Translations under genes and position numbers: made by a program | In this document: one piece after another, positions 1-61,264 of the stretch | How the letters are laid out: each line of letters starts with the position of its first letter | How positions within the stretch are numbered: the first letter of the stretch is position 1 | Notes under the pieces: model-generated | What the model saw: only the letters and a program-made list of their open reading frames with translations | Databases searched by the model: none | Told to the model about the DNA's origin: nothing | NCBI GenBank assembly: GCA_003555075.1 | Contig: PWHW01000004.1 | Coordinates: forward strand, 1 to 61,264 | Length of the DNA stretch: 61,264 bases | Source: Candidatus Nealsonbacteria bacterium | Lineage (GTDB): Bacteria; Patescibacteriota; Minisyncoccia; Minisyncoccales; PWPS01 | Direction of reading: 5' to 3'

Positions 1-468
1 GACGGCGATGATATAGATATAAAGGAAGTTGATGGAGTAAGCGATGAAGAATGGACAGGAACTGGTGATGATACAACTGGTCATGAAGTAGATGATCTTG
101 TGTTCAACACATATGATAACAATACGTACACCGTTGATGATGTAGATGAAAATAACGGTGAAACGAGTGTTGTAGATGAGTCCAGTGGAGATTACTACTA
201 CTATGAAGGAGACGGAAACATTTATAAGCAAGGAGCTGGTCTGGCAGACTACGATGTAGTTGACGCTTACGAGTTCACGGTAGAAGAAGGTGACACTGAA
301 ACCTTCACTGTATACTTCGAAACTGCCGAGGAGCCTGCTGACAGACTCAAGGTCATTATCGAAGCTATTGAATGGATGGATGAAGAAGGAGACCTTCAAA
401 CCCTTGACGGAAAGGATGTTGAAGACCTCGAAACAGATTCCATCAGGCTTTACGAGACGATTGATTAA
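1..468 (+). CDS. C-terminal part of an acidic S-layer-like surface protein (5' partial)
   Basis: Frame is open from base 1 to TAA at 468 and very D/E-rich. The C-terminus (RLKVIIEAIEWMDEEG) resembles that of 14202-16223 (WVRLAVESIDWEDEEG). Confidence 0.7.
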   Translation, partial: DGDDIDIKEVDGVSDEEWTGTGDDTTGHEVDDLVFNTYDNNTYTVDDVDENNGETSVVDESSGDYYYYEGDGNIYKQGAGLADYDVVDAYEFTVEEGDTETFTVYFETAEEPADRLKVIIEAIEWMDEEGDLQTLDGKDVEDLETDSIRLYETID

Positions 469-574
469 GGGATTTCTGAAAGCTAAAAGTGCACTTAGCT
501 TGGCGGATTCCTAAAAGCTAAACGCCCCAAAAGGGATTGGGGTATCGGCCAAAAAGGCACTGCGCCTAATTTGG

Positions 575-760
575 CCCCCAAAAACCCCCTACAACCAGTA
601 GGGGGTTTTGGTTTCTCTAAACTCCCCAAACCTAAAGCCTTTTAAAACCCAAAACCCCTCTACCCAGCAAGAGCTTTGGTTTCTCTAAACTTCCAAAACC
701 CAAAAAACTCTAAAGCCCCTTAAAACCCAAAAACCCCCATACCCAGCAAGGATTTTTGCT
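575..760. repeat. Degenerate C/A-rich tandem repeat (about 68-78 bp period)
   Basis: TAAAACCCAAAACCCC..TACCCAGCAAG at 643-671 and 721-749. TTTGGTTTCTCTAAACT at about 607 and 675. Confidence 0.6.
581..609. terminator. Hairpin, probable bidirectional intrinsic terminator
   Basis: AAAACCCCCTAC-aacca-GTAGGGGGTTTT, a 12-bp inverted repeat downstream of the 1-468 CDS. Confidence 0.6.
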
Positions 761-785
761 TTTCTATCTCCAATCACCCCATTTG

Positions 786-817
786 TACCTATATTCCACA
801 ATTGTGAAATATATGTA
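786..817. repeat. 32-bp palindrome, copy 1
   Basis: TACCTATATTCCACAATTGTGAAATATATGTA, 2 mismatches to the consensus. Confidence 0.9.
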
Positions 818-852
818 CTCCCAAGCTCCCAAACCCCTCAAAAAAAGCATTG

Positions 853-884
853 TACCTATATCCCACAATTGTGAAATATAGGTA
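853..884. repeat. 32-bp palindrome, copy 2
   Basis: TACCTATATCCCACAATTGTGAAATATAGGTA, 2 mismatches, 35 nt after copy 1. Confidence 0.9.
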
Positions 885-897
885 ACTCTCTTTTTTC

Positions 898-925
898 TTG
901 ACGGTGAGATGGCAGGTCGTATAAT
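898..925 (+). promoter_or_regulatory. Sigma70-type promoter
   Basis: TTGACG-N16-TATAAT upstream of the ATG at 957. Confidence 0.6.
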
Positions 926-956
926 AAAAGAGGTATAAATAATAAAAAAGCGCTTT

Positions 957-1283
957 ATGACTTTCCTATTTGCCGGATTTTTTGGTGGAGTTCTAAGGGG
1001 AGCGGTCGGTATCTTCAAATACATGACCTCTTACAAGGATGTTGAGATAAGGCCTTATTATTTCCTCGGAATGGCTCTTCTTACGGGTGTTGTGGGTTAT
1101 GTAAGTGCTCATATAGCCCAAGATGCGGCCCAAATATTTTTGGAGGTAGAAGTTCTTCCCGTTTCTTTTGCTATTGTTGCCGGTTATGCCGGCGGGGATT
1201 TTATAGAAAACCTCTTTAAAATAGGAATGAAAGAACCCAATCTCTTTGAGATCGGGAAAAAGATAAAAAAGATCACTAAATAA
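957..1283 (+). CDS. Small multi-pass membrane protein of unknown function
   Basis: 108 aa, Gly-rich hydrophobic helices (GFFGGVLRG, AGYAGGDFIE), promoter upstream. Confidence 0.75.
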   Translation: MTFLFAGFFGGVLRGAVGIFKYMTSYKDVEIRPYYFLGMALLTGVVGYVSAHIAQDAAQIFLEVEVLPVSFAIVAGYAGGDFIENLFKIGMKEPNLFEIGKKIKKITK

Positions 1284-1295
1284 TAAATACCAACA

Positions 1296-1745
1296 ATGAA
1301 AAACACTCTTCTTATTTTTTGCGAAGACATTATCATTGACGCTAGCACCGGACAATGGAGTTTTATAAAGAATATTGAGAAAATAAACATGGTCTTTCCT
1401 CCCGGGAAAAGAAAGGAGGGGCAGGCGGTATCGGTAAAGGGAAAGTTCAATCTTGCCGCTATGTGGAGCGTGGACGAAAGGGATGCCGGAAAAGAAAAGA
1501 TGAAAATAAAGTACGAATTGACGGACCAAGGTGGGAATAAGCTCACGGAAAGTCCGGAATACGAGGTCCCCATAAAGAGGGACATCCCGGCGATAAAGCA
1601 CAAAGTAACGCTTAGCAAAATAGCTCTCAAGGATTCCGGGCGTTACTATTTCAAACTCTTAAGAGAAGAGGAGGGGGGAAGTTATAGAGAAGAGAACAAG
1701 GTTGCCTTTGATGTTTCCATAAGAGAAAGCGAAGAAGGTAAGTAG
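1296..1745 (+). CDS. DUF6941-like beta-sandwich hypothetical protein
   Basis: N-terminal FCEDIIID..TGQWSFI and C-terminal GRYYFKL pattern; co-oriented 12 nt after the previous gene. Confidence 0.65.
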   Translation: MKNTLLIFCEDIIIDASTGQWSFIKNIEKINMVFPPGKRKEGQAVSVKGKFNLAAMWSVDERDAGKEKMKIKYELTDQGGNKLTESPEYEVPIKRDIPAIKHKVTLSKIALKDSGRYYFKLLREEEGGSYREENKVAFDVSIRESEEGK

Positions 1746-1760
1746 AACTTCAAGATCTTA

Positions 1761-1788
1761 TTGACAAGGCTTTTTTTGGTTGTAAAAT
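1761..1788 (+). promoter_or_regulatory. Sigma70-type promoter
   Basis: TTGACA-N16-TAAAAT, followed by an AAGGAGG RBS before the TTG at 1831. Confidence 0.65.
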
Positions 1789-1830
1789 AAAATTTATCCG
1801 AAGTACGTTTAAAAAAGGAGGTATGTGTAA

Positions 1831-2964
1831 TTGAGGATTATCTTTTTTGGTGGTACCGGAGCGATCGGAAGAAGAGTGGTGAACGAGATCTGTAAATTTC
1901 CTAAAGTAAGAAGGGTGATCATAGCAAGCCGCAAAATGAAGAGCTATCAAAAGCTCTTAAAAGAAGTGGAAAGCGGCAATTCCGGAAAAGGGAATAAGCT
2001 AAGCTACTTGAATCTTGATCTTAGAAGGTGCTTCAATCTTCCGGAGATCTTAAGAAGCAATGATGTGGTGGTCGGAGCCATGGGTCCTTTTTACAAATAC
2101 GAGGAGGTGCTTGCAAAAGCTTCTGTGAAGGCCAGAGTGCATTATGTTAGTATCTGTGATGATCATGATGTCGTAAAACGCGTTCTGGGGCTAAATGAGG
2201 CTGCTAAAAAGAAAGGTGTTTGCATTCTGACCGGAATGGGATGGACTCCCGGATTATCAAGTTTACTTGCAAGATCCGGAGCGGATCTCTTGGACGGGGT
2301 GGATAGTATTAGGATCTATTGGGCCGGAAATTCCAGTAATTCTATGGGAATTGCGGTGATTCTTCATGTTCTGCACAGTTTTACCGGAAAGGTTCCTGCC
2401 GTAAGAGACGGAAAAACCTCTTTTGTCCGCGCAGGATCGGGAAAAGAAAGAATCGATTTCCTGAATCCTTTAGGAAAGATAACTGTGTATAATATTGGTC
2501 ACCCCGAACCGGTTACCATTCCTTGCCATTTTCCCGGCATCAAAGAAGTTACACTCAAAGGAGGCGTCAATGAGAATCTCTTAAACAGGATCGCTATTTT
2601 AGCAGGAAGGAGTGGTCTTAGCAGATCTTACATCATTCGTGACGCTCTTGCTCTTTTTTTCCAGAAAACATTACCTTTTTGGCGTAAGATCGCCCGCCCG
2701 ATGCCCGAGGTTTCCGGGATAACGGTGGTTGTTGAAGGTGATTTTCACGGAAAACAATGCTCTTTGACCTATAAAGCTGTCGGGCCGATGGAAGTGCTTA
2801 CCGGAATTCCTATGGCATTCGCCATAAAGGGGCTTGTGTCAGGGGATATAAAAGAGAGAGGAGTTCTTTCTCCCGAAGCTCCGGGAATGATAAATCCTTC
2901 AGAGGTCTTTAAAGAATTGGAAAGCAAAGGAGTACAAATAGAAATGGAAAAGGATCTTTTATAA
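1831..2964 (+). CDS. Saccharopine dehydrogenase-like NAD(P)-binding oxidoreductase
   Basis: GGTGAIG Rossmann motif, VVVGAMGPFY, HYVSICDD, GMGWTPGLS and GHPEPVTIP. Confidence 0.9.
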   Translation: MRIIFFGGTGAIGRRVVNEICKFPKVRRVIIASRKMKSYQKLLKEVESGNSGKGNKLSYLNLDLRRCFNLPEILRSNDVVVGAMGPFYKYEEVLAKASVKARVHYVSICDDHDVVKRVLGLNEAAKKKGVCILTGMGWTPGLSSLLARSGADLLDGVDSIRIYWAGNSSNSMGIAVILHVLHSFTGKVPAVRDGKTSFVRAGSGKERIDFLNPLGKITVYNIGHPEPVTIPCHFPGIKEVTLKGGVNENLLNRIAILAGRSGLSRSYIIRDALALFFQKTLPFWRKIARPMPEVSGITVVVEGDFHGKQCSLTYKAVGPMEVLTGIPMAFAIKGLVSGDIKERGVLSPEAPGMINPSEVFKELESKGVQIEMEKDLL

Positions 2965-2974
2965 GAAACCATTT

Positions 2975-3000
2975 AAAGCCAATTAAAAATTGGCTTTTTT
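2975..3000 (+). terminator. Intrinsic terminator
   Basis: AAAGCCAATT-aaa-AATTGGCTTT followed by a T-run. Confidence 0.7.
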
Positions 3001-3037
3001 CTTTTCTACCTACCCCCTCTCCCTTGCAAAAACCTTG

Positions 3038-3069
3038 TACCTATATCCCACAATTGTGGAATATAGGTA
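3038..3069. repeat. 32-bp palindrome, copy 3
   Basis: TACCTATATCCCACAATTGTGGAATATAGGTA, 1 mismatch. Confidence 0.95.
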
Positions 3070-3176
3070 TACTTTTCTCTTTCACCCCCTTTTTTTTGCT
3101 TTTAGTGTTGTGTTTTTGAAAGCTCTTAAGTCTTTTATTTGACGACATTCCTTTTGTTTTTTAAACTAAAAGAGTT

Positions 3177-6100
3177 ATGGAAAAGTATATCCCTATAATT
3201 TGCTTGTTTTTCTTTTTCGCTTTTTTTGCGATGGGAGCTGAAAACTCCGTTTTTGCCAGAGAGGGCGGTGGCGTTTTTTCTTCTGGCATTGAAAATAAGA
3301 TAAGCGAAGAGAGCGGAGAGGAAAAGATCGAAGTTATTATCAGATTAAAGACAAAGGAAGAGAACATTCATTTGCAAGCAAAAAAGAAAGAAGGGGGAGA
3401 GGCAGCAGTCAATGCGCTAAAAAGTGAGGCTGAAAGTTCGCAAGCAGGGGTGATGGCGGAACTTTCAAGAGGAGGTGCCAATATTAAGAACAGTTTTTGG
3501 ATCACCAATGCTATTTTGGCGGAAGTGAATACAGATGATTTAAGAAGTATCGCCCAAAAAGAAGAGGTGAAAAGAATTCACGAGAACTTTGAGGTTAGCA
3601 TTCTTGAGCATTCCAAAGAAGACCCTCCTTTTTCTTTAAAAGACGTAGAGGGATTTGGCAATGAAGAAGAGAAATATACATGGGGACTTGAAAGAATGGG
3701 AGTGCCGGAAGTTTGGGGCATGGGATTTAAAGGATCAGAAGAGATAAAGGTTGCTGTGTTGGATACAGGGGTGGATATTGACCATCCGGACCTGGAAGGA
3801 AAAATGTATACCGAAGACGAGGAAGATCCAACTTATCCGGGAGGATGGGCGGAATTCAATGTTGGCGGGAAAAAAGTGGGGTCCGAACCTCACGACACTC
3901 ATTACCACGGAACTCATGTTTCCGGTACTGTTGTGGGTGGAAATGAAAGTGAGAGCGGCACTTATATCGGAGTAGCTCCCAATGCAAAGTTCATGCACGG
4001 ACTTGTGATCCCCTATGGAAGCGGCAGCTTTGCACAGATCATCGGGGGTATGGAGTGGGCAACAGAAGAGGGAGCTGATGTAGTGAACATGTCCTTTGGA
4101 GCCGATGCAAAGGAGTATTATGATGAATTTGAGGAAGCCATACAGAGCATGAAGGGGGTGGGCATCTTCCCTGTGGCGGCGATCGGGAATGAAGGCGAAG
4201 GTACGGCGGGTACTCCGGGGGCGATACTTGAGTCGATCGGTGTAGGAGCTTCCACGGACGACGGCTACTATGAGTGGCCCCAAGGAGAGTTTAATGAATA
4301 CAAAGAGAATGATATCGTGGGATTTAGCAGTGGAGATATAATAATAGATGAAGAATACAATAATTCGCCTGAGGAGGAATATGTGAAGCCGGATTTTTCC
4401 GCACCGGGGGTAAATGTCAAGTCTGCGGTCCCCGGAAACGACTACTATTATTTAAATGGAACTTCTATGGCCGCTCCTCATGTTGCAGGAATTATTGCTC
4501 TCATGCTTCAGGTTGACCCCGAGCTGGAAATTGATGATGCTTATAACATTCTCCGAGACACAGTGGATTATTACAGAAAAGAAGGAGATTGGCTTGATAG
4601 TGAGGAGAACAAGAACACAAGGTACGGATATGGTATCGTGAATGCTCATAATGCGGTCCAGCAAATTGCTGACGATGCTTATTTTGACATAAAAGAGATC
4701 AGTACCAATCAACCTGTTGTAGTAGGGGAAGTCTTGGAGGTAGAAGCTACTGTGACCAATACGGGGGACATCAAGGATACTCAGAATATAAAACTTCTTG
4801 ATTTTGATTCCGAGAAGGTCGATGAAACAGAAATAACTCTTTACGGGGGAGACAGTAAAGAGGTTTCTTTGATATGGGAAACTGATGATACGGACGGAGG
4901 AGTGGACAACATAAAAGTGGAAAGCGATGACGATACTCTTGAGAAGGAGGTGGAAATATTAGAAGAAGCTTATTTTGAAGTAAATATCACGGGAGATTAT
5001 CCCAGTGTGAACGAAGGCGAGACGCTTGAAGTTACTGCCGATATAGAAAATACCGGTACGGAAACAAGCACGGAGGATATTTATCTTTTGAACTTTGAAG
5101 ATGAGATCGTAGATAAGCACGAGGATTTGGAAATAGAGGGAGAGAATTCGGAATCAATATCTTTAGAGTGGAATACTGAATATGGTGATGCTGATACCGG
5201 CAATATTACCGTAAAGAGCAGTATCAGTAAAAATAGTGACACCAAGGAAGTGACGATTGATGCAATAAGTTATTTCGACCTTGAAATTATTGGCACGAAT
5301 AGGCCGGTCAAAGAGGGGGGCGATCTGGCAGTCGAAGTAAGAGTGGAAAATGTGGGAAGCGCAAATGCACAAAGCGGACAAACAATTGAGCTTTATATAG
5401 AAGGAGAGAGTCCGGAAGATAGCAAGGAAACAAAAGCGCTTGAATCGGGAGAAAGTGAGAGCTTGGAGTTGGTATGGTCCACAGAAGTGGGCGATTTTGG
5501 AACATATCTTGTAGAAATAAAGGGAGAGGATGAGGAGGATGAAAAAGAGATTGCCATAAAATTGAGTTTGGAAAATGATAATGTAGAACTTATTGATCTT
5601 TGGACGGAAAAAGAAGAGATTTATGCAGGGTGGGATTTGGAGATAGGAATAGAGATAGAAAACAACAATAGCGAGGAAGGAAAGTACAATGCTGTGTTCA
5701 AGGTGGGCAAGGAGGGTGAAGAAATGGAAAATATCGGCTCCAGCACAAAGGTAGTGCCGGGAGAGGGGAGCGAGGTATTTTCTGTTTTGCATGCCGGAAA
5801 ATCGGCGGGAACATATAATGCAAAAACAGAAGAAGACGAAGCAGAGGTTTCTTTTGAGGTTTATGATGAACCGGACGTGATAACCGGCGAGGTTGAGGCG
5901 GGATATGAGTCTGCAATTTTCCACGGAGAGGTCACTGAAAAAGGAATGGAGAATGAAATAGAGGTCTTCTTTAAATGGATAAAAGAGGGCGATTTAACTT
6001 ATGAGAGCACGGATCCTGTTTTGATAGAAGATCCCCAAGGGGATGAGAAGTTTCAAGAGGAACTAGGTGAGCTTGAGAGTGGAACTACTTACTCTTTCAG

Positions 6101-7166
6101 AAGTGCAATATCATGGGAAGAGGGGGAGCACAGAAATACCGGAGAGGAAAAAGAGTTTGTTACTGCCTCTTTTCCTGCGGTAGAAACTCTGGCAGCTAAG
6201 AACATATCTTATGATTCGGCAACTTTAAGCGGAGATCTCACGGAAATAGGGCTTGAAGATAACATTGATACGTTCTTTAGTTATCGTGAGAAAGGGGAAG
6301 AAGAATGGAGCTCTACTTCTTTGCAAGAAGTTTCAAATGAGGAGAGTTTCAATGAGGAAATAGACAGTCTTTCTTCCAATACGGAATATGAGTTCAGGGC
6401 TGAGATCGAATGGAACGGAAAAAGCGAAAAAGGGGAGGTATTGGAATTCTCCACCGATAGCAGGCCTACTACTGGTGGCGGGGGTGGCGGAAGATCTCCA
6501 AGGACCAGAGAATATGATATTAAGCTCTCTATAAACAAGGAAGATGCCGGAGAAGTTAAAGGAGGAGGGTCTTATGAAGAAGGTGAGGAAGTTACCATAG
6601 AGGCTGTTCCGGAAGAAGGTTATTATTTCCTGGGATGGGAAGAAGCCGGAGAAGTGGTAAGCAGCAAAGAATCTTTTACTTTTACCCTGGAAGAGGACAG
6701 GGAATTGGTGGCCCTATTCAGAGAAGAGAGTAGGATAGCCGAAGTAGAAGAGGTTCAAAATTTAAGAGCGGAACTTGATAAACTGGATGGGGATGAAAAA
6801 AGGATAAAGGGAGTTATTGATGTTGCAAACACCCTTCTCGAGGAAGCAAAAGAGAGAGGCGCAAAAGAGGCAGAGAAGGTTTTAAAAAGGCTAATAGAAA
6901 GAGCAGAAATATTAAAGGGTAAAATAGAAGAGAAGAAGGAGGAAAAGAAAGAAGAGCTTCGGGAGATCTTGTGGGAACATGAAGAAAAAGAGGAGATCAT
7001 GCGAATAAATGAGGTGCTTGATGTAGTAATAGAGAGGGCAAAAAATCTTTTGGATGTGGCAAAAAGGAGAGAGAATAAAGAAGCTGAAGCTATCTTAAAA
7101 GAGATAATAAAGACGGCCAAAGAAGAAAAAGAAATTTACAAGAAAGAACTCCAAGTTGATATCTAG
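3177..7166 (+). CDS. Secreted S8 subtilase with I9 propeptide, CARDB/Ig-like domains, Fn3-like domains, an InlB-type B-repeat and a helical tail
   Basis: Signal peptide. Catalytic triad motifs VAVLDTGVD, HGTHVSGT, GTSMAAPHVAG. Repeated A(T/D)(V/I)xNTG modules. GGGSYEEGEEVTIEAVPEEGYYFLGW repeat. Confidence 0.92.
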   Translation: MEKYIPIICLFFFFAFFAMGAENSVFAREGGGVFSSGIENKISEESGEEKIEVIIRLKTKEENIHLQAKKKEGGEAAVNALKSEAESSQAGVMAELSRGGANIKNSFWITNAILAEVNTDDLRSIAQKEEVKRIHENFEVSILEHSKEDPPFSLKDVEGFGNEEEKYTWGLERMGVPEVWGMGFKGSEEIKVAVLDTGVDIDHPDLEGKMYTEDEEDPTYPGGWAEFNVGGKKVGSEPHDTHYHGTHVSGTVVGGNESESGTYIGVAPNAKFMHGLVIPYGSGSFAQIIGGMEWATEEGADVVNMSFGADAKEYYDEFEEAIQSMKGVGIFPVAAIGNEGEGTAGTPGAILESIGVGASTDDGYYEWPQGEFNEYKENDIVGFSSGDIIIDEEYNNSPEEEYVKPDFSAPGVNVKSAVPGNDYYYLNGTSMAAPHVAGIIALMLQVDPELEIDDAYNILRDTVDYYRKEGDWLDSEENKNTRYGYGIVNAHNAVQQIADDAYFDIKEISTNQPVVVGEVLEVEATVTNTGDIKDTQNIKLLDFDSEKVDETEITLYGGDSKEVSLIWETDDTDGGVDNIKVESDDDTLEKEVEILEEAYFEVNITGDYPSVNEGETLEVTADIENTGTETSTEDIYLLNFEDEIVDKHEDLEIEGENSESISLEWNTEYGDADTGNITVKSSISKNSDTKEVTIDAISYFDLEIIGTNRPVKEGGDLAVEVRVENVGSANAQSGQTIELYIEGESPEDSKETKALESGESESLELVWSTEVGDFGTYLVEIKGEDEEDEKEIAIKLSLENDNVELIDLWTEKEEIYAGWDLEIGIEIENNNSEEGKYNAVFKVGKEGEEMENIGSSTKVVPGEGSEVFSVLHAGKSAGTYNAKTEEDEAEVSFEVYDEPDVITGEVEAGYESAIFHGEVTEKGMENEIEVFFKWIKEGDLTYESTDPVLIEDPQGDEKFQEELGELESGTTYSFRSAISWEEGEHRNTGEEKEFVTASFPAVETLAAKNISYDSATLSGDLTEIGLEDNIDTFFSYREKGEEEWSSTSLQEVSNEESFNEEIDSLSSNTEYEFRAEIEWNGKSEKGEVLEFSTDSRPTTGGGGGGRSPRTREYDIKLSINKEDAGEVKGGGSYEEGEEVTIEAVPEEGYYFLGWEEAGEVVSSKESFTFTLEEDRELVALFREESRIAEVEEVQNLRAELDKLDGDEKRIKGVIDVANTLLEEAKERGAKEAEKVLKRLIERAEILKGKIEEKKEEKKEELREILWEHEEKEEIMRINEVLDVVIERAKNLLDVAKRRENKEAEAILKEIIKTAKEEKEIYKKELQVDI

Positions 7167-7205
7167 AAGGTGATACCTCGCTCTCATTGGCCGCAAAGAC
7201 CCTTG

Positions 7206-7237
7206 TACCTATATTCCACAATTGTGGAATATAGGTA
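7206..7237. repeat. 32-bp palindrome, copy 4 (perfect; extends to 36 bp, 7204-7239)
   Basis: TGTACCTATATTCCACAATTGTGGAATATAGGTACA. Confidence 0.95.
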
Positions 7238-7265
7238 CATTCTTTTGCAAAAAGTTTATTTAAAA

Positions 7266-7295
7266 AAATAACCCTCCTTGTCTGGAGGGTTATTT
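7266..7295. terminator. Bidirectional intrinsic terminator
   Basis: AAATAACCCTCC-ttgtct-GGAGGGTTATTT. Confidence 0.65.
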
Positions 7296-7323
7296 CAAGC
7301 AAGAGCTCCCCTTCTCTTGCTTC

Positions 7324-7467
7324 TTACAGTTTTTCCCATACTTTTCCTCTTTTCTTTTTTGGTTTTTTTGCGTTTCTGCGGTTCTTTTCAAAACTTCTCT
7401 TCAAGTAATTCTCTTGCATTATGTCCTCTATGCTGTTTACGCCTTTTATGGTTCGTTTATTATTCAT
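7324..7467 (-). CDS. Putative small basic protein (47 aa)
   Basis: MNNKRTIKG...KKKRGKVWEKL; preceded by the AAGGGTCG leader motif and followed by a terminator. Confidence 0.35.
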   Translation of the reverse strand: MNNKRTIKGVNSIEDIMQENYLKRSFEKNRRNAKKPKKKRGKVWEKL

Positions 7468-7688
7468 AGCTATTTTTATTTTTATTAATCGACCCTTAAA
7501 AGACTTCCCCTTAGAGAACATAAGCCTCGAAACAGCCAAGAAAAGGGAAGATTTTGTTTTTTGGAGCTGTTTTCCTCGGGACTAATGAAGACGACTTTTG
7601 CTACGTTACGTTACACTTTCAAAGAAAACTTCCCCCTTGTGAGCGCTTATATGGGGAAAAAGAGGAAATTTTGATCTTTTTTGGGCAT

Positions 7689-7720
7689 TACCTGTATTCC
7701 ACGATTGTGGAATATGAGTA
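7689..7720. repeat. 32-bp palindrome, copy 5 (degenerate; upstream of the PaaX/Cas2-like gene)
   Basis: TACCTGTATTCCACGATTGTGGAATATGAGTA, 4 mismatches. It overlaps the expected -35 position of a TGcTACTTT extended -10 at 7726-7734. Confidence 0.85.
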
Positions 7721-7765
7721 AAATGTGCTACTTTTAAAGTAAGGTATTCTTTGTATTTTTCCTAC

Positions 7766-8305
7766 ATGGATAAACCTACCATCACCAAGGAATTCTTATG
7801 GAAGCTTAGCAAGATCCCTGAGGCCGCCTTTGAAAACTACCTTATTGTTAGTCGTCGTGAAATGGGGAAAAAAGTGCTTCGACCGGAAATGGAAAGGATA
7901 AAAAAGGAATACGAAAAAAGAAATGCAAAAAAGAACTTCAATCAATTTCTTTTTTCTCTTAAAGAAAGGGGGTATATAAGGCCCATAAAAGGTAGTTCTG
8001 TTCATGAGGGCTTTGAGCTTACTACCAAAGGGAAGCAAAAAGCTTTACAAGGAAAAATGGCGATGGAAAAAGGTGAAAGAGAGCAAAGGAAGGACGGCAA
8101 AATGATCATGATCATGTTTGATATCCCCAAAGAGAAAGAGAAGGTAAGGTACATTTTTCATGATGCTTTAAGGGAGTTGGAATACAAAATGCTTCAAAAG
8201 AGCGTTTGGGTCTCCGATAAGGAAGGCAAGAAAGAAGAAAAGGAAAAGGAGTACGGACTTGAAAGATATGTCAATATTTTCATTATTGAAAAAGTGAACA
8301 TCTGA
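7766..8305 (+). CDS. PaaX-like regulator: winged HTH plus Cas2-like (ferredoxin-fold) domain
   Basis: wHTH end LKERGYI...FELTTKG, then MIMIMFDIPKEKEKVR..ALRELEYKMLQKSVWVS typical of PaaX central/Cas2-like domains. ATG at 7766 preferred over TTG at 7751. Confidence 0.85.
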   Translation: MDKPTITKEFLWKLSKIPEAAFENYLIVSRREMGKKVLRPEMERIKKEYEKRNAKKNFNQFLFSLKERGYIRPIKGSSVHEGFELTTKGKQKALQGKMAMEKGEREQRKDGKMIMIMFDIPKEKEKVRYIFHDALRELEYKMLQKSVWVSDKEGKKEEKEKEYGLERYVNIFIIEKVNI

Positions 8306-8307
8306 GT

Positions 8308-8339
8308 TACCTATATTTCACAATTGTGGAATATAGGTA
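8308..8339. repeat. 32-bp palindrome, copy 6 (2 nt after the PaaX-like stop codon)
   Basis: TACCTATATTTCACAATTGTGGAATATAGGTA, 1 mismatch. Confidence 0.95.
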
Positions 8340-8409
8340 ACATTTTTGTTTGGGTTGCGTTGGATTACGGGGTATACTTAATTTCATAGACCGAGAACAT
8401 CTTTGGTTC

Positions 8410-8766
8410 ATGAAAAAAGAGGATATCGGAAAAAAGGGAGAAATAATGGCAGAGAAATACCTTCGAAAAAAGGGGTTTTCCGTTCTGGAGAGGAATTACA
8501 AGAATAAATACGGAGAAATTGACATCATCGCCCAAAGTGGCGATGTTTTGGTTTTTGTAGAGGTAAGGAGTAGCTCTACGCAAAACTTTGGTTCTCCCGA
8601 AGAGACTGTGGATCACAAAAAAATGGAAAAAATGAAAAAGAACGCTCTTGCTCTTACTACTCTTTGGAAATGGGAGGGTGCCTGCAGATTGGATCTTGTT
8701 TGTGTTTTTCTTTATAAAAACGGCGAGTTAAAGAAAGTAGAACATTATGAGGATATAACAAACTAG
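8410..8766 (+). CDS. yraN: YraN family (UPF0102) PD-(D/E)XK nuclease
   Basis: GKKGE..A..YL..KGF.VLERNY....GEIDIIA....LVFVEVR; ATG at 8410. Confidence 0.92.
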   Translation: MKKEDIGKKGEIMAEKYLRKKGFSVLERNYKNKYGEIDIIAQSGDVLVFVEVRSSSTQNFGSPEETVDHKKMEKMKKNALALTTLWKWEGACRLDLVCVFLYKNGELKKVEHYEDITN

Positions 8767-8769
8767 CCT

Positions 8770-10293
8770 ATGTTCATCAAAATACCTTCCGTAGCCAATT
8801 CCGGCCTGGAATCCATCGAAGTTGACGTAGAGATGAATGTAATGAAGCGCAAATTGCCTACTTTTGAGATAGTGGGGCTTCCCGCAAAAGCGGTAAGCGA
8901 GAGTAAGGAAAGGGTTAGGGCTGCCATAATCAATTCCAAAATGGAATTTCCTTCAAGAAAAATAGTTGTTAATCTTGCTCCTGCCGATATCCCTAAAGAG
9001 GGCTCTTGTTATGATCTTCCTATTGCCGTGGGAGTTTTATCGTCCGTTATGGATCTTAAGATACCCGAAAAAAGCCTTTTTTTCGGCGAGCTTTCTCTTG
9101 ACGGTTCTTTGAGACACACAAAAGGCTCCCTTCTTCTTGCGCTCTTTGCCAAGGAGAAGGGTTTTTGCAATGTATTCCTTCCGAGTGAGTCAGCAAATGA
9201 AGCGGCCGTGGTGGAGGGAGTGAATATTTATCCCGTTAGTGGACTGAAAGAGCTTGTGGGGCATCTTGCGGGAAAGATACAAATAAAGCCTGCGGAGTAC
9301 AAAAAGAACGAAGAAGAGGTTTCCTTTGATTTTGATATGAAAGATATTCTTGGGCAAGAAGCGGCAAAAAGAGCTCTGGAAATAGCTGCATCTGGCGGGC
9401 ACAACGTTTTTATGGTAGGAGGTCCCGGGTCCGGAAAAACGATGCTTGCTAGAGCTCTTCCGGGAATATTGCCTCCTTTAAGCGAAAAGGAATCTTTGGA
9501 AGTTACCAAAATATATTCCGTTTCAGGAAGCATTCCTCCGGGAGGGTCGTTAATAGAGAAAAGGCCGTTCCGGTCTCCTCATCATACTATCTCTTCGGTG
9601 GGGCTCATCGGAGGAGGGGTGCACCCCAAGCCCGGTGAGGTTACCCTTGCTCACAGGGGCGTGCTTTTTCTTGATGAGTTCAATGAATTTCAAAGGTCCG
9701 TACTGGAAGCTTTAAGACAACCTCTTGAGGATGGCTATGTGGCAATTTCGCGGAGCAAAGATCGTGTTGTTTATCCTTCCGAGCATATGCTTATTGCCTC
9801 GGCCAATCCTTGTCCCTGCGGATATTTAAAACATAAGGAGAAGAACTGTATCTGCACCGAAAGGGAAGTGGAAAAATATCGCAAAAAGGTCTCCGGACCA
9901 ATATTGGACAGAGTTGATATGCACGTAGAAGTGCCTGATGTAGAAACCGACAAGCTTTCCCTTTCTTCAAAGAGTAGCAATAAAGGGGAGTCTTCTGTTG
10001 ATATAAGGAAAAGAGTTGAGGAGGCAAGAAAGATACAAAAGGAGAGGTTCAAAGATGAAAGAATACTAACCAATGCGGAAATGAGAAACAAGGATATTGA
10101 AAGATATGCGTTTTTAGGCAAGGAGGCGGAAGAATTTCTGATTCAAGCGGCATCAAAGATGAATTTTTCTGCACGGGCCTATTTTAAGCTTATAAAACTT
10201 GCAAGGACCATTGCCGACATGGAAAAAGAGAAGGACATAGGCACTTCTCATATTGCCGAGGCTTTACAATATAGAATACAAGATGTCGGGTAA
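8770..10293 (+). CDS. comM: YifB/ComM Mg-chelatase-like AAA+ ATPase
   Basis: IVVNLAPAD.PKEGS.YDLPIA, GGPGSGKT, GEVTLAHRGVLFLDE, NPCPCG, SGPILDRVD and HIAEALQYR. Confidence 0.95.
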   Translation: MFIKIPSVANSGLESIEVDVEMNVMKRKLPTFEIVGLPAKAVSESKERVRAAIINSKMEFPSRKIVVNLAPADIPKEGSCYDLPIAVGVLSSVMDLKIPEKSLFFGELSLDGSLRHTKGSLLLALFAKEKGFCNVFLPSESANEAAVVEGVNIYPVSGLKELVGHLAGKIQIKPAEYKKNEEEVSFDFDMKDILGQEAAKRALEIAASGGHNVFMVGGPGSGKTMLARALPGILPPLSEKESLEVTKIYSVSGSIPPGGSLIEKRPFRSPHHTISSVGLIGGGVHPKPGEVTLAHRGVLFLDEFNEFQRSVLEALRQPLEDGYVAISRSKDRVVYPSEHMLIASANPCPCGYLKHKEKNCICTEREVEKYRKKVSGPILDRVDMHVEVPDVETDKLSLSSKSSNKGESSVDIRKRVEEARKIQKERFKDERILTNAEMRNKDIERYAFLGKEAEEFLIQAASKMNFSARAYFKLIKLARTIADMEKEKDIGTSHIAEALQYRIQDVG

Positions 10294-11011
10294 ATGGCTT
10301 AAAGGCATCAAAGAAACGATACTGGATATTCTTTTCCCCAAGTTCTGTTTTGGATGCGGAAAAGAAGGAGAATATCTTTGTTCCAAGTGCTTTCTCTTTC
10401 TCTCAGAGACGAATTTTATATGTCCTGACTGTGAAAAGACGGAGTATTTCGGGAGAAGACATAAGAATTGCAGAATAAGAAGGAGTCCGGATGGAATGGT
10501 TTCTTTGTGGGATTACGAGGGGGTGTTAAAGAAAATGATCCTGGAAATGAAATATGGCTTGGCACTTGATGTTTTAAAAGAGCTGGCTCCTTACGGAATT
10601 CATGTCATGGAGAAGGATGAGGTCAGGTTCTTGGAGTTTCTTTCGTTTTTACAAAAAGAGGGCACGATATTCACTTATGTTCCTCTCTTTACAAAAAGAG
10701 AAAAAGAGAGGGGATTCAATCAGGCGGAGTTAATTTCAAAACACTTTTCTCATTTCTTTAAAAAGGAAACTCTTCCCCTCCTCAAAAAAGAAAAAGAAAC
10801 TCAGTACCAAGTTCTTCTTTCCAGAGAAGAGAGGTTCACGAATGTAAAGGGGGCTTTTACTCCTCTTTTTAAGAAAGATAACGCCCCTCAAAGGGTGATA
10901 TTGGTTGATGATGTTTGGACAAGCGGGGCTACAATGAAGGAATGTTGCAGGATCCTTAAAGAAAATGGAGTGAAGGAGGTTTGGGGTTTTACTCTTTCCA
11001 AGACCAATTAG
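10283..11011 (+). CDS. comF: ComF family phosphoribosyltransferase-fold competence protein
   Basis: LFPKFCFGC..LCSKC zinc ribbon, RGFNQAE, ILVDDVWTSGAT. Confidence 0.92.
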   Translation: MSGKWLKGIKETILDILFPKFCFGCGKEGEYLCSKCFLFLSETNFICPDCEKTEYFGRRHKNCRIRRSPDGMVSLWDYEGVLKKMILEMKYGLALDVLKELAPYGIHVMEKDEVRFLEFLSFLQKEGTIFTYVPLFTKREKERGFNQAELISKHFSHFFKKETLPLLKKEKETQYQVLLSREERFTNVKGAFTPLFKKDNAPQRVILVDDVWTSGATMKECCRILKENGVKEVWGFTLSKTN

Positions 11012-11018
11012 CTTTTAG

Positions 11019-11876
11019 TTAAAGAGGATAATATCTTCCTTTCTTTTTCTCCAAAAATCCTTTCAACTCAAGCATGGAAAGCCCGGTACTTACTTTTGAA
11101 GCGGGCAATTTTATTCTCCTTGTGATCTCATCGGGCTCGGCAGGCTCCTCTTCCAGTGCTTTAAGTATCAATTCTTCCTCTTTTGACAACTTCTCCCTTT
11201 TAACTTTAAGTGATTCTTTTTTGTCTTTTCCGAAAAAAGAGAGTATATCCAAAGAAGAGGTTACGGGGGTGGCTCCTTCTTTTATTAGTCTGTTGGTTCC
11301 TTGGGAGTTCTTATTGAAAATGGGTCCGGGAACGGCGAACAATTTCCTGTTGTATTTTTTTGCAAAGTCGGCGGAGATAAGGGATCCGCTACCTTCTGCT
11401 GCTTCCACTACCAAGGTGGCATCGGAAATTCCCACTACAATGCGATTTCTCTTTGGGTATGTCCATTTATCGGGAGGAAAATTGTCTTCAAATTCAGACA
11501 AAATAAGGCCGTTCTCTTCTATTTCTTTATAGAGATCTTTTTGGTAAGAGGGATGGATGACATTAACTCCGCAAGGCATGACTGCTATTGTATTCCCTCT
11601 CGCAGAGAGGGCTGCCCGATGAGCTGTGGCGTCTATCCCGTACATAAAGCCCGAAACAATGGTAATCCCTTCGCTTGCGATCTCTCTGACTATTTTCTCG
11701 GTGGCCTTTTTCCCGTAGGAGGTCATTCGGCGTGAACCGACAACCGCAAGGGTGTTTGAAAAGATTTCCTTTCTTAACTTTCCTCTATATTTTATATCGG
11801 GAGGTGCTTCCTCTGTTTTCTTTAGTTTTTCGGGATAATTATCTTCTTCTTTTTTGATAATATTGCCTTCTTCCAT
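11019..11876 (-). CDS. dprA: DNA processing protein DprA
   Basis: AVVGSR, VSGFMYGIDATAH, YPKRNRIVVG, VVEAAEGSGSL and a C-terminal wHTH. Confidence 0.95.
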   Translation of the reverse strand: MEEGNIIKKEEDNYPEKLKKTEEAPPDIKYRGKLRKEIFSNTLAVVGSRRMTSYGKKATEKIVREIASEGITIVSGFMYGIDATAHRAALSARGNTIAVMPCGVNVIHPSYQKDLYKEIEENGLILSEFEDNFPPDKWTYPKRNRIVVGISDATLVVEAAEGSGSLISADFAKKYNRKLFAVPGPIFNKNSQGTNRLIKEGATPVTSSLDILSFFGKDKKESLKVKREKLSKEEELILKALEEEPAEPDEITRRIKLPASKVSTGLSMLELKGFLEKKKGRYYPL

Positions 11877-11975
11877 TAAAATAGAATATAATAAGATGAA
11901 AAAGTAAGAAAGATGCCACTTCTTTTAATGTCCCAAGAAGAAGTAAAGGTCGTTTAAAGATATAACCAAATAACT

Positions 11976-12677
11976 ATGAAAAAAAAGATATTGATCGGAA
12001 CCCTTGTTGTCGTTTTACTTCCTTTGGCGGTAATTATTGCTCAGCCGAGGCAAGAAGCCCCTGTTGAGGTGCCGGGTGCTAACTTTAGAGAAAGGGCGGA
12101 GGAAATGTCGGAAGGAATGGAAAATAGGATGAGAGAAAGAGTAGGTGAGATAACAGAAGAAAAAAGAGAGGAAACAGAAGAAAAAAGGAGCAGGTTTCGT
12201 GAGACAGTTTCTCGAGTACCGAGCGAAGTTCTTCAAGAAAGATTGACCGACTTTCAAGAAAGAATTGAAGATCTTGACGGGCGGCTTTCAAAAAGATACT
12301 ACAATCATCTAAGAGCGGCGACAAGATCGGTTGAGGAAGTTTCAAGGAGGGTCCCCGATGACATACCCGAGGAGATAGAAGAGAAGATGGAGGAATTTTA
12401 TGATCATATAGAGGAAATGGAAGAGAAGGTTTCCGAGCAGATCGTCAAGGATTATACTCCCGAAGCTGATTCCATTCGAGATATTGTTCAAGGATTCAGG
12501 GGAAGCTTGAACGATCTCCTGGAAGATCACAAAAGAATGCAAAAGAAGGTGATGAGAAGAACTCAGGAGATGAAGAGGGAATTAATGAAAGAGCTTGCAG
12601 GACTTCCCGGCATGGAAGACATAGAAGATAGTGAAGAAGAGGAGCAAGAGGAGGATGAAGAAAACAATGAAGAGTAG
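11976..12677 (+). CDS. Secreted acidic coiled-coil hypothetical protein
   Basis: N-terminal signal peptide; E/R-rich helical body. Confidence 0.75.
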   Translation: MKKKILIGTLVVVLLPLAVIIAQPRQEAPVEVPGANFRERAEEMSEGMENRMRERVGEITEEKREETEEKRSRFRETVSRVPSEVLQERLTDFQERIEDLDGRLSKRYYNHLRAATRSVEEVSRRVPDDIPEEIEEKMEEFYDHIEEMEEKVSEQIVKDYTPEADSIRDIVQGFRGSLNDLLEDHKRMQKKVMRRTQEMKRELMKELAGLPGMEDIEDSEEEEQEEDEENNEE

Positions 12678-12752
12678 AGTTTTGGCAAAACAAGAGAGGT
12701 GGCAATAATACAGTGCCGTCCCGATTAAGCAAAATAGGGAGGTCTTACTTGT

Positions 12753-12784
12753 TACCTATATTCCACAATTGTGGAATATAGGTA
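12753..12784. repeat. 32-bp palindrome, copy 7 (perfect)
   Basis: TTACCTATATTCCACAATTGTGGAATATAGGTAA (12752-12785). Confidence 0.95.
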
Positions 12785-12961
12785 ATTGAAGGGGGTGGAA
12801 TGTTTTTGTATTGTAAAAAAGTGTTTTGGATCTTCAGGAGAACTTTTTGGGTGTGAAGAAAAGGTTTTACAATTGCTTTATGTGTGTTAAAGTGAAATAA
12901 GGTAAGATTATTCGATCAAGAAAAAAATAAAAAAGGTCGGTCGTAACCAAAAAGTTAAAGT

Positions 12962-13291
12962 ATGACCAAGAAAATACTACAAGTGATCGGAGTTTCCGTA
13001 TTTGCAATGGCGCTTCTTTTCAGTTTTTCTTTTGTGATAGCGGAGGAAGAGGTAGATTTTGACATGAATGAAATGGAAGAAGCTCCCGCAGAAGAAGAGG
13101 AAGTAGTAGAAGAGGAGCCCTTAGAGGTTGATCCCTTCGAAGAGGATGTCGAAGAGGACGAGCTTCTAGACGAAGAAGTTGATGAAGAAGAGGAAGAAGA
13201 GGAAGAAGATGACATGATGATGTGGATCATTGTCGCTATTGTTGTTGTTGTGCTCGCTGTTGCAATCTACGCAAGCACCAAGAAGTCTTAA
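12962..13291 (+). CDS. Small acidic surface protein with signal peptide and C-terminal membrane anchor
   Basis: Signal peptide, D/E-rich linker, WIIVAIVVVVLAVAIY plus KK tail. Confidence 0.8.
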   Translation: MTKKILQVIGVSVFAMALLFSFSFVIAEEEVDFDMNEMEEAPAEEEEVVEEEPLEVDPFEEDVEEDELLDEEVDEEEEEEEEDDMMMWIIVAIVVVVLAVAIYASTKKS

Positions 13292-13307
13292 AATTGACAT
13301 TCTTCCA

Positions 13308-13338
13308 AAAAAAGCCCGCTTTTCGAGCGGGCTTTTTT
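13308..13338. terminator. Intrinsic terminator
   Basis: AAAAAAGCCCGCT-tttcg-AGCGGGCTTTTTT. Confidence 0.8.
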
Positions 13339-13443
13339 GTTGTCTTTACATAGGTTGAATGTGACAAAGAAACAAAAAGACAAAAAAGTGAGAATAATGG
13401 GTAATAAAAACAACAAAACGTGCCTCAAAGCACGTTCTTTTAA

Positions 13444-13469
13444 TGTAACAAAGCCTGCAAAACTCCGTC
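13444..13469 (+). promoter_or_regulatory. Putative ECF-sigma promoter
   Basis: TGTAAC-N16-CGTC, 33 nt upstream of the ATG at 13503. Confidence 0.45.
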
Positions 13470-13502
13470 TTTATAAGTGCAAAAGAGAAATAGTTAAAAA
13501 TC

Positions 13503-14081
13503 ATGAAAAAGGAAATAGAAGAGAAAATATGCACGCTTTCCAGAATAAGACCCGATGAGGAATTTAAAGAGAATTTTAAAGCAAGAATAATGAAGAGAGA
13601 AGACAGTTTCAAAGATGTTTTTTCGGGTATTCTGGTCTTTCGCGGCAGCTTGTTTACTGCCGGAGTGTTAGCCTTACTCTTTTTTATTCATCTTTTTACG
13701 CCATCTGCTTTTCCGAGTAATTACAAGGAGTATCTCTCGATCGAGAATGAAAAGAAGGATGAAGGTGTGGGCGTGAACAAGGAAAAAGTTGAAGAAATAA
13801 GAAAGGATCTTGCCACTCTTGAGAATGATTTACGCAGCAGTCAAAACGAGGTCTTGAGAATGCTTGTTGGCAGAGAGGGGGAAGGCTTGTCGGACGAGGA
13901 GATAATAAACCACCACCTTACAAAAATAGAGAGCAGCTTGACCATAGAAGAGGAAGGCAAAAAAGAGGAAAAGGTAAAAGAGGCGAGAAAAGCGCTTGAA
14001 GAAAGCAACAAAGGTGAAGCATTGGATAGCATAATAGAAATATTATCAGAGGAAAGTAGAAGCATTAAAAACTCATATTAA
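13503..14081 (+). CDS. Bitopic membrane protein, anti-sigma-like architecture
   Basis: Short cytoplasmic N-terminus (IRPDEEFKENFKARI), one TM helix, helical outer domain. Confidence 0.7.
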   Translation: MKKEIEEKICTLSRIRPDEEFKENFKARIMKREDSFKDVFSGILVFRGSLFTAGVLALLFFIHLFTPSAFPSNYKEYLSIENEKKDEGVGVNKEKVEEIRKDLATLENDLRSSQNEVLRMLVGREGEGLSDEEIINHHLTKIESSLTIEEEGKKEEKVKEARKALEESNKGEALDSIIEILSEESRSIKNSY

Positions 14082-14201
14082 TTATTTATTGAAATTATTA
14101 CTTTAAAGCAGTCGTTTTTTAAAAGGTCCTCTGGAAATGGAGGGGAGATGGTCGACAAATGACAGATTATTATTAAATAACGTATTTTAACCGCAAACAG
14201 T

Positions 14202-16223
14202 ATGAAAGTACTTTTGCAAAAGAAGATGAAAAGCTTAAAAAAGAAAGTCATTATAGGCTTACTGGCTTTTTCCATCATCTTTTCCGGAATCGGAGTAACT
14301 CTTGCCGATGAAACTGATGACATTCGCAAAGAGATGAGTGCTCTTGAGGAAATGCTTGCCGAAATAACGGAAAAAATAGGATTGAGAGGAGAGAATGATG
14401 ATACGGAAGAAACAGTAAGTATTGAAGGGATACCGGCAGGTTTTACTTTTGGGCAAAACCTTAGGCAAGGTTCCAGGGGAACCGATGTAAAGTATTTGCA
14501 GATCCTGCTCAATGCCGACTCCGATACCAGGTTGGCAAACACAGGTCCCGGTTCTCCGGGAAATGAAACGGAATATTTTGGTCCCATTACGCTTAGTGCG
14601 GTCAATAAGTTTCAAGGAAAGTATTCTAGTGAAGTTTTAGTTCCCGCCGGAGCCTCGGCTCCTACCGGCTTTGTGGGCACTTATACCAGAGCTAAACTGA
14701 ACAGCATACTTCAAGAAGGAGTTTCAAAGGATCCCGATGTGAGTAACGAGATAATGGAAATGCTCCAAGAGATATCAGAAAGAGTAAAAGCTCTTGTAGA
14801 AAGAGTTGAGGCTCTTGAAAAAGGAGAGGTTATAGGAGAAGAGGGTGATCTTAGTGTTTCTTTGAGATCCGACATAAGAAATGTGAGTGTAAGACCGAAC
14901 CAGACCAAGGATGTGGCTATGTTCAGGCTTGAAGCGGAGGATTCGGATATTGAAATTCAGAGATTTGACGTCTATGTGGATGGAGCAATGACCGAATTCA
15001 GGGGAGACATAGATGAAATGGCTCTCAAGGTTGACGGCGAGGTCGTTTCAGAAAGGGAGATAAACAGAGACACAGTAGGGAGAGATGATAAGTATATCCG
15101 TTTTAGCGGACTTAACATTGAAGTTCCCAAAAATGGTCATGAAGACGTGGTGATATCAGTTACTGCTGCCGACAAGAGTACCTTTACCAATACCAGCTAT
15201 ATAGTAGGTCCCACAGGGGATAACGCTATAAGAGGAGTGGATGGTGCAAGGATAACGCTTTATGCCAGTGTTGCGAACGGAAGAAGCTTCGAGCTCGACG
15301 ATGAAACCGCCGGCACCCTCGAGATAAGAGATAACGATTCTCCTGAAGAAGGCGTTGTCTTGATAGAGGAGGATGAAAACACGGAGGTGGAGTTGTTGGT
15401 GTTTGATGTGGTGGTCAAGGATTCCGATATAGACTTGGAGAATCTCAGGGTGGAATTTGAAGGAGATTACGATCTGGAGGAAATATTCGAGGATGCACTT
15501 CTTTACAGAGGAAATACTCTTGTTGACGTACAGAGCATAACCATTAAAGAAGGAACCGACAATAAAGAAGCTTATGTAGTATTTGAGGTGGAAATGGACA
15601 TAGATGCCGGTGAGACATTGGTCTTTACGCTCGTTATTGATGTTTTCGGAATGGATATGGAAGATGATGGAGACAGGATCGGAAGCAAGGTGAAAGCGGA
15701 AATTCTTGCCGATGAGAACAAGAAGATCGCTTATGCCTATGACACTGACAAGGAAATAGATCTCAAAGGAGATCTCGAGGGCGAGTATCAAGCTCTCTAT
15801 CCTTCACTTCCTGAGTTCACTCTTAAAGAAGCCGACATTGAAAGAAATGACAACAGAAGTATTGCAGATGCTTATTTAACGATCGAGGTAGAAGCGGTAG
15901 AAGGTGATATTGTTCTTACGGGTATTGATTATTTCAATTCTCACTGGAACGTAATAATGGAGCTTGAAGGAACGGAGGTCTATGATGGAAGCTCTTGGAC
16001 GGGAACCACTTCTCAATCTACTATCAAAAAGGGAAGAACCGCTGAGCTTGAGATATTCGGTATCTTTGAGGCAACTGATACTGAGTATGGTTGGGTAAGA
16101 CTTGCCGTGGAGTCCATAGATTGGGAGGATGAAGAAGGTAACGACTTCTCTTGGGACGCCGGTAACTATGAGTTCATCGAGGTCTTAAGAACAGAAAGAG
16201 TTCACCTTACTCAGCAACTCTAG
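14202..16223 (+). CDS. Large acidic S-layer-like protein with a peptidoglycan-binding domain
   Basis: Signal peptide; NLRQGSRGTDVKYLQILLN...GSPGNETEYFGPITLSAVNKFQ; beta-rich acidic body. Confidence 0.85.
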   Translation: MKVLLQKKMKSLKKKVIIGLLAFSIIFSGIGVTLADETDDIRKEMSALEEMLAEITEKIGLRGENDDTEETVSIEGIPAGFTFGQNLRQGSRGTDVKYLQILLNADSDTRLANTGPGSPGNETEYFGPITLSAVNKFQGKYSSEVLVPAGASAPTGFVGTYTRAKLNSILQEGVSKDPDVSNEIMEMLQEISERVKALVERVEALEKGEVIGEEGDLSVSLRSDIRNVSVRPNQTKDVAMFRLEAEDSDIEIQRFDVYVDGAMTEFRGDIDEMALKVDGEVVSEREINRDTVGRDDKYIRFSGLNIEVPKNGHEDVVISVTAADKSTFTNTSYIVGPTGDNAIRGVDGARITLYASVANGRSFELDDETAGTLEIRDNDSPEEGVVLIEEDENTEVELLVFDVVVKDSDIDLENLRVEFEGDYDLEEIFEDALLYRGNTLVDVQSITIKEGTDNKEAYVVFEVEMDIDAGETLVFTLVIDVFGMDMEDDGDRIGSKVKAEILADENKKIAYAYDTDKEIDLKGDLEGEYQALYPSLPEFTLKEADIERNDNRSIADAYLTIEVEAVEGDIVLTGIDYFNSHWNVIMELEGTEVYDGSSWTGTTSQSTIKKGRTAELEIFGIFEATDTEYGWVRLAVESIDWEDEEGNDFSWDAGNYEFIEVLRTERVHLTQQL

Positions 16224-16251
16224 TGTGTGAGATGATCTTGAAAGATGACGG

Positions 16252-16278
16252 GAAAGACCCCTTAAAAAGGGGTCTTTC
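16252..16278 (+). terminator. Intrinsic terminator
   Basis: GAAAGACCCCTT-aaa-AAGGGGTCTTTC after the S-layer-like gene. Confidence 0.7.
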
Positions 16279-16345
16279 ATTTCTCATTGACCATTCTTTC
16301 TTTTTTATGCATAATTTAAAAAATTACCATGAAAAAGGAGGGATT

Positions 16346-16990
16346 ATGATGGATCTGAGGAGGCGTATTAGGTTCTTTGGCGTTGCCCTCATGTTATGCT
16401 GGAGTCTCTTTGTCCTTTATCCCAATCCGTTAGATCTCGGGGTGAGCGTGTATCGTCTTTTTGATCCTCCTATTGAACCTTATCACGAAAAATTAGAGAA
16501 ATTCGTGAATAATTCTAAAGGAGGTCATCTTGAAGATCCCGAGACGTTCGTTAGGAGCAATCTACCTTACAGATATGATTGGGAGGTGTACGGCATGCCC
16601 TGGTATTTTCCCACCGTGGAGGAGGTGCTTCTAAAAAGCAAAGGAGATTGTAAGGCACAATCATTGCTTATAGCTTCTTTATTGGAGCTTCAGGGAGCTC
16701 CGTATAGGTTTTTTGCATCTCCTACTCATATTTGGGTGGATTATGAGGGAAAGAAAGCAAGAAAAAACGAAAATTCGGAAGTTGCCTTGGTGGTTTTCGG
16801 AGAAGAGGATCTTGGGCTCAAAAGACCGGACATCAATTGGAGAAACACGCTTAATACTCTAAAGGAAGCTTTCTGGGATCATATGCCGAAGAAAAAGAAA
16901 ACATCTTTGGTGGGAGGAATTGTCGCGGGGTTTTTATTCATAGGATTTCCGGGAATTATCAAAGACAGTTCTATAAAAGAGATGGAATGA
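16346..16990 (+). CDS. Membrane-anchored transglutaminase-like (papain-fold) protein
   Basis: GDCKAQSLLIASLL..THIWVD (Cys/His/Asp). Start set at ATG 16346 after an AAGGAGGG RBS. Confidence 0.75.
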   Translation: MMDLRRRIRFFGVALMLCWSLFVLYPNPLDLGVSVYRLFDPPIEPYHEKLEKFVNNSKGGHLEDPETFVRSNLPYRYDWEVYGMPWYFPTVEEVLLKSKGDCKAQSLLIASLLELQGAPYRFFASPTHIWVDYEGKKARKNENSEVALVVFGEEDLGLKRPDINWRNTLNTLKEAFWDHMPKKKKTSLVGGIVAGFLFIGFPGIIKDSSIKEME

Positions 16991-17074
16991 CCTTCCATCT
17001 CTTTTCCATTTGACAGGAGGCATGCATCTTGTAAACTTTTAAATAATTATTAAAGAATCAATGAAGCATAAGTT

Positions 17075-17482
17075 ATGAATAAAAAAACCACTTGGGTAAT
17101 AATTCTAATTGTCGTTGTAGCGGTAGCGGGGCTTTTTGCTTTTATGAACTATGAGCCCTATAAAGAATATCCCATGGAAGAGGATCTCGATACAAGAGAA
17201 AGGGAGATGAGTGACAGGGAAATAGGGGAGTTGCTTGAAAATTTGGGAGCCGTAGAAGAGGTTTTTGGGGAGTTTGAGGAAGTGATAAAGGATGCGCGGG
17301 AAATGGGAGTTGAGGTGCAGGAAGCGGAAGAAGAGCTTGAGGCTCTCAGAGATGATTTTCGTGACCTGGATGAAAAGCATATTGAAGGAGAAATTACCGA
17401 CGAGGATTTTTATAAGGAGCTTGATGAGATAATCGCAAAGACGAAAGAACTAAAGGAGCAACTAAAAGAAGCCCTCCAATAA
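17075..17482 (+). CDS. N-terminally anchored acidic coiled-coil protein
   Basis: TM helix followed by an E/D-rich helical region. Confidence 0.75.
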   Translation: MNKKTTWVIILIVVVAVAGLFAFMNYEPYKEYPMEEDLDTREREMSDREIGELLENLGAVEEVFGEFEEVIKDAREMGVEVQEAEEELEALRDDFRDLDEKHIEGEITDEDFYKELDEIIAKTKELKEQLKEALQ

Positions 17483-17498
17483 TCTTTTTTATAAAAAT

Positions 17499-17523
17499 AA
17501 GCGCCATTCAATAAATGGCGCTT
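17499..17523. terminator. Bidirectional terminator between convergent genes
   Basis: AAGCGCCATT-caata-AATGGCGCTT. Confidence 0.7.
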
Positions 17524-17528
17524 TTGTT

Positions 17529-18026
17529 TTACTCTTTAAAGAACTGAAAAGCCCTTTTTCTTGTAAGCGGCTTGTCAAGACCAAAAGCTTTCCTGTAGAG
17601 TTCCGAAATTCTTGTTCTTGCATCTGTCTTGTTGAACCTCCTCAAATTGGAGAATTTGAACTCAAGCAATGTTACGGGCTTTCCCATGGCCATCCCTCTC
17701 AAACTTTCAATGCATTCTTTTTTCCGGCAACATGTGTACCCGCTTCCTACCGAGAAATCATTGAATGAGTAAGCCACAGAAAAGTACTTAACAGGCTCAC
17801 TCTTACAGAACGGACAAAGCATTTTTGTTTGCCTTGTTTCTCCTTGCCTTAAGAGCCACTCCAGATGCAATTGCAATTTGTTCTTATTTTTTCCTCCTTT
17901 CAGCTTGTTCTCTTTGAACCAACACAGGAAGTGGTAGTCCTTGAACATTAAAAGTTCCAAGGCTTCCCCCTTCCTTTTTCCGCTTTGGATCACATACCAC
18001 TGCGAAGGATCGTATGAATTTGACAA
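17529..18026 (-). CDS. Cys-containing hypothetical protein, paralog of 20868-21371
   Basis: MLCPFCK and YTCCRKKEC; AAGGAGGG RBS before the TTG start. Confidence 0.8.
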   Translation of the reverse strand: MSNSYDPSQWYVIQSGKRKGEALELLMFKDYHFLCWFKENKLKGGKNKNKLQLHLEWLLRQGETRQTKMLCPFCKSEPVKYFSVAYSFNDFSVGSGYTCCRKKECIESLRGMAMGKPVTLLEFKFSNLRRFNKTDARTRISELYRKAFGLDKPLTRKRAFQFFKE

Positions 18027-18171
18027 AGAACACCCTCCTTTCCGCTATTTTTTAAACTATACCATAAAATTACTTTTTTGTATAGAGTTTAAATTGACTT
18101 TCAAAGAAAATAAAAATATATTTTAAATAAGCAAAAAGGTCGAAAAAGATATTTTTAAAGATCTTGTTAAA

Positions 18172-19227
18172 ATGAAAAAATTAATTTTTGCGGGACTTCT
18201 TGTTTTTCTATTTTCCTTTCTTCCATTTAACAATAATGCGCAGGCCATGTGCGCGGGAGCGGAGAATCAAGCCTGGTGTGCCTGGGTTCAGGATATGGCT
18301 ACGATCTCCGAAGAGTGGGAGCAGATAATGCCCCAGTATGCAAGAATAAAGATGGCTGTTGAAGGAAGGGTTGCAGCCGACTTGGTAGAATATGATAGTG
18401 CCTTGATCAGGAGTTTTCTTTCTTTTTCGGGAATGCTTAGGAGTCTCCTCGGAGAGGCTGCTCCTCATTATGATCGGTTCAAAACAAGAATCTACTTGTG
18501 TGATTGTTATCCGGAGCTTTGTTATGAATGGTGTGACGAAAAGGAGGAATATGTATATATCGGACCTAAGTATCGTAACTTTTCTTGTGGGGATCAGTTC
18601 TTGGACAGAAGAGATTGCAAAGAATATGATACCGTTATAATAGGATATCAATGCTGGATGCAGGAGAATTTGGATTATTCAGATCATGAAGAGGGAGAGA
18701 GTTGGTGTTATTACGAGGATTCTTCGAATTGCAATACTTACGGAAGGTTGTACAACTGGGAGGCTGCAATGGAAGGGAGTGAGGCGGAAAGAACCACCGG
18801 AGTTTGCCCTGACATGGATGGTAACTGGCATCTACCCTCGGATGAGGATTGGATGGAGCTGGAATATTTTTTGGGAATGGATAAAGAAGACCTGGATGAA
18901 TTCGGTCATTGGGAGAGAAGTTCGGGTGATCCGGGTAAGAAAATGAAAGAAAAAGGAACTGATCACTGGCGTACCAATGACTATGCAGAACAAAGAGAAG
19001 GCGCTATTTGGAGCTATTCTCTTTTTAATGCTTTACCGGGAGGATATCGACATCACTTCACTCCGGGAAGTTTTCTTGCCATTTATGATTATGGATATTG
19101 GTGGACTTCCACGGTTTATAGTGACTGGAGTGCCATGAGGAGAAGTCTGGGAGCTGACAGAGCAGGAATAAAAAGAGATGCGGAGGCCAAAAGAAGCGGA
19201 TTTTCCGTGCGTTGTGTCATGGATTAA
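18172..19227 (+). CDS. Secreted FISUMP (Fibrobacter succinogenes major paralogous) domain protein
   Basis: IGYQCWMQENL, YGRLYNWEAA, WHLPSDEDW, FNALPGGYR, GYWWTST, GFSVRCV. Confidence 0.9.
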   Translation: MKKLIFAGLLVFLFSFLPFNNNAQAMCAGAENQAWCAWVQDMATISEEWEQIMPQYARIKMAVEGRVAADLVEYDSALIRSFLSFSGMLRSLLGEAAPHYDRFKTRIYLCDCYPELCYEWCDEKEEYVYIGPKYRNFSCGDQFLDRRDCKEYDTVIIGYQCWMQENLDYSDHEEGESWCYYEDSSNCNTYGRLYNWEAAMEGSEAERTTGVCPDMDGNWHLPSDEDWMELEYFLGMDKEDLDEFGHWERSSGDPGKKMKEKGTDHWRTNDYAEQREGAIWSYSLFNALPGGYRHHFTPGSFLAIYDYGYWWTSTVYSDWSAMRRSLGADRAGIKRDAEAKRSGFSVRCVMD

Positions 19228-19249
19228 AAAAAGAGAGGCGGATAACCTC

Positions 19250-19759
19250 TCAAACTCTTACTATGACCGCCCCTATGGAAAATTCTTCTTTTAGAGTGGA
19301 TAATAAATGCTCTTTTGAAGAGAGCTCCACTTCCTTGAAAAGAAGGTTTGTTTCAAAGAAGGATACGGGGTGTAAAGGGCAAAGGAACAGAAGTGCTATT
19401 CCCAGATCGTCTTTTATTCCTATCATCATCCACTTATCACTCTTTATGAGCGAATCCTTGTAATTTGCCAGATTGTTCAGGTCCCCGGCAGAAGGAGTTA
19501 GAGATGCTTCGTTCTTCTCGGGGTGAAAGTGAAGGGAACCCTCCCTTTTGCCCGGCAAGTAAATGGATGATCTTTCCGCACTTTCCGGTGGCCACTCCGA
19601 TGTATTGCCGAGAGTTATCTTTCCATAATGCATTTTCTTGTCGCTTTTGTGAACTACGAAACCGGATTCATATCCGTAAAGAGCGGTCATTTTTCCTGCC
19701 TTCCTTACTTTTCTAAGGAAAACAACGTCCTTTAGTAGACGTTTCAAGGCTTCATTCAT
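19250..19759 (-). CDS. JAB/MPN-like metal-binding protein
   Basis: YESGF upstream Glu plus SLHFHP...TPSAGDL (HxH..SxxD). Start re-set to the ATG after AAGGAGGG. Confidence 0.65.
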   Translation of the reverse strand: MNEALKRLLKDVVFLRKVRKAGKMTALYGYESGFVVHKSDKKMHYGKITLGNTSEWPPESAERSSIYLPGKREGSLHFHPEKNEASLTPSAGDLNNLANYKDSLIKSDKWMMIGIKDDLGIALLFLCPLHPVSFFETNLLFKEVELSSKEHLLSTLKEEFSIGAVIVRV

Positions 19760-19818
19760 CGCTTTCCCTCCTTTAAGAGATGTTTTTACCATAACATCTC
19801 ATTGCTATCTTGTAAATA

Positions 19819-19843
19819 AAAAGCCTCTTTAGAAGAGGCTTTT
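19819..19843 (-). terminator. Intrinsic terminator at the proB stop
   Basis: AAAAGCCTCT-ttaga-AGAGGCTTTT. Confidence 0.65.
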
Positions 19844-20627
19844 AAAGGGTCAATTCGGTATCTGCTTTTTCTCCCCTTATGAATTTAAGAATGGTCTTTT
19901 CTTTTAGTCTTATCCCAGAAATTCCTGCTCTTTTCACCCCTCCTTCAAGAGCAAGCATCCCTTCTCTTATTTTTGTATCTATTCCTCCCATTCCTGTTTT
20001 CGATTTTCCCGACACATTGGGTCTTTCAAGACCGTTTATCTCCCTGATCAGCTTAGCTTCTTCTTTTTCGGGATTTCTGTCGTACACCCCTCCTTGATCG
20101 GTGAGAAAGAGGATCGCGTCCGCCTCGATGAGTGCCGATATCATTCTGGCAAGCTTATCGTTCTCCGAAATACCTTGTTGCATCCAGCGTATCTCTTCAT
20201 CAGAAACGGGGTCGTTTTCATTTACTATGGGGATCACGGGCAATTCAATGCAATCAAGAAGCCCCTTCCTTATGTTATTCCTCTCATTGCAGTTACTCCA
20301 GTTGGCATGAGTTACAAGCATTTGGCATGTTTCTATGCCATGTGTTTTGAATACTTCTCCCCATTTATTGAGAAGGTATCTGCCTCCGATCCCTGCCAAC
20401 TCCTTTTTATTCAATCTTTCAATTACGGAATGGAAGTTGGGACGATCCTTTAGCGCTTCTTTTCCCGCTTGTATTGCTCCGGAAGATACTATTACGATTC
20501 CTACTCCTTCCTTTTTTGCTTCCGAGACTTGATTTGCCACGTGGTAAAAGATGTTGTTGTTTAGCTTTCCGTTCTGCTTGTTGGACATCAAGGATCCCGT
20601 GCCGAATTTCAAGACCACTTTAAACAT
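19842..20627 (-). CDS. proB: Glutamate 5-kinase, short form lacking the PUA domain
   Basis: VVLKFGTGSL, IVIVSSGAIQAG, PIVNENDPVS..EI, ENDKLA, TDQGGVYDRNP, GMGGIDTKI. Confidence 0.9.
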   Translation of the reverse strand: MFKVVLKFGTGSLMSNKQNGKLNNNIFYHVANQVSEAKKEGVGIVIVSSGAIQAGKEALKDRPNFHSVIERLNKKELAGIGGRYLLNKWGEVFKTHGIETCQMLVTHANWSNCNERNNIRKGLLDCIELPVIPIVNENDPVSDEEIRWMQQGISENDKLARMISALIEADAILFLTDQGGVYDRNPEKEEAKLIREINGLERPNVSGKSKTGMGGIDTKIREGMLALEGGVKRAGISGIRLKEKTILKFIRGEKADTELTL

Positions 20628-20665
20628 TTTATCCCTCCCTTTTTTATTTTATAAAGAACTAATAT

Positions 20666-20730
20666 AAAAATCGCCCTTTTGGCGATCTTGTCATGGAGAG
20701 TCAAAAAGTTTTGCCTTAAAGGGCAAAACT
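20666..20730 (-). terminator. Two tandem terminator-like hairpins in the proB leader (attenuator)
   Basis: Minus strand: AGUUUUGCC-cuuuaa-GGCAAAAC-UUUUU (20730-20703) and AUCGCC-aaaag-GGCGAU-UUUU (20686-20666). Confidence 0.65.
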
Positions 20731-20796
20731 AATCAGACCCTCCGCATTAGGTGGTAGGATCGTGAAAACACCCTCTTTTGACTTTCTGATCTTCAT
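20716..20796 (-). CDS. Putative proB leader peptide (26 aa, contains Pro-Pro)
   Basis: Manual translation: MKIRKSKEGVFTILPPNAEGLISFAL*. The ATG lies at the predicted TSS and the stop codon is in the loop of the first hairpin. Confidence 0.55.
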   Translation of the reverse strand: MKIRKSKEGVFTILPPNAEGLISFAL

Positions 20797-20804
20797 TGGC
20801 GCAA

Positions 20805-20833
20805 ATTATTACTCAAAAATAATGATCTGTCAA
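20805..20833 (-). promoter_or_regulatory. Sigma70-type promoter of the proB leader
   Basis: Minus strand TTGACA-N17-AATAAT. Confidence 0.7.
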
Positions 20834-20847
20834 GGTTAAAAATAAAA

Positions 20848-20869
20848 AAAGGCACCAAAAGGTGCCTTT
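20848..20869 (-). terminator. Intrinsic terminator
   Basis: AAAGGCACC-aaaa-GGTGCCTTT, with a U-run on the minus strand, at the stop of 20868-21371. Confidence 0.7.
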
Positions 20870-21371
20870 ATTCCGCTTTGCAGAGAAGTTCAAAAATGTG
20901 ATCTTTTCTTAGCTTTTCAAGACCAAAAGCCCGCTTGAAAAGAGAAACCACTCTTTTTTTCTCTTCTTTGTCAGAGAAATGTCCCAAAGTAGAGAGTTTG
21001 AATGGCAATACTTTTACTCCGTTCTTTGAGGGTTTTATACTTCTTATACAATTTGGATCGTCACATGCCGTATATTCTAAGGAAACAAACGGCTCCCCGT
21101 TACGGCGAGTGAACATGAAATTCCTTATCTTGCTTTGTTTGCACTGAGGGCAAAGCATTTCAGTGTCCACTTTTTCTCCTTGAGTTAGAATCCAATTAAG
21201 ATGCAACTCAAAAGGACTTTTTCCGTTAGCCACATTTTTTGTTCTGCAAAGCTCCTTTTGCATTGACATTAAGCGACGATAATCAAGGAAGGCCAATTTT
21301 TCCATGGAAAGGCCTTTCATTTCTCTTCTCTTGAAAATATAGGGTCTAGAAGGACGATAATTGTCTTCCAT
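20868..21371 (-). CDS. Cys-containing hypothetical protein, paralog of 17529-18026
   Basis: MLCPQCK and YTACDDPNC; ATG at 21371 after an AAGGAGG RBS. Confidence 0.8.
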   Translation of the reverse strand: MEDNYRPSRPYIFKRREMKGLSMEKLAFLDYRRLMSMQKELCRTKNVANGKSPFELHLNWILTQGEKVDTEMLCPQCKQSKIRNFMFTRRNGEPFVSLEYTACDDPNCIRSIKPSKNGVKVLPFKLSTLGHFSDKEEKKRVVSLFKRAFGLEKLRKDHIFELLCKAE

Positions 21372-21975
21372 TCCAGATAACCTCCTTTCTTTCATTTTGT
21401 TGAATTGCAAAGAGAGTGCGCAATTTCTTCTCACAAGTTTAATTATTATGAATTCCAACCTCACTTGCTCTTTGGATGCTCATAATCATGGCAGCAGGGC
21501 ATTGCACCGTGCCTACCAAGGGAAATAGAGAACTCTTTTGGGTACTCAAACTTTGTTAATTTCCTGCTTGAATGATATGAGTTATTATTTTGAATTCTTG
21601 ATCTGTAGTAAATCAACTACAAGAGTGAGGTTTCTTTTCCTTTTCTTCCTCCGACTTGCTCTTGCAAGGAGAGGGAGAGAAAGAAAAAAAACTGGGACTC
21701 TTGTGAGCATAAATCTCGGAAGATAGATCGCTTTATAAGCGAGCTTGCCGATCACTCTCTTTTAAATGAATCGCAAGTCAATGCTACATCCCTCCTTTTT
21801 GTCTTTTCTGTAAAGAACAAATAATCCAAGAAACTTATAGTATAAAAAGGTTTCTCTGTCAAGTAATTTTACATGATCTTTCTAATTAAAGGGTTAAAAG
21901 ATGGTGATACCATTTTCAATCAAGAAAAAAAGGTGCTTTTGCAAGCACCTTATTCTTAGTCTCGAGATTTTTGAT

Positions 21976-23193
21976 CTAATCGAGTACTTCGAGTCGAACA
22001 GGTCCTACTCCTCGACCCTTTATTCCAAGCTCTTGTGCGGCTCTCATTGAAAGATCTATAACTCGACTGGTGTGGGGGACCCATTCTCCGCCTGACCTTT
22101 CATACGGCCCCCTGTCATTAATTCTTACAATGATACTGTTTTTTGTTTCCAAGCATACCACTCTGACTCTTGTCCCAAAAGGGATATTATGCGCTGCCGC
22201 TGTCATTGCGTGCATGTTAAAGACTTCTCCCGAGGCGGTATTGCGTCCATGAAAAGTACCTCCGTACCAAGAAGCAAGCCCTTCCCGAGTTTGGGTTACA
22301 GGTGGCTCGCTAACTTCTTTTTCGTGCTCATAAGTGTAATCTTCCGGAGCTTTTTGAGGATTACTCCTTAGGGTTTTCAGCGTCTTTTTACCAACAACTC
22401 CGTCTACACTTATGTCGTTAACATCCTGAAAACCGAGCACTGCTTGCCTTGTCATTGGTCCGAATATTCCATCAATATCTCCTTCATAGTAGTGAAACTT
22501 GGCCAATTTTTCCTGTAAGGCTTTTACCACTTCTCCTTCAGACCCGCTTTTAAGCGGTAAAGAAGATGAGGAGATCTTCTTCTGGGGGGTAAGGGGTGGT
22601 TCGTCCGTTGCCTCGCTCTTTACTTCTCTTTTCTTACTCTCAATGCTTTTCTCTGCTGTTTTTACTTCGGTGATATCATCCTTTTCTTTCGCAACTTCCA
22701 CTTCCTGCTTGATCAAAAAATCTTCTCCTTCTACCTTGACAACCCTTTCATCTTCATCCCAAGTAAGCTCGTAGTCAAAGAAATTTGCCAAATTTCGCAA
22801 AGGAACGAACAGCTTTCCTTCACGGTATTCCGGTAAAACTTCCAAGTCTTGCTCTTGATCGTCAACTTTGATTGTTTCTTTCGTGATGTGGAGCTCAGCT
22901 TGATCCTCGTTTTGCCCGTGGACAGCATTTTCCTCGTCAATCCACTTGAGCTTACCATCTTCAATCGAGAAAAAATCCTTCACGGATACCAAAACTCTTC
23001 CCTCTTTCAAGATGGGGGAAGATTCAAGATAGTACTCTTCCTTCTCTTCTTCGTGGACTATTTCCTCGTGGATCTTGTTTCCTAATTTTGTGAGCCCTTT
23101 TCCTTCTTCTTCCTCTTTTATGGTCTGCGTAGCAATTGCAGGCAAAAGAAGAAGAAAAACGAAAGTCATTACCAAAACGACTTTCCTCTTCAC
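21976..23193 (-). CDS. rlpA: RlpA-family lytic transglycosylase with copper-amine-oxidase N-terminal (stalk) and peptidoglycan-binding domains
   Basis: GLASWYG..FHGRNTASGE.FNM.AMTAA, VRINDRGPY, IDLS..AA..LG. LKSGSEGEVVKALQ..DGIFGP. FVPLRNLANFFDYELTWD. Confidence 0.88.
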   Translation of the reverse strand: MKRKVVLVMTFVFLLLLPAIATQTIKEEEEGKGLTKLGNKIHEEIVHEEEKEEYYLESSPILKEGRVLVSVKDFFSIEDGKLKWIDEENAVHGQNEDQAELHITKETIKVDDQEQDLEVLPEYREGKLFVPLRNLANFFDYELTWDEDERVVKVEGEDFLIKQEVEVAKEKDDITEVKTAEKSIESKKREVKSEATDEPPLTPQKKISSSSLPLKSGSEGEVVKALQEKLAKFHYYEGDIDGIFGPMTRQAVLGFQDVNDISVDGVVGKKTLKTLRSNPQKAPEDYTYEHEKEVSEPPVTQTREGLASWYGGTFHGRNTASGEVFNMHAMTAAAHNIPFGTRVRVVCLETKNSIIVRINDRGPYERSGGEWVPHTSRVIDLSMRAAQELGIKGRGVGPVRLEVLD

Positions 23194-23428
23194 TTTGAAG
23201 ACCTCCTTTCGAGTCTAGATAAAAGAACAAACTGTTTGCCGCTTTTCGGCCGGGAATTTACCTTTGAAACCCTCCTTTCTTTCAAAGTATGCTTAACTTT
23301 TAGCAAAAGCGGGAAAGGTTGTCAAGGGCTTTTTGCTTGTTAATTTCTTTATGTTATCATTAAAATAGGTTTTTTAACCTTCAAAAAAGGTCAATACAAA
23401 GGTTATTAAAAGTTTAAAAAAAATAAAA

Positions 23429-24541
23429 ATGAGTACAAAAACAATTATTGCACTGGTGGTAATACTTGTCATCGCAGGAGGAGCTTACTTTCTGCTCCAA
23501 GACGAACTGCTTACCCCCGAACAAGAAGTTTTGAGTGCGATGAAAAATACCAAGGAGGCTGATTCTCTTACGATGGATTTGGAAATAAACGCTAATATGG
23601 TGGAAGATGGTGAAGAAGTTTCTTTTGTTCTCGGAATGTTGAGTGATATCGACAGAAGAGAGGAAGGGTCAATGAGTTCGGATATCAATGGAGAAGTTGT
23701 GGCAGAAGGGATGGCCGTAAATTTTGGAGGCGGTCTTACTTATGCGGATGACAACCTCTACGCAAGAGTGGATACCTTTCCTTCCGTTCTTTTTCCCGAT
23801 CTACCCCAAGAGATAAGTGATCTCATTGGAGTGGAGATATTGGTGGTCGAAGAAGTGTCAGAAAAAGTAGAGGAGGGTCTTGAGGAAACGGATGAAGAAT
23901 TGGCCAGGATGTTTAAGGAAGAAGGCGTGGACCCCATGACCATGAAAGAGCTCATGGAAGAACTTGAAGGTATATTTGATAAGGCCCTTGAAGAGGGAGT
24001 AGTGGAGGTAACAGAAGTGGAAAGTGATGAAATAGAAGGCGAGAGGGCTACCAAATACACTGTGTTGGTCAATTATGAAAAAGTTCCCGACTTTGTTCTT
24101 GAAGTAGTAGAAGAGCATGAGGAGATCTTTCCAGGGATTGGCAAAGAGGAGGTTGAAGAGAGCATGGAGCAGTTAAAAGAAGAAATAGAAGAAACGGAGG
24201 ATCTTGAGAAGATGGAATTCTATATATGGACCGACGGAAGGTATGTAATAAAAGCTCAGTTCTCTCAAGATTTAGAAGAAGAGCTTTCTCTGGAAGTTAT
24301 TGTTCGCTTCAAGAATTTCAACGAAGATTTTGACATTACAGCACCTGAAGAGTTTATGACCCTTGAGGAGGTAGAGGAGATATTTATGGAAATGCTCCAT
24401 CCTTTCGGGCCTGCCCCCATGCCGGATTTTGAAATAGAGGAGGACATAACAGAGGATGAAATCATAATAGATGACATAGAAGAAATAGAGGAGGAAATGG
24501 ATGGCATAGAAGATATTGAGGATATAGAGAATATTCTCTAG
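23429..24541 (+). CDS. Membrane-anchored acidic LolA/LppX-like (DUF6612-like) protein, paralog 1
   Basis: N-terminal TM helix; YADDNLYARV; FKNFNEDFDITAPEE. Confidence 0.7.
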   Translation: MSTKTIIALVVILVIAGGAYFLLQDELLTPEQEVLSAMKNTKEADSLTMDLEINANMVEDGEEVSFVLGMLSDIDRREEGSMSSDINGEVVAEGMAVNFGGGLTYADDNLYARVDTFPSVLFPDLPQEISDLIGVEILVVEEVSEKVEEGLEETDEELARMFKEEGVDPMTMKELMEELEGIFDKALEEGVVEVTEVESDEIEGERATKYTVLVNYEKVPDFVLEVVEEHEEIFPGIGKEEVEESMEQLKEEIEETEDLEKMEFYIWTDGRYVIKAQFSQDLEEELSLEVIVRFKNFNEDFDITAPEEFMTLEEVEEIFMEMLHPFGPAPMPDFEIEEDITEDEIIIDDIEEIEEEMDGIEDIEDIENIL

Positions 24542-24662
24542 GAAGCCAGTGGAGTTTAGGATGTAAAGAAGAAAAGGGGTCTTGAGGTGTGAACTCTCTT
24601 AGGCCCCTTTCTTCATTTCCGTCAAAAAGGTCATATTTAAACATCAATAGAGCTTAAAAAAG

Positions 24663-25673
24663 ATGAGTGCAAAAATAATTGGGGCATTGGTCGCGCTTCT
24701 TCTTGTTCTTTCGGGGATCTATCTGCTCTTCGGATCACCTGTTTCTGATGAGGAAAAACTTATGAGAGCGGAAAGAAATATGAGAGCTCTTGATTCTTAT
24801 GGAGTGGACATAATGACGAGTACCGAGTTTGTTGGTGCAAAAGAGGAGGTGAAATTTCAAGGTAATGTTCTTGTTGATAATGAGGAGAAAGCAGGTCGAG
24901 GAGACGGAGAGTTAACGATCTTAACAGAAGGAGTAACAATGCTCTTTGAAGGTTCGCTAACCTATGTTGACGACAATCTCTACGCAAGAGTGGATACATT
25001 GCCTGCCGCTCCTTTTCTCCCTGTGGAGATAAGAGATATAAGAGGCAAGGAAGTATTAATAGTGGAGAATTTGATGTCAGAAGTCGATTCTCTTTTAGGA
25101 GAAATTTCGGAAGAAAGAGAGATAGAGGATTTAACAGTGGAAGGTATTATGAAGGACTTGGAAGAATATTCCATGGCACTATGGGAAGAGGGTGCAATAA
25201 AAGTAATGGACGTAAAGATTGATGATCTAGATGGGGAGATTGTAAGAAAATATGAGCTTGCGGTGGAAGGCGACGTGGTAAATGATGCCACAAAAGAACT
25301 CATGGAAACATATGAGGTTTATGAGATGCTTGAAAATATGTTGGGTCTTAAAGAGGGAGAGTTTGCAGAAGAGATGGAGAAAGAGCTTAAAGACGCTTAT
25401 GAGGATGTAGAACTCTACGTTTGGTCTGATGGGGAGCATATCTTAAAGGTAAAAAGCCTTTCCACTACGAAGATAAGTAGCGAGGATCTTGAAGGGTTGG
25501 CAAAAGAGGATGACCTTCCAAGAGAAGCAAGAACGGTCACGGAAATACGATATCATAGCTTCAATGAGGATTTTGAAATAGAAGCTCCCGAAGAATACTT
25601 AATTCTTGAAGAGGTGTTGAGAGGTTTTTCATCTCCTGCTTTTGGTCCGCCTGAGAGGGAAATGATCTTTTAG
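24663..25673 (+). CDS. Membrane-anchored acidic LolA/LppX-like protein, paralog 2
   Basis: YVDDNLYARV; YHSFNEDFEIEAPEE; tandem with paralog 1. Confidence 0.7.
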   Translation: MSAKIIGALVALLLVLSGIYLLFGSPVSDEEKLMRAERNMRALDSYGVDIMTSTEFVGAKEEVKFQGNVLVDNEEKAGRGDGELTILTEGVTMLFEGSLTYVDDNLYARVDTLPAAPFLPVEIRDIRGKEVLIVENLMSEVDSLLGEISEEREIEDLTVEGIMKDLEEYSMALWEEGAIKVMDVKIDDLDGEIVRKYELAVEGDVVNDATKELMETYEVYEMLENMLGLKEGEFAEEMEKELKDAYEDVELYVWSDGEHILKVKSLSTTKISSEDLEGLAKEDDLPREARTVTEIRYHSFNEDFEIEAPEEYLILEEVLRGFSSPAFGPPEREMIF

Positions 25674-25709
25674 ACAAGGGTGAAGCACTTTATGGTGAAA
25701 AATAAAAAA

Positions 25710-25736
25710 AAGGCGTAAGATAATTTCTTACGCCTT
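25710..25736. terminator. Bidirectional terminator
   Basis: AAGGCGTAAGA-taatt-TCTTACGCCTT. Confidence 0.7.
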
Positions 25737-26147
25737 GGAACAAGGAGAATTCTTCAGTTTTTCATCAATCCTTTCATAAAGAAGATCGATATCTCTTTCG
25801 GAAAAGACTTGTTCTTCGCGATCTCGCGACCCTCTTGCCCAAAGATTCAGTGCAAGGAATTCTTTTTGCGTGAGTTCCAGCTTGGAGGCAGCACTTTCCA
25901 CCTCCTTGAAGTAAGGATTTCCAGCGCTATTAACGGAGCACCCTCTTCCTTTTTCTTTTTCAGTCTCGCTTTTTCGAAATAAAAGGAAGATCCTTATATA
26001 GCTCAGTAGATCTCTTTCTTTTTCATTTATTTTCTTTTTGTGAAGTATTCTTTCTATTTTCTCTTCCATTTTGGAGACTTTTTCGGAAGGGAAAGAGGAG
26101 TCGCTCGCGCGTGCACGAAGTTCGTTCTTGCCTCTTTTCATGGCCAT
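25728..26147 (-). CDS. Hypothetical protein
   Basis: 139-aa ORF with an AAGGGGAGGG RBS and a terminator at the stop. Confidence 0.65.
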   Translation of the reverse strand: MAMKRGKNELRARASDSSFPSEKVSKMEEKIERILHKKKINEKERDLLSYIRIFLLFRKSETEKEKGRGCSVNSAGNPYFKEVESAASKLELTQKEFLALNLWARGSRDREEQVFSERDIDLLYERIDEKLKNSPCSKA

Positions 26148-26297
26148 CCCTCCCCTTTTAAATTCTCCTCGTTTTAAAAGGTGCTTCTTTTCAATATATC
26201 ATAAAAAAAGTACTCGTTGTACAGTATTTTGCGTTGCTTATTTACTTTTTTTTGTTATAATGGTGAAACATTAGAAATTCATATTCTTTGCTGACTT

Positions 26298-27146
26298 ATG
26301 AGCAAGAAAAAAGAAGAAATGAAACAAAAAATTAAGCTAATAATCATTGCTTTAATGGTGGTAGGAATGGCGCTTTCCGCCATTGCTCCTGCTTTTGCGG
26401 AGGAAAAGGAGAGGGTCGGGGATATCTCCGAAATGGATATGGAAGAAAGAATAAGAATAAAGGACAGGGAAACCGAAGAAAAGGAGATTAGGGTAGAGGC
26501 AAAAGAAATAAGAGAAGAGCTCAAGGATATATTGGAGACTGTAACCAAGGTTTCTCATGAAGAGAAAAGGGTGTATGCGGAGAGAGTCCCTCGAGGATTT
26601 TCCTTTGGTTACCAATTAAGAGAGGGGGCGCGAGGAGAAGTGATCAGGTATTTACAGATGGTCCTTAATCTTGATCCGAACACTGTTGTTTCTCAAAGTG
26701 GCGGAGGATCTCCGGGTAACGAAACCGAATATTTTGGTCCCGCCACTAGAAATGCATTGATGAGATTTCAAGGGGAACACGGTATTTCTCGTACCGGAAT
26801 ACTGGGTCCTCAGACCAGGCAAAAAATGAATGAGATACTAAACGATGGTCTGGTAATAAAAGAAGAGGTTGTAAGCGAAATAAGAGAAGATACAAGGGAA
26901 AGAGTGAGGGATTTGGTAAAAGAAGTAAGTGCCCTAAGAGAAAGAGTGGAGAATCTTGGCAATTTTGAAGACATCGATTCGAATGTTGTTCAAGAGTGCA
27001 GAGAGGATATCAAAGAAGCTCATGAGTATGCCCTTGGAAAAATGTGCACAGATCAATTCAAACAAATGACATGCGAAAATGTGGTTGTTTATGGAGCTCC
27101 GAATGGATGCGTCATATCCTTTCTTGAGGAAAGGGGATGGGAGTAA
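26298..27146 (+). CDS. Secreted peptidoglycan-binding domain protein
   Basis: Signal peptide; QLREGARGEVIRYLQMVLN..GSPGNETEYFGPATRNALMRFQ; C-terminal Cys triplet. Confidence 0.85.
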   Translation: MSKKKEEMKQKIKLIIIALMVVGMALSAIAPAFAEEKERVGDISEMDMEERIRIKDRETEEKEIRVEAKEIREELKDILETVTKVSHEEKRVYAERVPRGFSFGYQLREGARGEVIRYLQMVLNLDPNTVVSQSGGGSPGNETEYFGPATRNALMRFQGEHGISRTGILGPQTRQKMNEILNDGLVIKEEVVSEIREDTRERVRDLVKEVSALRERVENLGNFEDIDSNVVQECREDIKEAHEYALGKMCTDQFKQMTCENVVVYGAPNGCVISFLEERGWE

Positions 27147-27206
27147 CGGGATTTGAAAAAAATTCCAAAGTTGCTATTATTCCCAAATATTTTAAAGGAG
27201 GGGTAA

Positions 27207-27674
27207 GTGGTGGTTCATCATTTTTCCAAATTGGAAAGATTCTCGTTCTTTAGAAAAAAACCTGATACTTTCAAGGAAGCTTTTGTAAATGTTTTTGGGG
27301 AGGAGATAAGAGACGAAACAGATATATTTCGTCTTACAGGTGAATTTTGCGACATAAAATGGAAAAAACTTTGTAATGGCAGGATCATAAGAGCAAAAGA
27401 GATTCATGACTTGAGAGGAAATAATAAAACCGCATTAAAGACCAGTTATGAAAAACATCATTGGCCTCCGGTCAGTGTGGGTGGTATGGAAACCGTAAAA
27501 ATTCCAAAAGATTTCCATAAAGGGTGGCACATAATTTTTTTGAACTTATACAGAAAAGAAGATATTTATGTTTTTTTGGATAGAATGTTTTTACTTGATG
27601 AACTTGACAGTATCGGTGCTTTATATGAAGCAATCTATAATCTAAAGAAGGAGATGATGATAAGGGCCGATTAA
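27207..27674 (+). CDS. Hypothetical protein
   Basis: 155-aa ORF with an AAGGAGGGG RBS and a palindromic terminator at the stop. Confidence 0.7.
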   Translation: MVVHHFSKLERFSFFRKKPDTFKEAFVNVFGEEIRDETDIFRLTGEFCDIKWKKLCNGRIIRAKEIHDLRGNNKTALKTSYEKHHWPPVSVGGMETVKIPKDFHKGWHIIFLNLYRKEDIYVFLDRMFLLDELDSIGALYEAIYNLKKEMMIRAD

Positions 27675-27686
27675 TCGGCCCTTTTA
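27662..27686 (+). terminator. Intrinsic terminator
   Basis: Perfect palindrome AAGGGCCGATTAATCGGCCCTT followed by TT. Confidence 0.65.
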
Positions 27687-27809
27687 AGTTGATCAATTTA
27701 TTGGAAAAGGTGACTGTGACACCTTTTTGTGGTATAAAAAGAGGCAGTGAGCAAAAGATCACAAGAGGTATTGAATCAAATTAAGAAATTTTGACCCCAT
27801 ATAAATAAA

Positions 27810-28973
27810 ATGAGAGTAATGGCCTGTGCTTTGACATACCCTCTTCCGAATGGTGTTACGGTGTCCTTGGATATTTCTGCTGACGGAATCTTGGAAAGAG
27901 GACATGATATTAAGATAGTATCTCCCGATTATGAAAAGGGAAGAGTGAGGCCGGAGCATGAGCCGGTCCCTTCTTCGATTTTGGCAAACAAGGCCGCGGA
28001 AAGCCTTTTGGGGAGAAAAGAGAGAGTTTTTGGAGTAGGAGCGGGAAAAGAAATAAGGAAGATATCAAAAGAGTTCAATCCGGATCTCTATTGGCTTCAT
28101 ACAGTGACCTGGAGTTCAAACGCGTTTGAATCTCATATGTTAAGATCGAAAAAAGGAAAGATCCTTTTCTATCATACGTGGGTTGAAAAGTATGGCGAAC
28201 TGTATGCAGGTGATGCAGGAGCTTTTTTAATGAAAAAAAGAACAAAGCTTCTATGCAATAACATGGATGCTGTTATGGTACCCAGTGGCGTGGTCAAGGA
28301 AAAGTTGCTAGAGTATGGAGTAAGGACTCCTATGCATATTGTAAGAACGGGAGTGGAGCCTCCTAATGAATCCTTTAAAAGGGAGGACCTTGAGAAAAAA
28401 TTTGGTATTCCCAAAGAACAGAAGATTCTTCTTTATGTTGGAAGAATCTCCAAGGAGAAGAATCTCATGGTGCTTCTTGATACTTTGGAGTATTTAAGAG
28501 GCAAAAATGAAGAGGTCTCCTTGCTCCTTGTGGGTCCCGGAGATCTGGACAAGATGACGGAAGAGGCAAAAAAAAGAGGAGTTGAAAAGATGGTTTTTTG
28601 CACAGGTCCTTTGAAAAGAGAGGAGGTGAAAAAAATATATGGAGCGTGCGATGTTTTTGTTTTTCCGTCAAAAAGTGAAACGCAAGGAATAGTTCTGGAA
28701 GAAGCAATGGCCTCCGATATCCCGGTGGTAGCCCTTGATTCCCTAATAAGAAATGAGATTTATCCGGAAGGAAAGGCGTTGGTAGCGAAGGAGGACAGTA
28801 AATTCAAAGAGAAAGTGCTGGAGATCCTAAAGGATAAAGAAAAAAGGGAGGATATGGTCAGAGAGGCCAAGAAATTTGTACTTGATAATTTCAGTAAAGA
28901 GGAGATGGTAAAAAAACAGATGACCATTTTTGAAGAAGTATTAAAAAATAAACTAGAAAAAAATGAAGAATGA
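27810..28973 (+). CDS. GT4 glycosyltransferase (diacylglycerol glucosyltransferase-like)
   Basis: PNGVTVS, LLYVGRISKEKNL, FVFPSKSETQGIVLEEAMA. Confidence 0.88.
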   Translation: MRVMACALTYPLPNGVTVSLDISADGILERGHDIKIVSPDYEKGRVRPEHEPVPSSILANKAAESLLGRKERVFGVGAGKEIRKISKEFNPDLYWLHTVTWSSNAFESHMLRSKKGKILFYHTWVEKYGELYAGDAGAFLMKKRTKLLCNNMDAVMVPSGVVKEKLLEYGVRTPMHIVRTGVEPPNESFKREDLEKKFGIPKEQKILLYVGRISKEKNLMVLLDTLEYLRGKNEEVSLLLVGPGDLDKMTEEAKKRGVEKMVFCTGPLKREEVKKIYGACDVFVFPSKSETQGIVLEEAMASDIPVVALDSLIRNEIYPEGKALVAKEDSKFKEKVLEILKDKEKREDMVREAKKFVLDNFSKEEMVKKQMTIFEEVLKNKLEKNEE

Positions 28974-29928
28974 AATCTATGAACTTCCCGCTCAACTTGA
29001 GTTCCTCCCGAAAATAGAAAATGAGGACAAGTGGGGTAAGTTTGGTAATTATTTTTTGGCGGGAATGGGAGGTTCTCATCTTCAAGGCGGTATCTTGAAT
29101 TCGGTTCTTCCGGAGTTTCCCCTTTTAACCCACAAAGATTACGGATTACCTCCCTTGACCGGAAAGGATTCTGCTATTATAGCGGCTTCTTATTCCGGTA
29201 ATACCGAAGAAGTATTGGATGTCTTCAAAAAAGCTCTTTCTCGAAAAGTTCCCCTTATTGCAATATCCAGAGGGGGAAAATTACTTGAAATAGCAAAAGA
29301 AGAACGTGTTCCTTATATAAAACTGCCCAATAAAGATATTCAGCCGAGATTCGGAACGGGTTATAGTTTTAAAGCTCTTTTAAAGGCGCTGGGGCTTGAA
29401 AGGGAGCTTGATGAAGAGGTTAAGGAAGCGATAAATTCTCTGAAAGAAAAAAGAGATGACCTAATGAGCATGGGTAAGGAAAGATCATCTTTCTTGGAAG
29501 AGAAGATCCCTGTCATCTATGCCTCAAGTAAAAACAAGATAATAGCTACTTTTTTTAAGGTCAATTTCAATGAGACCACCAAGATACCTGCTTTTTTCAA
29601 TGTTGTTCCGGAATTGAACCATAATGAAATGAACGGTTATGATTTGATACCCGAAACAAGGAAAATAATAGAAGGAGTGGGTTTTGTTCTTATTTTTGAT
29701 AAGAATGATCACCCTCAGAACATAAGAAGAATGGAAGTTCTTGAAAGTATGCTAAAAGAGAGGGGTTTGAAGACGATAAGCTTTGATATGAGTGAAACTA
29801 ACCCGATAGAAAAGGTTTTCTCTTCTATTATCCTTTCCGGATCGCTTTCTTTTCATATGGCGGGAAGCTATGGCACTGATCCCGAAGGAGTGCCGATGGT
29901 AGAAGAATTCAAGAAGAAGATCAAGTAG
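28963..29928 (+). CDS. Bifunctional phosphoglucose/phosphomannose isomerase (SIS domains)
   Basis: GMGGSHL, SYSGNTEE, QPRFG, NETTKIPAF..PELNHNEMNG. Confidence 0.9.
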   Translation: MKNEIYELPAQLEFLPKIENEDKWGKFGNYFLAGMGGSHLQGGILNSVLPEFPLLTHKDYGLPPLTGKDSAIIAASYSGNTEEVLDVFKKALSRKVPLIAISRGGKLLEIAKEERVPYIKLPNKDIQPRFGTGYSFKALLKALGLERELDEEVKEAINSLKEKRDDLMSMGKERSSFLEEKIPVIYASSKNKIIATFFKVNFNETTKIPAFFNVVPELNHNEMNGYDLIPETRKIIEGVGFVLIFDKNDHPQNIRRMEVLESMLKERGLKTISFDMSETNPIEKVFSSIILSGSLSFHMAGSYGTDPEGVPMVEEFKKKIK

Positions 29929-29936
29929 CGAGGTAA

Positions 29937-30710
29937 ATGTTTTTCTATGATCTACATTGTCATACTTCTCAAGGATCCGCAGATGCTCCGGGTAGACTAA
30001 AAAGTATCGTTAGAATGGCCAAAAGAAGGGGTCTTGACGGGATTGCTGTAACTGACCACAATAAAGTTTACAAAGGTCCTATGCACATGGAAGGTGTTGA
30101 TATTATTCCGGGCGTTGAGGTTACTGTTGATGAAGGACAGCATTTACTGGGTTATTTCGTGGAAGGGGAAGTGGAAAGAGGAAGAAGTTTTAAGGAAACC
30201 GTTTCCGATATTCATCGGAAAGGAGGTTATGCGGTATGGGCTCATCCCTTGAGAAAAAGAGATCTCTTTGAGCAAAAGGGCGAAGAGATACTTTCTCTGA
30301 TTGATGGTATAGAATCGGGTAATGCTATGACTGATGAGATGGATAGAAGAAAACTTTCTTACGTCGGAGAGAGGTACGGACTTCTTCAAACTGCCGGTTC
30401 TGACGCGCACACTGAAGGACAGATAGGAATGGCAGTGATTGCGACCACTGAGAGGATTTCTCGGGATAATTTTACAGAGGTGATAAAAAAAGGATCCATT
30501 GTTGTAAGGGAAGAAGTTAAAGGTTTCAAAGAAAAGAATGACAAATGGAGAGAGGTGATGAAAAAATGCAAACCTTTCTTGGGAGCAACAAGGAGTCATT
30601 TCTTGAAAATGGTCTTTCATAGAGTGGTTGTTAGGAACTACTTGAGAATAAGCAATATCGGGCTAAAGAGAATAAATTTTAATCACAAAGAGGACTTCAA
30701 TGGAACATAA
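29937..30710 (+). CDS. PHP-domain metallophosphoesterase
   Basis: DLHCHT, IAVTDHN, AHP, AGSDAH. Confidence 0.88.
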   Translation: MFFYDLHCHTSQGSADAPGRLKSIVRMAKRRGLDGIAVTDHNKVYKGPMHMEGVDIIPGVEVTVDEGQHLLGYFVEGEVERGRSFKETVSDIHRKGGYAVWAHPLRKRDLFEQKGEEILSLIDGIESGNAMTDEMDRRKLSYVGERYGLLQTAGSDAHTEGQIGMAVIATTERISRDNFTEVIKKGSIVVREEVKGFKEKNDKWREVMKKCKPFLGATRSHFLKMVFHRVVVRNYLRISNIGLKRINFNHKEDFNGT

Positions 30711-31527
30711 AGAGGATCTAAAAAGGGCGATAAGGAATTTTCTTGATGTTCCCCGAAAGGCGAGGGCGGGAGATGAGAATGGAGATATAGAGAGAAAGTT
30801 GGGTGATTTTTTGGTGGAAAGAGAGCGCATAAAGGGAGTGGGAGAAAGGAGCGAGGATTGGGGGTTCGTATATTACAGTATTACTTGCAAAATATTTGTT
30901 TCTGAAAAAGAGATGCCTCACAATAAATGGGAGGACTGTATTTTTAAAATGGGCGTTAACACGGAAACGGGAGAGAGTCTTTTCCCCGAACCCGGAGCAG
31001 AGACCGACAAGTACCGTTTCTTGCATGAAGCAAATCATGCTTATCAAGATTATTTATGTTCCAAAGAAAGTCCCAAAGAACCCGCTTTGTTTTATCAGAA
31101 ATGCTTGAATAATGAGATAGTATCATCTTATGCAGACCTTTTTAGGTTTTGCTTTCGCAAGAGAAAAGAAGAGAAGATTAGCAACAAAGAAGGGAGTCCT
31201 GTTAAGGGCCTTTCTGTTTGGGGAAATGCTCCGAATTATAAGCACCAAGGAAATGAAGGCATTCCCAATGAGGATTCCGAGATAGCGATCAGGGCTCAAG
31301 AGGATGCAAATGAACTTGTTACCATGTTCTTGTGGCATCCCGAGTATTTCAATATGTATCTTGCTTATATTTCACTTGACCATGACAACTTCAAGGTAAG
31401 GGAGAAAGAGTTGACAAAAGAGGATCTCGAAAGAAAAGGGCTTATCAAACTATCAAAAGAAGAAGCTGCTCTATTAAAAAAAATGGTAGATTCTTACGTA
31501 AGGGAAATGAAAGAGGATCTGGGGTGA
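30700..31527 (+). CDS. Hypothetical protein with an HEXXH zincin motif
   Basis: FLHEANHAYQ and a downstream QEDANEL. Confidence 0.7.
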   Translation: MEHKEDLKRAIRNFLDVPRKARAGDENGDIERKLGDFLVERERIKGVGERSEDWGFVYYSITCKIFVSEKEMPHNKWEDCIFKMGVNTETGESLFPEPGAETDKYRFLHEANHAYQDYLCSKESPKEPALFYQKCLNNEIVSSYADLFRFCFRKRKEEKISNKEGSPVKGLSVWGNAPNYKHQGNEGIPNEDSEIAIRAQEDANELVTMFLWHPEYFNMYLAYISLDHDNFKVREKELTKEDLERKGLIKLSKEEAALLKKMVDSYVREMKEDLG

Positions 31528-31590
31528 TTTTGCCCGAAAGAGTAAATTATTGTATAATACTGTAATAAAAGCAAAAAAGGAGGGAGAAAA

Positions 31591-32040
31591 ATGGACAAGT
31601 GCAATGTTCTTTGCGAGAAATGTGAAAAAAATACTCCCTATCAAGAAAATGAGAAGAATAGGTGTGTTTTTTGTGGAAATGAGTTGTTGATAGACAGGGA
31701 GATAGAAAGTCTCGTGGTAGCTTTAAATAAAGTGGGCATTATCACTTTTGCGTCTTGTGCAGGAGTTCAGGATGGTTTTGATAGAGGACTCAGAAGTTAT
31801 CCCTGGGTAGCCGTTTTAAATGATGATAGGAATACGGAATCCGTGAAAAGGATCTTGGAAGGATATAATGAAAGAATCGGAAGGAGGGCAGACAAGGAAT
31901 GGGAAGTGGAGTTTCAAAAGACCACTATGGGGATTAGTTGGTTCATTGTTCCCAAGGGAAAGGAAAGAAGTATAGAAAAATTATGGAGAGAGGCGGACTT
32001 GCTCTCAAAATATATCCGTGAAAGCTATAAAGGAGCTTAA
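31591..32040 (+). CDS. Hypothetical protein with an N-terminal zinc ribbon
   Basis: CEKC...CVFC, then IESLVVALNKVGIITFASCAG; AAGGAGGG RBS. Confidence 0.75.
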   Translation: MDKCNVLCEKCEKNTPYQENEKNRCVFCGNELLIDREIESLVVALNKVGIITFASCAGVQDGFDRGLRSYPWVAVLNDDRNTESVKRILEGYNERIGRRADKEWEVEFQKTTMGISWFIVPKGKERSIEKLWREADLLSKYIRESYKGA

Positions 32041-32050
32041 AAGCTCCTTT
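32029..32050 (+). terminator. Intrinsic terminator
   Basis: AAAGGAGCTT-aa-AAGCTCCTTT. Confidence 0.65.
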
Positions 32051-32129
32051 TTTCTCTGATCATTTTAGTTGTTTTTTTGCCCAGTTGTAGTAGAATTGTT
32101 CCAGATATTCTCTTAATATCCCCCTAAAA

Positions 32130-32855
32130 ATGAGTTTTTTAAAAATAGTGCAAGGATTTTTACTTCCCAGTGCTTTTGTGGCCCTTTTCGTTATTATTGG
32201 GTTTATTTTGCTTCAAAAGAAAAAGAAGAAATGGGGTAAGGGGCTTATAATTGCCGGGTTACTTTCTTATTACCTTTTCTCTATCACGCCTGTAAGCGAC
32301 TTCATTCTAATGCCGCTTGAAGAAAAGTATAGTACATTAAAAAAAGAGGATATAGAGAAAGCCGACAAGGCTGTTTTGCTGCTTGGAGGAAGAGAGAGCA
32401 ATGTCCTCAGGGGAAATGAAGCACTCAGGATTTGGCACCTTTCCGGAGGTGAAATTGAGCTTATTATTTCAGGAGCCGATCCGCGAACAACCGTGCCGGA
32501 AGAAGCGAGAGCTTTGAGGAATTTTTTCATACATCGAGGAGTTGAAGCGGATGATATTACCATAGAAGGAGAGTCCAGGAACACGAGAGAAAACGTTTTA
32601 AAGATAAAGGAAATGGTGGGGGAGGAGCCATTCTTTCTGGTTACTTCCGGTTATCATATGGAGCGATCAATGAGAGAGTTTAGAAGAATTGATGCAAACC
32701 CCATTCCTGCTCCTACTGACTTTAAACGAAGAAGAAATGCAGAGTACGGTTTTCTTGATTTTGTGCCTGACGCGCAAAATCTCAGAAACTCCGACCTTGC
32801 TTTTCATGAGCATATTGGCACCTTCTATTATCGATTGATTTTTCTTTTAAGGTGA
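32130..32855 (+). CDS. YdcF/ElyC/SanA (DUF218) family membrane protein
   Basis: Two N-terminal TM helices; IISG, EA..LR, ESRNTREN, LVTSGYHM.RS. Confidence 0.88.
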   Translation: MSFLKIVQGFLLPSAFVALFVIIGFILLQKKKKKWGKGLIIAGLLSYYLFSITPVSDFILMPLEEKYSTLKKEDIEKADKAVLLLGGRESNVLRGNEALRIWHLSGGEIELIISGADPRTTVPEEARALRNFFIHRGVEADDITIEGESRNTRENVLKIKEMVGEEPFFLVTSGYHMERSMREFRRIDANPIPAPTDFKRRRNAEYGFLDFVPDAQNLRNSDLAFHEHIGTFYYRLIFLLR

Positions 32856-32876
32856 GAAGGATTATAATAAAAGGAT

Positions 32877-34556
32877 ATGAGAAAACTACACAAAGTTCTT
32901 CCTTTTGCTTTTGCAATCCTCTTTGTCCCGCTTTTTGTCGGAGCTGTTTCCATAGGGGAGGAGGAGAGGTTCTTTATAGAATCTTCCTATGATCGGCAAG
33001 AAAGAGAAAGTATTACCGCCAGTCTTCGGGTAGTAACCGACGACATTCAATTTTATATTGAGAGCGACTGGTGGGAGGATCTTTCCGAGAACGAAAGAGA
33101 GGGCCGTGAAAAAATACTTTACAATCTGGGGAAAAAATTCAAGGAAGAGATTCATCCGGAAGTTTCCGAGAGCTACGGTGATATCCCGGACAACGAGATA
33201 ACAGGAGAGGATCATATCGTTGTTCTTTTTCATTCCATGAAAAGGGATGCGGGTGGATATTTCAGAACGGGAGATCAGTATTCCCGTTTTCAGTACTCTC
33301 GTTCCAATGAAGGAAATATACTGTATCTGAACGCTGATTTTATGAACGATCCCAATATATCGGGCTATTTGGCTCATGAATATATTCATCTTATAACTTT
33401 CAATGAAAAAAATAGGGAGCATGGAGTAAGTGAAGAGGTTTGGCTCAATGAGCTTCGCGCAGAAATGATAATTTCTCTTTTGGGTTACAATGATGATTAT
33501 GAAGGAAGTAATTTGGAGATGAGAGTGAGAAATTTTCTTCGTGATCCCGATTTTTCTCTAACGGAGTGGACCGAGCAGGCGGCTGATTACGGGATTGTCA
33601 ATCTATTCGGGCATTACTTGGTAGAACAACACGGGGAAGAGATTCTCTATGATTCGCTAAGATCCCGGCTTGTGGGAATTCCCAGCATTTCTTATGCCCT
33701 CGACAAGAACGATGAGGAAAGAACATTCTCCGAAGTGTTCACTGATTGGACAATAGCGGTATATCTAAATGATTGTTCTTACGGGGAGGAATATTGCTAT
33801 AAAAATGAACACCTTAAAGATGTAAACGTTTCTCCTTCCACTGTTTTTGTTCCTTCGGGAAGAAACGAAGAGATTCGTGTGGAATACAAAACAAAGAATT
33901 GGGCTGGTAATTGGCAAAAAATAATAGGCGGAGAGGGAACATTTCATTTGAATTTTAAGTCTCGCAGCGGTTTTGTGGTTCCTTATGTCATTTGCAAGGA
34001 GGACGGAGATTGTGAAATTGAATTTATGGAGCTTAATGAGGAAGGGGGTGGAAAGCTGAAAATAGAGGACTTCAGTTCCAGATATGAATCAATTACTCTC
34101 ATACCATCTCTTCAGGAAAAGTCAGAGGGATTCAACGGTCCCGAGAGAAGCTTTGCATTCAAGTGGGAGGCTTGGATAGAGAAAGAGCTGTCTCCGGAAG
34201 AGAGGCAAAAAATAAGGGATAAGCTGAGTGAATTACGAGAAAGACTGGAAAGCCTCATCAAAACTCTTAAAGAGATCAAGAGGGGAAGCGGTAATGTTTT
34301 TAAAAGAGATCTTCATTATGGCATGACGGACTCAAAGGACGTGGAACGTCTGCAAGATTTCTTGAAAAGAAAGGAAGGTAATATCTATCCGGAAGGGTTT
34401 GTGACCGGAAATTTTTACGACCTCACAAAAGAAGCAGTCATTCGTTTTCAAGAAAAGTATAAAGAGGATATATTGGTTCCCCACGGACTCAAGAGGGGGA
34501 CGGGTTATGTAGGAGAGCTTACGAGAAGAAAGTTAAACGAACTCATTGAAAAATAA
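32877..34556 (+). CDS. Secreted zinc metallopeptidase (M30-like) with a C-terminal peptidoglycan-binding domain
   Basis: LAHEYIHLI...WLNELRAE; C-terminal DVERLQDFL..TGNFYDLTKEAVIRFQ. Confidence 0.8.
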   Translation: MRKLHKVLPFAFAILFVPLFVGAVSIGEEERFFIESSYDRQERESITASLRVVTDDIQFYIESDWWEDLSENEREGREKILYNLGKKFKEEIHPEVSESYGDIPDNEITGEDHIVVLFHSMKRDAGGYFRTGDQYSRFQYSRSNEGNILYLNADFMNDPNISGYLAHEYIHLITFNEKNREHGVSEEVWLNELRAEMIISLLGYNDDYEGSNLEMRVRNFLRDPDFSLTEWTEQAADYGIVNLFGHYLVEQHGEEILYDSLRSRLVGIPSISYALDKNDEERTFSEVFTDWTIAVYLNDCSYGEEYCYKNEHLKDVNVSPSTVFVPSGRNEEIRVEYKTKNWAGNWQKIIGGEGTFHLNFKSRSGFVVPYVICKEDGDCEIEFMELNEEGGGKLKIEDFSSRYESITLIPSLQEKSEGFNGPERSFAFKWEAWIEKELSPEERQKIRDKLSELRERLESLIKTLKEIKRGSGNVFKRDLHYGMTDSKDVERLQDFLKRKEGNIYPEGFVTGNFYDLTKEAVIRFQEKYKEDILVPHGLKRGTGYVGELTRRKLNELIEK

Positions 34557-34558
34557 AA

Positions 34559-35590
34559 ATGAAAGCTTTTATCAAAATCGTAATAGCTTTTTTGGTGGCG
34601 CTTGTCATTCTTGCCATAACGGTAGAAAGGGCAGGAATTGAAACTCTCGAGATCGCGGGAAGTATTATTTTCAGTTATCAAGGATTATTGCTTTTTCTTT
34701 TAACAGCGGGAATATGTCTTGTTTCCATCTTAAGATGGAGGAACGTAATGAGAGTTCAGAGTGGCAAGAAGACGTCCCTAAAAGAGACGGGAAAGATATG
34801 GCTTACGGGGTATGCGGCTGATCATGCTACTCCTGTGGAGTTCTTGGGAGGAGGACCCATAAGGATCTTCCTTGCCAGGAAAAAACTAAATGTTACTTAT
34901 GGGGATGCTATTGCTTCCATCATAGTGGATAAGGTTGTTGATGCCACCTTTTTTGCCTCCTTTCTCGTGGGAGGTGTTTTTACATTCTTTATGCTTGGAA
35001 ACGAGTTAAGCTTGATATATATTATTTCCGGAATTCTGATCCTGAGCTTGGTAGTTCTTCTTCTTGCTTATTTTTATATGCGTGTTCTGGACAATAGGAG
35101 CGTTTTTTTGTGGGTCTTTAAGAGGTTTGCAGGAAAGAAATATGAGAACAGTAAGAGTGAAAAGTTAATAGAAGAAGTTGAGAAGAAGATAAAAATATTT
35201 TTCAGTAATAAGAAAGAGGTCGTAAAAACCTTTTTTTACAGTCTGACAAGAGAGCTCTTGAGATGGGGAAGGGTGCTTTTGATCATTTTCATTTTAATAG
35301 GTGCTTGCGAGATAGAGAAAGGATTGGCTGTTTACGGACTGGCAAATCTTTCTATGATACTTCCTGTTCCGGCGGGAATAGGAACTCTTGAGGCAATATC
35401 GGGGTATGCTTTTCATTCCTTCAATTGGGGGTTTGATATGGGAACAACCTTGGCTTTGGTTTGGCACGGCGTGGTGTTTGTCGTTGTACTTCTTGGAGCT
35501 TTTTTGGGCGTGAGATTTGCCGTAGAGCTTGTTCCTGAAAGGGTTGAGGATGCCCTGGACAAGATAATTGGGAAGCGTAATCGGGAGTAA
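34559..35590 (+). CDS. Lysylphosphatidylglycerol synthase TM-domain (flippase-like) protein
   Basis: LRWRNV, TPVEFLGG, DKVVD, PVPAGIGTLE; multi-TM. Confidence 0.85.
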   Translation: MKAFIKIVIAFLVALVILAITVERAGIETLEIAGSIIFSYQGLLLFLLTAGICLVSILRWRNVMRVQSGKKTSLKETGKIWLTGYAADHATPVEFLGGGPIRIFLARKKLNVTYGDAIASIIVDKVVDATFFASFLVGGVFTFFMLGNELSLIYIISGILILSLVVLLLAYFYMRVLDNRSVFLWVFKRFAGKKYENSKSEKLIEEVEKKIKIFFSNKKEVVKTFFYSLTRELLRWGRVLLIIFILIGACEIEKGLAVYGLANLSMILPVPAGIGTLEAISGYAFHSFNWGFDMGTTLALVWHGVVFVVVLLGAFLGVRFAVELVPERVEDALDKIIGKRNRE

Positions 35591-35699
35591 AGGGTTGTAA
35601 TATCGTGTTTGCTATTGCATAATTTTACAATTATGGTGTATAATGCCGGCAGGTATTATAAATAAGGTCGATTAAAAATATTTAAATTAAAAATTGATC

Positions 35700-35972
35700 A
35701 TGAATAAAAGCGAACTTGTAGAAAAAATCGCCCAAAAAGCTGACATCAGCAAAGAAAGGGCGAAGCAAGCGCTTGATGCTACAATGGATTCCATTACTTC
35801 TTCTTTGAAGAAGAAGGAATCTGTTACCCTTCCGGGATTTGGCACTTTTGATGTGTCAAAGAGAAAAGCTCGTGAAGGAAGGAATCCTGCGACAGGGGAA
35901 AAGATCAAGATCCCTGCCACCAAGGTTCCCAAATTCAAGCCTGGCAAGGGACTCAAAGACGCCGTAAAATAA
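35700..35972 (+). CDS. hup: Histone-like DNA-binding protein HU
   Basis: [42 protein letters not shown]. Confidence 0.97.
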
Positions 35973-35994
35973 AAAACGGCATTTTTCCATAAAG

Positions 35995-36022
35995 AAGGAG
36001 GCGGCATCAAGGCCGCCTCCTT
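35995..36022 (+). terminator. Intrinsic terminator
   Basis: AAGGAGGCGGC-atcaag-GCCGCCTCCTT. Confidence 0.75.
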
Positions 36023-36095
36023 TGGTTTTATAATTGACAATATGTGTTTTTAAGAGTAAACTTCTTCTCCAAAACAAAAAAGGGAGGGATGTACC

Positions 36096-36893
36096 TTGAA
36101 AATCTTTACAGGGGTCCTTGTTCCTATGCTTATACTTGTTCTTTTCTTTGGTGCTTTAAAAATACAGGAAGAGAATGGGAGTATTGTGATCAAGGAAGAA
36201 GCGACGAAAGATAGTAAAACGGAAGGTGAGACTCTAGTATCTGAAAGTGAGGAGGTAGAGGAAGAATGTGTAAAAGAAATTTGTCAGGCGGATAAGGAGA
36301 GTGTGAAAGAAAAAGAAAACACAAAGAGAGATCCGGAAGAGAACATCGTTCTTTATGCTCAAGAGATATTAAAAGAAGAAGGTTATCTTCCCGGGCCTTT
36401 GGATGGTATATATGGTCCGAAAACAAGAGCTTCTTTGTTTGCTTTCCAGAAAGTGCAAGGCCTTGGGGTTACGGGAGAAATGAACGCTGACACCAAAGAA
36501 GCGTTAGGGGATCCCAAAAAACCTGAACCGAAGCATGTGATAAAAGGAACCTATTTGGAAGTTGATATTGATAAGCAACTTGCATATTTGGTAAGGAGCG
36601 GCGAGGTGAAAAATATTTTACATGTTTCCACGGGAAGAAAAGGTTTTACTCCTCATGGAACCTATGAGATTTACGCTAAGGAGCTTAAAGGTTGGCGAAA
36701 TGCTATAAACAGGGAAGGAAAGGTGATAGGGCAGTTATATAATCCTATCAAATTCTACGGACCCTATTATGTTCACGGCTCGGACTATATTCCTTTGTAT
36801 CCTGCCAGCGCAGGATGCGTAAGAACAATGCCCCATCACACCGATCATCTTCATGATCTCTTAGAAGTGGGGGATAAAGTGATAATCTACTAA
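36096..36893 (+). CDS. L,D-transpeptidase (YkuD family) with a peptidoglycan-binding domain
   Basis: LDGIYGPKTR..L.AFQ; VSTGRKGFTP.G; VHGS...ASAGCVR. Confidence 0.88.
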   Translation: MKIFTGVLVPMLILVLFFGALKIQEENGSIVIKEEATKDSKTEGETLVSESEEVEEECVKEICQADKESVKEKENTKRDPEENIVLYAQEILKEEGYLPGPLDGIYGPKTRASLFAFQKVQGLGVTGEMNADTKEALGDPKKPEPKHVIKGTYLEVDIDKQLAYLVRSGEVKNILHVSTGRKGFTPHGTYEIYAKELKGWRNAINREGKVIGQLYNPIKFYGPYYVHGSDYIPLYPASAGCVRTMPHHTDHLHDLLEVGDKVIIY

Positions 36894-36962
36894 AGAGGGG
36901 ATTGCGTCATACCCCTCTTTTTTATATGGTTTTAGAAGATACTCGTTCAGGATATAAGTTTT

Positions 36963-37739
36963 ATGGAAAAAAAGTTCAAGGAAAAGGACACAATAGTTCT
37001 CTTTGACGAGAAGAGGGGTAAGTATCTTTTGCTGACCTTGAAAAGTGGGCTTGTATTTCATACTCATGCAGGATCGGTAAATCACAATGATCTTATAGGG
37101 AAAAAAGAAGGGGAAGAGATACCAACCAGCACAGGAAAGAAGTTGTTGCTTTTCAAGCCTCGCGCCTGTGATCATATGGTAAAAGTCAAAAGAGAGACAC
37201 AAATAGTTTATCCGAAAGACGCGGGATGGATGTTGCTTTTCATGGATATTTTCCCGGGAGCACAAGTAATTGAAATGGGCATTGGATCAGGAGCTTTTAC
37301 TATTGCCATGGCTCAAGCGGTAGGAGAAGAGGGAGCAGTATATTCCTTTGAAAAGAGAAAGGATTTTCTGGAGAATGCTTTGAAGAATGTAAGGCGTGCC
37401 GGGTTGGAGAGCAGAGTAAAAGGAGATATACTTGAGGCGGGAAAAAGCTTCCTGATAAAAAATGTTGATGCCGTGTTCTTGGATCTTCCCGAGCCCTGGA
37501 GTGCTATTCCTGCGGCATATGATGCCCTTAAACCGGGAGGGGTGTTGGGAATAATAATACCTAGCGTGGAACAACTCAAAAATTCGGTGTCCAGTATGAA
37601 AGAAAACAATTTCTCTTTCATAGAACCTGTGGAGATTCTTAAAAGAGGAATGCTCGTACGACAAAAAGAAGGGGTACGTCCTTCAGAGAGAATGGTTGGT
37701 TTTACCGGTTACCTTATCACGGGAAGAAAGAAAATATGA
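36963..37739 (+). CDS. trmI: tRNA (adenine-58-N1)-methyltransferase
   Basis: FHTHAG, TQIVYPKD, EMGIGSGA, VFLDLPEPW, RPSERMVGFTGYL. Confidence 0.88.
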   Translation: MEKKFKEKDTIVLFDEKRGKYLLLTLKSGLVFHTHAGSVNHNDLIGKKEGEEIPTSTGKKLLLFKPRACDHMVKVKRETQIVYPKDAGWMLLFMDIFPGAQVIEMGIGSGAFTIAMAQAVGEEGAVYSFEKRKDFLENALKNVRRAGLESRVKGDILEAGKSFLIKNVDAVFLDLPEPWSAIPAAYDALKPGGVLGIIIPSVEQLKNSVSSMKENNFSFIEPVEILKRGMLVRQKEGVRPSERMVGFTGYLITGRKKI

Positions 37740-38308
37740 AAGAAGTTAAATTAAAGGAAGCGGCCGAAGAACTTGCTTGTGGAAAAGTGGGAATTGTTCC
37801 CACTGATACTTTATATGGGATTTTGGGGGTTGCCCAAAGAAAGGATGTAGTAGAAAGAATATACAAAATAAAAAAGAGGGATCCTAGCAAACCTTTTATT
37901 GTTCTTATTGATAAGGTGGGCGAATTAAGTATCTTTGGGGTGGATATTGAAAGAGAGGGGGTGGATCCTTGGAAATATTGGCCGGGAAAGGTAAGTATTA
38001 TACTACCTTGCAAAGAGCAAAAATTCGATTATCTACATAGGGGAAAACGTAGTTTGGCCTTCAGGTGTCCAAAAGACAAGAATTTAAGGGAACTTATAAG
38101 TCAAACAGGTCCTGTGGTGGCTCCTAGTGCCAACTATGAAGGAGACCCTCCCTTAAAGAGCATGAGAGGGGTAAAGGAGTACTTTGAAGGAGAGGTGGAT
38201 TTTTATGTTGACGGAGGAGAGGTAAACTCAAGCCCTTCTACTCTTATTTCCGTAAAGAATGGGAAAGTAAGTGTAAAGAGGGAAGGAGAAGGATTAACGC
38301 GCTTGTGA
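37736..38308 (+). CDS. tsaC: Threonylcarbamoyl-AMP synthase (YrdC/Sua5)
   Basis: PTDTLYG, IYKIKKR..SKP, VAPSAN, STLI. Confidence 0.93.
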   Translation: MKEVKLKEAAEELACGKVGIVPTDTLYGILGVAQRKDVVERIYKIKKRDPSKPFIVLIDKVGELSIFGVDIEREGVDPWKYWPGKVSIILPCKEQKFDYLHRGKRSLAFRCPKDKNLRELISQTGPVVAPSANYEGDPPLKSMRGVKEYFEGEVDFYVDGGEVNSSPSTLISVKNGKVSVKREGEGLTRL

Positions 38309-38420
38309 AACTCCAACTCTTACCATACAGCTTTAAAAAGAGTGCTATTGACATATAAAACAATAAAAGGTATAGTAAAAAAACAATTTGCACTTTTAAA
38401 GAGAAAAAGGAGGAAGGAGT

Positions 38421-38903
38421 ATGAAAGAGAGTATTGAAAGATCCATTTTTTGGGTAGGCTTTGTGGCAGAGGAGAATTTATACAATGCTTTGGAGCAGAT
38501 CAAAGAATTTGCCAAAGAGGACAATAATGCTCCCATCAAGCTTTTTATCACTAGCTCGGGAGGGGCATTGGAGCCGGCAATAGCATTGTATGATTTTATC
38601 GTCATGACAGGCATTGAGCTACATACGATAGTAATAGGCGAAGCCGACTCAGCTGCTATTGTTCTTTTGGCTGCCGGGAAAAAGCGCTCAATGGGTCCCA
38701 ATTCCAGAATGGGACTTCACAAAGGAAAAGTGCTTGAAGGAGGCGAAGCTTTCGAAACAGAGAATGCAGAACGAGAAAGATATCTTCAGATACTCTCAAA
38801 AGCAAGCTCTACTTCTTTTGAGGAGTGGAAAGAGTTTTTAAAAGAAGAGAAAGAGGTGGATCCTCAGGAAGCTTTTCGTCTGGGGATCATAACAGAAGCT
38901 TAA
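38421..38903 (+). CDS. Divergent short ClpP-like protease
   Basis: IKLFITSSGG, ADSAA..LLAAG, R.MGPNSR.GLH, EAFRLGII. Confidence 0.75.
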   Translation: MKESIERSIFWVGFVAEENLYNALEQIKEFAKEDNNAPIKLFITSSGGALEPAIALYDFIVMTGIELHTIVIGEADSAAIVLLAAGKKRSMGPNSRMGLHKGKVLEGGEAFETENAERERYLQILSKASSTSFEEWKEFLKEEKEVDPQEAFRLGIITEA

Positions 38904-38994
38904 AGTCAAGGAAAACCCTTGACTTTTTTCTTTTTTTTGTTATAGTATAAACAGTTCTTTTGAAATCAAGATCATTCGAAAGGAGGTTAATCTC

Positions 38995-39345
38995 TTGGAA
39001 AAAGAGTGTCCAAGAGTAGAGGTTCTTATGTATTTGGATGGGGAGCTGGATGGCGAAGAAAAAGAAGACATCGAGAACCATCTCAAGGAATGTGAGACTT
39101 GCAAGGAGCATAAGGAATTTGCGGAAGCATTAAGTGTGATAATGCCCACTATTCTCGAGCCTCCAAAAGAGGATTGCCCTTCATCCCTCATCCTTTCCTT
39201 GTATGCCAACGAATGTCTTGATAAGGAAACCAAAAGAAACGTTGATGCTCATATTCTTTATTGTGATGAGTGCTTCAAGGAGCTGCTTGTTTTCGAGAAA
39301 ATAGAAGAAGAGCTTAGGTCCGAAGGGCGATTCAAAGAAGAGTAG
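38995..39345 (+). CDS. Soluble protein with two tandem zf-HC2 (ZAS anti-sigma) zinc fingers
   Basis: YLDGEL..EE..IENHLKECETC and LYAN..L..ET...VDAHILYCDEC. Confidence 0.8.
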   Translation: MEKECPRVEVLMYLDGELDGEEKEDIENHLKECETCKEHKEFAEALSVIMPTILEPPKEDCPSSLILSLYANECLDKETKRNVDAHILYCDECFKELLVFEKIEEELRSEGRFKEE

Positions 39346-39390
39346 GAGCGGCGGCGATCTTTTAAAATATTCAAGAAAGGGGGGTTTCTG

Positions 39391-39567
39391 TTGTTTATAA
39401 GAAGAAAAGAAACACGTAATTGTCCGAGATGTCACACGAAGTTCAATCCCAGAACTTCGTACGGATGTCCAAGCTGCGGGAGAACTTTTAACGCTCAAAA
39501 AAGATCGATCTGCATGGCTTGCAATGGTCCTATAAGTTATACAGGTCATTGTGGATGTTCCCGCTGA
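39391..39567 (+). CDS. Cys-rich 58-aa double zinc-ribbon microprotein (not in the ORF track)
   Basis: Manual translation after an AAAGGGGGG RBS: MFIRRKETRNCPRCHTKFNPRTSYGCPSCGRTFNAQKRSICMACNGPISYTGHCGCSR*. A terminator follows. Confidence 0.7.
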   Translation: MFIRRKETRNCPRCHTKFNPRTSYGCPSCGRTFNAQKRSICMACNGPISYTGHCGCSR

Positions 39568-39572
39568 CATTT

Positions 39573-39600
39573 AAAGAGCTCTTTTAAGAGCTCTTTTTTC
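39573..39600 (+). terminator. Intrinsic terminator
   Basis: AAAGAGCTCTT-tt-AAGAGCTCTTT followed by a T-run. Confidence 0.7.
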
Positions 39601-39753
39601 TTTTTCAGGGGAACAGTTAAACAAAAGACCCTCAAAGATAACTTCTTGTGGAAAACTTTCAAAAAGAAAATAGTTTCTTGAATGAAAAGAATTATTGTCT
39701 CAATCCTTTTTTGCGGGGTAAGCGAATCGTGTCTCGAGGCGGACATTGGAGGG

Positions 39754-39782
39754 TTGACTTTTTGTTTCCATTTTGTTAGTAT
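39754..39782 (+). promoter_or_regulatory. Promoter of small RNA 1
   Basis: TTGACT-N17-TAGTAT with a TG extended -10. Confidence 0.65.
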
Positions 39783-39788
39783 TCAAAC

Positions 39789-39857
39789 TAATGAGTGCGT
39801 GAGTAAAGTTAGCTCCAATCGGCAAAAGACCTCACTCGAGCGAGGTCTTTTGCTTTC
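39789..39857 (+). ncRNA. Putative small RNA 1 (about 68 nt)
   Basis: Lies between a promoter and a 12-bp terminator (GCAAAAGACCTC/GAGGTCTTTTGC, 39822-39853). Its 5' half is complementary to the loop of RNA 2. Ends are approximate. Confidence 0.55.
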
Positions 39858-39918
39858 TGAAAAATTTTTAATATACACTTACTGGTTTTGGAAAAAAGAT
39901 TGTTGATCCCAAGAGGTG

Positions 39919-39946
39919 TTGACAGCCATTTTTCCTTTGCTAGAAT
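39919..39946 (+). promoter_or_regulatory. Promoter of small RNA 2 / murB leader
   Basis: TTGACA-N16-TAGAAT with a TG extended -10. Confidence 0.7.
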
Positions 39947-39952
39947 AGCATC

Positions 39953-40003
39953 GGGTCGGAAGGCACGCACTCAAGATTGGAGTTAACGCTTCCGGCCCTT
40001 TTT
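39953..40003 (+). ncRNA. Putative small RNA 2 or murB attenuator hairpin
   Basis: GGGUCGGAAG/CUUCCGGCCC 10-bp stem, 26-nt loop, followed by UUUUU. Confidence 0.55.
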
Positions 40004-40042
40004 ATATATAATACAAATACAGATTGATCAATCCTTATATCC

Positions 40043-40981
40043 ATGATAAAAGAGGATTTTTTAAGAAGAGTAGAAGAGGATGTTTCTCTGAGAGAATATA
40101 ACACGATGCGTGTAGAATGTAGTGCAAAGTTTTTTGTAAGGGCGAGTAATGTGGAAGATGTAGTAAGGGCAGTGAAGTGCTCCCAAGAAAAAGGACTTCC
40201 TTTTTTGATCATGGGAAAAGGAAGTAATATCATTTTACCCTCTGCCTATGAGGGTTTTGTTATTTTCATGGACATGAAGGAGTTATCCTTGTTTGAGGAG
40301 GATATGTTAAAAGTTAATTCCGAGGCAGGAGTCTTTTTGCCCGCTATGGCAAAAGAAGTTACCGAGAAGGGGGCTCACGGAATGGAGTGGGCGGGAGGAG
40401 TTCCCGGAACGGTAGGGGGAGCGATAAGAGGGAATGCCGGAGCTTTCGATTGCTTTATATCGGATTTCCTAAAAGAAGTTACAGCTTTGAACATAGAAGA
40501 GGATTTCAAAAAGGAGGTCTTTAAGAAAGAAGAATGTTTTTTCGATTATAGAAACAGTTTCTTCAAGAGAAATAATAATTACATTATTCTTTCCGCAAGC
40601 ATGGAATTTCCTTTTAAGAAAGGAGTTGATGACAAGTTCAAGGAATACTTGAGATACAGGAGGGAAAATCATCCCTTGGAACCTTCCGCGGGAAGTATAT
40701 TTAAAAATCCTTCCGTAAAAGAAGAGTTCTATTTAAAGCATCCGGAAATGGAGAAATTCAGAGATCTTGGTTTTATTCCGGCAAGGGTGCTTATAGAAGA
40801 GTGCGGATTAAAAGGAGCTAACAGAGGAGGTGCGCAGATCTCGGAAAAGCATCCCAATTTTATAATAAATAAAAACGGAGCCAGAGGAGAGGATGTAAAA
40901 AAGCTTATAGAATTGGCAAAAGAAGAGGTAAAGAAGAAATTTTTCATAGAAATGAAAGAGGAAGTTACGATAGTAAAATGA
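40043..40981 (+). CDS. murB: UDP-N-acetylmuramate dehydrogenase
   Basis: GKGSNI, GVPGTVGGAIRGNAGA, YRNSFFK, PSAGSIFKNP, ISEKHPNFIIN. Confidence 0.95.
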   Translation: MIKEDFLRRVEEDVSLREYNTMRVECSAKFFVRASNVEDVVRAVKCSQEKGLPFLIMGKGSNIILPSAYEGFVIFMDMKELSLFEEDMLKVNSEAGVFLPAMAKEVTEKGAHGMEWAGGVPGTVGGAIRGNAGAFDCFISDFLKEVTALNIEEDFKKEVFKKEECFFDYRNSFFKRNNNYIILSASMEFPFKKGVDDKFKEYLRYRRENHPLEPSAGSIFKNPSVKEEFYLKHPEMEKFRDLGFIPARVLIEECGLKGANRGGAQISEKHPNFIINKNGARGEDVKKLIELAKEEVKKKFFIEMKEEVTIVK

Positions 40982-41049
40982 AGCTTTAAATAAACCATTA
41001 ATTTTGTTATAATAAAAAGCACTTATTAGTTTAATGATATTGAAAAAAT

Positions 41050-41442
41050 ATGGAGGTGATCATTAAATCTCGTAACATTGAGCTTACACCACACTTAAAA
41101 GATTATGCGGAAAAGAAACTTCGTTCTGCTTGCCGTTTTGTACCGAGTATCCTGGAAAAGGAAATGGAGGACAAAGAAGAGGTTGGGAAAGAAGTTGATA
41201 GAATAGTTCTTCAAGTGGAGATTGAGAAGGTCACCGGAGAGGAAAAGGGAAGAATATTCCGCACGGAGGCGCAAATGATTATTCCCGGAAGAACGATAAA
41301 AGCGGAGGATACCGCGGAGACCATTAAAGCTTCGGTGGATGAAGTGAAGTATGAGCTAGAGAGGCAAATAAAAGAACATAAGGACAAAATGGAGACAATG
41401 AAGAAAAAGGGAGGGCAAGAAGCGAAAAGAAAACGGGGATGA
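41050..41442 (+). CDS. hpf: Ribosome hibernation promoting factor (HPF/RaiA, short form)
   Basis: IKSRNIELTPHLKDYAEKKL...SVDEVKYELERQIKEHK. Confidence 0.88.
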   Translation: MEVIIKSRNIELTPHLKDYAEKKLRSACRFVPSILEKEMEDKEEVGKEVDRIVLQVEIEKVTGEEKGRIFRTEAQMIIPGRTIKAEDTAETIKASVDEVKYELERQIKEHKDKMETMKKKGGQEAKRKRG

Positions 41443-41584
41443 CCGCAACTTTTGTTTCCATTATCGATTTCAATTTGCCTAAGCCGGAAAGGACGGCAAG
41501 GTTGGAATGTTTGGGGTTTTTCCATTAAAGATGAAGGGCCTCAAGGAAGCAATGAGATTATTCAGGAATAAATGAAAAGTTATC

Positions 41585-44098
41585 GTGTCTTTTTTTCAGA
41601 AGATTTTCGGTGATCCGAATCAAAAATATATAAAATCTATAGAACCTCTTGTCTCGAAGATAAATGAGATCGAAGAGAGCACAAAAGAGCTTTCGGATGA
41701 AGAAATGAGGGAGAGGTCATTGAAGCTTCGTGAAAGGTCTCAAGAAGAATCGCCAGATGATCTTTTGCCGGAGGCTTATGCTTTGGTACGGGAGGCAGCA
41801 AAGAGAACTTTGGATCAGAGACATTATGATGTCCAGTTAATGGGAGGTATTGCGCTTCACCAAGGAAGAACTTCCGAAATGAAAACCGGAGAAGGGAAAA
41901 CTCTTGTAGCTACTTTACCTGCTTATCTGAACTCTCTTCCCGGAAAAGGGGTTCATGTGGTGACGGTGAACGATTATTTGGCAAGAAGGGATACAGTATG
42001 GATGGGGCAGATTTACCATTTCCTGGGTCTTTCGGTAGCCTGCATAAATGACAGGCAGTCCTTTATATATGATCCTGATTATAAGTCGGGCGAGGAGCAG
42101 AAAGATGATGCGCGAGACGCCTTGGGCTCTTTTTATGTAGAAGAGGACTTTTTAAGACCCTGTGAAAGGAAAGAAGCTTATGATGCCGATATCACTTATG
42201 GTACCAATAACCAGTTCGGATTTGACTATTTAAGAGACAATATGGCATTAAACCTCCATGACAGAGTTCAGCGAGGTTTCAATTATGCCATCATAGACGA
42301 GGTGGATTCCATATTAATAGATGAAGCAAGAACTCCTCTTATTATTTCGGTACCTGAAGAGGGTGAGGAATTTGAGGCAAAGAAGGGTATGTATAGGGAA
42401 TTTGCATCCCGTATTGTACCTCAACTCAATTCCGGGGAAGATTATGAGGTGCACGAAAAAGAGAAAGCCGTAACTCTTACCGATAAAGGAATAGAAAAAG
42501 TGGAGAAGCTTTTGGGAGTGGAGAACATATATGATGAAAGAGGAATGAACGCTGTGCACTATCTAGAGCAAACCTTGAAGGCACAAGCAAAACATCCGAA
42601 CACGGGAAAACCACTTTACGAGAGAGATGTGAATTATGTCGTGAAAGAAGGGGAGATTATAATAGTTGATGATTTCACAGGAAGGCTTATGCCCGGAAGA
42701 AGATGGTCTGGTGGTCTACACCAGGCAATCGAGGCAAAGGAGGGAGTGACCGTGAGACCCGAGTCAAATACGATGGCAAGCGTTACCTTTCAGAATCTTT
42801 TCAGAATGTATGAAAAAATATCCGGCATGACTGGTACAGCTACTACTTCCTCTGAAGAGCTTTTCAAAGTTTATGGAATGGAAGTGGTGGTCATCCCCAC
42901 GAATAAACCTCTTATCAGAAAATCGCTTCCCGATCTTGTGTACAAAACGGAAGATGCGAAATTCAGAGCGGTAGTAGAGGAGGTGAAAGGAAGAAGCGAG
43001 AAGGGGCAACCCGTGTTAATAGGGACTGTCTCCATTGAGAAAAATGAAGTTCTTTCCAAGATGCTTAAGCGTGCCGGAGTTCGTCATGAAGTGCTTAATG
43101 CCAAGAATCATGAAAAGGAAGCGGAAATTATTGCGCAAGCGGGAAGATTGGGGGCGGTAACAGTGGCAACCAACATGGCCGGAAGGGGAGTGGATATAGT
43201 TTTGGGAGGAAATCCTCCAGATAAAGAAGAGGCAAGAAAGGTCAGAGAGCTTGGAGGACTTTTTGTTTTGGGAACCGAAAGACATGAGGCGCGCAGAATA
43301 GATGACCAGCTTCGCGGAAGATGTGGAAGGCAAGGAGATCCCGGGGAAAGTCAATTCTTCGTATCACTGGAGGACGATCTTATGAGGATATTTGGAGCGG
43401 AAAGAGTCCAAGCTCTCATGGAGAGATTCAATCTTCCCGATGATGCTCCTATCGATATAGGATATGTCTCAGGTATAATAGAGTCAGCGCAAAAGAAGGT
43501 AGAAGGACATCATTTTGATGCGCGTAAACATATATTACAATATGACGAAGTTCTTTTTAAGCATCGTGAGAAATTCTATCAACTACGAGACGAGGTGCTA
43601 AAAAGAGCGGAAGTTAAAGAAAGAGAGTCGGAAGACGGCTTGCGCGCTTTCATTCTGGACATTTTGGAAAGACAAGGAAAAAGTAAAGAGGAGTATTACA
43701 AGAAAGAGGAAGAGCTTGAAGAGGAAGATCTATACAATATAGAAAGGATCGTGGTTCTTCGCACCATGGATTTTCTTTGGAAGGAGCACTTGACAATGAT
43801 GGATGAACTGAGAGAGGCTGTTCGTCTTCGTGCTTATGGGCAAAAGGACCCCCTCATGGAATACAAGAGAGAGGGGCATAAGGCATTCAAGGATCTTATG
43901 GCTACCATAGATGCGGAGATCGCCGATAGGATCTTGAGGGTGAAAAGCGCCAAGAGTACTTCAAGTGGGGTGCGGAGATTCGTTGTAACAAGGAATAAAG
44001 CCTCTTATGGAGGTAAAGAGCAATACAAGAATGTGGGAAGAAACGATTCTTGCCCTTGTGGAAGCGGGAAAAAGTATAAGAAATGCCATGGTGCGTAA
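41585..44098 (+). CDS. secA: Preprotein translocase ATPase SecA with a SEC-C motif
   Basis: EMKTGEGKT, VVTVNDYLA, IIDEVDSILIDEARTP, GRCGRQGDPG, GRNDSCPCGSGKKYKKCHG. Confidence 0.98.
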   Translation: MSFFQKIFGDPNQKYIKSIEPLVSKINEIEESTKELSDEEMRERSLKLRERSQEESPDDLLPEAYALVREAAKRTLDQRHYDVQLMGGIALHQGRTSEMKTGEGKTLVATLPAYLNSLPGKGVHVVTVNDYLARRDTVWMGQIYHFLGLSVACINDRQSFIYDPDYKSGEEQKDDARDALGSFYVEEDFLRPCERKEAYDADITYGTNNQFGFDYLRDNMALNLHDRVQRGFNYAIIDEVDSILIDEARTPLIISVPEEGEEFEAKKGMYREFASRIVPQLNSGEDYEVHEKEKAVTLTDKGIEKVEKLLGVENIYDERGMNAVHYLEQTLKAQAKHPNTGKPLYERDVNYVVKEGEIIIVDDFTGRLMPGRRWSGGLHQAIEAKEGVTVRPESNTMASVTFQNLFRMYEKISGMTGTATTSSEELFKVYGMEVVVIPTNKPLIRKSLPDLVYKTEDAKFRAVVEEVKGRSEKGQPVLIGTVSIEKNEVLSKMLKRAGVRHEVLNAKNHEKEAEIIAQAGRLGAVTVATNMAGRGVDIVLGGNPPDKEEARKVRELGGLFVLGTERHEARRIDDQLRGRCGRQGDPGESQFFVSLEDDLMRIFGAERVQALMERFNLPDDAPIDIGYVSGIIESAQKKVEGHHFDARKHILQYDEVLFKHREKFYQLRDEVLKRAEVKERESEDGLRAFILDILERQGKSKEEYYKKEEELEEEDLYNIERIVVLRTMDFLWKEHLTMMDELREAVRLRAYGQKDPLMEYKREGHKAFKDLMATIDAEIADRILRVKSAKSTSSGVRRFVVTRNKASYGGKEQYKNVGRNDSCPCGSGKKYKKCHGA

Positions 44099-44135
44099 AA
44101 GGCGATTTTTCTTGACAAAATAAGGATAAAGTGTC

Positions 44136-45551
44136 ATGCTATCCAACATGAAAATAAACAGTCTGTCGCTATATTTACTTATATTGCTTGTTATATTTAC
44201 TTACGTTTTTGTATTCCCCGCTCATTTCAATCGGGGAATTGACGTTGTAAATAAGAATACGGGCCTCTCTCTTCCCAAAATAGAGGAGCGTGGCTTTACG
44301 GAGGGTCTTGAGTTGCAAGGAGGAGCTTATTTATTGTATGAAGCGGATCTTGAAAAGATTCCTCGGGGAGAGCGCCCGCAAAGAATGGAAGGGCTCAGGG
44401 ATATTATTGAAAGAAGAGTGGATCTTTACGGGATAGCGGAGCATTCTGTGCAAGTGAGAGGAGAGAGGCTTGCCGTGGAGATTCCTGGGGCTCACGACCT
44501 AGAAGAAGCAATAGATATCATAGGAGAGACTCCCTTTTTGGACTTTAGGGAGATCTCTGAAGAACTTGTCAAAGAACAGGAGGAAAAATGGAAAGAGATA
44601 GAGGAGCATCTCGGAAAAAAGAAGTGGGAAATAGACAGAGAGGAATTGGTGGAATTGGAAGGAGAAGTGGAAGGATGGGAGATAGTGCTTCAAGAGCCTT
44701 ATGTAAAAACGGATCTTACGGGAGAGCACCTTGATAATGCGGGAGTGGTCGCTGACCCCGTAAGTCAAGATCCTGTCATTACTTTAGAGTTCAACGAAAA
44801 AGGGGAAAGGCTTTTTGCGGAGATAACTTCGCGGAACGTGGGGAAATCACTTGCCACCTTCCTTGACGGAGAAATTTTACAGGAAGCGACTGTTCAAGAA
44901 AAGATCACGGGCGGAAGAGCTCAGATTACGGGAGATTTTTCCATGGAAGAGGCTTATGAGATAGCAAGGGACCTTCGTATAGGGGCTCTTCCTGTTCCCA
45001 TAGAACTTGTAACTCAAAGAAGCATTGGACCCACTCTGGGAGAAGATGCTTTGGATAACTCCATACAAGCGGGCATATATGGATTTCTTTTGGTGGCTCT
45101 TTTCATGATATTGGTTTATCGGTTACCCGGTCTTGCCTCTGTTATATCTCTTGCCATTTATATGCTTCTTGTTGCTTTCCTTTTGAAATATATTCCGGTA
45201 ACCATCACTCTATCCGGAATGGCTGGTTTTCTTTTGTCGGTAGGAATGGCCATTGATGCGAACATACTTGTTCTCTCACGCATGAGAGAGGAAATGAAAA
45301 AAGGAAAAACAATAGGAGAGAGCATAGAAGAGGGATACTTGAAAGCTTGGTCGTCCATAAGGGATGGCAATTTTACCACCCTCATGGTTGCTATCATCCT
45401 TTTCTTTATTACTACCAGCTTTGTAAGAGGATTTGCCATCACCTTGATACTGGGTATTGTAGTAAGCCTGTTTTGTGCCATGATAGTGAATCGCATATTA
45501 CTATCCTTTTTTAACGATAAAATGTCAAAAGCAAGAAAATTGTGGACATAA
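44136..45551 (+). CDS. secD: Protein-export membrane protein SecD
   Basis: GLELQGG, IERRVD, LRIGALPVP, IGPTLG, GMAIDANIL, FVRGFA.TL. Confidence 0.95.
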   Translation: MLSNMKINSLSLYLLILLVIFTYVFVFPAHFNRGIDVVNKNTGLSLPKIEERGFTEGLELQGGAYLLYEADLEKIPRGERPQRMEGLRDIIERRVDLYGIAEHSVQVRGERLAVEIPGAHDLEEAIDIIGETPFLDFREISEELVKEQEEKWKEIEEHLGKKKWEIDREELVELEGEVEGWEIVLQEPYVKTDLTGEHLDNAGVVADPVSQDPVITLEFNEKGERLFAEITSRNVGKSLATFLDGEILQEATVQEKITGGRAQITGDFSMEEAYEIARDLRIGALPVPIELVTQRSIGPTLGEDALDNSIQAGIYGFLLVALFMILVYRLPGLASVISLAIYMLLVAFLLKYIPVTITLSGMAGFLLSVGMAIDANILVLSRMREEMKKGKTIGESIEEGYLKAWSSIRDGNFTTLMVAIILFFITTSFVRGFAITLILGIVVSLFCAMIVNRILLSFFNDKMSKARKLWT

Positions 45552-45556
45552 AGAAC

Positions 45557-46456
45557 ATGAATTTCGAATTTCTTAAACACAGAAAGATATATTATATAAT
45601 TTCTTCAATATTGGTGCTTGCAAGCATTGGTTTTTTGGTTGTTTTCGGAATAGTTCCCGGTATAGAATTCGCCGGAGGGAGTGTATTGGAAGTAGAATAC
45701 GAAGAACGTCCCTCTATGGAAAAAATATACGAGGATCTGAGAGGGGTCGGTATAAGAGAGGCTGATGTGCAACCTGTGGGAGAAGAAGGGCTGCTCATAA
45801 GGACGGAACGCACTGATGATGAGGTTTATGAGGAAGTAATGGGTGCATTGGAAGGTGCGGAAAGTAGAGATTTTGAGTCAATAGGAGCGCAAGTGGGAGA
45901 TGAGCTCAAAACGATGTCCCTTGTGGCTATTATTTTGGCATCCCTTCTTGTAATAATTTATATTGCTGTGAGTTTCAGGGATGACGATGGCTCGATAAGT
46001 TCCGGTAAATACGGAATAATTGCCACAGGAGTTGCATTTTTACATGATATGCTTATTGTCCTGGGAATCTTTTCGGTTCTTGGATATTTGTATGGAGTGC
46101 AAGTGACCATTCCCATTGCAGTTGCTCTTCTCACTACCTTGGGTTATTCCATTAACGACACAGTGGTCATTTTTGATCGGATTAGAGAGAATTTGATAAA
46201 TAGAAAGGAAAGAAACGAAAAGGTGGATTTGAAAGAAGTGGTAAATAATAGTTTGAACGAGACTTTTGGCAGATCGGTTGGCACATCCCTGACGACCTTG
46301 TTCATTCTTTTATCCCTTTTAATCTTGGGAGGAGCAACGATATTTTATTTCATTCTTGCTCTTATTTTTGGAATAATACTGGGAATGTACTCTTCCATCT
46401 TTCTTGCGGGTCCTTTAGTGCTTGACTGGAACAGTTTGACCAAAAAGGAAAAGTGA
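45557..46456 (+). CDS. secF: Protein-export membrane protein SecF
   Basis: GIEFAGG, HDMLI, LGYSINDTVVIFDRIREN, RSVGTSLTT, YSSIFLA. Confidence 0.95.
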   Translation: MNFEFLKHRKIYYIISSILVLASIGFLVVFGIVPGIEFAGGSVLEVEYEERPSMEKIYEDLRGVGIREADVQPVGEEGLLIRTERTDDEVYEEVMGALEGAESRDFESIGAQVGDELKTMSLVAIILASLLVIIYIAVSFRDDDGSISSGKYGIIATGVAFLHDMLIVLGIFSVLGYLYGVQVTIPIAVALLTTLGYSINDTVVIFDRIRENLINRKERNEKVDLKEVVNNSLNETFGRSVGTSLTTLFILLSLLILGGATIFYFILALIFGIILGMYSSIFLAGPLVLDWNSLTKKEK

Positions 46457-46499
46457 AGTATAAAATAATAATAATATATCTTTGCTTAACGGAAGTTAA

Positions 46500-47477
46500 A
46501 TGTATACCATGTTTAATTACAAAGAAGCTTGTCGGGACATAATAAGCTCTTTACCCGAAAGAACCAAGGATATAGTTTCTCGAAGATTCGGACTTTTCGG
46601 GGGAGAAAAGGAAACCCTTGAATTCATAGGAAAGAACTATGGCGTTACAAGGGAAAGGGTTCGGCAAATTGAAAAAGACGGGGTGAGGCAGGCAAGAAAC
46701 AAATCGGAGCAATACTCCGATATTTTTAATTATTTTGAGAATAAACTAGAGGAGTTCGGCGGCTTGAAACGAGAAGATGTATTTTTGAACATATTGTCCT
46801 ACGAAAAAAATGACAAGAACTGCATAAATTTTCTTTTAAATATTAGCAATTCTCTTTATCGTTTTTCAGAAAATACTGAATTTCATGCTTTTTGGTTGAA
46901 GGATCAAAAAGTATTCTTTAGAGCCAATGAAGTGATAAATGAAGTAAAAAAAGAGTTGAAGAAAAAGAGGAAACTATTATCCGTGAAAGAACTCAGTGCT
47001 AAAAAGGATATTCCCGAAAAGACCATTGTTTCCTATTTGGAGATCTCAAAAAGGATAGTACAGAATGAAGAGGGTAATTTCGGTCTCTTCGAATGGCCGG
47101 AAATAAACCCAAGAGGCATCAAAGATAAGGCGTATCTTGTTCTCAAGAAGTTCGGAAAACCTCTTCACTTCAAAGAGATAGCTTCTCACCTTGGAGATGA
47201 TGCCAATCCACAGACCACTCATAATGAACTCATAAAGGACCCCTCTTTCGTTCTTGTGGGAAGAGGTGTTTATGCCCTTGCAGACTGGGGTTACTCCCCT
47301 GGAGAGGTAAAAGAAGTGATACGGGATATACTAAAGAAAGAAGGAGCTCTCCCGAAGAACGAGATCATAGACCGGGTATCAAAACAAAGAATAGTAAAGA
47401 AGAATACTGTTATACAGAATTTGAGCAATAAAAAGTATTTTGTAAGAACTCCAGATGGAAAATACACTATTGCCTAA
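46500..47477 (+). CDS. Sigma70 region-4 HTH plus C-terminal RNAP-delta/HARE-HTH-like protein
   Basis: RRFGL...TLEFIG..YGVTRERVRQIE; AYLVLKKFGKPLHF.EIA; HNELIKD..FVLVGRG.YAL..WGY. Confidence 0.82.
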   Translation: MYTMFNYKEACRDIISSLPERTKDIVSRRFGLFGGEKETLEFIGKNYGVTRERVRQIEKDGVRQARNKSEQYSDIFNYFENKLEEFGGLKREDVFLNILSYEKNDKNCINFLLNISNSLYRFSENTEFHAFWLKDQKVFFRANEVINEVKKELKKKRKLLSVKELSAKKDIPEKTIVSYLEISKRIVQNEEGNFGLFEWPEINPRGIKDKAYLVLKKFGKPLHFKEIASHLGDDANPQTTHNELIKDPSFVLVGRGVYALADWGYSPGEVKEVIRDILKKEGALPKNEIIDRVSKQRIVKKNTVIQNLSNKKYFVRTPDGKYTIA

Positions 47478-47487
47478 TCCTTTCGAG

Positions 47488-48783
47488 ATGATTCTCCAGT
47501 ACGCCAAATTTATTGAAGATTTGGCACCTTTTTTAGGACTTTTGACAGAAATTCTTTGGGGGTGGATATGGTTCTTTCTTCCTTTTATTTTATGGCCCAT
47601 AGTAAAAGAGAGATGGCTCTTTTGGCGCGAGGAGATAAGAGATGATCCGTATGTTCTCCTTGAAATAAGGATTCCCGGAGAAATGACGAAACCCATAAGG
47701 GCCATGGAAACCGTTCTTTCCGGTTTTTGGCAAATATACGGTCCTCCTAATTGGTTTGAACAGTGGTGGGAAGGAAAATCCAACCCGGACTTCTCGTTGG
47801 AGATAGCTTCCATTGATGGAATTCCTCATTTTTTGGTACGTGCTCCCGCAAAGCAAAGAGTTGTTTTCGAACAACATATTTATGCTCAATATCCTCAAGC
47901 GGAGATCAATGAGGTGGAGGACTATACGACCAAGGTTCCCAAGAACATCCCCAATGAGAAATGGGATATCTGGGGCACGGACTATAAGATGATTAATGAT
48001 TGTTTTCCGCTAAGAACTTATCGTGATTTTGAAACGGAGCGAGAAGCTACAGAAGAGAAGAGAATAGATCCCATAGCATCCCTTCTTGAGGGGTTGAGCA
48101 AATTGGAAAAGGGCGAACAATTATGGATTATCATAAAAGCAGAGCCTGTGACTGACGACGAAAGTGGTTTCATGAAAAAGGCCAAAAAGGAATATCAAAA
48201 GTTGGCGGGAAGAAAAGAGAAACCTCCTCCGTTCTCCTTCCTGGAAGATTTTTTCAACACTCTTACCGGATATCCTCCCAAAAAAGAGGCTCCGGAAGAT
48301 GAGGCTTTTCCGGAGATGAAACTTACTCCCGGAGAGAAAGAGAAAGTGGCTGCCATAGAGAGAAAGATGTCCAAGCAATTTTTTAAATGTTTCATTCGCT
48401 ATGCTTATATAGCAAAGAGAGATAAGTTTTCCGGTAGCAGAATAAAAATACCCATGAGTTATTTCAATCACTTCAATATTCCGGGAATGGGAACCATAAT
48501 ACCTCATGCTGAAACGATCACTAAAGTGAAGCAGAATTGGTATGATTGGTTCTGGAAGATAGAGGAAAGACTTTATGTTAAAAAAAGAAGAATGTTTCGC
48601 AACTTTCTAAGGAGGGTGCCTGCCTTTTTCCCTGTCAGCAAGGGTGATGAAAAATTTATCTTGAATGTCGAAGAGCTTGCCACTATTTATCACTTTCCAT
48701 CCAAGGTATCTGCTCCTCCCTCTGTGATCCAACGCGTAGAAGCGAAGAAAAAAGAGGCTCCTCACGATCTTCCCACCGAATGA
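47488..48783 (+). CDS. Conserved membrane-anchored protein preceding the VirD4-like ATPase
   Basis: N-terminal TM helices, LLEIRIP, FSLEIAS, EQHIYAQYP.AEI.EV.DY, LNVEELATIYHFP. Confidence 0.8.
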   Translation: MILQYAKFIEDLAPFLGLLTEILWGWIWFFLPFILWPIVKERWLFWREEIRDDPYVLLEIRIPGEMTKPIRAMETVLSGFWQIYGPPNWFEQWWEGKSNPDFSLEIASIDGIPHFLVRAPAKQRVVFEQHIYAQYPQAEINEVEDYTTKVPKNIPNEKWDIWGTDYKMINDCFPLRTYRDFETEREATEEKRIDPIASLLEGLSKLEKGEQLWIIIKAEPVTDDESGFMKKAKKEYQKLAGRKEKPPPFSFLEDFFNTLTGYPPKKEAPEDEAFPEMKLTPGEKEKVAAIERKMSKQFFKCFIRYAYIAKRDKFSGSRIKIPMSYFNHFNIPGMGTIIPHAETITKVKQNWYDWFWKIEERLYVKKRRMFRNFLRRVPAFFPVSKGDEKFILNVEELATIYHFPSKVSAPPSVIQRVEAKKKEAPHDLPTE

Positions 48784-48843
48784 TGCTTTACAAGAGATTA
48801 TAAAATCTTCACAATTAAGAGAGTAAAGAGTTAAGCGTAATCT

Positions 48844-50535
48844 ATGGAAAAAGATGACATCACATTTTTTGGAGTAACCAATTTTAGGAATCAAAGGAAG
48901 AAATTCGGCATCAAAAGGGATGACAGAACCAGGCATTTCTACACCATAGGTAAAACCGGGATGGGTAAGACGGCCATGCTTGAAAACATGGCAGTGCAGG
49001 ATATTCAAAGAGGAGAGGGGGTGGGCTTTATAGATCCCCATGGAGAGGCAGCTGAAAAACTCTTAAGCTTTATTCCCGAGCACCGCATAAATGATGTGGT
49101 GTATTTCAATCCGGCCAATCTGGAGAGGGCGATTGGATTCAATGTAATGGAAAAGGTGGATCCGGATTATCGTCATTTGGTTGCTTCCGGACTTATGGGT
49201 GTTTTTAAGAAAATATGGCCTGATGTCTGGTCTCCAAGAATGGAGTATATCTTGAATAATACCATTCTTGCACTTCTTGATTATCCCAATTCCACTTTAT
49301 TGGGGATAAATCGAATGATGTCCGATCCGGACTTTAGAAGAAAGGTGGTGGACAAGATACAGGATCCGGTAGTGAAGTCGTTCTGGACAAAGGAATTTGC
49401 TTCTTGGAGCCAACAATATGCGACCGAGGCGGTTGCCGCTATTCAGAACAAAGTAGGTCAATTCACTTCTGCGGGAATTGTAAGGAATATTGTGGGGCAA
49501 GTGAACTCCACAATAAGTATGAATGACATAATGGACAATCAAAAGATATTTATAGCAAATCTTTCGAAAGGAAAAATAGGAGAGGACAATTCTACTTTAT
49601 TAGGAGCTTTGATCATTACGAAGCTTCAACTTGCTGCCATGGAGAGGGTTAATTTCCCCGAGCACGAGAGAAAGGATTTTTATCTTTATATTGATGAATT
49701 TCAGAATTTTGCCACAAGATCCTTTATAGGCATACTTTCCGAGGCTCGTAAATACAGGCTTAATTTGATCTTGAGCCATCAGTATATTGGACAGTTGGAC
49801 GAACAGGACACAGAAGGAACTCATATGAGAGATGCCATCTTCGGGAATGTGGGAACTATAGTCACTTTTCGCTTGGGAGCCAAGGATGCTGAGCTTTTGG
49901 AGAAGGAATTTACTCCTGAAATTGCCATGGAAGATCTTATAAACCTTCCCAAGTACAACATATATACCAAATTAATGATAAACGGGATAGCGGGAGAACC
50001 CTTTTCGGCAGAAACCATGCCTCCTCCCGATATTCCTGAAAAAAATATTGCGGATAAGATTATTCGTGTTTCGGGAGAACGTTATGCCGCTGACAGGAAA
50101 AAAGTTGAGGAAAAACTTTCCAGGTGGTTGGGGGAATTCAAGGAAGCGGCGGAAACAAGAGAGAACATAAAAGGAGAGCCGAATCAAGAGCTTTTTGATG
50201 CTAATTGTTCGGCCTGCGGAAAGAAGACAAAAGTTCCTTTTTTACCGGACGGAAGTAGGCCCATATATTGCAAAAGTTGCCGTAAAAAGGCCAAAAGAAA
50301 GAAAGAGGCCGGTGAAGAAATGAGTGAAGCCAAAAACGAGAAGAATGAAGGTGAAAAAAAAGAAGAGAAAGGAAATATCACCACAGAGAAGGAGAACAAA
50401 GAACCCTCCTCAAAAAAGAATGTTTCTTTAAGGGAGGCCCTTGAGGAGGCCAAAGAAGAGGATGAAACCGAAAAAGAGAAGCCCGAGGGCTTGAAAAAAG
50501 CTCTTCGGGACGCTTTTAAGAAAAAGAGAGAGTGA
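48844..50535 (+). CDS. VirD4/TraD/HerA-like P-loop ATPase with a C-terminal CxxC-x17-CxxC zinc motif
   Basis: GKTGMGKT, FIDPHG, LYIDEFQNF, SEARKYRL, CSACG..VPF.P...RPIYCKSC. Confidence 0.9.
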   Translation: MEKDDITFFGVTNFRNQRKKFGIKRDDRTRHFYTIGKTGMGKTAMLENMAVQDIQRGEGVGFIDPHGEAAEKLLSFIPEHRINDVVYFNPANLERAIGFNVMEKVDPDYRHLVASGLMGVFKKIWPDVWSPRMEYILNNTILALLDYPNSTLLGINRMMSDPDFRRKVVDKIQDPVVKSFWTKEFASWSQQYATEAVAAIQNKVGQFTSAGIVRNIVGQVNSTISMNDIMDNQKIFIANLSKGKIGEDNSTLLGALIITKLQLAAMERVNFPEHERKDFYLYIDEFQNFATRSFIGILSEARKYRLNLILSHQYIGQLDEQDTEGTHMRDAIFGNVGTIVTFRLGAKDAELLEKEFTPEIAMEDLINLPKYNIYTKLMINGIAGEPFSAETMPPPDIPEKNIADKIIRVSGERYAADRKKVEEKLSRWLGEFKEAAETRENIKGEPNQELFDANCSACGKKTKVPFLPDGSRPIYCKSCRKKAKRKKEAGEEMSEAKNEKNEGEKKEEKGNITTEKENKEPSSKKNVSLREALEEAKEEDETEKEKPEGLKKALRDAFKKKRE

Positions 50536-50601
50536 TCTCTTGTATAAAAAGGGGCGAGGTAAATACGGAGGAGAATCCTTTGAGAGTCTTCTTCTTATAG
50601 A

Positions 50602-51801
50602 ATGAAAAAAATAAATGACATAAAAATAAAAGGGAAGCACGTCTTGGTAAGGTGTGACCTCAACGTCTCTTTGGACGAAAAAAAAGAAATAAAGAATGAT
50701 CTTCGTATTCGTGAAGCTCTTCCCACTATTGATTATCTTGCTCGCAACGGAGCCAAAGTCGTTTTGATCAGTCATTTTGCGGAACCGGAAGAAAAAAAAG
50801 ATATGGAGGAAAAGGAAAGGACAGAAGTCGGAAAAGGAACTATTTTGCCTATAAAGGAGCGTATATCAAAACTTATGGGGAGGAGGGATATTCGCTTTGT
50901 CCCTGATTGCATCGGAGAAGGAGTGGAAAAAGAGGTGAAAGGATTAAAGGAAGGTGATATATTGCTCTTGGAAAATGTGCGAATTTATAAGGAAGAGAAA
51001 GATAACTCAGAAGAGTTTGGAAGAGAACTTTCCAAACTTGGAGATATTTTTGTAAATGATGCTTTTTCAGTGTCGCATAGAGCTCATGCCTCAGTAGCGC
51101 GAATCCCTTCTTTCATTCCTTCTGTGACCGGGATGCTCTTTGAAAAAGAGAAGAAGATACTTGATAGAGTGCAAAGAGCTCCCAAAAGGCCAATAGTGGC
51201 AATAATAGGAGGGGCAAAGGTTGAATCCAAAATACCGGCTGTTAATTTCTTTCTTGAAAAGAGCGATCATGTATTGCTTGGAGGAAAAATAGCAAATGCT
51301 CTTCTTGCAGCCCGAGGAATTGCCCTTGATCTTCCGGCACCAAAGGATGGACTTATGGACACTATCAAGAAAATGGATTATACCTCCCCAAGATTACATC
51401 TTCCTGTCGATGTAATAACTTCTTATGATAATGAAGGAAGAAGCGGCTTGAAAGAGACGGCTCCCGGGAAAATTGGAAAAGAAAAGGATGTTTTTGATAT
51501 AGGAAGCGAAACCAGGAAACTTTATGGCAACATCATAAGGCAAGCGGGAACAATAATCTGGGCAGGCCCCTTAGGTCTTTCCGAAAAGGAACCCTTCAAG
51601 AAGGGAACCGAGGAGGTAGGGCGTATGGTGGCAGAAAACAAGAAGGCGCTTAAGGTGGTGGGTGGAGGTGATACCGGTGAGGCACTCATGAGATTCGGAT
51701 TCTTAAAAGAAATGGATCTTGTTTCTTGTGGTGGAGGAGCTATGCTCACTTATTTGAGCGGAGGAAGGATGCCGGGGATAGAGGCCTTGAAAGCCTCTTG
51801 A
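50602..51801 (+). CDS. pgk: Phosphoglycerate kinase
   Basis: VLVRCDLNV, NDAFSVSHRAHAS, IIGGAKV, VGGGDT, SCGGGA.L. Confidence 0.96.
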   Translation: MKKINDIKIKGKHVLVRCDLNVSLDEKKEIKNDLRIREALPTIDYLARNGAKVVLISHFAEPEEKKDMEEKERTEVGKGTILPIKERISKLMGRRDIRFVPDCIGEGVEKEVKGLKEGDILLLENVRIYKEEKDNSEEFGRELSKLGDIFVNDAFSVSHRAHASVARIPSFIPSVTGMLFEKEKKILDRVQRAPKRPIVAIIGGAKVESKIPAVNFFLEKSDHVLLGGKIANALLAARGIALDLPAPKDGLMDTIKKMDYTSPRLHLPVDVITSYDNEGRSGLKETAPGKIGKEKDVFDIGSETRKLYGNIIRQAGTIIWAGPLGLSEKEPFKKGTEEVGRMVAENKKALKVVGGGDTGEALMRFGFLKEMDLVSCGGGAMLTYLSGGRMPGIEALKAS

Positions 51802-51865
51802 ATGGCTGTGGTTACGGCTAAAGGAGGCCCGGAGAGAAATATTTAAATCTTATTTTTTTATTCTT

Positions 51866-53023
51866 ATGACCACCGAAATGAAAAACCTGGAAAAAGTAGC
51901 GGAACGCTTAAAGAGAGCTGCAAAAGAAGGAGAAAGGGTCATACTTTTCGGTGATTCGGATCTTGATGGCATAACTTCCGTAATGATGGTAAAAGAGACA
52001 ATAGAGTTTTTAGGGGGTGCAACTCCTTCCGTATATATTTCTGACAGGGAAAAATGGGGATATGGACTTAGTAAAGAGGCTGTCTGTTCCATAAACGAGA
52101 ACCCCCCCGCTCTTATTATTTCCCTTGATTGTGGAATAAGTAATTTTGAAGGAGCAAAGGAGGCTAAAAGGAGGGGTTTTGAGTTGGTGATCGTTGACCA
52201 TCACAAGACCTTCCCGGAACTACCCGAAGCTTCTCTTATTTTGGATCCCATGCAAGAAGGGGATGAGTACCCTTTTAAAAAAATGGCGAATGGCGGAATA
52301 GTATATAAACTCTCGGAGAAGATGCTCGGGAAAGACTTCAGCAAGACGGAGAGAAGGTTTCTTGAACTTGCCACTCTTGCTACTCTTGCAGATATGGTTC
52401 CTCGAAAAGAAGATAATCAGAGGATATTGGAAAAAGGGATGGGCTTTTTGAAGGATTCGAGCATATTCCCTTTGAAAGTCCTTAAAGAGGTGATAGGAGA
52501 AGATAGTTTTTTAGAAAAAATGATCTCTCTTTTAAACATCACAAGTCCTTATGGAAATGTCAATAGTGCATACTTACTATTGGAAGCGAAAGAAAAAAGC
52601 GAAGCAGAAAAATGGATCGAAAAGATAAAAAAAGAAAACGAGGAAAGGAGAGAAGAAATAAAAAGAGAAGAAGAAAAGATAGTCGGGGAAGTGAGCAATG
52701 AAGAGATGATAATATTCAAAGAAGGATCCTTTTCCGCTCCTTTGGCGGGAACCCTTGCATCAAGAGTAATAAGAAAGTGTAAGAAGCCGGTATTCTTGTA
52801 CACAAAAGAATCGGGTATTGCCCGCGGATCTGCGCGAGTTCCTTCGGGGCAGGATGCGGTGGATGCAATGCGCCACTGCAAAAGATATTTGCAGACTTTC
52901 GGGGGTCATCCAGAAGCTGCCGGATTCATTCTCAGGGAAGAGAATGTTAATGATTTCAAGAAGTGTCTTTTGGAGTATTTTAAAGATCAAGAAGAAGAGT
53001 CTTGCAGGGGCGAGGCATCTTAG
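51866..53023 (+). CDS. recJ: RecJ-like DHH/DHHA1 phosphoesterase, short form
   Basis: GDSDLDGITS, R...GYGL, SLDCGI, VDHH, GSAR, FGGHPEAAGF. Confidence 0.82.
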   Translation: MTTEMKNLEKVAERLKRAAKEGERVILFGDSDLDGITSVMMVKETIEFLGGATPSVYISDREKWGYGLSKEAVCSINENPPALIISLDCGISNFEGAKEAKRRGFELVIVDHHKTFPELPEASLILDPMQEGDEYPFKKMANGGIVYKLSEKMLGKDFSKTERRFLELATLATLADMVPRKEDNQRILEKGMGFLKDSSIFPLKVLKEVIGEDSFLEKMISLLNITSPYGNVNSAYLLLEAKEKSEAEKWIEKIKKENEERREEIKREEEKIVGEVSNEEMIIFKEGSFSAPLAGTLASRVIRKCKKPVFLYTKESGIARGSARVPSGQDAVDAMRHCKRYLQTFGGHPEAAGFILREENVNDFKKCLLEYFKDQEEESCRGEAS

Positions 53024-53060
53024 TCATTTTATAAATTAAGAACATTAATATTCTTAAAAG

Positions 53061-53504
53061 ATGAAGAAAATAATAATTTGTACTGATGGAGGATCAAGGG
53101 GAAATCCGGGAAGGGCGGCTGCAGGAGCGGTATTTTGTAATGAAAAAGGCGAGAAAATGAGTGAATATGGGAAGTATCTCGGTGACAGTCTAACAAATAA
53201 TGAAGCGGAGTACATGGCCGCCATTCTTGGCCTTGAGAGGTTCAAGGCCAAGTTCGGGAAAAGGCTTGCAAAAGAAGCGGAAGTAACTCTTTGCAGTGAT
53301 TCCGAGCTTCTTGTAAGGCAAATGCAAGGAAAATATAAGATTGAGAACGAGAGACTGCAACCTCTTTTTTTGAAACTTTGGAATTTATGCTTTGATTTCA
53401 AGAAAGTGAAATTCAAGAGTGTTCCTCGTGATCAGAACAAAGATGCTGATCGATTGGTGAACGAAGCCCTTGATAACGAAGGAAGAGAGGAAAAACTTTT
53501 TTAA
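53061..53504 (+). CDS. rnhA: Ribonuclease HI
   Basis: TDGGSRGNPG.AAAG, TNNEAEY.A, SDSELLVRQM.G.YK, VPRDQNKDAD.L.N. Confidence 0.93.
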   Translation: MKKIIICTDGGSRGNPGRAAAGAVFCNEKGEKMSEYGKYLGDSLTNNEAEYMAAILGLERFKAKFGKRLAKEAEVTLCSDSELLVRQMQGKYKIENERLQPLFLKLWNLCFDFKKVKFKSVPRDQNKDADRLVNEALDNEGREEKLF

Positions 53505-54064
53505 TTCACTCTTCTTACGTACTTTCCCGTTTCCGTGTTTATCTCTATTGTTTCACCTTCTTCCACAAAAAGAGGAACCTCTATTTCTTTGTTCGTTTCC
53601 AGTGTTGCTGTTTTTGTTCCACCCTCGGCAGTGTTGCCCCTTATTCCCGGAGGAGCTTCTTTTATCTTAAGTGTGACCTTTGCGGGGAGGGATATACCGA
53701 TTATTTTTTCTTGAAACAAAAGGGCTGTAATTGTTGCTCCTTGAGTAAGATAATCTCCTTTCTCTCCCAACTGATCTTTGCTTAGCTTGAAACGCTTGGA
53801 AGAATCTCCTTCTTCGTGAAAAATGTATTCTCCTCTGCGAGAGTAAATAAAGACAGCATTCATTTTATCAATATCTGCTTCTTCTATCTCCTCGGAAGGA
53901 TGAAAATTCCTCTTTAATGTTGTTCCGGTACGCATATTTCTTAACTTTGTTTGCATTACTGACCTTCCTCTCGCTTTCACCTTATGAGAATGCTCCAGCA
54001 CTTCGTAAGGATCGTGGTTTAGTTCGATCATCTTTCCTTTCTTGATCTCGGTATGTTTAAGCAT
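53501..54064 (-). CDS. efp: Translation elongation factor P
   Basis: TKLRNMRTG, GDYL..G, LPAKV.L.I.EAPPGIRGNTA.GG.K.ATLET...VPLFVEEG. Confidence 0.95.
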   Translation of the reverse strand: MLKHTEIKKGKMIELNHDPYEVLEHSHKVKARGRSVMQTKLRNMRTGTTLKRNFHPSEEIEEADIDKMNAVFIYSRRGEYIFHEEGDSSKRFKLSKDQLGEKGDYLTQGATITALLFQEKIIGISLPAKVTLKIKEAPPGIRGNTAEGGTKTATLETNKEIEVPLFVEEGETIEINTETGKYVRRVN

Positions 54065-54142
54065 AAATATTTCTTTTTAATATTGAAAATTTTTTAATTT
54101 GGGGTATAATATAGCACATTCAAAGGAAAGGAGGGAAGTAGT

Positions 54143-54586
54143 GTGGAATATATGGTTCTTTTTCTGGTAATATGTCCCTTTCTTTTTATAATTTATGCTT
54201 CTTATAATAAGGAAGAGGCGAAATATAGAATAAGGAGGGGAGAGTATGAGCAGGGTGTTGATGCCGCCCTAAGAGGAATGGGTATTGTTCAAAGAGATTT
54301 GCTTGAGCCCGTGGAAAAAAAGTTGAAAGAGACAGACATCTTTGAGGTAGATCATCTTTCCAGGAAAGAAAGAAGAGTGATAATGAAATATATGCTTTAT
54401 CTTTGTCGCTTTCATGGATTTTGCTTTGACAACAAGTATTTAAGGGTTTTGGCAAACAAAGCGATAAGTGAAAGAGATGTCTTTCTCCTAAGATTAGCAG
54501 CAAAGATATCTTCTTCAAGTGCTTATGAGAAGATTTTTTTGAAGGAGGCGGAAGAAATTAGCAGAAACAAAAAAAGGGGGAGGTAA
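54143..54586 (+). CDS. Hypothetical protein with an N-terminal TM helix
   Basis: 147-aa ORF with an AAGGAGGG RBS. Confidence 0.7.
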   Translation: MEYMVLFLVICPFLFIIYASYNKEEAKYRIRRGEYEQGVDAALRGMGIVQRDLLEPVEKKLKETDIFEVDHLSRKERRVIMKYMLYLCRFHGFCFDNKYLRVLANKAISERDVFLLRLAAKISSSSAYEKIFLKEAEEISRNKKRGR

Positions 54587-54589
54587 GAA

Positions 54590-55024
54590 GTGAGGTACAA
54601 GAAGATCGTGACTGCGGAAAATTACAAGAGGGAACTGGAGGGAGTAAAGAAAGATATATTGGAAATGGTCTCTATCGAGAAAAGTCTTTATAATCTGGGA
54701 GCAATGAAAAGATTTACAAGAAAAGCAGAGTGGTGGATTCCGGGAGCTTTGATAAGAATCGAGAAAGCTGTTCCGGAAGAGGACTTCTACTTAGTTATTC
54801 TTCTCATTATTCCTGCAAGGGAGACTGAAAATAAAAGTAAGGGACTTTTACTTGGTTATGTACAATGTGTGTACAAAATAGAAGGATGGAGAGTGACAAG
54901 ACACTTTCTTCCTACGCCCAATGGTCCTGATATTAAAAAAACAGGGAGGGAGGCGCTGGAAGAGGTGGTCAATCTCTTTTCACAGAGATTCAATTTACAC
55001 CTTGAACTTGATAAAGATCAATAA
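54590..55024 (+). CDS. Hypothetical protein
   Basis: 144-aa ORF with a GGAGG RBS; terminator follows. Confidence 0.7.
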   Translation: MRYKKIVTAENYKRELEGVKKDILEMVSIEKSLYNLGAMKRFTRKAEWWIPGALIRIEKAVPEEDFYLVILLIIPARETENKSKGLLLGYVQCVYKIEGWRVTRHFLPTPNGPDIKKTGREALEEVVNLFSQRFNLHLELDKDQ

Positions 55025-55050
55025 AGCGCCGATTATCGGTGCTTTTTTTT
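55023..55050 (+). terminator. Intrinsic terminator
   Basis: AAAGCGCCGAT-t-ATCGGTGCTTT followed by a T-run. Confidence 0.6.
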
Positions 55051-55054
55051 AGTA

Positions 55055-56320
55055 ATGAATGAAAAAAATAACAAATTTGATATTGCGGTTATCGGAGCGG
55101 GGCCTGCGGGGATGATGGCTGCCATAAAAGCTTCTGAATCAGGAGCTCGAGTGGTGGTGCTTGAAAAGAACAAGAAACCCGGAGTAAAACTTCTTCTTAC
55201 TGGCAACGGGATATGCAACTTAACTAATGCAAGGATTAAGCCCACCCATTTAAAACCTTTTTACGGGAAAAAGAGCGGTTTTCTCTTTCATTCGTTCAAT
55301 GTCTTTGGACCTGAAAAAACAATGGAATTCTTTGAATCACGGGGATTGAAGTTAAAGAGGGAGAGGGGCGACAGGATCTTTCCTGTTACCGACAAAGCAA
55401 GCAGTGTGCTCAGTGTTCTGCTCAAGGAACTCAAGAAAAACGGAGTTGTTTTGATCTGTAAGGCGAAAGTTCATCGCTTCAAAAAGGAAGGAAAGAAGAT
55501 CAAAGGAGTTATTCTTTATGACAAAAGCGAAATCCTCGCAGATGATTTTATTATTTGCAGCGGAGGCAAAGCTTATCCCTCTACCGGATCTGATGGAAGC
55601 GGATTTAGGTGGGCTACCTCTCTTTCTCATACGGTAACAAAGGCTTACCCTGTTCTAACTCCTCTGAATGTAAAAGAGGAATGGGTGAGGGAATTGGAGG
55701 GATTGAGTTTAAAGAATGTGGAATTTATCATAAAAAGCAAGAAAAAATTTAAGGCACTCGGAGAGTGTGTATTTACTCGTCACGGAGTAAGTGGACCTCT
55801 TGCCTTGTCAGCAAGCGAGAAAATAGTAGAGATTCTTGAAAAAGAAAATGTTAAGATATCACTAAATCTGAAGCCCGGCCTGGATCGTTCCAAGCTTGAC
55901 AAGAGAATAAGAAGAGACTTTGAGAAGTATTCCAATAAGGCCTTTAAGAACGGACTAAGAGATCTCATTCCATCAAAAATGATACCGGTAATAGTAAAGC
56001 TTTCCGGGGTGGATCCCGAAAAAGAGGTCAACAAGATAACAAAAGAGAAAAGGAAAGCAATAGTAGAATTATTAAAGGACTTGGAGCTAACAATAACCGG
56101 CACTGCTGGTTTCGATATGGCTATAACAAATAGCGGGGGAGTCTCCTTGTCGGAAATTGACGAAAGAACCATGAGATCAAAATTAATGGACAACCTCTTC
56201 TTTGCAGGGGATATATTAGATATTCATGGTCCCACAGGAGGATTTAACTTGCAAATATGTTGGAGTACAGGTTATCTTGCGGGGAAAAATGCCGCAAAAA
56301 AAGAGTATGACAAAGCTTGA
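55055..56320 (+). CDS. HI0933/BaiN/YhiN-family flavoprotein
   Basis: IGAGPAG, KLLLTGNG.CNLTN, GGKAYPSTGSDG, TRHGVSGP, GGVSL.EI, TGGFNLQ..WSTG. Confidence 0.93.
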   Translation: MNEKNNKFDIAVIGAGPAGMMAAIKASESGARVVVLEKNKKPGVKLLLTGNGICNLTNARIKPTHLKPFYGKKSGFLFHSFNVFGPEKTMEFFESRGLKLKRERGDRIFPVTDKASSVLSVLLKELKKNGVVLICKAKVHRFKKEGKKIKGVILYDKSEILADDFIICSGGKAYPSTGSDGSGFRWATSLSHTVTKAYPVLTPLNVKEEWVRELEGLSLKNVEFIIKSKKKFKALGECVFTRHGVSGPLALSASEKIVEILEKENVKISLNLKPGLDRSKLDKRIRRDFEKYSNKAFKNGLRDLIPSKMIPVIVKLSGVDPEKEVNKITKEKRKAIVELLKDLELTITGTAGFDMAITNSGGVSLSEIDERTMRSKLMDNLFFAGDILDIHGPTGGFNLQICWSTGYLAGKNAAKKEYDKA

Positions 56321-57389
56321 GAAATTAAGAAGATTCTACAATCGATATGAGAGGTACCTTATACCCGGCGCACTGGTCTTCGGATTCATTACCGATGTAT
56401 TGACCTTTGATTTTTTGGACTTTAACCTTGCTATGCTTTTACTCCTTGGACAACTACTTCTTGTGGGAGCTAATATTAGCGTTATCAATCTTTATGAAGA
56501 AAAAGTTGTCTCTGGAAAAATCTTCTCTTACTGGAGAGTGTTAGCTCCCGTTCTTTTGCAATATTCCTTTGGAAATCTCTTTAGTGCATTTTTGATATTT
56601 TACTCTCATAGCGGCTCCTTATTTGCCAGCTGGCCTTTTATCGTGATCGTTGTCTTTTTGATGATCGGGAACGAGGTTTTCAGGAAATACAACGTCCGTC
56701 CTACCATTCAAATAGGAGTCTATTTTTTTGCAATTTTTTCTTATTTGAACATTCTTTTACCTCATTTATTGAAGGACCTTGGTGCAGGAATATTCATAGC
56801 AAGTGGCCTGATTGCCCTTTTCTTGGTTACGCTCTTTATTCATATTCTTTCTATTTATACGTTCAGAGTAGATGATAAAAAAAGAGCACTCTCCTTTTGT
56901 ATAGGGGGTATTTTTTGTTTGATGAATTTTCTTTATTTCTTTAATTTTATACCTCCCATCCCTCTTTCCATGAGAGAAATAGGAGTGTATCATGATATTG
57001 AGAGGGTTGATAGCGGATATAGAGTAGTTACGGAGAAAGATGATCCTTTATGGAGATCTTTGCTCTTTTATGAAAGGAGGCATATTCCTTCGGAAACTCA
57101 GATCATATATGTGTTCAGTGCTGTTTATGCTCCCGAGGAAATGGAACTTGAAGTGGCTCATGAATGGCAAAGGTTTAATGAGCAAAAAAGAAAATTTGAG
57201 ACCATTGCGGAAATTCCCTTTACAGTCAGAGGGGGGAATGATGAGGGTTATAATTGGTTCACTTATTATAATGCTTATCCCGGGAGATGGAGGGTTAATG
57301 TAAGGACAAGGGAGGGGCATATCATAGAGCGAAGGGACTTTTATGTGATCCGGGAGCAGGAAGTGCCAAGGATTATAAAAGAAATATAA
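56289..57389 (+). CDS. DUF2914-like multi-TM protein
   Basis: Multiple TM helices; IPPIPL; FSAVYAP...HEW; G...GY..FT....PGRWRV.V.T. Confidence 0.75.
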   Translation: MPQKKSMTKLEKLRRFYNRYERYLIPGALVFGFITDVLTFDFLDFNLAMLLLLGQLLLVGANISVINLYEEKVVSGKIFSYWRVLAPVLLQYSFGNLFSAFLIFYSHSGSLFASWPFIVIVVFLMIGNEVFRKYNVRPTIQIGVYFFAIFSYLNILLPHLLKDLGAGIFIASGLIALFLVTLFIHILSIYTFRVDDKKRALSFCIGGIFCLMNFLYFFNFIPPIPLSMREIGVYHDIERVDSGYRVVTEKDDPLWRSLLFYERRHIPSETQIIYVFSAVYAPEEMELEVAHEWQRFNEQKRKFETIAEIPFTVRGGNDEGYNWFTYYNAYPGRWRVNVRTREGHIIERRDFYVIREQEVPRIIKEI

Positions 57390-57396
57390 TAGAAAA

Positions 57397-58086
57397 ATGA
57401 GCAAAAAAGAAAAATTTTTCACAGAAAGGGACAAGGTACTTTTAAAGATATTTCTTCTTATCTTTCTTTTTTTCGTGATAATTATCAACTGGAAAGAGGT
57501 TTCCGCATTCTTTAATTTGAGGATTGCTTCCCATACTCTTCAGAATAAGTTTCAGGAATTGATCCTTTCTCCCGAGAAAGATGTTGTTGAGCATGATGAT
57601 GAAATGAGAGAATACGAAGAACGGGAAGAGGATGTTGAGAGGTGCGAAGGAGGGGATAGAATAGAGGTCTCGGCAATAGAAATAGAAGCTCCCATTGTGG
57701 AAACAGAAGGGGTTAGTGAAAAGGAGTATAGAGAAGCTCTTGATAGAGGGGTTGTTCGTTTTCCTGACGGATATTTTCCGGGAGAAAAAGGACTAACTGT
57801 TCTTTTCGGACACTCCGCTCCTCCCGGTTGGCCTGATATTAATTATGACAGAGTATTTACAGAGATTGATAAGCTGCAGGAAGGAGATGAGATAGAAATA
57901 TGCTACGACAATAGATTTTATACTTACAGAGTTATCGAAGAAAAGGAGGAGGAAAAGGTTTATGAAGTGGGTGAAGATGTTCCTCCTCTTTATCCCCAAG
58001 CAGAGAAAAAGGAGCTTGTGCTCATGACTTGCTGGCCCCCCGGAGATGCTGAAAGCAGAATGGGGGTGAGGGCAATAATAGATTAA
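57397..58086 (+). CDS. Sortase
   Basis: N-terminal TM helix; ALDRGV, LFGHS, F.EI.KL.EGD.I, Y.YRV, LMTCWPPG...R. Confidence 0.88.
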   Translation: MSKKEKFFTERDKVLLKIFLLIFLFFVIIINWKEVSAFFNLRIASHTLQNKFQELILSPEKDVVEHDDEMREYEEREEDVERCEGGDRIEVSAIEIEAPIVETEGVSEKEYREALDRGVVRFPDGYFPGEKGLTVLFGHSAPPGWPDINYDRVFTEIDKLQEGDEIEICYDNRFYTYRVIEEKEEEKVYEVGEDVPPLYPQAEKKELVLMTCWPPGDAESRMGVRAIID

Positions 58087-58576
58087 CGCGTAATTGTAAA
58101 AAGTTTTCTTGCTTGCCTCGGGAAGTGATTTTTCATTTTCCACAGAGATATCTTTGAAAAGGGCTTAAAGGGTGATGGATGAGCCTACAGTAGGTAGCGC
58201 TGACTCTTTTTTGTTTTTTTCTCTCCTTGTTGCTTGATCGATATAGAGGTGTGTGCAAACAAAAGTTTTTTTTGGAAACCCTGATCATGGGTATTTCTTT
58301 AAACGAAGCTTCTACCCTTCTTATCATGAAAACTCTAAAGGAGGAAGGTCTCTCTATTGTGGCTCTGATGACCATCTTTACACTCTTATTTGCACTTATT
58401 ACTTCTCCTTTAATATGTTTGCGATAGCGATCTCAGCGGTCTTCTCTTGAGTTCTTGACTAAAAAAGATTATTATTTTATAATATAGACGCTTCTCAAGA
58501 AAGAAGTGTGGTGTACCTTGAAAATCGCCAAATTCCATTTTCGGAACAATAATCTTTTAAAAGGAGGGATGAATGA

Positions 58577-59590
58577 ATGAATATCGAGAAAGTGTCAAAA
58601 GAGAGGACAAGTGAGGAGAAAAGAAGAGAAGGAAGAAGAAAGAAAAGGAACAAGATAATAGCGGTGTCCTCGGTAGCCCTTGTTATTTTACTTGTTTTCC
58701 TTTGGGTTGGTTTTCCGGAAGACATCTTCAGGGAAGCTACCAAAGAAAAAGAGTTTGTAACAGAAGAAGAGGATGCAACGGAAGAAGCTGAAGATCCTGA
58801 AGAGTTTGAGGCACCTGAAATAGTGGATAGAGATGTTATACCTCTTGAAGAAGCAAAGGACGGGAAACCTTCTGTTACCTCGAACGATGTCCCTACTATC
58901 GTAGATGATGATGTGTCCTCAAAGCATAATGATGAATCAAAGCCTGAAATAACTGATAAAGATGTCAAGAAGAAGGACGAGGATGCCCCTACTATCGTAG
59001 ATGATGATGTGTCCTCAAAGCATAATGATGAATCAAAGCCCAAGATAGAAGATGAGGATCTGAAAGAAGAGAAGAAAGAAGAGAAGAAAGAAGAAAAACA
59101 AGAAGAACCTACAATAGTTGACGAAGACGTCTCCTCAGAAAACAAAGAGGAGTCCTCAAAGCCCAAGATAGAAGATGAGGATTTGAAAGAAGAGAAGAAA
59201 GAAGAAAAACAAGAAGAACCTGCAATAGTTGACGAAGACGTCTCCTCGAAAAACAAAGAGGAGTCATCAAAGCCCGAGGTAGAAGATGAGGATTTGAAAG
59301 AGAAGGAGGAAGAGGAAAAGCAAGAAGAACCTGCAATAGTTGACGAAGATGTCTCCTCGAAAAACAAAGAGGAGTCATCAAAGCCCGAGGTAGAAGATGA
59401 GGATTTGAAAGAGAAGGAGGAAGAGGAAAAGCAAGAAGAACCTGCAATAGTTGACGAAGATGTCTTCTCGGAAAGTAAGAAGGAACCTTCAGATCCTGAA
59501 GTAGAAGAAGATCTCGAAGGGAAGAAGGAAGAAGAAGACGAGAATGAAGAGGAAAATGAACCTCAAATATTGGATCCGGATGTGGAATAG
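58577..59590 (+). CDS. Membrane-anchored acidic tandem-repeat surface protein
   Basis: Basic N-terminus, TM helix, six PxIVDxDVSS repeats; AAGGAGGG RBS. Confidence 0.85.
   Translation: MNIEKVSKERTSEEKRREGRRKKRNKIIAVSSVALVILLVFLWVGFPEDIFREATKEKEFVTEEEDATEEAEDPEEFEAPEIVDRDVIPLEEAKDGKPSVTSNDVPTIVDDDVSSKHNDESKPEITDKDVKKKDEDAPTIVDDDVSSKHNDESKPKIEDEDLKEEKKEEKKEEKQEEPTIVDEDVSSENKEESSKPKIEDEDLKEEKKEEKQEEPAIVDEDVSSKNKEESSKPEVEDEDLKEKEEEEKQEEPAIVDEDVSSKNKEESSKPEVEDEDLKEKEEEEKQEEPAIVDEDVFSESKKEPSDPEVEEDLEGKKEEEDENEEENEPQILDPDVE
58892..59500 (+). repeat. Intragenic tandem repeat, 96-120 bp units
   Basis: Units start at 58892, 58988, 59108, 59219, 59330 and 59441 (periods 96, 120, 111, 111, 111). Confidence 0.9.
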
Positions 59591-59599
59591 TTCTTTTAA

Positions 59600-59623
59600 A
59601 AGGAAGAAGCTTTCTTCTTCCTT
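59600..59623 (+). terminator. Intrinsic terminator
   Basis: AAGGAAGAAG-cttt-CTTCTTCCTT, with a T-run after. Confidence 0.55.
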
Positions 59624-59704
59624 ATTTTTTAAGGTTTTGAAATATCTCAAAGCTTTAAAAGACAAGGAAGATATTATTAAAGATTAATAATTGTTTTTAA
59701 GAAT

Positions 59705-59896
59705 ATGAAAAAACAAAAGGAGGGTAATACCACCATACTATATATAATTATTGCAATTCTAGCCATTGCGCTGGGTTTTGCCATCTTGAACGGCATAATG
59801 GAAGAACGAGAACCTGAAGAAGAAATAATGGAAGAAGATGTCCTAGAGGAGGGTCCTGAGCTTATGGATCCTGATATAGAGAGGTTGGAAGAGTAA
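59705..59896 (+). CDS. Small TM-anchored acidic protein
   Basis: 63 aa; TM helix followed by an acidic tail ending PELMDPDIERLEE. Confidence 0.7.
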   Translation: MKKQKEGNTTILYIIIAILAIALGFAILNGIMEEREPEEEIMEEDVLEEGPELMDPDIERLEE

Positions 59897-60057
59897 AATC
59901 CTTGACGAAACATAGAAAGTATTATATAATATAAACATATTAACAGATTGCTCTTTTTTACATTGTTTTGTCGGTTCTTGGTGCTCGGTTCTTTATAAAT
60001 AAAAGGATAAAGACCTGCGTGCCGAGAATCGGCAAACCTTAAAAGGAGGGAAGTAGA

Positions 60058-60627
60058 ATGGGTGAAGAGAAGAAAGGGCAGGAGCAGCAACAAGAAGAAA
60101 GACAGGAAAAACAGAAAGCGCAGGGCAGAGATTGGTTCAGGATTTTTGTTGCAGGAGGAATTGTTGTAGCGATCCTATTACTTGTTTGGATAGGAATTGG
60201 TTTATTGCAACAACCGGCTGAAGTAGACAGAGGATCTCCGGCAAAACAGACAGAAGGAGATATTCCAGAGATTGTAGGAGAAGACGTGGTAAGAATCGAA
60301 GACCCGGGATTATCAATGATACACACCAAGAAGGTAGAAAAAGAAGGTAATAAGTTGATAGTGTATTATGAATGGCAGAAAAGACCGGAAAAAGGAGAAG
60401 AGTATATTTTTGCAGCAGAAGGATGGGACAATAGTGTGCAGTTTAAAGAAGAGAAAATGGCAAAAAGCCAGAAAACAGGTGGAGATGAAAGTGATAGAGG
60501 AAAAATGACGATTGAGCTTTGTGCCGATCAACACGAAAGAACAACACATGCACGGATCGTCGCTACCGGAGAATGTCAGTTATGGGAGAGCAGCGGAGGA
60601 TTTGTTCCTGTTGGAGGCAGACGATGA
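60058..60627 (+). CDS. Bitopic membrane hypothetical protein
   Basis: Q-rich N-terminus, TM helix, two Cys in the outer domain; AAGGAGGG RBS. Confidence 0.75.
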   Translation: MGEEKKGQEQQQEERQEKQKAQGRDWFRIFVAGGIVVAILLLVWIGIGLLQQPAEVDRGSPAKQTEGDIPEIVGEDVVRIEDPGLSMIHTKKVEKEGNKLIVYYEWQKRPEKGEEYIFAAEGWDNSVQFKEEKMAKSQKTGGDESDRGKMTIELCADQHERTTHARIVATGECQLWESSGGFVPVGGRR

Positions 60628-60751
60628 ACTTGCTTGTTCTTTTCAAGGAAGGGGGGTGAAAAAAACTTCCTTCCGCTTTTCTAGATTTTTTAATTTTTAG
60701 ATTGAAAGATCTAAAAAGGCGGAACAAACAATAAAAAATAAAAAAATAACA

Positions 60752-61264
60752 ATGAATACCAATAAAATGAAAAAAGTTGTTCTTTGGGCGTTGGCTGGAC
60801 TTCTTGCTCTCGGAATTTTTGGTTTTGGAGCCCAAGAGGTCGAGGCCAGCTCTTCTAGAGGAAACATCTCCTGTAGCACGGTTGATGAAAACAATATCAA
60901 CATCTCCTATCAAGCAGAGAATTTCAGTAACGGATCTATTTACAGGAATTCAAGCAAGATTGTGACCGGCATAAGAGGTGATTACTCCGACGACCTCAGA
61001 AATCGCAACCTTTCTCCCGATACCAGCTACACTTTTGAGCTCAGGGACGAAGGAACTTTGGTAGACAGGGTTACCTGCAGAACATCCGGTAAAACTGCTC
61101 CCAAGCAGGCTTACGGAAACATCTCCTGTAGCACGATCGACAGGAATACCATCGATATCTCTTATGAAGCGGAGAATTTCAGCGACGGAAAGCTCTACAG
61201 GGATTCCAGTGTCATTGTGACCGGCATAAAAGGTGATTACTCCGACAATCTCAGAAATCGCAAC
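60752..61264 (+). CDS. Secreted protein with 85-aa Fn3-like Cys-paired repeats (3' partial; not in the ORF track)
   Basis: Manual translation: MNTNKMKKVVLWALAGLLALGIFGFGAQEVEA, then GNISCST...LSPDTSYTFELR...VTCRT. The repeat restarts at 61115 (period 255 nt). Confidence 0.85.
   Translation, partial: MNTNKMKKVVLWALAGLLALGIFGFGAQEVEASSSRGNISCSTVDENNINISYQAENFSNGSIYRNSSKIVTGIRGDYSDDLRNRNLSPDTSYTFELRDEGTLVDRVTCRTSGKTAPKQAYGNISCSTIDRNTIDISYEAENFSDGKLYRDSSVIVTGIKGDYSDNLRNRN

What the first reader, a model, noticed from the sequence alone, without database searches (positions are those of the whole stretch)
786..12784. wHTH-Cas2-like gene embedded in a local family of 32-bp perfect palindromes
Seen: seven intergenic copies of TACCTATATTCCACAATTGTGGAATATAGGTA at 786, 853, 3038, 7206, 7689, 8308 and 12753, with 0-4 mismatches. 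I saw none in the remaining 48 kb. Two copies tightly bracket the PaaX-like gene 7766-8305, one 45 nt before the ATG and one 2 nt after the stop. Established: PaaX-type proteins pair a wHTH with a Cas2/VapD-like ferredoxin fold, and the Cas2-type 'FDIP' Asp is present here. A gene flanked by, and surrounded by, its own palindromes parallels RAYT-REP systems. Inference: this is a dedicated palindrome plus Cas2-like protein system. The protein is either a dimeric repressor binding the palindrome or a REP-like proliferating/recombination factor. It has no cas1 or array.
Basis: partly seen in the sequence, partly recalled or inferred. Interest (0 to 1): 0.9.

Follow-up and report, generated by a model that had tools for sequence, protein, structure and literature searches.

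The report
Mini-PaaX gene with its own palindromes
A small DNA-binding-type protein of an ultra-small (CPR/Patescibacteria) bacterium is encoded between two copies of a 32-38 bp palindrome that it most likely recognises. In this species the palindrome has also been copied to seven more intergenic spots, so this is a self-contained protein-plus-site module not found in the papers searched.

Summary
Seven copies of the 32-bp palindrome lie at the stated coordinates, and chance predicts none. The whole 609-kb genome has only two more: one before uvrBA and one after rnr.

The gene at 7766-8305 encodes a 179-aa "mini-PaaX". It has a winged helix plus a Cas2-fold PaaX_M domain and lacks PaaX's C-terminal domain. 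Cas1, CRISPR arrays and ParB are absent from the genome.

Gene and palindrome occur together only in this species among 28 genomes of its family. About three quarters of 80 homologous loci carry their own long palindrome at the gene's start, its stop, or both. That is a 45-fold local enrichment.

Two Cas2-domain residues (K122, K145 here) predict the palindrome's central hexamer (CAATTG here). This holds across at least 16 switches of centre on the protein tree.

Best reading: a PaaX-type dimeric binder and autorepressor with a cognate long operator. Here the site has been amplified like a REP element, by an unknown mechanism. Neither binding nor cleavage has been tested.

The module was not found in the papers searched, though it recurs in this scan. 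I rate it a new variant of a known kind, interest about 0.62.

The parts
786..817 (.). Solo palindrome copy, 2 mismatches. First of a tandem pair in the 488-bp spacer before the 957-1283 gene.
853..884 (.). Solo palindrome copy, 2 mismatches. It ends 13 nt upstream of a strong sigma-70-like promoter (TTGACG-16-TATAAT, 898-925).
3038..3069 (.). Solo palindrome copy, 1 mismatch. It lies between the terminator of the 377-aa gene and the subtilase promoter. It marks the left edge of the roughly 9.7-kb block that differs from the nearest relative, G004.
7206..7237 (.). Solo palindrome copy, perfect (36 bp counting flanks, 7204-7239). It sits 40 nt after the subtilase stop and is followed by a separate intrinsic terminator at about 7268-7295.
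7689..7720 (.). Gene-proximal upstream copy, 4 mismatches, 45 nt before the ATG. Proposed autoregulatory operator.
7719..7724 (+). Putative -10 hexamer TAAAAT. It overlaps the outer edge of the upstream palindrome. Inferred, not shown.
   Evidence: Read from the sequence. It matches the geometry seen in homolog loci. The tool's promoter scan did not list it.
7766..8305 (+). Mini-PaaX gene, 179 aa. N-terminal helices plus a winged helix (about residues 58-103), then a Cas2-fold PaaX_M domain (107-176) with D119, K122, R128 and Q144-K145-S146.
8308..8339 (.). Gene-proximal downstream copy, 1 mismatch (36 bp counting flanks, 8306-8341). It starts 2 nt after the stop and lies about 70 nt before the likely yraN start at 8410.
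12753..12784 (.). Solo palindrome copy, perfect. It sits 76 nt after the 233-aa gene and marks the right edge of the block that differs from G004.

Best explanation
The gene at 7766-8305 encodes a 'mini-PaaX': a winged helix fused to a Cas2-fold (PaaX_M) dimerisation-type domain, without PaaX's C-terminal effector domain. Most likely it binds the 34-38 bp palindrome (T)GTAC-N10-CAATTG-N10-GTAC(A) as a homodimer. In this model the two winged helices sit on the outer GTAC half-sites, about 30 bp apart. That geometry resembles E. coli PaaX on TGATTC-N27-GAATCA. The Cas2-fold pair would sit on the dyad, where residues K122 and K145 specify the CAATTG centre. The upstream copy overlaps the gene's own promoter region, so the protein would repress itself. 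A second copy starts directly after the stop codon. Together they make a compact site-gene-site module, which is the usual state of this very large CPR protein family. In this species the roughly 36-bp site was additionally copied to seven other intergenic positions. Five are within 12 kb of the gene; the other two lie before uvrBA and after rnr. These solo sites sit between the upstream gene's end and the next promoter. They are more likely tolerated REP-like copies, possibly protein-bound roadblocks, than a conserved regulon.

Shown: the association of gene and site, the covariation of residues with the centre, the joint presence of gene and site in one species only, and that the sites arose by copying.

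Inferred: DNA binding, autorepression, and the placement of the domains on the site.

Unknown: how the site is copied.
For: Module and fold:
- PaaX_M scores 39.3 bits against a cut-off of 24. The model (pLDDT 84) shows a wHTH plus a Cas2 fold. The top fold matches are Cas2 5zyf and PaaX 8a39, the latter over 124 columns.
- Gene and palindrome are both present only in G000 among 28 genomes of the family.

Association across homologs:
- 13 of 25 order-level homolog loci have a palindrome of 24 bp or more within 170 bp of the gene ends. 61 of 80 distinct loci do so under a looser criterion.
- Density is 2.93 per kb next to the gene against 0.066 per kb elsewhere, a 45-fold difference.
- The closest relatives (45-52% identity) share the geometry GTAC-N10-CAATTG-N10-GTAC at both gene ends, with different N10.

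Covariation:
- Residues 122 and 145 predict the centre hexamer: EK with CGATCG in 9 of 9, QQ with AAGCTT in 11 of 14, KK with CAATTG in 6 of 7, and KH with AACGTT. Each column has z of about 13.
- The centre class changes at least 16 times on the tree, and KK/CAATTG arises in two separate clades.

Promoter geometry:
- The distance from the upstream centre to the ATG clusters at 27-30 nt. A TATAAT-like box formed by the outer arm lies 6-8 nt before the ATG.
- The distance from the stop to the downstream centre has its mode at 19 nt.

Known relative:
- PaaX is a wHTH repressor with a dimerisation middle domain. It binds a long inverted repeat and represses its own promoter (PMC9493321).

Copying:
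- Nine near-identical sites of 32-38 bp have no flanking homology, so they must have arisen by copying.
Against: No binding, footprint or expression data exist.

The invariant Cas2-type Asp (D119) has no obvious role in a pure binder and hints at catalysis.

The solo copies lie 13-70 nt upstream of the -35 boxes rather than over the promoters, which is a poor position for a repressor.

Between the upstream and downstream copies of one locus, changes are compensated on both arms far more often than chance predicts: 38 observed against about 4-5 expected. That suggests hairpin or cruciform behaviour, or arm-to-arm copying, and not only duplex read-out.

The phylogenetically independent pairs number only 4. 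All go the same way, but p = 0.125.

The -10 assignment at 7719-7724 is weak. There is no good -35, and the tool's scan did not list the site.
Confidence: 0.6

Rival explanations
1. REP/RAYT-like selfish system. The protein is an enzyme and not only a binder. Using the conserved Cas2-type Asp pair at the dyad, it would nick or cut its palindrome as a hairpin, a cruciform or duplex DNA, and so drive copying of the roughly 36-bp site, and of site-bounded blocks, to new intergenic places. Autoregulation would be secondary. This reading can coexist with the best explanation.
For: D119 is invariant in 28 homologs. The gene has a sporadic distribution with several paralogs per genome, for example 5 in G028 and 6 in G044. 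The site has been amplified to 9 copies in this species only, 7 of them within 12 kb, which resembles local hopping. Four copies are identical. The cluster lies in a variable island, and the roughly 9.7-kb block that differs from relative G004 is bounded by palindromes at 3038 and 12753. The arms evolve in concert.
Against: No target-site duplications or conserved insertion signature were found. In other genomes, solo copies are rare: 2 of 37 loci. Cas2 nuclease activity is itself debated, and in PaaX the homologous domain serves dimerisation. Concerted change of the arms can arise passively from template switching at quasi-palindromes (my own knowledge). No clean empty site could be recovered, because the intergenic DNA of the nearest relatives is too diverged.
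Confidence: 0.25
2. Dedicated regulon. The palindromes are operators through which the protein controls DNA-repair and DNA-uptake genes (uvrBA; yraN-comM-comFC, near dprA) and surface or accessory genes such as the subtilase. It would be a LexA-like or competence-type regulator of this lineage.
For: Sites lie upstream of uvrB-uvrA (C5:98748) and of yraN-comM-comFC (8308). A 52%-identical homolog in another MAG (L037) also lies about 1.2 kb from yraN-comM-dprA-comF.
Against: The 27 other genomes of the family have no regulator and no site, although those searched in the genus largely keep uvrB (10 of 13) and comM (7 of 13). So there is no conserved regulon. The sites do not overlap the target promoters. 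Other sites adjoin unrelated genes (rnr/tgt, the subtilase 3' end). In other genomes the downstream neighbours are unrelated, for example hrcA-dnaK and tRNA synthetases.
Confidence: 0.1
3. RNA-level hairpins. The palindromes would act as intrinsic terminators or mRNA-stabilising stem-loops and have no functional link to the neighbouring protein.
For: The scan flags the 7204-7239 and 8306-8341 hairpins, which are followed by T-rich tails, as terminator-like.
Against: Separate canonical terminators sit beside the copies at 3038, 7206 and C1. Several copies lack a U-tract. This reading cannot explain the covariation of protein residues with the centre, or the joint presence and absence of gene and site.
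Confidence: 0.04
4. Centromere-like or nucleoid-organising site cluster, analogous to parS, bound by an AspA/ParB-like winged-helix protein.
For: The sites are clustered. The wHTH profile weakly matches the archaeal centromere-binding protein AspA (E = 8e-4). The genome has no ParB.
Against: dnaA is on another contig, and the window shows no GC-skew turn. Most homolog loci have only the two flanking sites. Several paralogs with different sites coexist in one genome.
Confidence: 0.03

Closest known systems
PaaX, the phenylacetyl-CoA-responsive repressor (E. coli W structure 8A39; Pfam PaaX/PaaX_M/PaaX_C)
   Same: Both have an N-terminal winged helix followed by the Cas2-like middle domain (PF20803 hit, and a Foldseek match over 124 columns). 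PaaX is a dimer. It binds a long inverted repeat whose half-sites are about 30 bp apart (TGATTC-N27-GAATCA) and represses its own promoter (PMC9493321).
   Different: This protein has 179 aa instead of about 316. It has no C-terminal ligand-binding domain, no paa genes nearby and no TIGR02277 match. Here the centre of the site is also sequence-specific and covaries with Cas2-domain residues. A second site follows the stop codon, and solo copies are dispersed.
REP/REPIN elements with their RAYT gene (REPtrons; PMC3116915, PMC3337134)
   Same: A single-copy gene is flanked by its own palindromic repeats. The same repeats also occur alone in intergenic spacers, and each gene lineage has its own cognate repeat sequence.
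   Different: The protein is not a Y1/HUH transposase. The copy number is 9 rather than hundreds. The repeats are perfect zero-loop palindromes with a restriction-site-like centre, not imperfect REP hairpins arranged as REPIN doublets. No transposition chemistry is known for this fold.
CRISPR Cas2 / VapD ferredoxin-fold nucleases
   Same: They share the beta1-alpha1 core with the Asp at the end of beta1 (FDIP). The Cas2 models match residues 113-159, and the best structural matches are Cas2 dimers.
   Different: The scores fall just below the curated Cas2 cut-offs. The genome has no Cas1 and no CRISPR array. The domain is fused to a winged helix.

Membership tests
PaaX-family repressor | PaaX_M (Cas2-like middle) domain above the Pfam gathering score | tested here: met
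   PF20803 E = 6.8e-10, 39.3 bits against a cut-off of 24, residues 107-176. It is the only copy in the genome.
PaaX-family repressor | N-terminal PaaX-type winged helix | tested here: inconclusive
   No Pfam wHTH family hits at E <= 0.01. The model shows helices and a beta-hairpin at residues 58-103. The family profile matches 8a39 residues 53-114 at E = 0.0025, and also MarR and AspA wHTHs.
PaaX-family repressor | C-terminal PaaX_C effector (phenylacetyl-CoA) domain and full-length equivalog TIGR02277 | tested here: not met
   The protein ends at residue 179, right after the Cas2-like domain. NCBIfam gives no PaaX model hit.
PaaX-family repressor | Binds a long palindromic operator and represses its own promoter | not testable with these tools
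   The sequence layout is compatible. No binding or expression data exist.
CRISPR-Cas adaptation protein Cas2 | Cas2 model above the curated cut-off | tested here: not met
   PF09827 scores 22.9 against 23.8. TIGR01573 scores 23.2 against 24.5. PADLOC Cas2 models match only residues 113-159.
CRISPR-Cas adaptation protein Cas2 | Partner Cas1 and a CRISPR array | tested here: not met
   The whole genome has no PF01867 hit. A genome scan found no regularly spaced repeats.
REP/RAYT (REPtron) | Gene flanked by its own extragenic palindromes, which also occur dispersed | tested here: met
   Copies lie at 7689 and 8308 around the gene, plus 7 solo intergenic copies.
REP/RAYT (REPtron) | Encoded protein is an IS200/IS605-type Y1 (HUH) transposase | tested here: not met
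   Pfam, NCBIfam and fold searches give only PaaX_M and Cas2.
ParB/parS partition site | ParB encoded in the genome and sites near oriC | tested here: not met
   There is no ParB_N hit. dnaA is on contig C8, and the window shows no skew switch.
Type II restriction-modification target | Genome-wide avoidance of the recognised hexamer | tested here: not met
   CAATTG is observed 120 times against 137.6 expected, a ratio of 0.87, unremarkable among the 64 palindromic hexamers.

The most novel reading that the evidence does not exclude
The Cas2 fold is used here as a programmable module that reads the dyad and cuts it. A two-residue code (positions 122 and 145) selects the central hexamer, and the conserved Asp pair nicks there. 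That would make mini-PaaX the enzyme of a CPR-wide class of palindrome-bounded mobile units. It would be a functional analogue of RAYT/REP built on a CRISPR-adaptation fold. In this genome it would have amplified its site ninefold and reshuffled a 10-kb island.
Probability: 0.2. Interest if true: 0.9.

Novelty: new variant of a known kind. Interest (0 to 1): 0.62.

Why it matters
The family is very large: 5,368 clusters at 50% identity with E <= 1e-10. It is concentrated in CPR/Patescibacteria, whose gene regulation and genome dynamics are almost unexplored. No paper in the searched library links PaaX-like proteins to these bacteria or to flanking palindromes.

If the reading holds, three things follow:
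- A Cas2-type fold would be shown taking part in base-specific DNA recognition with a simple residue-to-base code.
- It would provide a set of orthogonal, compact repressor/operator pairs.
- It would be a candidate source of REP-like repeats and island rearrangements in minimal genomes.

This window is one of the few cases seen here in which the site has multiplied well beyond the two flanking copies.

Tried and rejected
Hypotheses rejected:
- parS/centromere: no ParB, and the cluster is not at the origin.
- Plain terminators: separate terminators are present, and the sites covary with the protein.
- Restriction-like target: CAATTG is not avoided.
- CRISPR remnant: no Cas1 and no array.
- Known RNA family: nothing above threshold in 1-13,500.

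Searches that gave nothing or could not run:
- Empty-site test against same-genus genomes. Synteny around uvrB and comM is not conserved and the intergenic DNA cannot be aligned, so no precise insertion boundaries could be found. The comparison only showed a variable island between conserved anchors.
- Exact or degenerate palindrome in GTDB species representatives and in JGI metagenome contigs: no hits.
- The search for related loci with the broad alignments A1 and A2 failed for lack of a conserved stretch. A single-protein scan of metagenome contigs found nothing.
- The sign test on phylogenetically independent pairs had too few pairs to reach significance.
Full report
OBSERVATION

The 32-mer TACCTATATTCCACAATTGTGGAATATAGGTA occurs at 786, 853, 3038, 7206, 7689, 8308 and 12753, with 2, 2, 1, 0, 4, 1 and 0 mismatches. 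Shuffled sequence gave no matches. No further copy or half-site exists in the remaining 48 kb. With its flanks the element is a 34-38 bp zero-loop palindrome, (TT)GTACC...GGTAC(AA). The copies at 7689 and 8308 bracket the ORF at 7766-8305, lying 45 nt before the ATG and 2 nt after the stop.

The window is a whole contig (C3) of a 609-kb, 12-contig genome rated complete. Genome-wide there are only two more copies, both perfect. One is at C1:45250, between rnr and a small membrane ORF followed by tgt. The other is at C5:98748, between the pgk terminator and the uvrB-uvrA promoter. Seven of nine copies lie within 12 kb. No random placement out of 200,000 reached even six in 12 kb. A second assembly of the same organism (GCA_003552105.1, a 123-kb contig) shows the identical layout, with no further copies in the 2.25 kb beyond the window start.

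THE PROTEIN

The 179-aa product hits PaaX_M (PF20803) at 39.3 bits against a cut-off of 24. It hits Cas2 just below the cut-off. It is the only such gene in the genome. [quoted passage not shown] Foldseek returns Cas2 dimers and, over both domains, E. coli PaaX 8a39. The family profile weakly matches PaaX, MarR and AspA winged helices, and Cas2.

The FDIP Asp (D119) is invariant in 28 homologs, as are G89, R128, L135, Q144 and S146. The protein lacks PaaX's C-terminal effector domain and does not match the PaaX equivalog model. The genome has no Cas1, no CRISPR array and no ParB.

LINK BETWEEN GENE AND PALINDROME

Among 28 genomes of the same family, 14 of them in the same genus, only this genome has the gene, and only this genome has the palindrome. 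Homologs are sporadic in other families of the order and often occur in several copies: five in G028, six in G044 and three in G029.

In 13 of 25 of those loci, a zero-loop palindrome of 24-60 bp lies within 170 bp of the gene ends. It is often identical on both sides and differs from locus to locus.

The closest relatives (45-52% identity) carry sites with the same geometry as here, GTAC-N10-CAATTG-N10-GTAC, at both ends of the gene. Their upstream copy ends 2-3 nt before the ATG. In three of them (L079-L081) the downstream copy overlaps the stop codon, and its left arm GT[AG]CAAAAATAG encodes V-Q-K-stop.

A scan of species-representative genomes gave 51 more loci of this subfamily, from Paceibacterota, Staskawiczbacteria, Wildermuthbacteria and Nealsonbacteria MAGs. 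Thirty-eight of them have long palindromes at the start, the stop, or both. Strictly defined palindromes are 45-fold denser within 120 bp of the gene ends than in the rest of 427 kb of flanks. Overall, 61 of 80 distinct loci are positive.

COVARIATION

The central hexamers fall into a few classes: CGATCG, AAGCTT, CAATTG, CGGCCG, AACGTT, CCATGG and CGTACG. The upstream and downstream copies of a locus nearly always agree.

In the 43-sequence subfamily alignment, two columns stand far above the rest, each with z of about 13. Both lie in the Cas2-fold domain. One is the residue after FDIP (K122 here). The other is the middle residue of the Q-x-S motif (K145 here). The pairings are:
- E/K with CGATCG (9 of 9)
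- Q/Q with AAGCTT (11 of 14)
- K/K with CAATTG (6 of 7)
- K/H with AACGTT (3 of 4)
- E/Q with CGGCCG (3 of 5)

I built a tree without those two columns. On it the centre class changes at least 16 times, and K/K with CAATTG appears in two separate clades. Independent contrasts all go in the same direction, but they number only four on well-supported branches (p = 0.125). This independently reproduces a lead in earlier notes of this scan. It is the strongest evidence that the protein reads its own palindrome, and that the Cas2-fold part contacts the dyad.

GEOMETRY AND LIKELY REGULATION

In homolog loci, the distance from the upstream palindrome centre to the ATG clusters at 27-30 nt. The outer right arm plus the adjacent bases form a TATAAT-like hexamer 6-8 nt before the ATG. 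That implies a leaderless or nearly leaderless transcript whose promoter lies under the site. The downstream centre lies most often 19 nt after the stop, so the palindrome starts at the stop codon.

In the window, the upstream copy is the most diverged one. Its outer edge reads GAGTAAAAT, which gives a possible -10 (TAAAAT, 7719-7724) about 41 nt before the ATG. This is an inference: the generic promoter scan did not list it.

E. coli PaaX is a wHTH repressor with a dimerisation middle domain. It binds TGATTC-N27-GAATCA and represses its own Px promoter by steric hindrance (PMC9493321). The outer GTAC boxes here are about 30 bp apart, a comparable geometry. I therefore read the module as a PaaX-type autorepressor with a long cognate operator.

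THE SOLO COPIES

Nine near-identical 32-38 bp sites without any flanking homology cannot have arisen independently. They were copied. In other genomes, extra copies within about 6 kb of the gene are rare: 2 of 37 loci. So this species shows an amplification.

All the solo copies lie between the end of one transcription unit and the promoter of the next, and not over a promoter. The 853 copy ends 13 nt before a -35 box. The uvrB copy ends 35 nt before one, and the 3038 copy 69 nt before one. Beside the copies at 3038, 7206 and C1 there are separate canonical terminators.

Most other genomes searched in the genus keep uvrB (10 of 13) and comM (7 of 13), yet none has the regulator or the site. 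A conserved regulon is therefore unlikely.

The cluster lies in a variable island. Relative to the nearest genome (G004), the anchors at 1296-2964 and 13503-16223 are conserved. Between them G000 has about 10 kb, bounded by the copies at 3038 and 12753, and G004 has a different 8 kb. The subtilase has no ortholog within the genus. This fits palindrome-associated rearrangement or insertion but does not prove it. No target-site duplication was seen.

DUPLEX OR HAIRPIN?

I compared the upstream and downstream copies of the same locus. At 38 arm positions both arms had changed while each copy kept its pairing. There were 64 single-arm changes and 15 unpaired double changes. About 4-5 compensated positions would be expected by chance. 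So the two arms evolve in concert.

Three explanations are possible: selection for self-complementarity (hairpin or cruciform), symmetric protein read-out, or passive template switching at quasi-palindromes. The last is from my own knowledge and was not tested. In this genome, the few mismatches among the nine copies are all uncompensated, as expected for recent copies.

REJECTED ALTERNATIVES

- CAATTG is not avoided genome-wide (observed/expected 0.87), so the hexamer alone is not a restriction-type target.
- dnaA lies on another contig and the GC skew does not turn in the window, so the cluster is not a parS set near the origin.
- Rfam finds nothing above threshold in 1-13,500.
- The palindrome is absent from other species' representative genomes and from JGI metagenome contigs.

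NOVELTY

The family has 5,368 clusters at 50% identity with E <= 1e-10, mostly 180-200 aa long among the best hits. Full-text searches found no paper connecting PaaX-like proteins with Patescibacteria or with flanking palindromes. Earlier notes of this scan describe the same module in many other genomes.

VERDICT

The finding is a real, dedicated protein-palindrome module. Most likely it is a mini-PaaX autorepressor whose Cas2-fold domain helps read the dyad. In this species its site was amplified in a REP-like manner by an unknown mechanism. It is a new variant of known kinds (the PaaX repressor and operator; REP and RAYT by analogy). Biochemical tests are needed to decide between a binder and an enzyme.

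Noticed in passing
window 8350-11876: Directly downstream of the module lies a DNA-uptake and DNA-processing cluster: yraN (UPF0102), comM (Mg-chelatase-like), comFC and, on the minus strand, dprA. A 52%-identical mini-PaaX in another MAG (L037, ComM 65% identical) also lies about 1.2 kb from yraN-comM-dprA-comF. In genus relatives G002 and G005 the order is dprA-yraN-comM, without the module.
   Followed up: partly
window 3177-7166: A 1329-aa subtilase with CARDB and InlB B-repeat domains. It has no ortholog in the same genus. The best matches (48-51% identity) are in another genus of the family, so it is an accessory surface protease inside the palindrome-partitioned island.
   Followed up: partly
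window 2965-13502 versus G004:C5 7643-15794: A variable island lies between conserved anchors (DUF6941 plus a 377-aa saccharopine-dehydrogenase-like gene on the left; 192-aa and 673-aa genes on the right). The content is entirely different in the nearest relative, where a type IV pilin-like gene and an acidic membrane protein follow the 375-aa gene.
   Followed up: partly
window 7240-7688: About 450 bp between the 7206 and 7689 copies has no clear gene. A short, very basic minus-strand ORF (MNNKRTIKGV...KKRGKVWEKL, 47 aa, at about 7327-7470) ends at a bidirectional terminator (about 7268-7295). No Rfam match.
   Followed up: partly
G000 C5:98843-98901 and loci L060, L061: In the three genus members inspected, a C-rich/G-rich stem-loop (for example gtccccct...agggggc) lies just before the uvrB start codon, downstream of a conserved TTGAAT...TATAAT promoter. 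It may be an RBS-masking or regulatory 5'-UTR element.
   Followed up: no
loci L082-L132 (homolog loci): The palindrome centres are all restriction-site-like hexamers (AAGCTT, CGATCG, CGGCCG, AACGTT, CAATTG, CCATGG, CGTACG, CAGCTG). The outer ends converge on (A/G)TAC...GTA(T/C), which doubles as a -10-like TATAAT box facing outward on both sides.
   Followed up: partly
loci L118, L015, L126: In a few loci the upstream and downstream palindromes have different centres (CCATGG against CGATCG; CAGCTG plus an extra GGATCC site). This suggests neighbouring sites that belong to other paralogs, or modules that have recombined.
   Followed up: no
whole genome G000: There is no ParB_N-domain protein, although the genome is rated 100% complete.
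   Followed up: no

Follow-up and report, generated by a model that had tools for sequence, protein, structure and literature searches.

The window analysed here is a 61,264-nucleotide stretch from a Candidatus Nealsonbacteria bacterium, and all features described below lie on its minus strand. An ATG at 20627 opens a gene for a ProB-like amino-acid kinase of 261 aa that lacks a PUA domain (20627-19842). The protein scores 111 bits against PF00696 and 169.9 bits against TIGR01027, for which the cut-off is 186 and whose 363-position model includes a C-terminal part that is absent here. Its closest solved structures are all glutamate 5-kinases or P5CS, headed by E. coli glutamate 5-kinase (E = 1e-27). 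The motifs KxGT, SSGA, and NEND are retained, while the GDND of the E. coli enzyme reads SEND and is preceded by a 5-residue insert. A preliminary description of this DNA had assigned the gene to the first step of proline synthesis; the enzyme type agrees with that assignment, but the pathway does not, as neither proA nor proC was found in this genome (G000) or in G004, G099, and G255, all of which are near-complete and carry this kinase clade. The same search detected the canonical proA-proB-proC cluster of G407, which served as the positive control. The kinase is an orphan, outside any recognisable proline pathway, and with both proA and proC missing, the idea that the cell makes proline when it runs short is an incomplete rationale. 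A single-protein search for related loci gave no match, and alignment-based scans were dominated by canonical ProB proteins of other phyla, with L088 and L091 as the only members of the clade. The short ProB clade comprises about 60 clusters, with more in CPR genomes.

Upstream of the kinase gene, the promoter, start codon, short upstream ORF (uORF), two hairpins, SD, and kinase start codon of the preliminary description are all present at the positions where it had placed them. An intrinsic terminator, AAAGGCACC-UUUU-GGUGCCUUU with a U-run (20869-20848; -14.7 kcal/mol, z = -4.8), ends the gene for a four-Cys protein and sets the leader apart as its own transcription unit. The leader begins with a sigma-70-type promoter, TTGACA-N17-AATAAT (20833-20805; -35 box at 20833-20828, -10 box at 20810-20805), which agrees with the consensus at 11/12 positions and is the top promoter match within 3.5 kb. 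Eight nucleotides past the -10 box, an ATG at 20796 opens a uORF of 26 codons, MKIRKSKEGVFTILPPNAEGLISFAL (20796-20716), which has no SD and a leaderless or near-leaderless start. The only prolines of this peptide are encoded by a tandem pair, CCA (20754-20752) and CCT (20751-20749), the presumed sensor.

The base of a long, 19-bp hairpin, H1 (20743-20695; -22.2 kcal/mol, z = -5.0), lies 5 nt past the Pro-Pro codons. H1 consists of a lower stem, GGAGGGUC/GACUCUCC, and an upper stem, AGUUUUGCC/GGCAAAACU. The upper part constitutes the 9-bp hairpin 1 (20730-20707; -10.9 kcal/mol), and the uORF stop codon TAA (20718-20716) does fall in its loop, as had been proposed; UUUU follows (to 20703), although this U-run is partly paired within the longer H1. 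The second hairpin forms an intrinsic terminator, T2, with the sequence AAGAUCGCC-AAAAG-GGCGAUUUU followed by UAUAUU (20689-20661; hairpin 20689-20667, -11.2 kcal/mol, z = -5.5). Just past T2 come a pyrimidine box, UUCUUU (20658-20653), which is kept in four leaders and is a predicted anti-SD element, and then the SD of the kinase gene, GGGAGGG (20639-20633). Taken as a whole, the leader folds better than 200/200 shuffled sequences (z = -2.8).

Searched against Rfam with E values up to 10, the region showed no T-box and no other family, the matches to Atu_C8 and Phe_leader being chance matches driven by the terminator of the four-Cys gene. The T-box hallmarks, a Stem I platform and a UGGN bulge, are likewise absent from the window leader. 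Three further candidate features were set aside: an internal kinase promoter between T2 and the SD, for which the only match covers 9/12 positions and overlaps the ATG; a second small ORF that runs from ATGACAAGA to a TAG and overlaps T2 in the window, which is not conserved; and programmed frameshifting at CCA-CCU-A, for which the slippery context is absent. The gene efp and tRNA-Pro species GGG, CGG, and UGG are present.

The preliminary description had suggested a search for Pro-codon uORFs upstream of the closest proB homologs, and such uORFs do recur. Across 18 loci of the kinase clade, a Pro-Pro uORF near a promoter and a terminator is found at six, a uORF with spaced prolines at one, and a T-box at another; the other ten have no leader of any kind. 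Besides the window uORF, in which the proline pair stands in the context LPPN, the set comprises MRKDSSLKREGLLVLPPTVESRR (G004/L003), MNLGFVQFTPPRVSYK (L006), MRFLHIKKISIIKPPRV (L171), a peptide beginning MVYRQKIQLVVPPEPT (G099/L174), and MTNITKIKLIVPPSTPLQSV (G609/L186). All six uORFs start 4-9 nt past a -10-like box, the TTGACA-N17 promoter layout is also seen upstream of the orthologous leaders, and a terminator precedes the SD of the structural gene in 6/6 leaders. In every one of the six, an ATG lies where transcription is expected to start and is followed in the same frame, uninterrupted by a stop codon, by the CCN-CCN pair; the uORF stop codon keeps a fixed relation to the hairpins. The peptides, 16 to 30 aa long, are alike in Pro-Pro alone, as expected for regulatory leader peptides. 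In a four-leader alignment, A-CCR-CCT-A is the sole invariant block of the uORF; the third positions of the two proline codons vary synonymously (CCA/CCG and CCT/CCC), the second codon always being CCU or CCC.

Of random ATG ORFs of 12-35 aa in this genome, 7.2% contain Pro-Pro, a background at which the probability of finding it in at least five of six such uORFs is 1e-5. When short ORFs close to a strong promoter were considered in the window's own genome, one of ten contained Pro-Pro, namely this uORF. The unit of Pro-Pro leader and kinase gene recurs in four or more distinct genomic settings. The leaders of the window, G004, and L006 belong to a common gene cassette, and hence are not three independent observations. 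The gene for the four-Cys protein is syntenic in these three and missing beside L171, L174, and L186; a JAB-like protein is also encoded syntenically. Independent evidence that the clade is under tRNA-Pro charging control comes from the ortholog at L183, where Rfam detects a T-box (94.4 bits against a gathering score of 93) that has GAA-CCU-A at the specifier position, CCU being a Pro codon.

The structural elements are conserved to different degrees. RNAalifold on the window, G004, and L006 leaders retained H1 as the only conserved structure, in the same position but built from different sequences, with the Pro-Pro codons 5-6 nt ahead of its base; a ribosome with the Pro-Pro pair in its P site has the lower part of the H1 5' strand within its footprint. 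Both hairpins had been described with a U-run, and both exist, but the U-run of hairpin 1 is missing from G004 and L171, and it is the second hairpin that is the conserved terminator, with the T2 stem AUCGCC/GGCGAU and its U-run kept in G004 and L006.

We modelled switching by folding the leaders with the ribosome masked and calculating the probability that the 5' arm of the terminator is pre-empted when the ribosome is on the Pro-Pro pair versus at the stop codon. Three leaders switched: pre-emption was 0.98-1.00 on Pro-Pro and 0.18 at the stop in L186, 0.61-0.69 and 0.04 in L174, and 0.79 and 0.01 in L171. In L186 the probability of the terminator itself was <=0.13 for a ribosome on Pro-Pro but 0.95-0.96 for one at the stop, and the 2:3 antiterminator duplex reached -17.2 kcal/mol (p = 0.001). 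In silico, these three leaders thus act as classical attenuators, in which a ribosome on Pro-Pro would favour the antiterminator and a ribosome at the stop would favour the terminator.

The window, G004, and L006 leaders behaved differently in the same models, with T2 formation predicted for all ribosome states (equilibrium P ~0.8-0.95, and likewise by a kinetic proxy). We searched the window leader for a ribosome-dependent alternative to T2 and found none; nor did folding, shuffles, or RNAalifold yield a recognisable antiterminator in any of the three, or RNAalifold a conserved partner for the 5' arm of T2. The preliminary description had proposed that AGUCAAAAG (20783-20775) pairs with CUUUUUGACU (20708-20699). 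Its positions and complementarity hold (with one extra U), but the pairing is not conserved and the antiterminator role fails, because the bases used are 3' of the U-run and so cannot pre-empt the hairpin-1 terminator. A duplex between the 3' arm of H1 and the 5' arm of T2 scored no better than shuffled sequences. Pairing of UUGCCCUUU (20726-20718) with AAAGGGCGA in the loop and 3' arm of T2 amounts to 9 bp and is confined to the window, being absent from G004 and L006, and would in any case make an alternative terminator rather than an antiterminator. Pairing between the 5' end of the uORF and the 5' arm of T2 can be drawn in the window, G004, L006, and L171 (p = 0.11, 0.14, 0.17, and 0.011, respectively, versus shuffles); we treat it as a lead only, since each instance is individually weak and the pairing would have to span a ribosome. 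As for translation of the kinase, the SD is predicted to pair mainly with the UUCUUU box, leaving it unpaired with P = 0.12-0.31 when no ribosome is present, and a ribosome on Pro-Pro is predicted to shift CUCUCC (20700-20695) into pairing with the SD (P = 0.41-0.65). Modelled stall-dependent opening of the SD showed no consistent effect.

We consider it probable that the 170-nt stretch from the promoter at 20833 to the ATG at 20627 is a cis-regulatory leader, in which the Pro-Pro uORF couples tRNA-Pro supply to the kinase gene. Its core would be a short ORF, probably translated in leaderless fashion, with two adjacent Pro codons. The speed of the first ribosome over CCA-CCU would be set by charged tRNA-Pro and secondarily by EF-P, and would decide which RNA structures form ahead of the ribosome; on these structures, in turn, it would depend whether RNA polymerase halts at the terminator(s) or reads through into the kinase gene. 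Judging from the orthologous leaders and the L183 T-box, proline limitation would hold the ribosome on Pro-Pro and turn the gene on, while termination would follow if the ribosome ran smoothly to the stop codon or if the uORF went untranslated. The ribosome-mediated sensing of proline or EF-P that the preliminary description had put forward is supported by the Pro-Pro uORFs at 6/18 homologous loci, the T-box of L183, and the three orthologous leaders that model as classical attenuators.

The direction of the response is the point on which the window-type leader could depart from this scheme. With reversed logic, the kinase would be made only when Pro-Pro is translated efficiently, with Pro-tRNA plentiful and EF-P active: a ribosome that reaches the stop codon inside the loop of hairpin 1 would block the terminator, and a stalled ribosome would permit it and free the CUCUCC anti-SD strand. 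The placement of the uORF stop in the loop of a U-run-bearing hairpin fits such an arrangement, and on paper stalling would indeed mean gene off, because a ribosome held on Pro-Pro leaves hairpin 1 and its U-run intact and frees CUCUCC, whose modelled pairing with the SD is given above. It also agrees with the missing classical antiterminator in the window, G004, and L006, and with the role of EF-P in maintaining transcription-translation coupling at PPX motifs (PMC5021804). We nevertheless judge reversed logic unlikely: the hairpin-1 U-run is not kept in G004 and L171, T2 would terminate in both ribosome states, and both the L183 Pro T-box and the leaders of L186, L174, and L171 predict that the gene is induced when proline is limiting.

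Two other explanations dispense with the uORF as a ribosome-read sensor of the kinase gene. The block A-CCR-CCU-A could be bound as RNA, by tRNA-Pro in the manner of a reduced T-box, by a protein, or by a ligand, with the ORF incidental. Conservation of the block at the nucleotide level, flanking A residues included, would suit this, as would the CCU plus purine that also forms the T-box specifier context in L183, the shared T2 stem sequence and following box among the window, G004, and L006, and the synteny of the four-Cys gene in the same three. That neighbour is, however, missing at L171, L174, and L186; Rfam at E up to 10 offers neither a T-box nor another family, and the Stem I platform and UGGN bulge are lacking. 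An incidental ORF is also hard to reconcile with CCN-CCN in frame with a start-site ATG in 6/6 leaders, with a stop position fixed relative to the hairpins, and with the complete ribosome-dependent switch modelled for L186, and we regard an RNA-only sensor as very improbable. Slimmer still, in our estimation, is the chance that the unit is an independent small gene, whose product is a micro-protein of 26 aa or an sRNA that ends at T1 or T2, with kinase expression left to leak-through or to a weak promoter of its own. A strong promoter followed by two terminators should make most transcripts 90-135 nt long, and attenuator-derived sRNAs and trans-acting leader peptides are known (PMC6614838, PMC7298713). 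Against this, the unit stays with the kinase gene across four or more neighbourhoods, the peptides share Pro-Pro alone across lengths of 16 to 30 aa, the lone 9/12 match makes no convincing promoter between T2 and the SD, and at one ortholog (L183) a Pro T-box takes the place of the leader.

Trp, His, Phe, Leu, Thr, and Ile/Val are the textbook cases of leader-peptide attenuation, and other proline sensors are the T-boxes of Bacilli and, for unrelated genes, mgtP/mgtL. Like the trpL, hisL, pheL, leuL, and thrL attenuators, the leaders described here have a 5' leader ORF with cognate codons, then an intrinsic terminator, and then the structural gene, and in L186, L174, and L171 the 1:2, 2:3, and 3:4 helices switch in silico with ribosome position; trpL also makes do with just two control codons. 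They differ in that the control codons are for proline, the uORF lacks an SD and opens where transcription is predicted to begin, and the host has a CPR-type genome of roughly 0.6 Mb from which the remainder of the pathway is missing. The window's own leader differs further in having no recognisable antiterminator.

In the Salmonella mgtP/mgtL leaders (mgtCBR, mgtA), stalling at low Pro-tRNA remodels the downstream structure and raises expression; two Pro codons suffice, the remaining peptide sequence is irrelevant, and EF-P also acts (PMC3641672). The resemblance lies in successive Pro codons close to the base of a stem-loop within a short leader ORF. There is no kinship in sequence or context, the Salmonella targets being genes for Mg2+ transporters and for virulence; mgtP comes with an SD and sits within a long multi-signal leader, unlike the SD-less uORF and canonical intrinsic terminator found here, and control of mgtA involves Rho. 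Bacillus proBA/proI, which encode the same enzyme type, respond to the same tRNA-Pro charging signal through a Pro T-box with the specifier CCU (PMC3858371), the codon also used at L183. The window has no T-box, however, and sensing would be by the translating ribosome rather than by direct tRNA binding. Synthetic HisL*-PPX reporters demonstrated that Pro-Pro motifs in a leader peptide alter attenuation (PMC8129111, PMC5021804), and CCU and CCC are slow Pro codons in E. coli, where codon choice and tRNA-Pro abundance tune the effect (PMC8129111). Those constructs were engineered in E. coli, in contrast to the natural arrangement of the window leader. Our literature searches found no natural proline-codon leader before a proB-type gene, and nothing relevant on leaderless translation in Patescibacteria.

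On a wider reading, which we offer tentatively and with more doubt than confidence, the ProB-like kinase of CPR bacteria without ProA and ProC is a dedicated proline-starvation enzyme, wired to tRNA-Pro by three interchangeable devices: a classical Pro-Pro attenuator, a Pro T-box, and the window-type leader, the last with an undescribed switching principle. Candidate roles for such a kinase could be salvage, signalling, or hand-off of gamma-glutamyl phosphate. Lacking a classical antiterminator, the window-type leader would then work through its leaderless uORF and long hairpin together with a fixed terminator and an anti-SD relay.

A conserved device of this kind in ultra-small CPR genomes would mean that sophisticated translation-coupled regulation has been retained there, and that leaderless uORFs can act as sensors. 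The window-type leader is a naturally occurring example that the standard attenuator model does not explain, and a new switching logic may emerge from it. The probable tie of an orphan glutamate-5-kinase-like enzyme to proline-tRNA status despite the missing pathway turns an unexplained CPR gene into a testable question.

The ProB-like amino-acid kinase gene of the window (19842-20627, minus strand) is preceded by a leader, all of whose elements are minus-strand features. Beyond the upstream gene's terminator, read in the sequence at 20869-20848, comes a promoter consisting of TTGACA (20833-20828), a 17-nt spacer and AATAAT (20810-20805); it agrees with the consensus at 11 of 12 positions and was the top match within a 3.5-kb scan. 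A short open reading frame (uORF, 20796-20716) opens at ATG 20796, 8 nt past the -10 box, and inspection of the minus-strand sequence revealed no Shine-Dalgarno (SD) sequence at this ATG. The uORF encodes MKIRKSKEGVFTILPPNAEGLISFAL, whose sole prolines, within an LPPN motif, are specified by the tandem codons CCA-CCT (PP, 20754-20749). Its TAA stop codon (20718-20716) lies inside the loop of a 9-bp hairpin followed by a U-run (20730-20707, -10.9 kcal/mol). This hairpin caps a longer one of 19 bp, H1 (20743-20695, -22.2 kcal/mol, z = -5.0), whose lower stem (GGAGGGUC/GACUCUCC) starts 5 nt 3' of the PP codons. Downstream are a second hairpin with a U-run, terminator T2 (20689-20667, -11.2 kcal/mol, z = -5.5), directly followed by a pyrimidine box, UUCUUU (20658-20653), and the SD GGGAGGG (20639-20633) of the kinase ATG at 20627. 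The leader anatomy reported in a preliminary description is confirmed by these coordinates, and the arrangement is non-random.

The 261-residue kinase contains an AA_kinase domain (PF00696, 111 bits) and by sequence appears closest to glutamate 5-kinase, its nearest solved structures being E. coli G5K and P5CS (E = 1e-27). Against TIGR01027, a model that also spans a PUA part absent from the kinase, it scores 169.9 bits, under the cut-off of 186. The kinase clade carries SEND in place of the E. coli GDND motif, a 5-residue insert ahead of the motif, and an invariant E155. Neither proA nor proC was found in the window's genome, nor in G004, G099 and G255, near-complete genomes carrying the kinase clade; the proA-proB-proC cluster of G407, used as a control for this search, was detected. 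The kinase thus appears to be an orphan lacking proA and proC, and the proline-pathway rationale offered earlier for proB is incomplete. The kinase is rare, with a patchy distribution. Within the genus, one of 13 further genomes encodes it; at class level the count is 9 of 401 genomes (E <= 1e-20) and at phylum level 7 of 401 (E <= 1e-28), with the window's own genome counted. Named homologs belong to Candidatus Wildermuthbacteria and Sungbacteria, and the assembly, rated complete, comprises 609,564 bp in 12 contigs (relatives, 0.3-1 Mb), both consistent with the CPR assignment made previously. The window also encodes efp (53507-54055, minus strand; 178 bits, slightly below the TIGR00038 cut-off), whose EF-P product has the loop HKVKARGRS, tipped by arginine or lysine; the genome's tRNA-Pro genes have anticodons GGG, CGG and UGG.

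To look for proline-codon uORFs before the closest proB homologs, as had been suggested, we surveyed 18 kinase-clade loci (protein identity 39-57%). A PP uORF with a terminator was found at six, a uORF whose prolines are spaced apart, again with a terminator, at one (L173, genome G255), a T-box at one (L183), and no leader at the remaining 10. In addition to the window's, the PP leader peptides are MRKDSSLKREGLLVLPPTVESRR (L003, genome G004), MNLGFVQFTPPRVSYK (L006), MRFLHIKKISIIKPPRV (L171), MVYRQKIQLVVPPEPTMVGERRFRVLSSTT (L174, genome G099) and MTNITKIKLIVPPSTPLQSV (L186, genome G609). Each uORF starts 4-9 nt past a -10-like box and is followed by one or more hairpins, an intrinsic terminator and then an SD. 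PP is the sole feature common to the six peptides, and A-CCR-CCT-A is the sole invariant block within the uORF in a four-leader alignment. The first proline codon is CCA or CCG and the second CCT in five leaders and CCC in one, the hexamer being in frame with the first ATG in every case. PP occurs in 7.2% of random 12-35-residue ATG ORFs of the window's genome, against which the chance of PP in at least five of six uORFs is 1e-5; among 10 strong-promoter-proximal short ORFs in that genome, only this uORF contains PP. Because the window, G004 and L006 share a three-gene cassette (four-Cys protein, kinase and JAB-like protein), the independent occurrences number about four, which is still far beyond chance.

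The leaders of G004 and L006 have a four-Cys homolog directly upstream (L003 3158-3694 and L006 1782-2276), but those of L171, L174 and L186 do not. In G004 an opposite-strand Ham1/RdgB-like gene (L003 2592-3131) separates the four-Cys gene from the leader; it follows that leader, promoter and kinase gene travel together. In the window the kinase region is flanked by two diverged four-Cys paralogs (20868-21464 and 17529-18026, both minus strand; 33-34% identity), for which neither Pfam nor NCBIfam gave a match. The 180-residue JAB/MPN-like protein (19250-19792, minus strand), bearing an HFHP...S..D motif and matching no library family, has its gene 50 nt 3' of the kinase gene, and the two genes may share a transcript. 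The JAB/MPN-like gene is syntenic at L003 145-711 (G004) and L006 3388-3909 (40-46% identity), with fragments in L172 (1859-2259). Elsewhere in the window, a perfect 9-bp hairpin (21930-21951) between a 405-residue LysM/DPBB-like gene and the next gene has a terminator-like score on both strands and is probably a bidirectional terminator.

For each leader, folding was run with positions -12 to +15 relative to the P site masked as the ribosome footprint, in three modes: at equilibrium; on RNA ending just 5' of the terminator 3' arm, to approximate kinetics; and with pairing allowed only 3' of the ribosome. With a ribosome on PP in L186, the terminator 5' arm (UACGCUCUG) is bound by region 2 (CAGAGCGUG...; P = 0.98-1.00) and the terminator itself is left at P <= 0.13, whereas a ribosome at the stop codon blocks the antiterminator (P = 0.18) and lets the terminator form (P = 0.95-0.96). 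Without a ribosome, a nested 1:4 + 2:3 hairpin adjoins the U-run. The 2:3 duplex has an energy of -17.2 kcal/mol (p = 0.001 versus shuffles), and in these models L186 behaves as a textbook attenuator. L174 and L171 are predicted to switch in the same direction, the terminator 5' arm being pre-paired at 0.61-0.69 and 0.79, respectively, with a stalled ribosome and at 0.04 and 0.01 with a ribosome at the stop codon. The modeled logic of the family is classical, in that a ribosome held at PP would permit read-through, in agreement with the T-box ortholog L183.

Switching in the window-type leader was modeled in the same way. In the window, G004 and L006, T2 forms in all ribosome states (P ~0.8-0.95 at equilibrium), no stall-specific pre-emption of T2 was seen upon ribosome-masked folding, and RNAalifold, run on the three leaders with the T2 3' arm and everything beyond it removed, found H1 alone. 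The bases of the antiterminator proposed in the preliminary description are present at the given positions, but they are transcribed after the hairpin-1 U-run and so cannot pre-empt that terminator; the U-run is also missing in G004 and L171. This pairing is not tenable, and the conserved terminator is T2. Pairing of the H1 3' arm with the T2 5' arm was rejected as no better than shuffles. In four leaders the first 20 nt show weak complementarity to the T2 5' arm (p = 0.011-0.17), and such pairing would need to span the ribosome. Occupancy of PP by a ribosome would unpair 3-7 bp at the H1 base and free CUCUCC, which in the model pairs with the SD and on paper gives the opposite direction of regulation. 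A UUCUUU or CUCUUU(U) box directly after the terminator U-run is conserved in the window, L003 (G004), L006 and L171 and is predicted to sequester the kinase SD in these four related leaders (P(SD unpaired) 0.12-0.31); it may provide a second, translational control layer on top of termination.

The window leader has the anatomy of leader-peptide attenuators, with alternative helices seen in the orthologous leaders only. It resembles mgtP/mgtL in its consecutive proline codons at a stem-loop base, and the predicted opening of H1 matches the mgtP geometry (PMC3641672), but the two are unrelated in sequence, context and initiation mode. Nor is it a T-box, unlike L183, where a 42% identical kinase ortholog follows an Rfam T-box (1183-1424; 94.4 bits against a gathering score of 93) whose specifier position reads GAA-CCU-A. 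On sequence this is a genuine proline T-box, and the lineage that carries it is probably CPR or metagenomic; the Bacillus proBA and proI T-boxes likewise use CCU (PMC3858371). Engineered HisL-PPX reporters demonstrate that the principle works, with CCU and CCC as slow codons (PMC8129111), and coupling at PPX motifs is maintained by EF-P (PMC5021804). In the literature searched, we found no description of a natural leader with proline codons in front of proB.

The conserved in-frame PP uORFs, the T-box ortholog and the modeled ortholog attenuators support the original interpretation of ribosome-mediated sensing at a proB-like gene, and proline sensing is the predicted function of the leader. 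By analogy with the orthologs, the kinase would be ON under proline limitation. Such a leader would make proline one of the amino acids served by natural leader peptides of the biosynthetic type, place the device, with a leaderless uORF, in a CPR genome, and tie an unexplained orphan enzyme to tRNA-Pro status.

Follow-up and report, generated by a model that had tools for sequence, protein, structure and literature searches.

Two small RNA genes, here RNA1 and RNA2, lie directly upstream of the murB-hpf-secA-secDF genes of a Candidatus Nealsonbacteria bacterium, and comparison across relatives strongly supports that their products are small RNAs, transcribed independently of one another, which base-pair by way of two helices whose order is swapped. 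To our knowledge, almost nothing is known of the regulatory and structural RNAs of CPR/Patescibacteria. The pair would constitute a small-RNA module specific to the class and widely conserved in it, placed before genes that serve cell-wall synthesis, ribosome hibernation and secretion, and a clean natural case of two separately encoded RNAs that co-evolve, detectable from genomes alone. Known antisense and sRNA systems pair colinearly; recognition here would follow another principle, mutually circularly permuted hairpins exchanging both arms, and the motif could serve as an orthogonal RNA-RNA interaction.

The window, meaning the whole stretch of DNA that was analysed, comprises the 61,264 nt of contig PWHW01000004.1 (assembly GCA_003555075.1, forward strand). 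The parts that concern us are:

39754..39782, + strand: P1, promoter of RNA1 (TTGACT, 17 nt, TG-n-TAGTAT; promoter scan)
39789..39860, + strand: RNA1, ~70 nt, its ends predicted from promoter and terminator
39792..39801, + strand: block A at the 5' end of RNA1, partner of a' in RNA2
39802..39807, + strand: linker AGTAAA between blocks A and B
39808..39820, + strand: block B of RNA1, partner of b' in RNA2
39822..39853, + strand: T1, terminator hairpin of RNA1, with loop A-CUCGAG-C
39919..39946, + strand: P2, promoter of RNA2 (TTGACA, 16 nt, TG-n-TAGAAT; promoter scan)
39952..40003, + strand: RNA2, ~52 nt, made up of stem S, a 26-nt loop (39963-39988) and U5
39953..39962, + strand: 5' strand of stem S, GGGTCGGAAG
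39964..39973, + strand: block a' in the RNA2 loop
39975..39987, + strand: block b' in the RNA2 loop, with the near-invariant UUGGAGUUAAC
39989..39998, + strand: 3' strand of stem S, CTTCCGGCCC, with U5 (TTTTT) next at 39999-40003
39983..40012, + strand: possible weak promoter for murB (TTAACG, 18 nt, TATAAT); the 3' part of RNA2 overlaps it
40043..46456, + strand: downstream operon murB-hpf-secA-secD-secF (Pfam matches)
40043-40981, + strand: murB
41050-41442, + strand: hpf
41585-44098, + strand: secA
44136-45551, + strand: secD
45542-46456, + strand: secF

The first-pass annotation of this DNA had described two extended -10 promoters, each followed by a short unit ending in a hairpin and U-run, with murB-hpf-secA-secDF downstream, and all of these elements stand: TG precedes the -10 in both P1 and P2, T1 is an inverted repeat of 16+16 nt followed by a U-rich tail, stem S is a 10-bp helix that closes the loop and runs into U5, and Pfam matches identify the downstream genes. 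Models of the two units, R1 and R2, match the window at 39785-39859 (85.9 bits) and 39948-40005 (71.1 bits), and both units fold more stably than their shuffled counterparts (z = -3.2 and -3.9). The -10 of the possible weak murB promoter shows no conservation in aligned relatives.

Across related loci, P1 carries TTGACA (with at most one mismatch) 16-18 nt from the -10 in 89/90 cases and an extended TG -10 in 84/90, with about 6 nt between the end of its -10 and block A; the covarying 13-bp stem of T1 is followed by a U-run of at least 4 (4-7) in 89 of 92 loci. P2 is weaker than P1 across the order, with an extended -10, lying 6 nt upstream of stem S, in 53/93 loci and a good -35 in 15/93. Both RNAs thus appear, as sRNA genes would, to have a sigma-70-type promoter of their own at the 5' end. 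RNA1 likewise ends in a terminator, and RNA2 does so here (U5) and in the 36 of 75 co-oriented homologues in which a U-run of at least 4 follows stem S.

The complementarity of 10 and 13 bp in swapped order noted at first reading is exact in its positions. Block A, TGAGTGCGTG, is 100% complementary to a', CACGCACTCA, and block B, GTTAGCTCCAATC, pairs with b', GATTGGAGTTAAC, at 12 of 13 positions, the remaining one being G-U; the duplex energies in the window are -18.0 kcal/mol (A:a') and -19.3 kcal/mol (B:b'). On the evidence of the window by itself, a pair of such matches could be due to chance, and elsewhere in the genome sequences resembling one block turn up about as often as chance predicts, never both together. 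The pairing nevertheless exceeds chance because it is conserved and covaries in more than 90 other genomes. Cognate pairs are on average more stable than non-cognate ones, both for A:a' (-15.3 vs -13.2 kcal/mol; z = -12.6) and for B:b' (-14.65 vs -11.5 kcal/mol; z = -13.3), and in neither case was the cognate value reached by any of 2000 permutations. Covariation, which the first-pass annotation had suggested looking for in both helices, is present in relatives for each of them. In A:a', 9 of 12 pairs are changed on both sides, the observed score being reached in 0/500 shuffles; in B:b', counted over the well-aligned 3' sub-helix with the structure given by hand, 6 of 7 pairs are (0/500 shuffles). 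RNAalifold predicts no structure when block B is joined to b', the 5' part of B being shifted by indels. Among the compensatory changes, GUGAGUG/CACUCAC becomes GUGGGUG/CACCCAC, GUGAGCG/CGCUCAC or AUGAGUG/CACUCAU, and CUAAGUC/GACUUAG becomes CUAUGUG/CACAUAG, while in three loci (L069, L079 and L085) ACUC has changed to ACCC along with GAGU to GGGU on all four strands. The complementarity thus appears to be kept by compensatory evolution, as in a base-pairing sRNA and its target. Some genomes have the two genes on opposite strands or separated by as much as 1-2 kb, so the pairing must act in trans.

The same two helices (ACUC/GAGU and CUA/UAG in most genera) give each RNA, taken alone, a hairpin of its own, and the inner hairpin of RNA2 is a circular permutation of the 5' hairpin of RNA1; the block order is swapped because this permutation lets RNA1 take both arms of the RNA2 hairpin. 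Pairing with RNA1 is confined to the RNA2 loop and does not involve the strands of stem S, which is itself paired in 99% of cells of the alignment and shows compensatory changes at 10/10 pairs. Within RNA2, GGAGUUAAC and GCACUCAC are near-invariant, and the junction nucleotides AGCA (after the stem) and UAAC (before it) are unpaired and highly conserved. A small ORF in RNA2 was rejected, there being no start codon past GGAG. Most other genera have, at the position of the A-B linker, a variable hairpin X capped by GNRA or UUCG, whose length ranges from absent (0) to ~12 bp across relatives and which is therefore unlikely to dock as a GNRA tetraloop. In 75 of 92 loci a mismatch flanks a 6-nt palindrome in the T1 loop, and in three more the palindrome is off-centre; eight different palindromes occur, maintained by symmetric double changes, and they are found only in Minisyncoccales, the other orders having ordinary tetraloops.

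Both genes are single-copy. In 301 sampled genomes of the order Minisyncoccales ('Ca. Nealsonbacteria'), RNA1 occurs in 180 and RNA2 in 160, and they go together (both in 136, RNA1 only in 44, RNA2 only in 24, neither in 97; odds ratio 12.5). RNA2 is present in 122/351 genomes of the class, a group of ultra-small CPR/Parcubacteria, and in essentially none outside it, and in loci picked by RNA2 alone, RNA1 lies within 1.5 kb. The order RNA1, RNA2, murB holds in 91 of the 92 loci of the order, with differing genes upstream, and RNA1 is always upstream of murB in the same orientation. The two genes adjoin without overlapping and share a strand in 76-77 of 91-92 loci, in many genomes with just 16-21 nt between the R1 and R2 model matches; RNA2 is inverted relative to murB in 15/91 loci and lies 0.3-2 kb from RNA1 in some. 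Where the pair occurs in the class's other orders, it is followed by a gene for a secreted HExxH protein or an ABC1 kinase, or by hpf-secA, and in some lineages, including whole genera and families, murB is present and both RNAs are absent.

As the first-pass annotation had supposed, the RNAs belong to no known family: Rfam 15 covariance models give no match at gathering score over the whole window, and at 39700-40050, with E up to 10, only sub-threshold terminator-like matches (14-19 bits vs cut-offs of 45-100). Literature searches found nothing on these RNAs. SRP RNA was rejected on the grounds that no SRP model (RF00169, RF01854) matches the region and that the GGAA of RNA2 sits in a covarying stem. 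RF00169 is absent from this genome and found in 3/101 genomes of the order, an observation that prompted the idea of an SRP RNA replacement; this too was rejected, as the assembly is without any SRP54-type GTPase and some relatives have a canonical SRP RNA elsewhere. For tmRNA, including two-piece forms, ARAGORN gives no hit in the window and places a standard one-piece tmRNA on contig C7, and for 5S rRNA there is a 5S-like motif on contig C9 and no Rfam match in the region; both were rejected. Nor is this a cis-encoded antisense pair of the CopA/CopT type, the genes being adjacent, non-overlapping and mostly on the same strand.

It is quite plausible, if short of likely, that RNA1 serves as an antisense sRNA dedicated to RNA2, acting in trans on it as leader of the downstream operon. 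RNA1 and RNA2, separately transcribed, would form a specific heterodimer, RNA2 being either a structured leader or a short terminated transcript from P2, directly before murB-hpf-secA-secDF. Block A, the 5' terminus of RNA1, would pair with the 5' arm a' of the RNA2 inner hairpin and block B with its 3' arm b', yielding helices of ~10 and 13-16 bp above a stem S that stays closed, probably as a three- or four-way junction. The complex would alter P2 transcription or translation continuing downstream, or the RNAs would titrate each other, or both; the relevant element in this genome would be attenuation at stem S and U5, and in genomes whose start codon abuts the stem, leader structure or stability instead. 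Such effects on termination, translation or stability are what we infer from the signals, pairing, co-evolution and linkage read in the genomes.

Close precedents for this geometry include CopA-CopT of plasmid R1 and RNAI-RNAII of ColE1, plasmid copy-control antisense hairpins made from opposite strands of the same DNA, whose complementarity is automatic and colinear. As there, hairpins would recognize each other and exchange their upper stems while keeping the lower ones, and a four-way-junction complex is proposed to control the gene downstream of the target hairpin. Here, however, the RNAs come from neighbouring genes that mostly share a strand, co-evolution maintains their complementarity, the arms are swapped so that 5' block meets 5' block, and the pair is chromosomal and class-wide.

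The first-pass annotation had gone further, proposing that RNA1 is an antiterminator that opens the RNA2 terminator to allow transcription into murB. In the family of this genome and in many others, murB begins 5-25 nt past the stem, too close to accommodate a separate promoter, and must therefore be transcribed through RNA2 there, which favours some read-through control; the murB start is at most 25 nt from the stem in 45/75 co-oriented loci, of which 33 have no -10-like element, and within this genome's family U4-5 follows the stem and murB starts 5-44 nt past it. The role of RNA2 as a leader is also supported by the weakness of P2 relative to P1 and the closeness of murB to the stem, although nearness to the next ORF is weak evidence because intergenic distances are short in these genomes anyway. 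As a general function, antitermination is disfavoured: the pairing touches only the loop and leaves the covarying stem S intact, the U-run follows the stem in fewer than half of the co-oriented loci, RNA2 can be inverted, and the downstream gene is not murB in other orders. In countertranscript attenuation of pT181 and pIP501 and in T-box leaders, a trans RNA pairs with terminator or antiterminator strands to decide the outcome. The present locus resembles these systems in having a strong promoter and a leader hairpin with U-run before genes that may lack a promoter of their own, and T-boxes in particular in that the trans RNA would contact the leader at two sites in the same 5'-to-3' order (compare the anticodon and acceptor end of tRNA). 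It differs in that the terminator stem strands are untouched, half of the homologues have no U-run and RNA2 can be inverted.

Several observations speak against the antisense-leader reading as a whole. The pairing misses the stem strands, the Shine-Dalgarno sequence and the start codon, leaving no obvious switch, the U-run follows stem S in only 36/75 co-oriented loci, and RNA2 inversion, other downstream genes and murB without the RNAs all count against it as well. For these last three reasons RNA2 does not appear to be a 5' UTR element of murB in all members. In the inverted loci, murB has a TGnTAnAAT element of its own 5-8 nt upstream of the ATG, so RNA2 cannot be the murB leader there.

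The main rival to that reading is an obligate two-piece RNA, in which the heterodimer itself would be functional, for example as a protein-binding scaffold or active structured RNA, the position near murB reflecting inherited synteny rather than function; we regard this as a serious possibility, though a rather unlikely one. It would account for two single-copy genes that co-occur and co-evolve across the class and are retained whatever the RNA2 orientation or downstream gene, for the AGCA and UAAC nucleotides, conserved without a pairing reason, and for the palindromic T1 loops with their symmetric double changes. Yet the loss of the pair in whole genera and families marks it as non-essential, the variation of hairpin X speaks against a precise tertiary fold, the palindromes are a feature of this order alone, and the neighbouring genes offer no evident partner protein. 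Circularly permuted two-piece tmRNA offers a parallel in its permutation and in being a functional RNA of two base-paired transcripts, as proposed here, but RNA1 and RNA2 have no tRNA-like domain or tag frame, and one RNA permutes the other, whereas tmRNA is one gene split.

The T1 loops suggest a larger assembly, which we consider unlikely: in Minisyncoccales, arm-exchanged heterodimers would be joined by kissing T1 loops into (RNA1-RNA2)2, and this assembly would be the functional unit, its function unrelated to classical antisense control of a neighbour. With its self-complementary 6 nt, unpaired flanks and symmetric double substitutions, the loop (and the loop only) resembles the kissing loop of the HIV-1 dimerisation initiation site, and a dimer is putative. 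The T1 hairpin, unlike that site, is also a terminator and has its palindrome in one order, with tetraloops elsewhere; a DNA-level cause of the palindrome is conceivable too.

An sRNA with a sponge is improbable. One RNA would regulate other mRNAs in trans and the other would be a dedicated decoy setting its active level; for example, ACUCC of RNA1 resembles an anti-Shine-Dalgarno sequence and GGAGU of RNA2 a Shine-Dalgarno. Such a function would be independent of RNA2 orientation and downstream gene, and the near-invariance of GGAGUUAAC and GCACUCAC exceeds what pairing with the more variable block B would need. The four mutually pairing strands could, however, alone explain slow evolution, as the joint changes in L069, L079 and L085 indicate. 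RNA2 is also the sole site in this assembly, an incomplete MAG, where a'-like and b'-like blocks occur together; a genome-wide duplex scan, whose single-duplex energy cannot capture a two-block site, gave no outstanding extra target; and the murB start region, put to the same cognate test with the blocks, shows no co-evolution (z = +0.8 and -1.6). Known sponges, such as the chbBC spacer for ChiX, SroC for GcvB and RosA for RoxS, offer a single short colinear mimic of the target, are mostly encoded away from the sRNA gene, and their sRNAs have other mRNA targets. The present RNAs are like these in being separately made, with each other as main partner and mutual titration possible, and in the sRNA having its seed at the 5' end and an intrinsic terminator at the 3' end, but their ~23-26 bp are split over two helices, their genes are tightly linked, and no other target was found by assembly search, duplex scan or at the murB start.

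It is very improbable that RNA1 and RNA2 form a single cis-acting leader, that is one long murB 5' UTR continuing through T1 and folding into an intramolecular, riboswitch-like pseudoknot. The constant position of RNA1 upstream of and co-oriented with murB, the 16-21 nt spacing in many genomes and a P2 often lacking a -35 would fit, but the T1 hairpin is of the classic terminator type, 15 loci carry RNA2 on the other strand and others place it at a distance of 0.3-2 kb, and an extended -10 lies 6 nt ahead of stem S in 53/93.

That the blocks have no RNA function and are DNA-level inverted repeats (recombination or protein-binding sites, or duplication remnants) is scarcely credible: RNA2 has been inverted repeatedly in evolution and T1 is a nearly perfect DNA palindrome, but compensatory changes preserve pairing, not sequence, as do the G-U pairs, which are frequent in both intermolecular helices across relatives and so favour RNA pairing, conserved promoters and terminators are placed precisely around each unit, and the protein of the flanking murB gene (~50% identity within the genus) is much less conserved than either unit.

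The window holds two compact units between murB and an ORF for a 58-aa zinc-ribbon protein with its terminator. The features on which the analysis turns, together with the downstream genes, are as follows.

39754-39782, + strand: P1, predicted promoter of RNA1 (promoter scan), TTGACT-17-TAGTAT with TG upstream
39789-39860, + strand: RNA1 (unit 1, predicted length about 70 nt), with pairing blocks A (39792-39801) and B (39808-39820) and the terminator hairpin T1
39919-39946, + strand: P2, predicted promoter of RNA2 (promoter scan), near-perfect TTGACA-16-TAGAAT with TG
39952-40003, + strand: RNA2 (unit 2, about 52 nt), whose stem S closes a loop with blocks a' (39964-39973) and b' (39975-39987)
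3' of RNA2: murB, hpf, secA, secD and secF

Downstream of P1 lie about 30 unstructured nt, a 16+16 nt inverted repeat (39822-39853) and a U-rich tail, and downstream of P2 a 10-bp stem (39953-39962 with 39989-39998), a 26-nt loop and U5; in both units the fold is more stable than in shuffled controls (z = -3.2 for unit 1 and -3.9 for unit 2). The block-swapped complementarity described in the first-pass annotation was reproduced exactly, A matching a' at 10/10 positions and B matching b' at 12/13 plus one G-U, with duplex energies of -18.0 and -19.3 kcal/mol, respectively. That it recognised no known RNA in them was likewise borne out, as a search of the whole window against Rfam gave no match at gathering scores, and the RNA1/RNA2 region itself gave weak terminator-like hits only. 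With ARAGORN the window yielded neither a tRNA nor a tmRNA, a normal tmRNA being present on a different contig of the assembly, and full-text literature searches returned nothing on these RNAs.

Comparison across related genomes shows that the pairing between RNA1 and RNA2 is genuine and has evolved in the way RNA helices do, with covariation in both intermolecular helices. When RNA1/RNA2 duplexes were computed for all combinations of genomes, cognate pairs were more stable than non-cognate ones for helix A (mean -15.3 versus -13.2 kcal/mol, z = -12.6) and for helix B (-14.65 versus -11.5 kcal/mol, z = -13.3), with 0/2000 permutations reaching the cognate value in either case; the covariation tests do not model phylogeny as R-scape does, and shared ancestry is addressed by the cognate/non-cognate design and a negative control. 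That control, either RNA against the murB start region, was negative (z = +0.8 and -1.6), and therefore shared ancestry alone does not yield the cognate signal. Pair counts agree. In a gap-free alignment of A/a', both sides change in 9/12 pairs; 40 cells are doubly changed, where shuffles give 17.8 +/- 3.1 (0/500), and all slid registers collapse. For B:b', both sides change in 6/7 pairs of the 3' sub-helix formed by CUAAGUC and GACUUAG, the 21 doubly changed cells comparing with 4.4 +/- 1.8 in shuffles (0/500). Compensatory variants include, for A:a', GUGAGUG/CACUCAC changed to GUGGGUG/CACCCAC, GUGAGCG/CGCUCAC or AUGAGUG/CACUCAU, and, for B:b', CUAAGUC/GACUUAG changed to CUAUGUG/CACAUAG or GGUUAAAU/AUUUAACC. 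Within RNA2, stem S has compensatory changes at 10/10 pairs.

A DNA search in 40 relatives recovered both units at 72-96% identity, the neighbouring MurB protein being just about 50% identical within the genus, and covariance models derived from them detected RNA1 in 180 of the 301 genomes sampled from the order Minisyncoccales and RNA2 in 160, nearly always in single copy. The two co-occur (both in 136 genomes, RNA1 only in 44, RNA2 only in 24, neither in 97; odds ratio 12.5), and several genomes with one RNA only proved to carry a diverged partner. With a broader RNA2 model, 122/351 genomes of the class were positive, 108 of them outside the order, where 15 of 20 examined loci had an RNA1-like partner within 1.3 kb of RNA2; outside the class, a 351-genome sample of the phylum gave a single weak match only. 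Since some lineages, including another genus of the window's family, keep murB with neither RNA present, the pair is not essential.

In most genera RNA1 reads 5'-(U)AGUGAGUG, hairpin X, ACUCC-nn-CUAAGUC and T1, and RNA2 is longer than in the window (66-69 nt), stem S closing the loop nAGCACUCAC-UAA-AGACUUAG-nnnn-GGAGU-UAAC. Hairpin X reaches about 12 bp in some genomes and is missing in others, and its cap is mostly a GNRA or UUCG loop; in the window's genus it has shrunk to AGUAAA, the inner hairpin of RNA2 is shorter by 8 nt, and helix B:b' is shifted and takes in UUAAC beside the stem. The same two short helices, ACUC/GAGU and CUA(A)/(U)UAG, can build a hairpin within either RNA alone, with the strand order UAG-U-GAGU, loop X, ACUC-nn-CUA in RNA1 and ACUC-A-CUAA, loop, UUAG-nnnn-GAGU in RNA2. 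Relative to the 5' hairpin of RNA1, the inner hairpin of RNA2 is thus circularly permuted, so that the two 5' arms are complementary to each other. The joint change of all four strands in three genomes, L069, L079 and L085 (ACUC to ACCC and GAGU to GGGU) fits a system where intramolecular and intermolecular pairings both matter. As the helices between the two RNAs (about 10 bp and 13-16 bp) greatly exceed those within each RNA (about 4+4 bp) in strength, RNA1 would invade both arms of the RNA2 inner hairpin and leave stem S intact, and the predicted outcome is a junction in which S, A:a', X and B:b' meet.

The order RNA1, RNA2, murB holds in 91/92 loci from many families, with RNA1 always co-oriented with murB, and the genes upstream of RNA1 are not conserved. 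RNA2 is co-oriented with murB in 76 loci and inverted in 15, across at least eight families (L034, L047, L048, L054, L057, L062, L064, L068, L070, L081, L089, L094, L099, L103 and L109); the inverted gene is flipped in place with its promoter, convergent with RNA1 and 1-33 nt from the RNA1 terminator. Among the co-oriented loci, 45/75 place the murB start no more than 25 nt from stem S, and a -10-like element is lacking in 33 of these 45, so there, as in most of the window's family, murB must be transcribed through RNA2; a U-run of at least 4 follows stem S in just 36/75. At inverted loci a TGnTAnAAT box belonging to murB itself usually lies 5-8 nt ahead of the ATG. Such an extended -10, with no Shine-Dalgarno, precedes many murB genes of the order (L034, L054, L064, L081, L099 and L109 among others, and also L003, L035, L043, L072 and L105), and its position suggests leaderless murB mRNAs. 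In other orders the gene after RNA2 encodes a secreted HExxH protein without a Pfam match or an ABC1-type kinase, or is hpf-secA or murB; in L157, L162, L163, L164 and L173 it codes for a conserved secreted protein that exceeds 420 aa and carries the motif HEFQHL. Overall, RNA2 appears often to serve as a leader, yet the pair is not bound to murB in particular.

By its sequence, RNA1 resembles a classical sRNA: its promoter could hardly be stronger, one pairing block stands right at its 5' end, and its terminator is strong. P1 matches the consensus in 89/90 loci, with an extended -10 in 84, and is placed to start the predicted transcript at block A; T1 is followed by a U-run of at least 4 in 89/92. 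RNA2 is more like a leader, or a short terminated transcript, with a weaker promoter (across the order, P2 has an extended -10 in 53/93 loci and a good -35 in 15/93), a variable U-run and the next ORF abutting. The most economical reading, which we favour tentatively, makes RNA1 a dedicated antisense RNA that controls the RNA2 leader and thereby the downstream operon. Its weak points are that the pairing involves neither the stem strands nor a ribosome-binding site or the start codon, that RNA2 can be inverted, and that the pair is found before differing genes. The first-pass proposal that RNA1 is an antiterminator of unit 2 is unsupported as a general mechanism and may hold in the window's family, with its strong P2, stem S followed by U4-5 and murB without a promoter of its own.

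The main rival, a possibility we consider doubtful, is that the RNA1-RNA2 heterodimer is itself the functional unit. In its favour, 75/92 loci have in the T1 loop a palindrome of 6 nt with a flanking mismatch, and 3 more have one off-centre, which is the sequence signature of a kissing-loop homodimer; however, this palindrome is confined to Minisyncoccales and may have a DNA-level cause. Eight versions occur (CUCGAG, CUUAAG, CUAUAG, CUGCAG, CAUAUG, CCUAGG, CCAUGG and AUUAAU); in the window's T1 (39822-39853) and its homologues CUCGAG prevails, the palindrome changes by symmetric double substitutions and the flanking mismatch is conserved. A sponge relationship, with the further targets that it implies, is rather unlikely. 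That the two units form a single long cis leader is very improbable: in some genomes 0.3-2 kb separate their genes, or the genes occupy opposite strands, which requires the pairing to act in trans in those genomes at least. DNA-level repeats are scarcely credible, because they would not tolerate G-U, and many pair positions switch to or from G-U, which speaks for RNA pairing.

The assembly is a MAG (0.61 Mb, 12 contigs, about 40% G+C) without 16S or 23S rRNA genes, and its absences need caution. Bacterial SRP RNA (RF00169) and an SRP54-type GTPase domain (Ffh/FtsY, PF00448) were not found in it, secA and secDF being present; given the missing rRNA genes too, this may be a binning gap and not a real loss. 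RF00169 was detected in only 3/101 genomes of the order; in one of these the SRP RNA is of the large type and lies on a small contig. As for the neighbours of the pair, the 58-aa ORF (39391-39567, + strand), which adjoins RNA1 upstream and is not kept there in other genera, has eight cysteines, weak zinc-ribbon Pfam matches and its own terminator (39573-39596). Upstream of it (38421-39345, + strand) are encoded a short ClpP-like protein (160 aa) and then a zf-HC2 (anti-sigma-type) protein, and directly 3' of secF (46500-47477, + strand) lies the gene for a 325-aa protein with a sigma-70 region 4 domain and a HARE-HTH domain.
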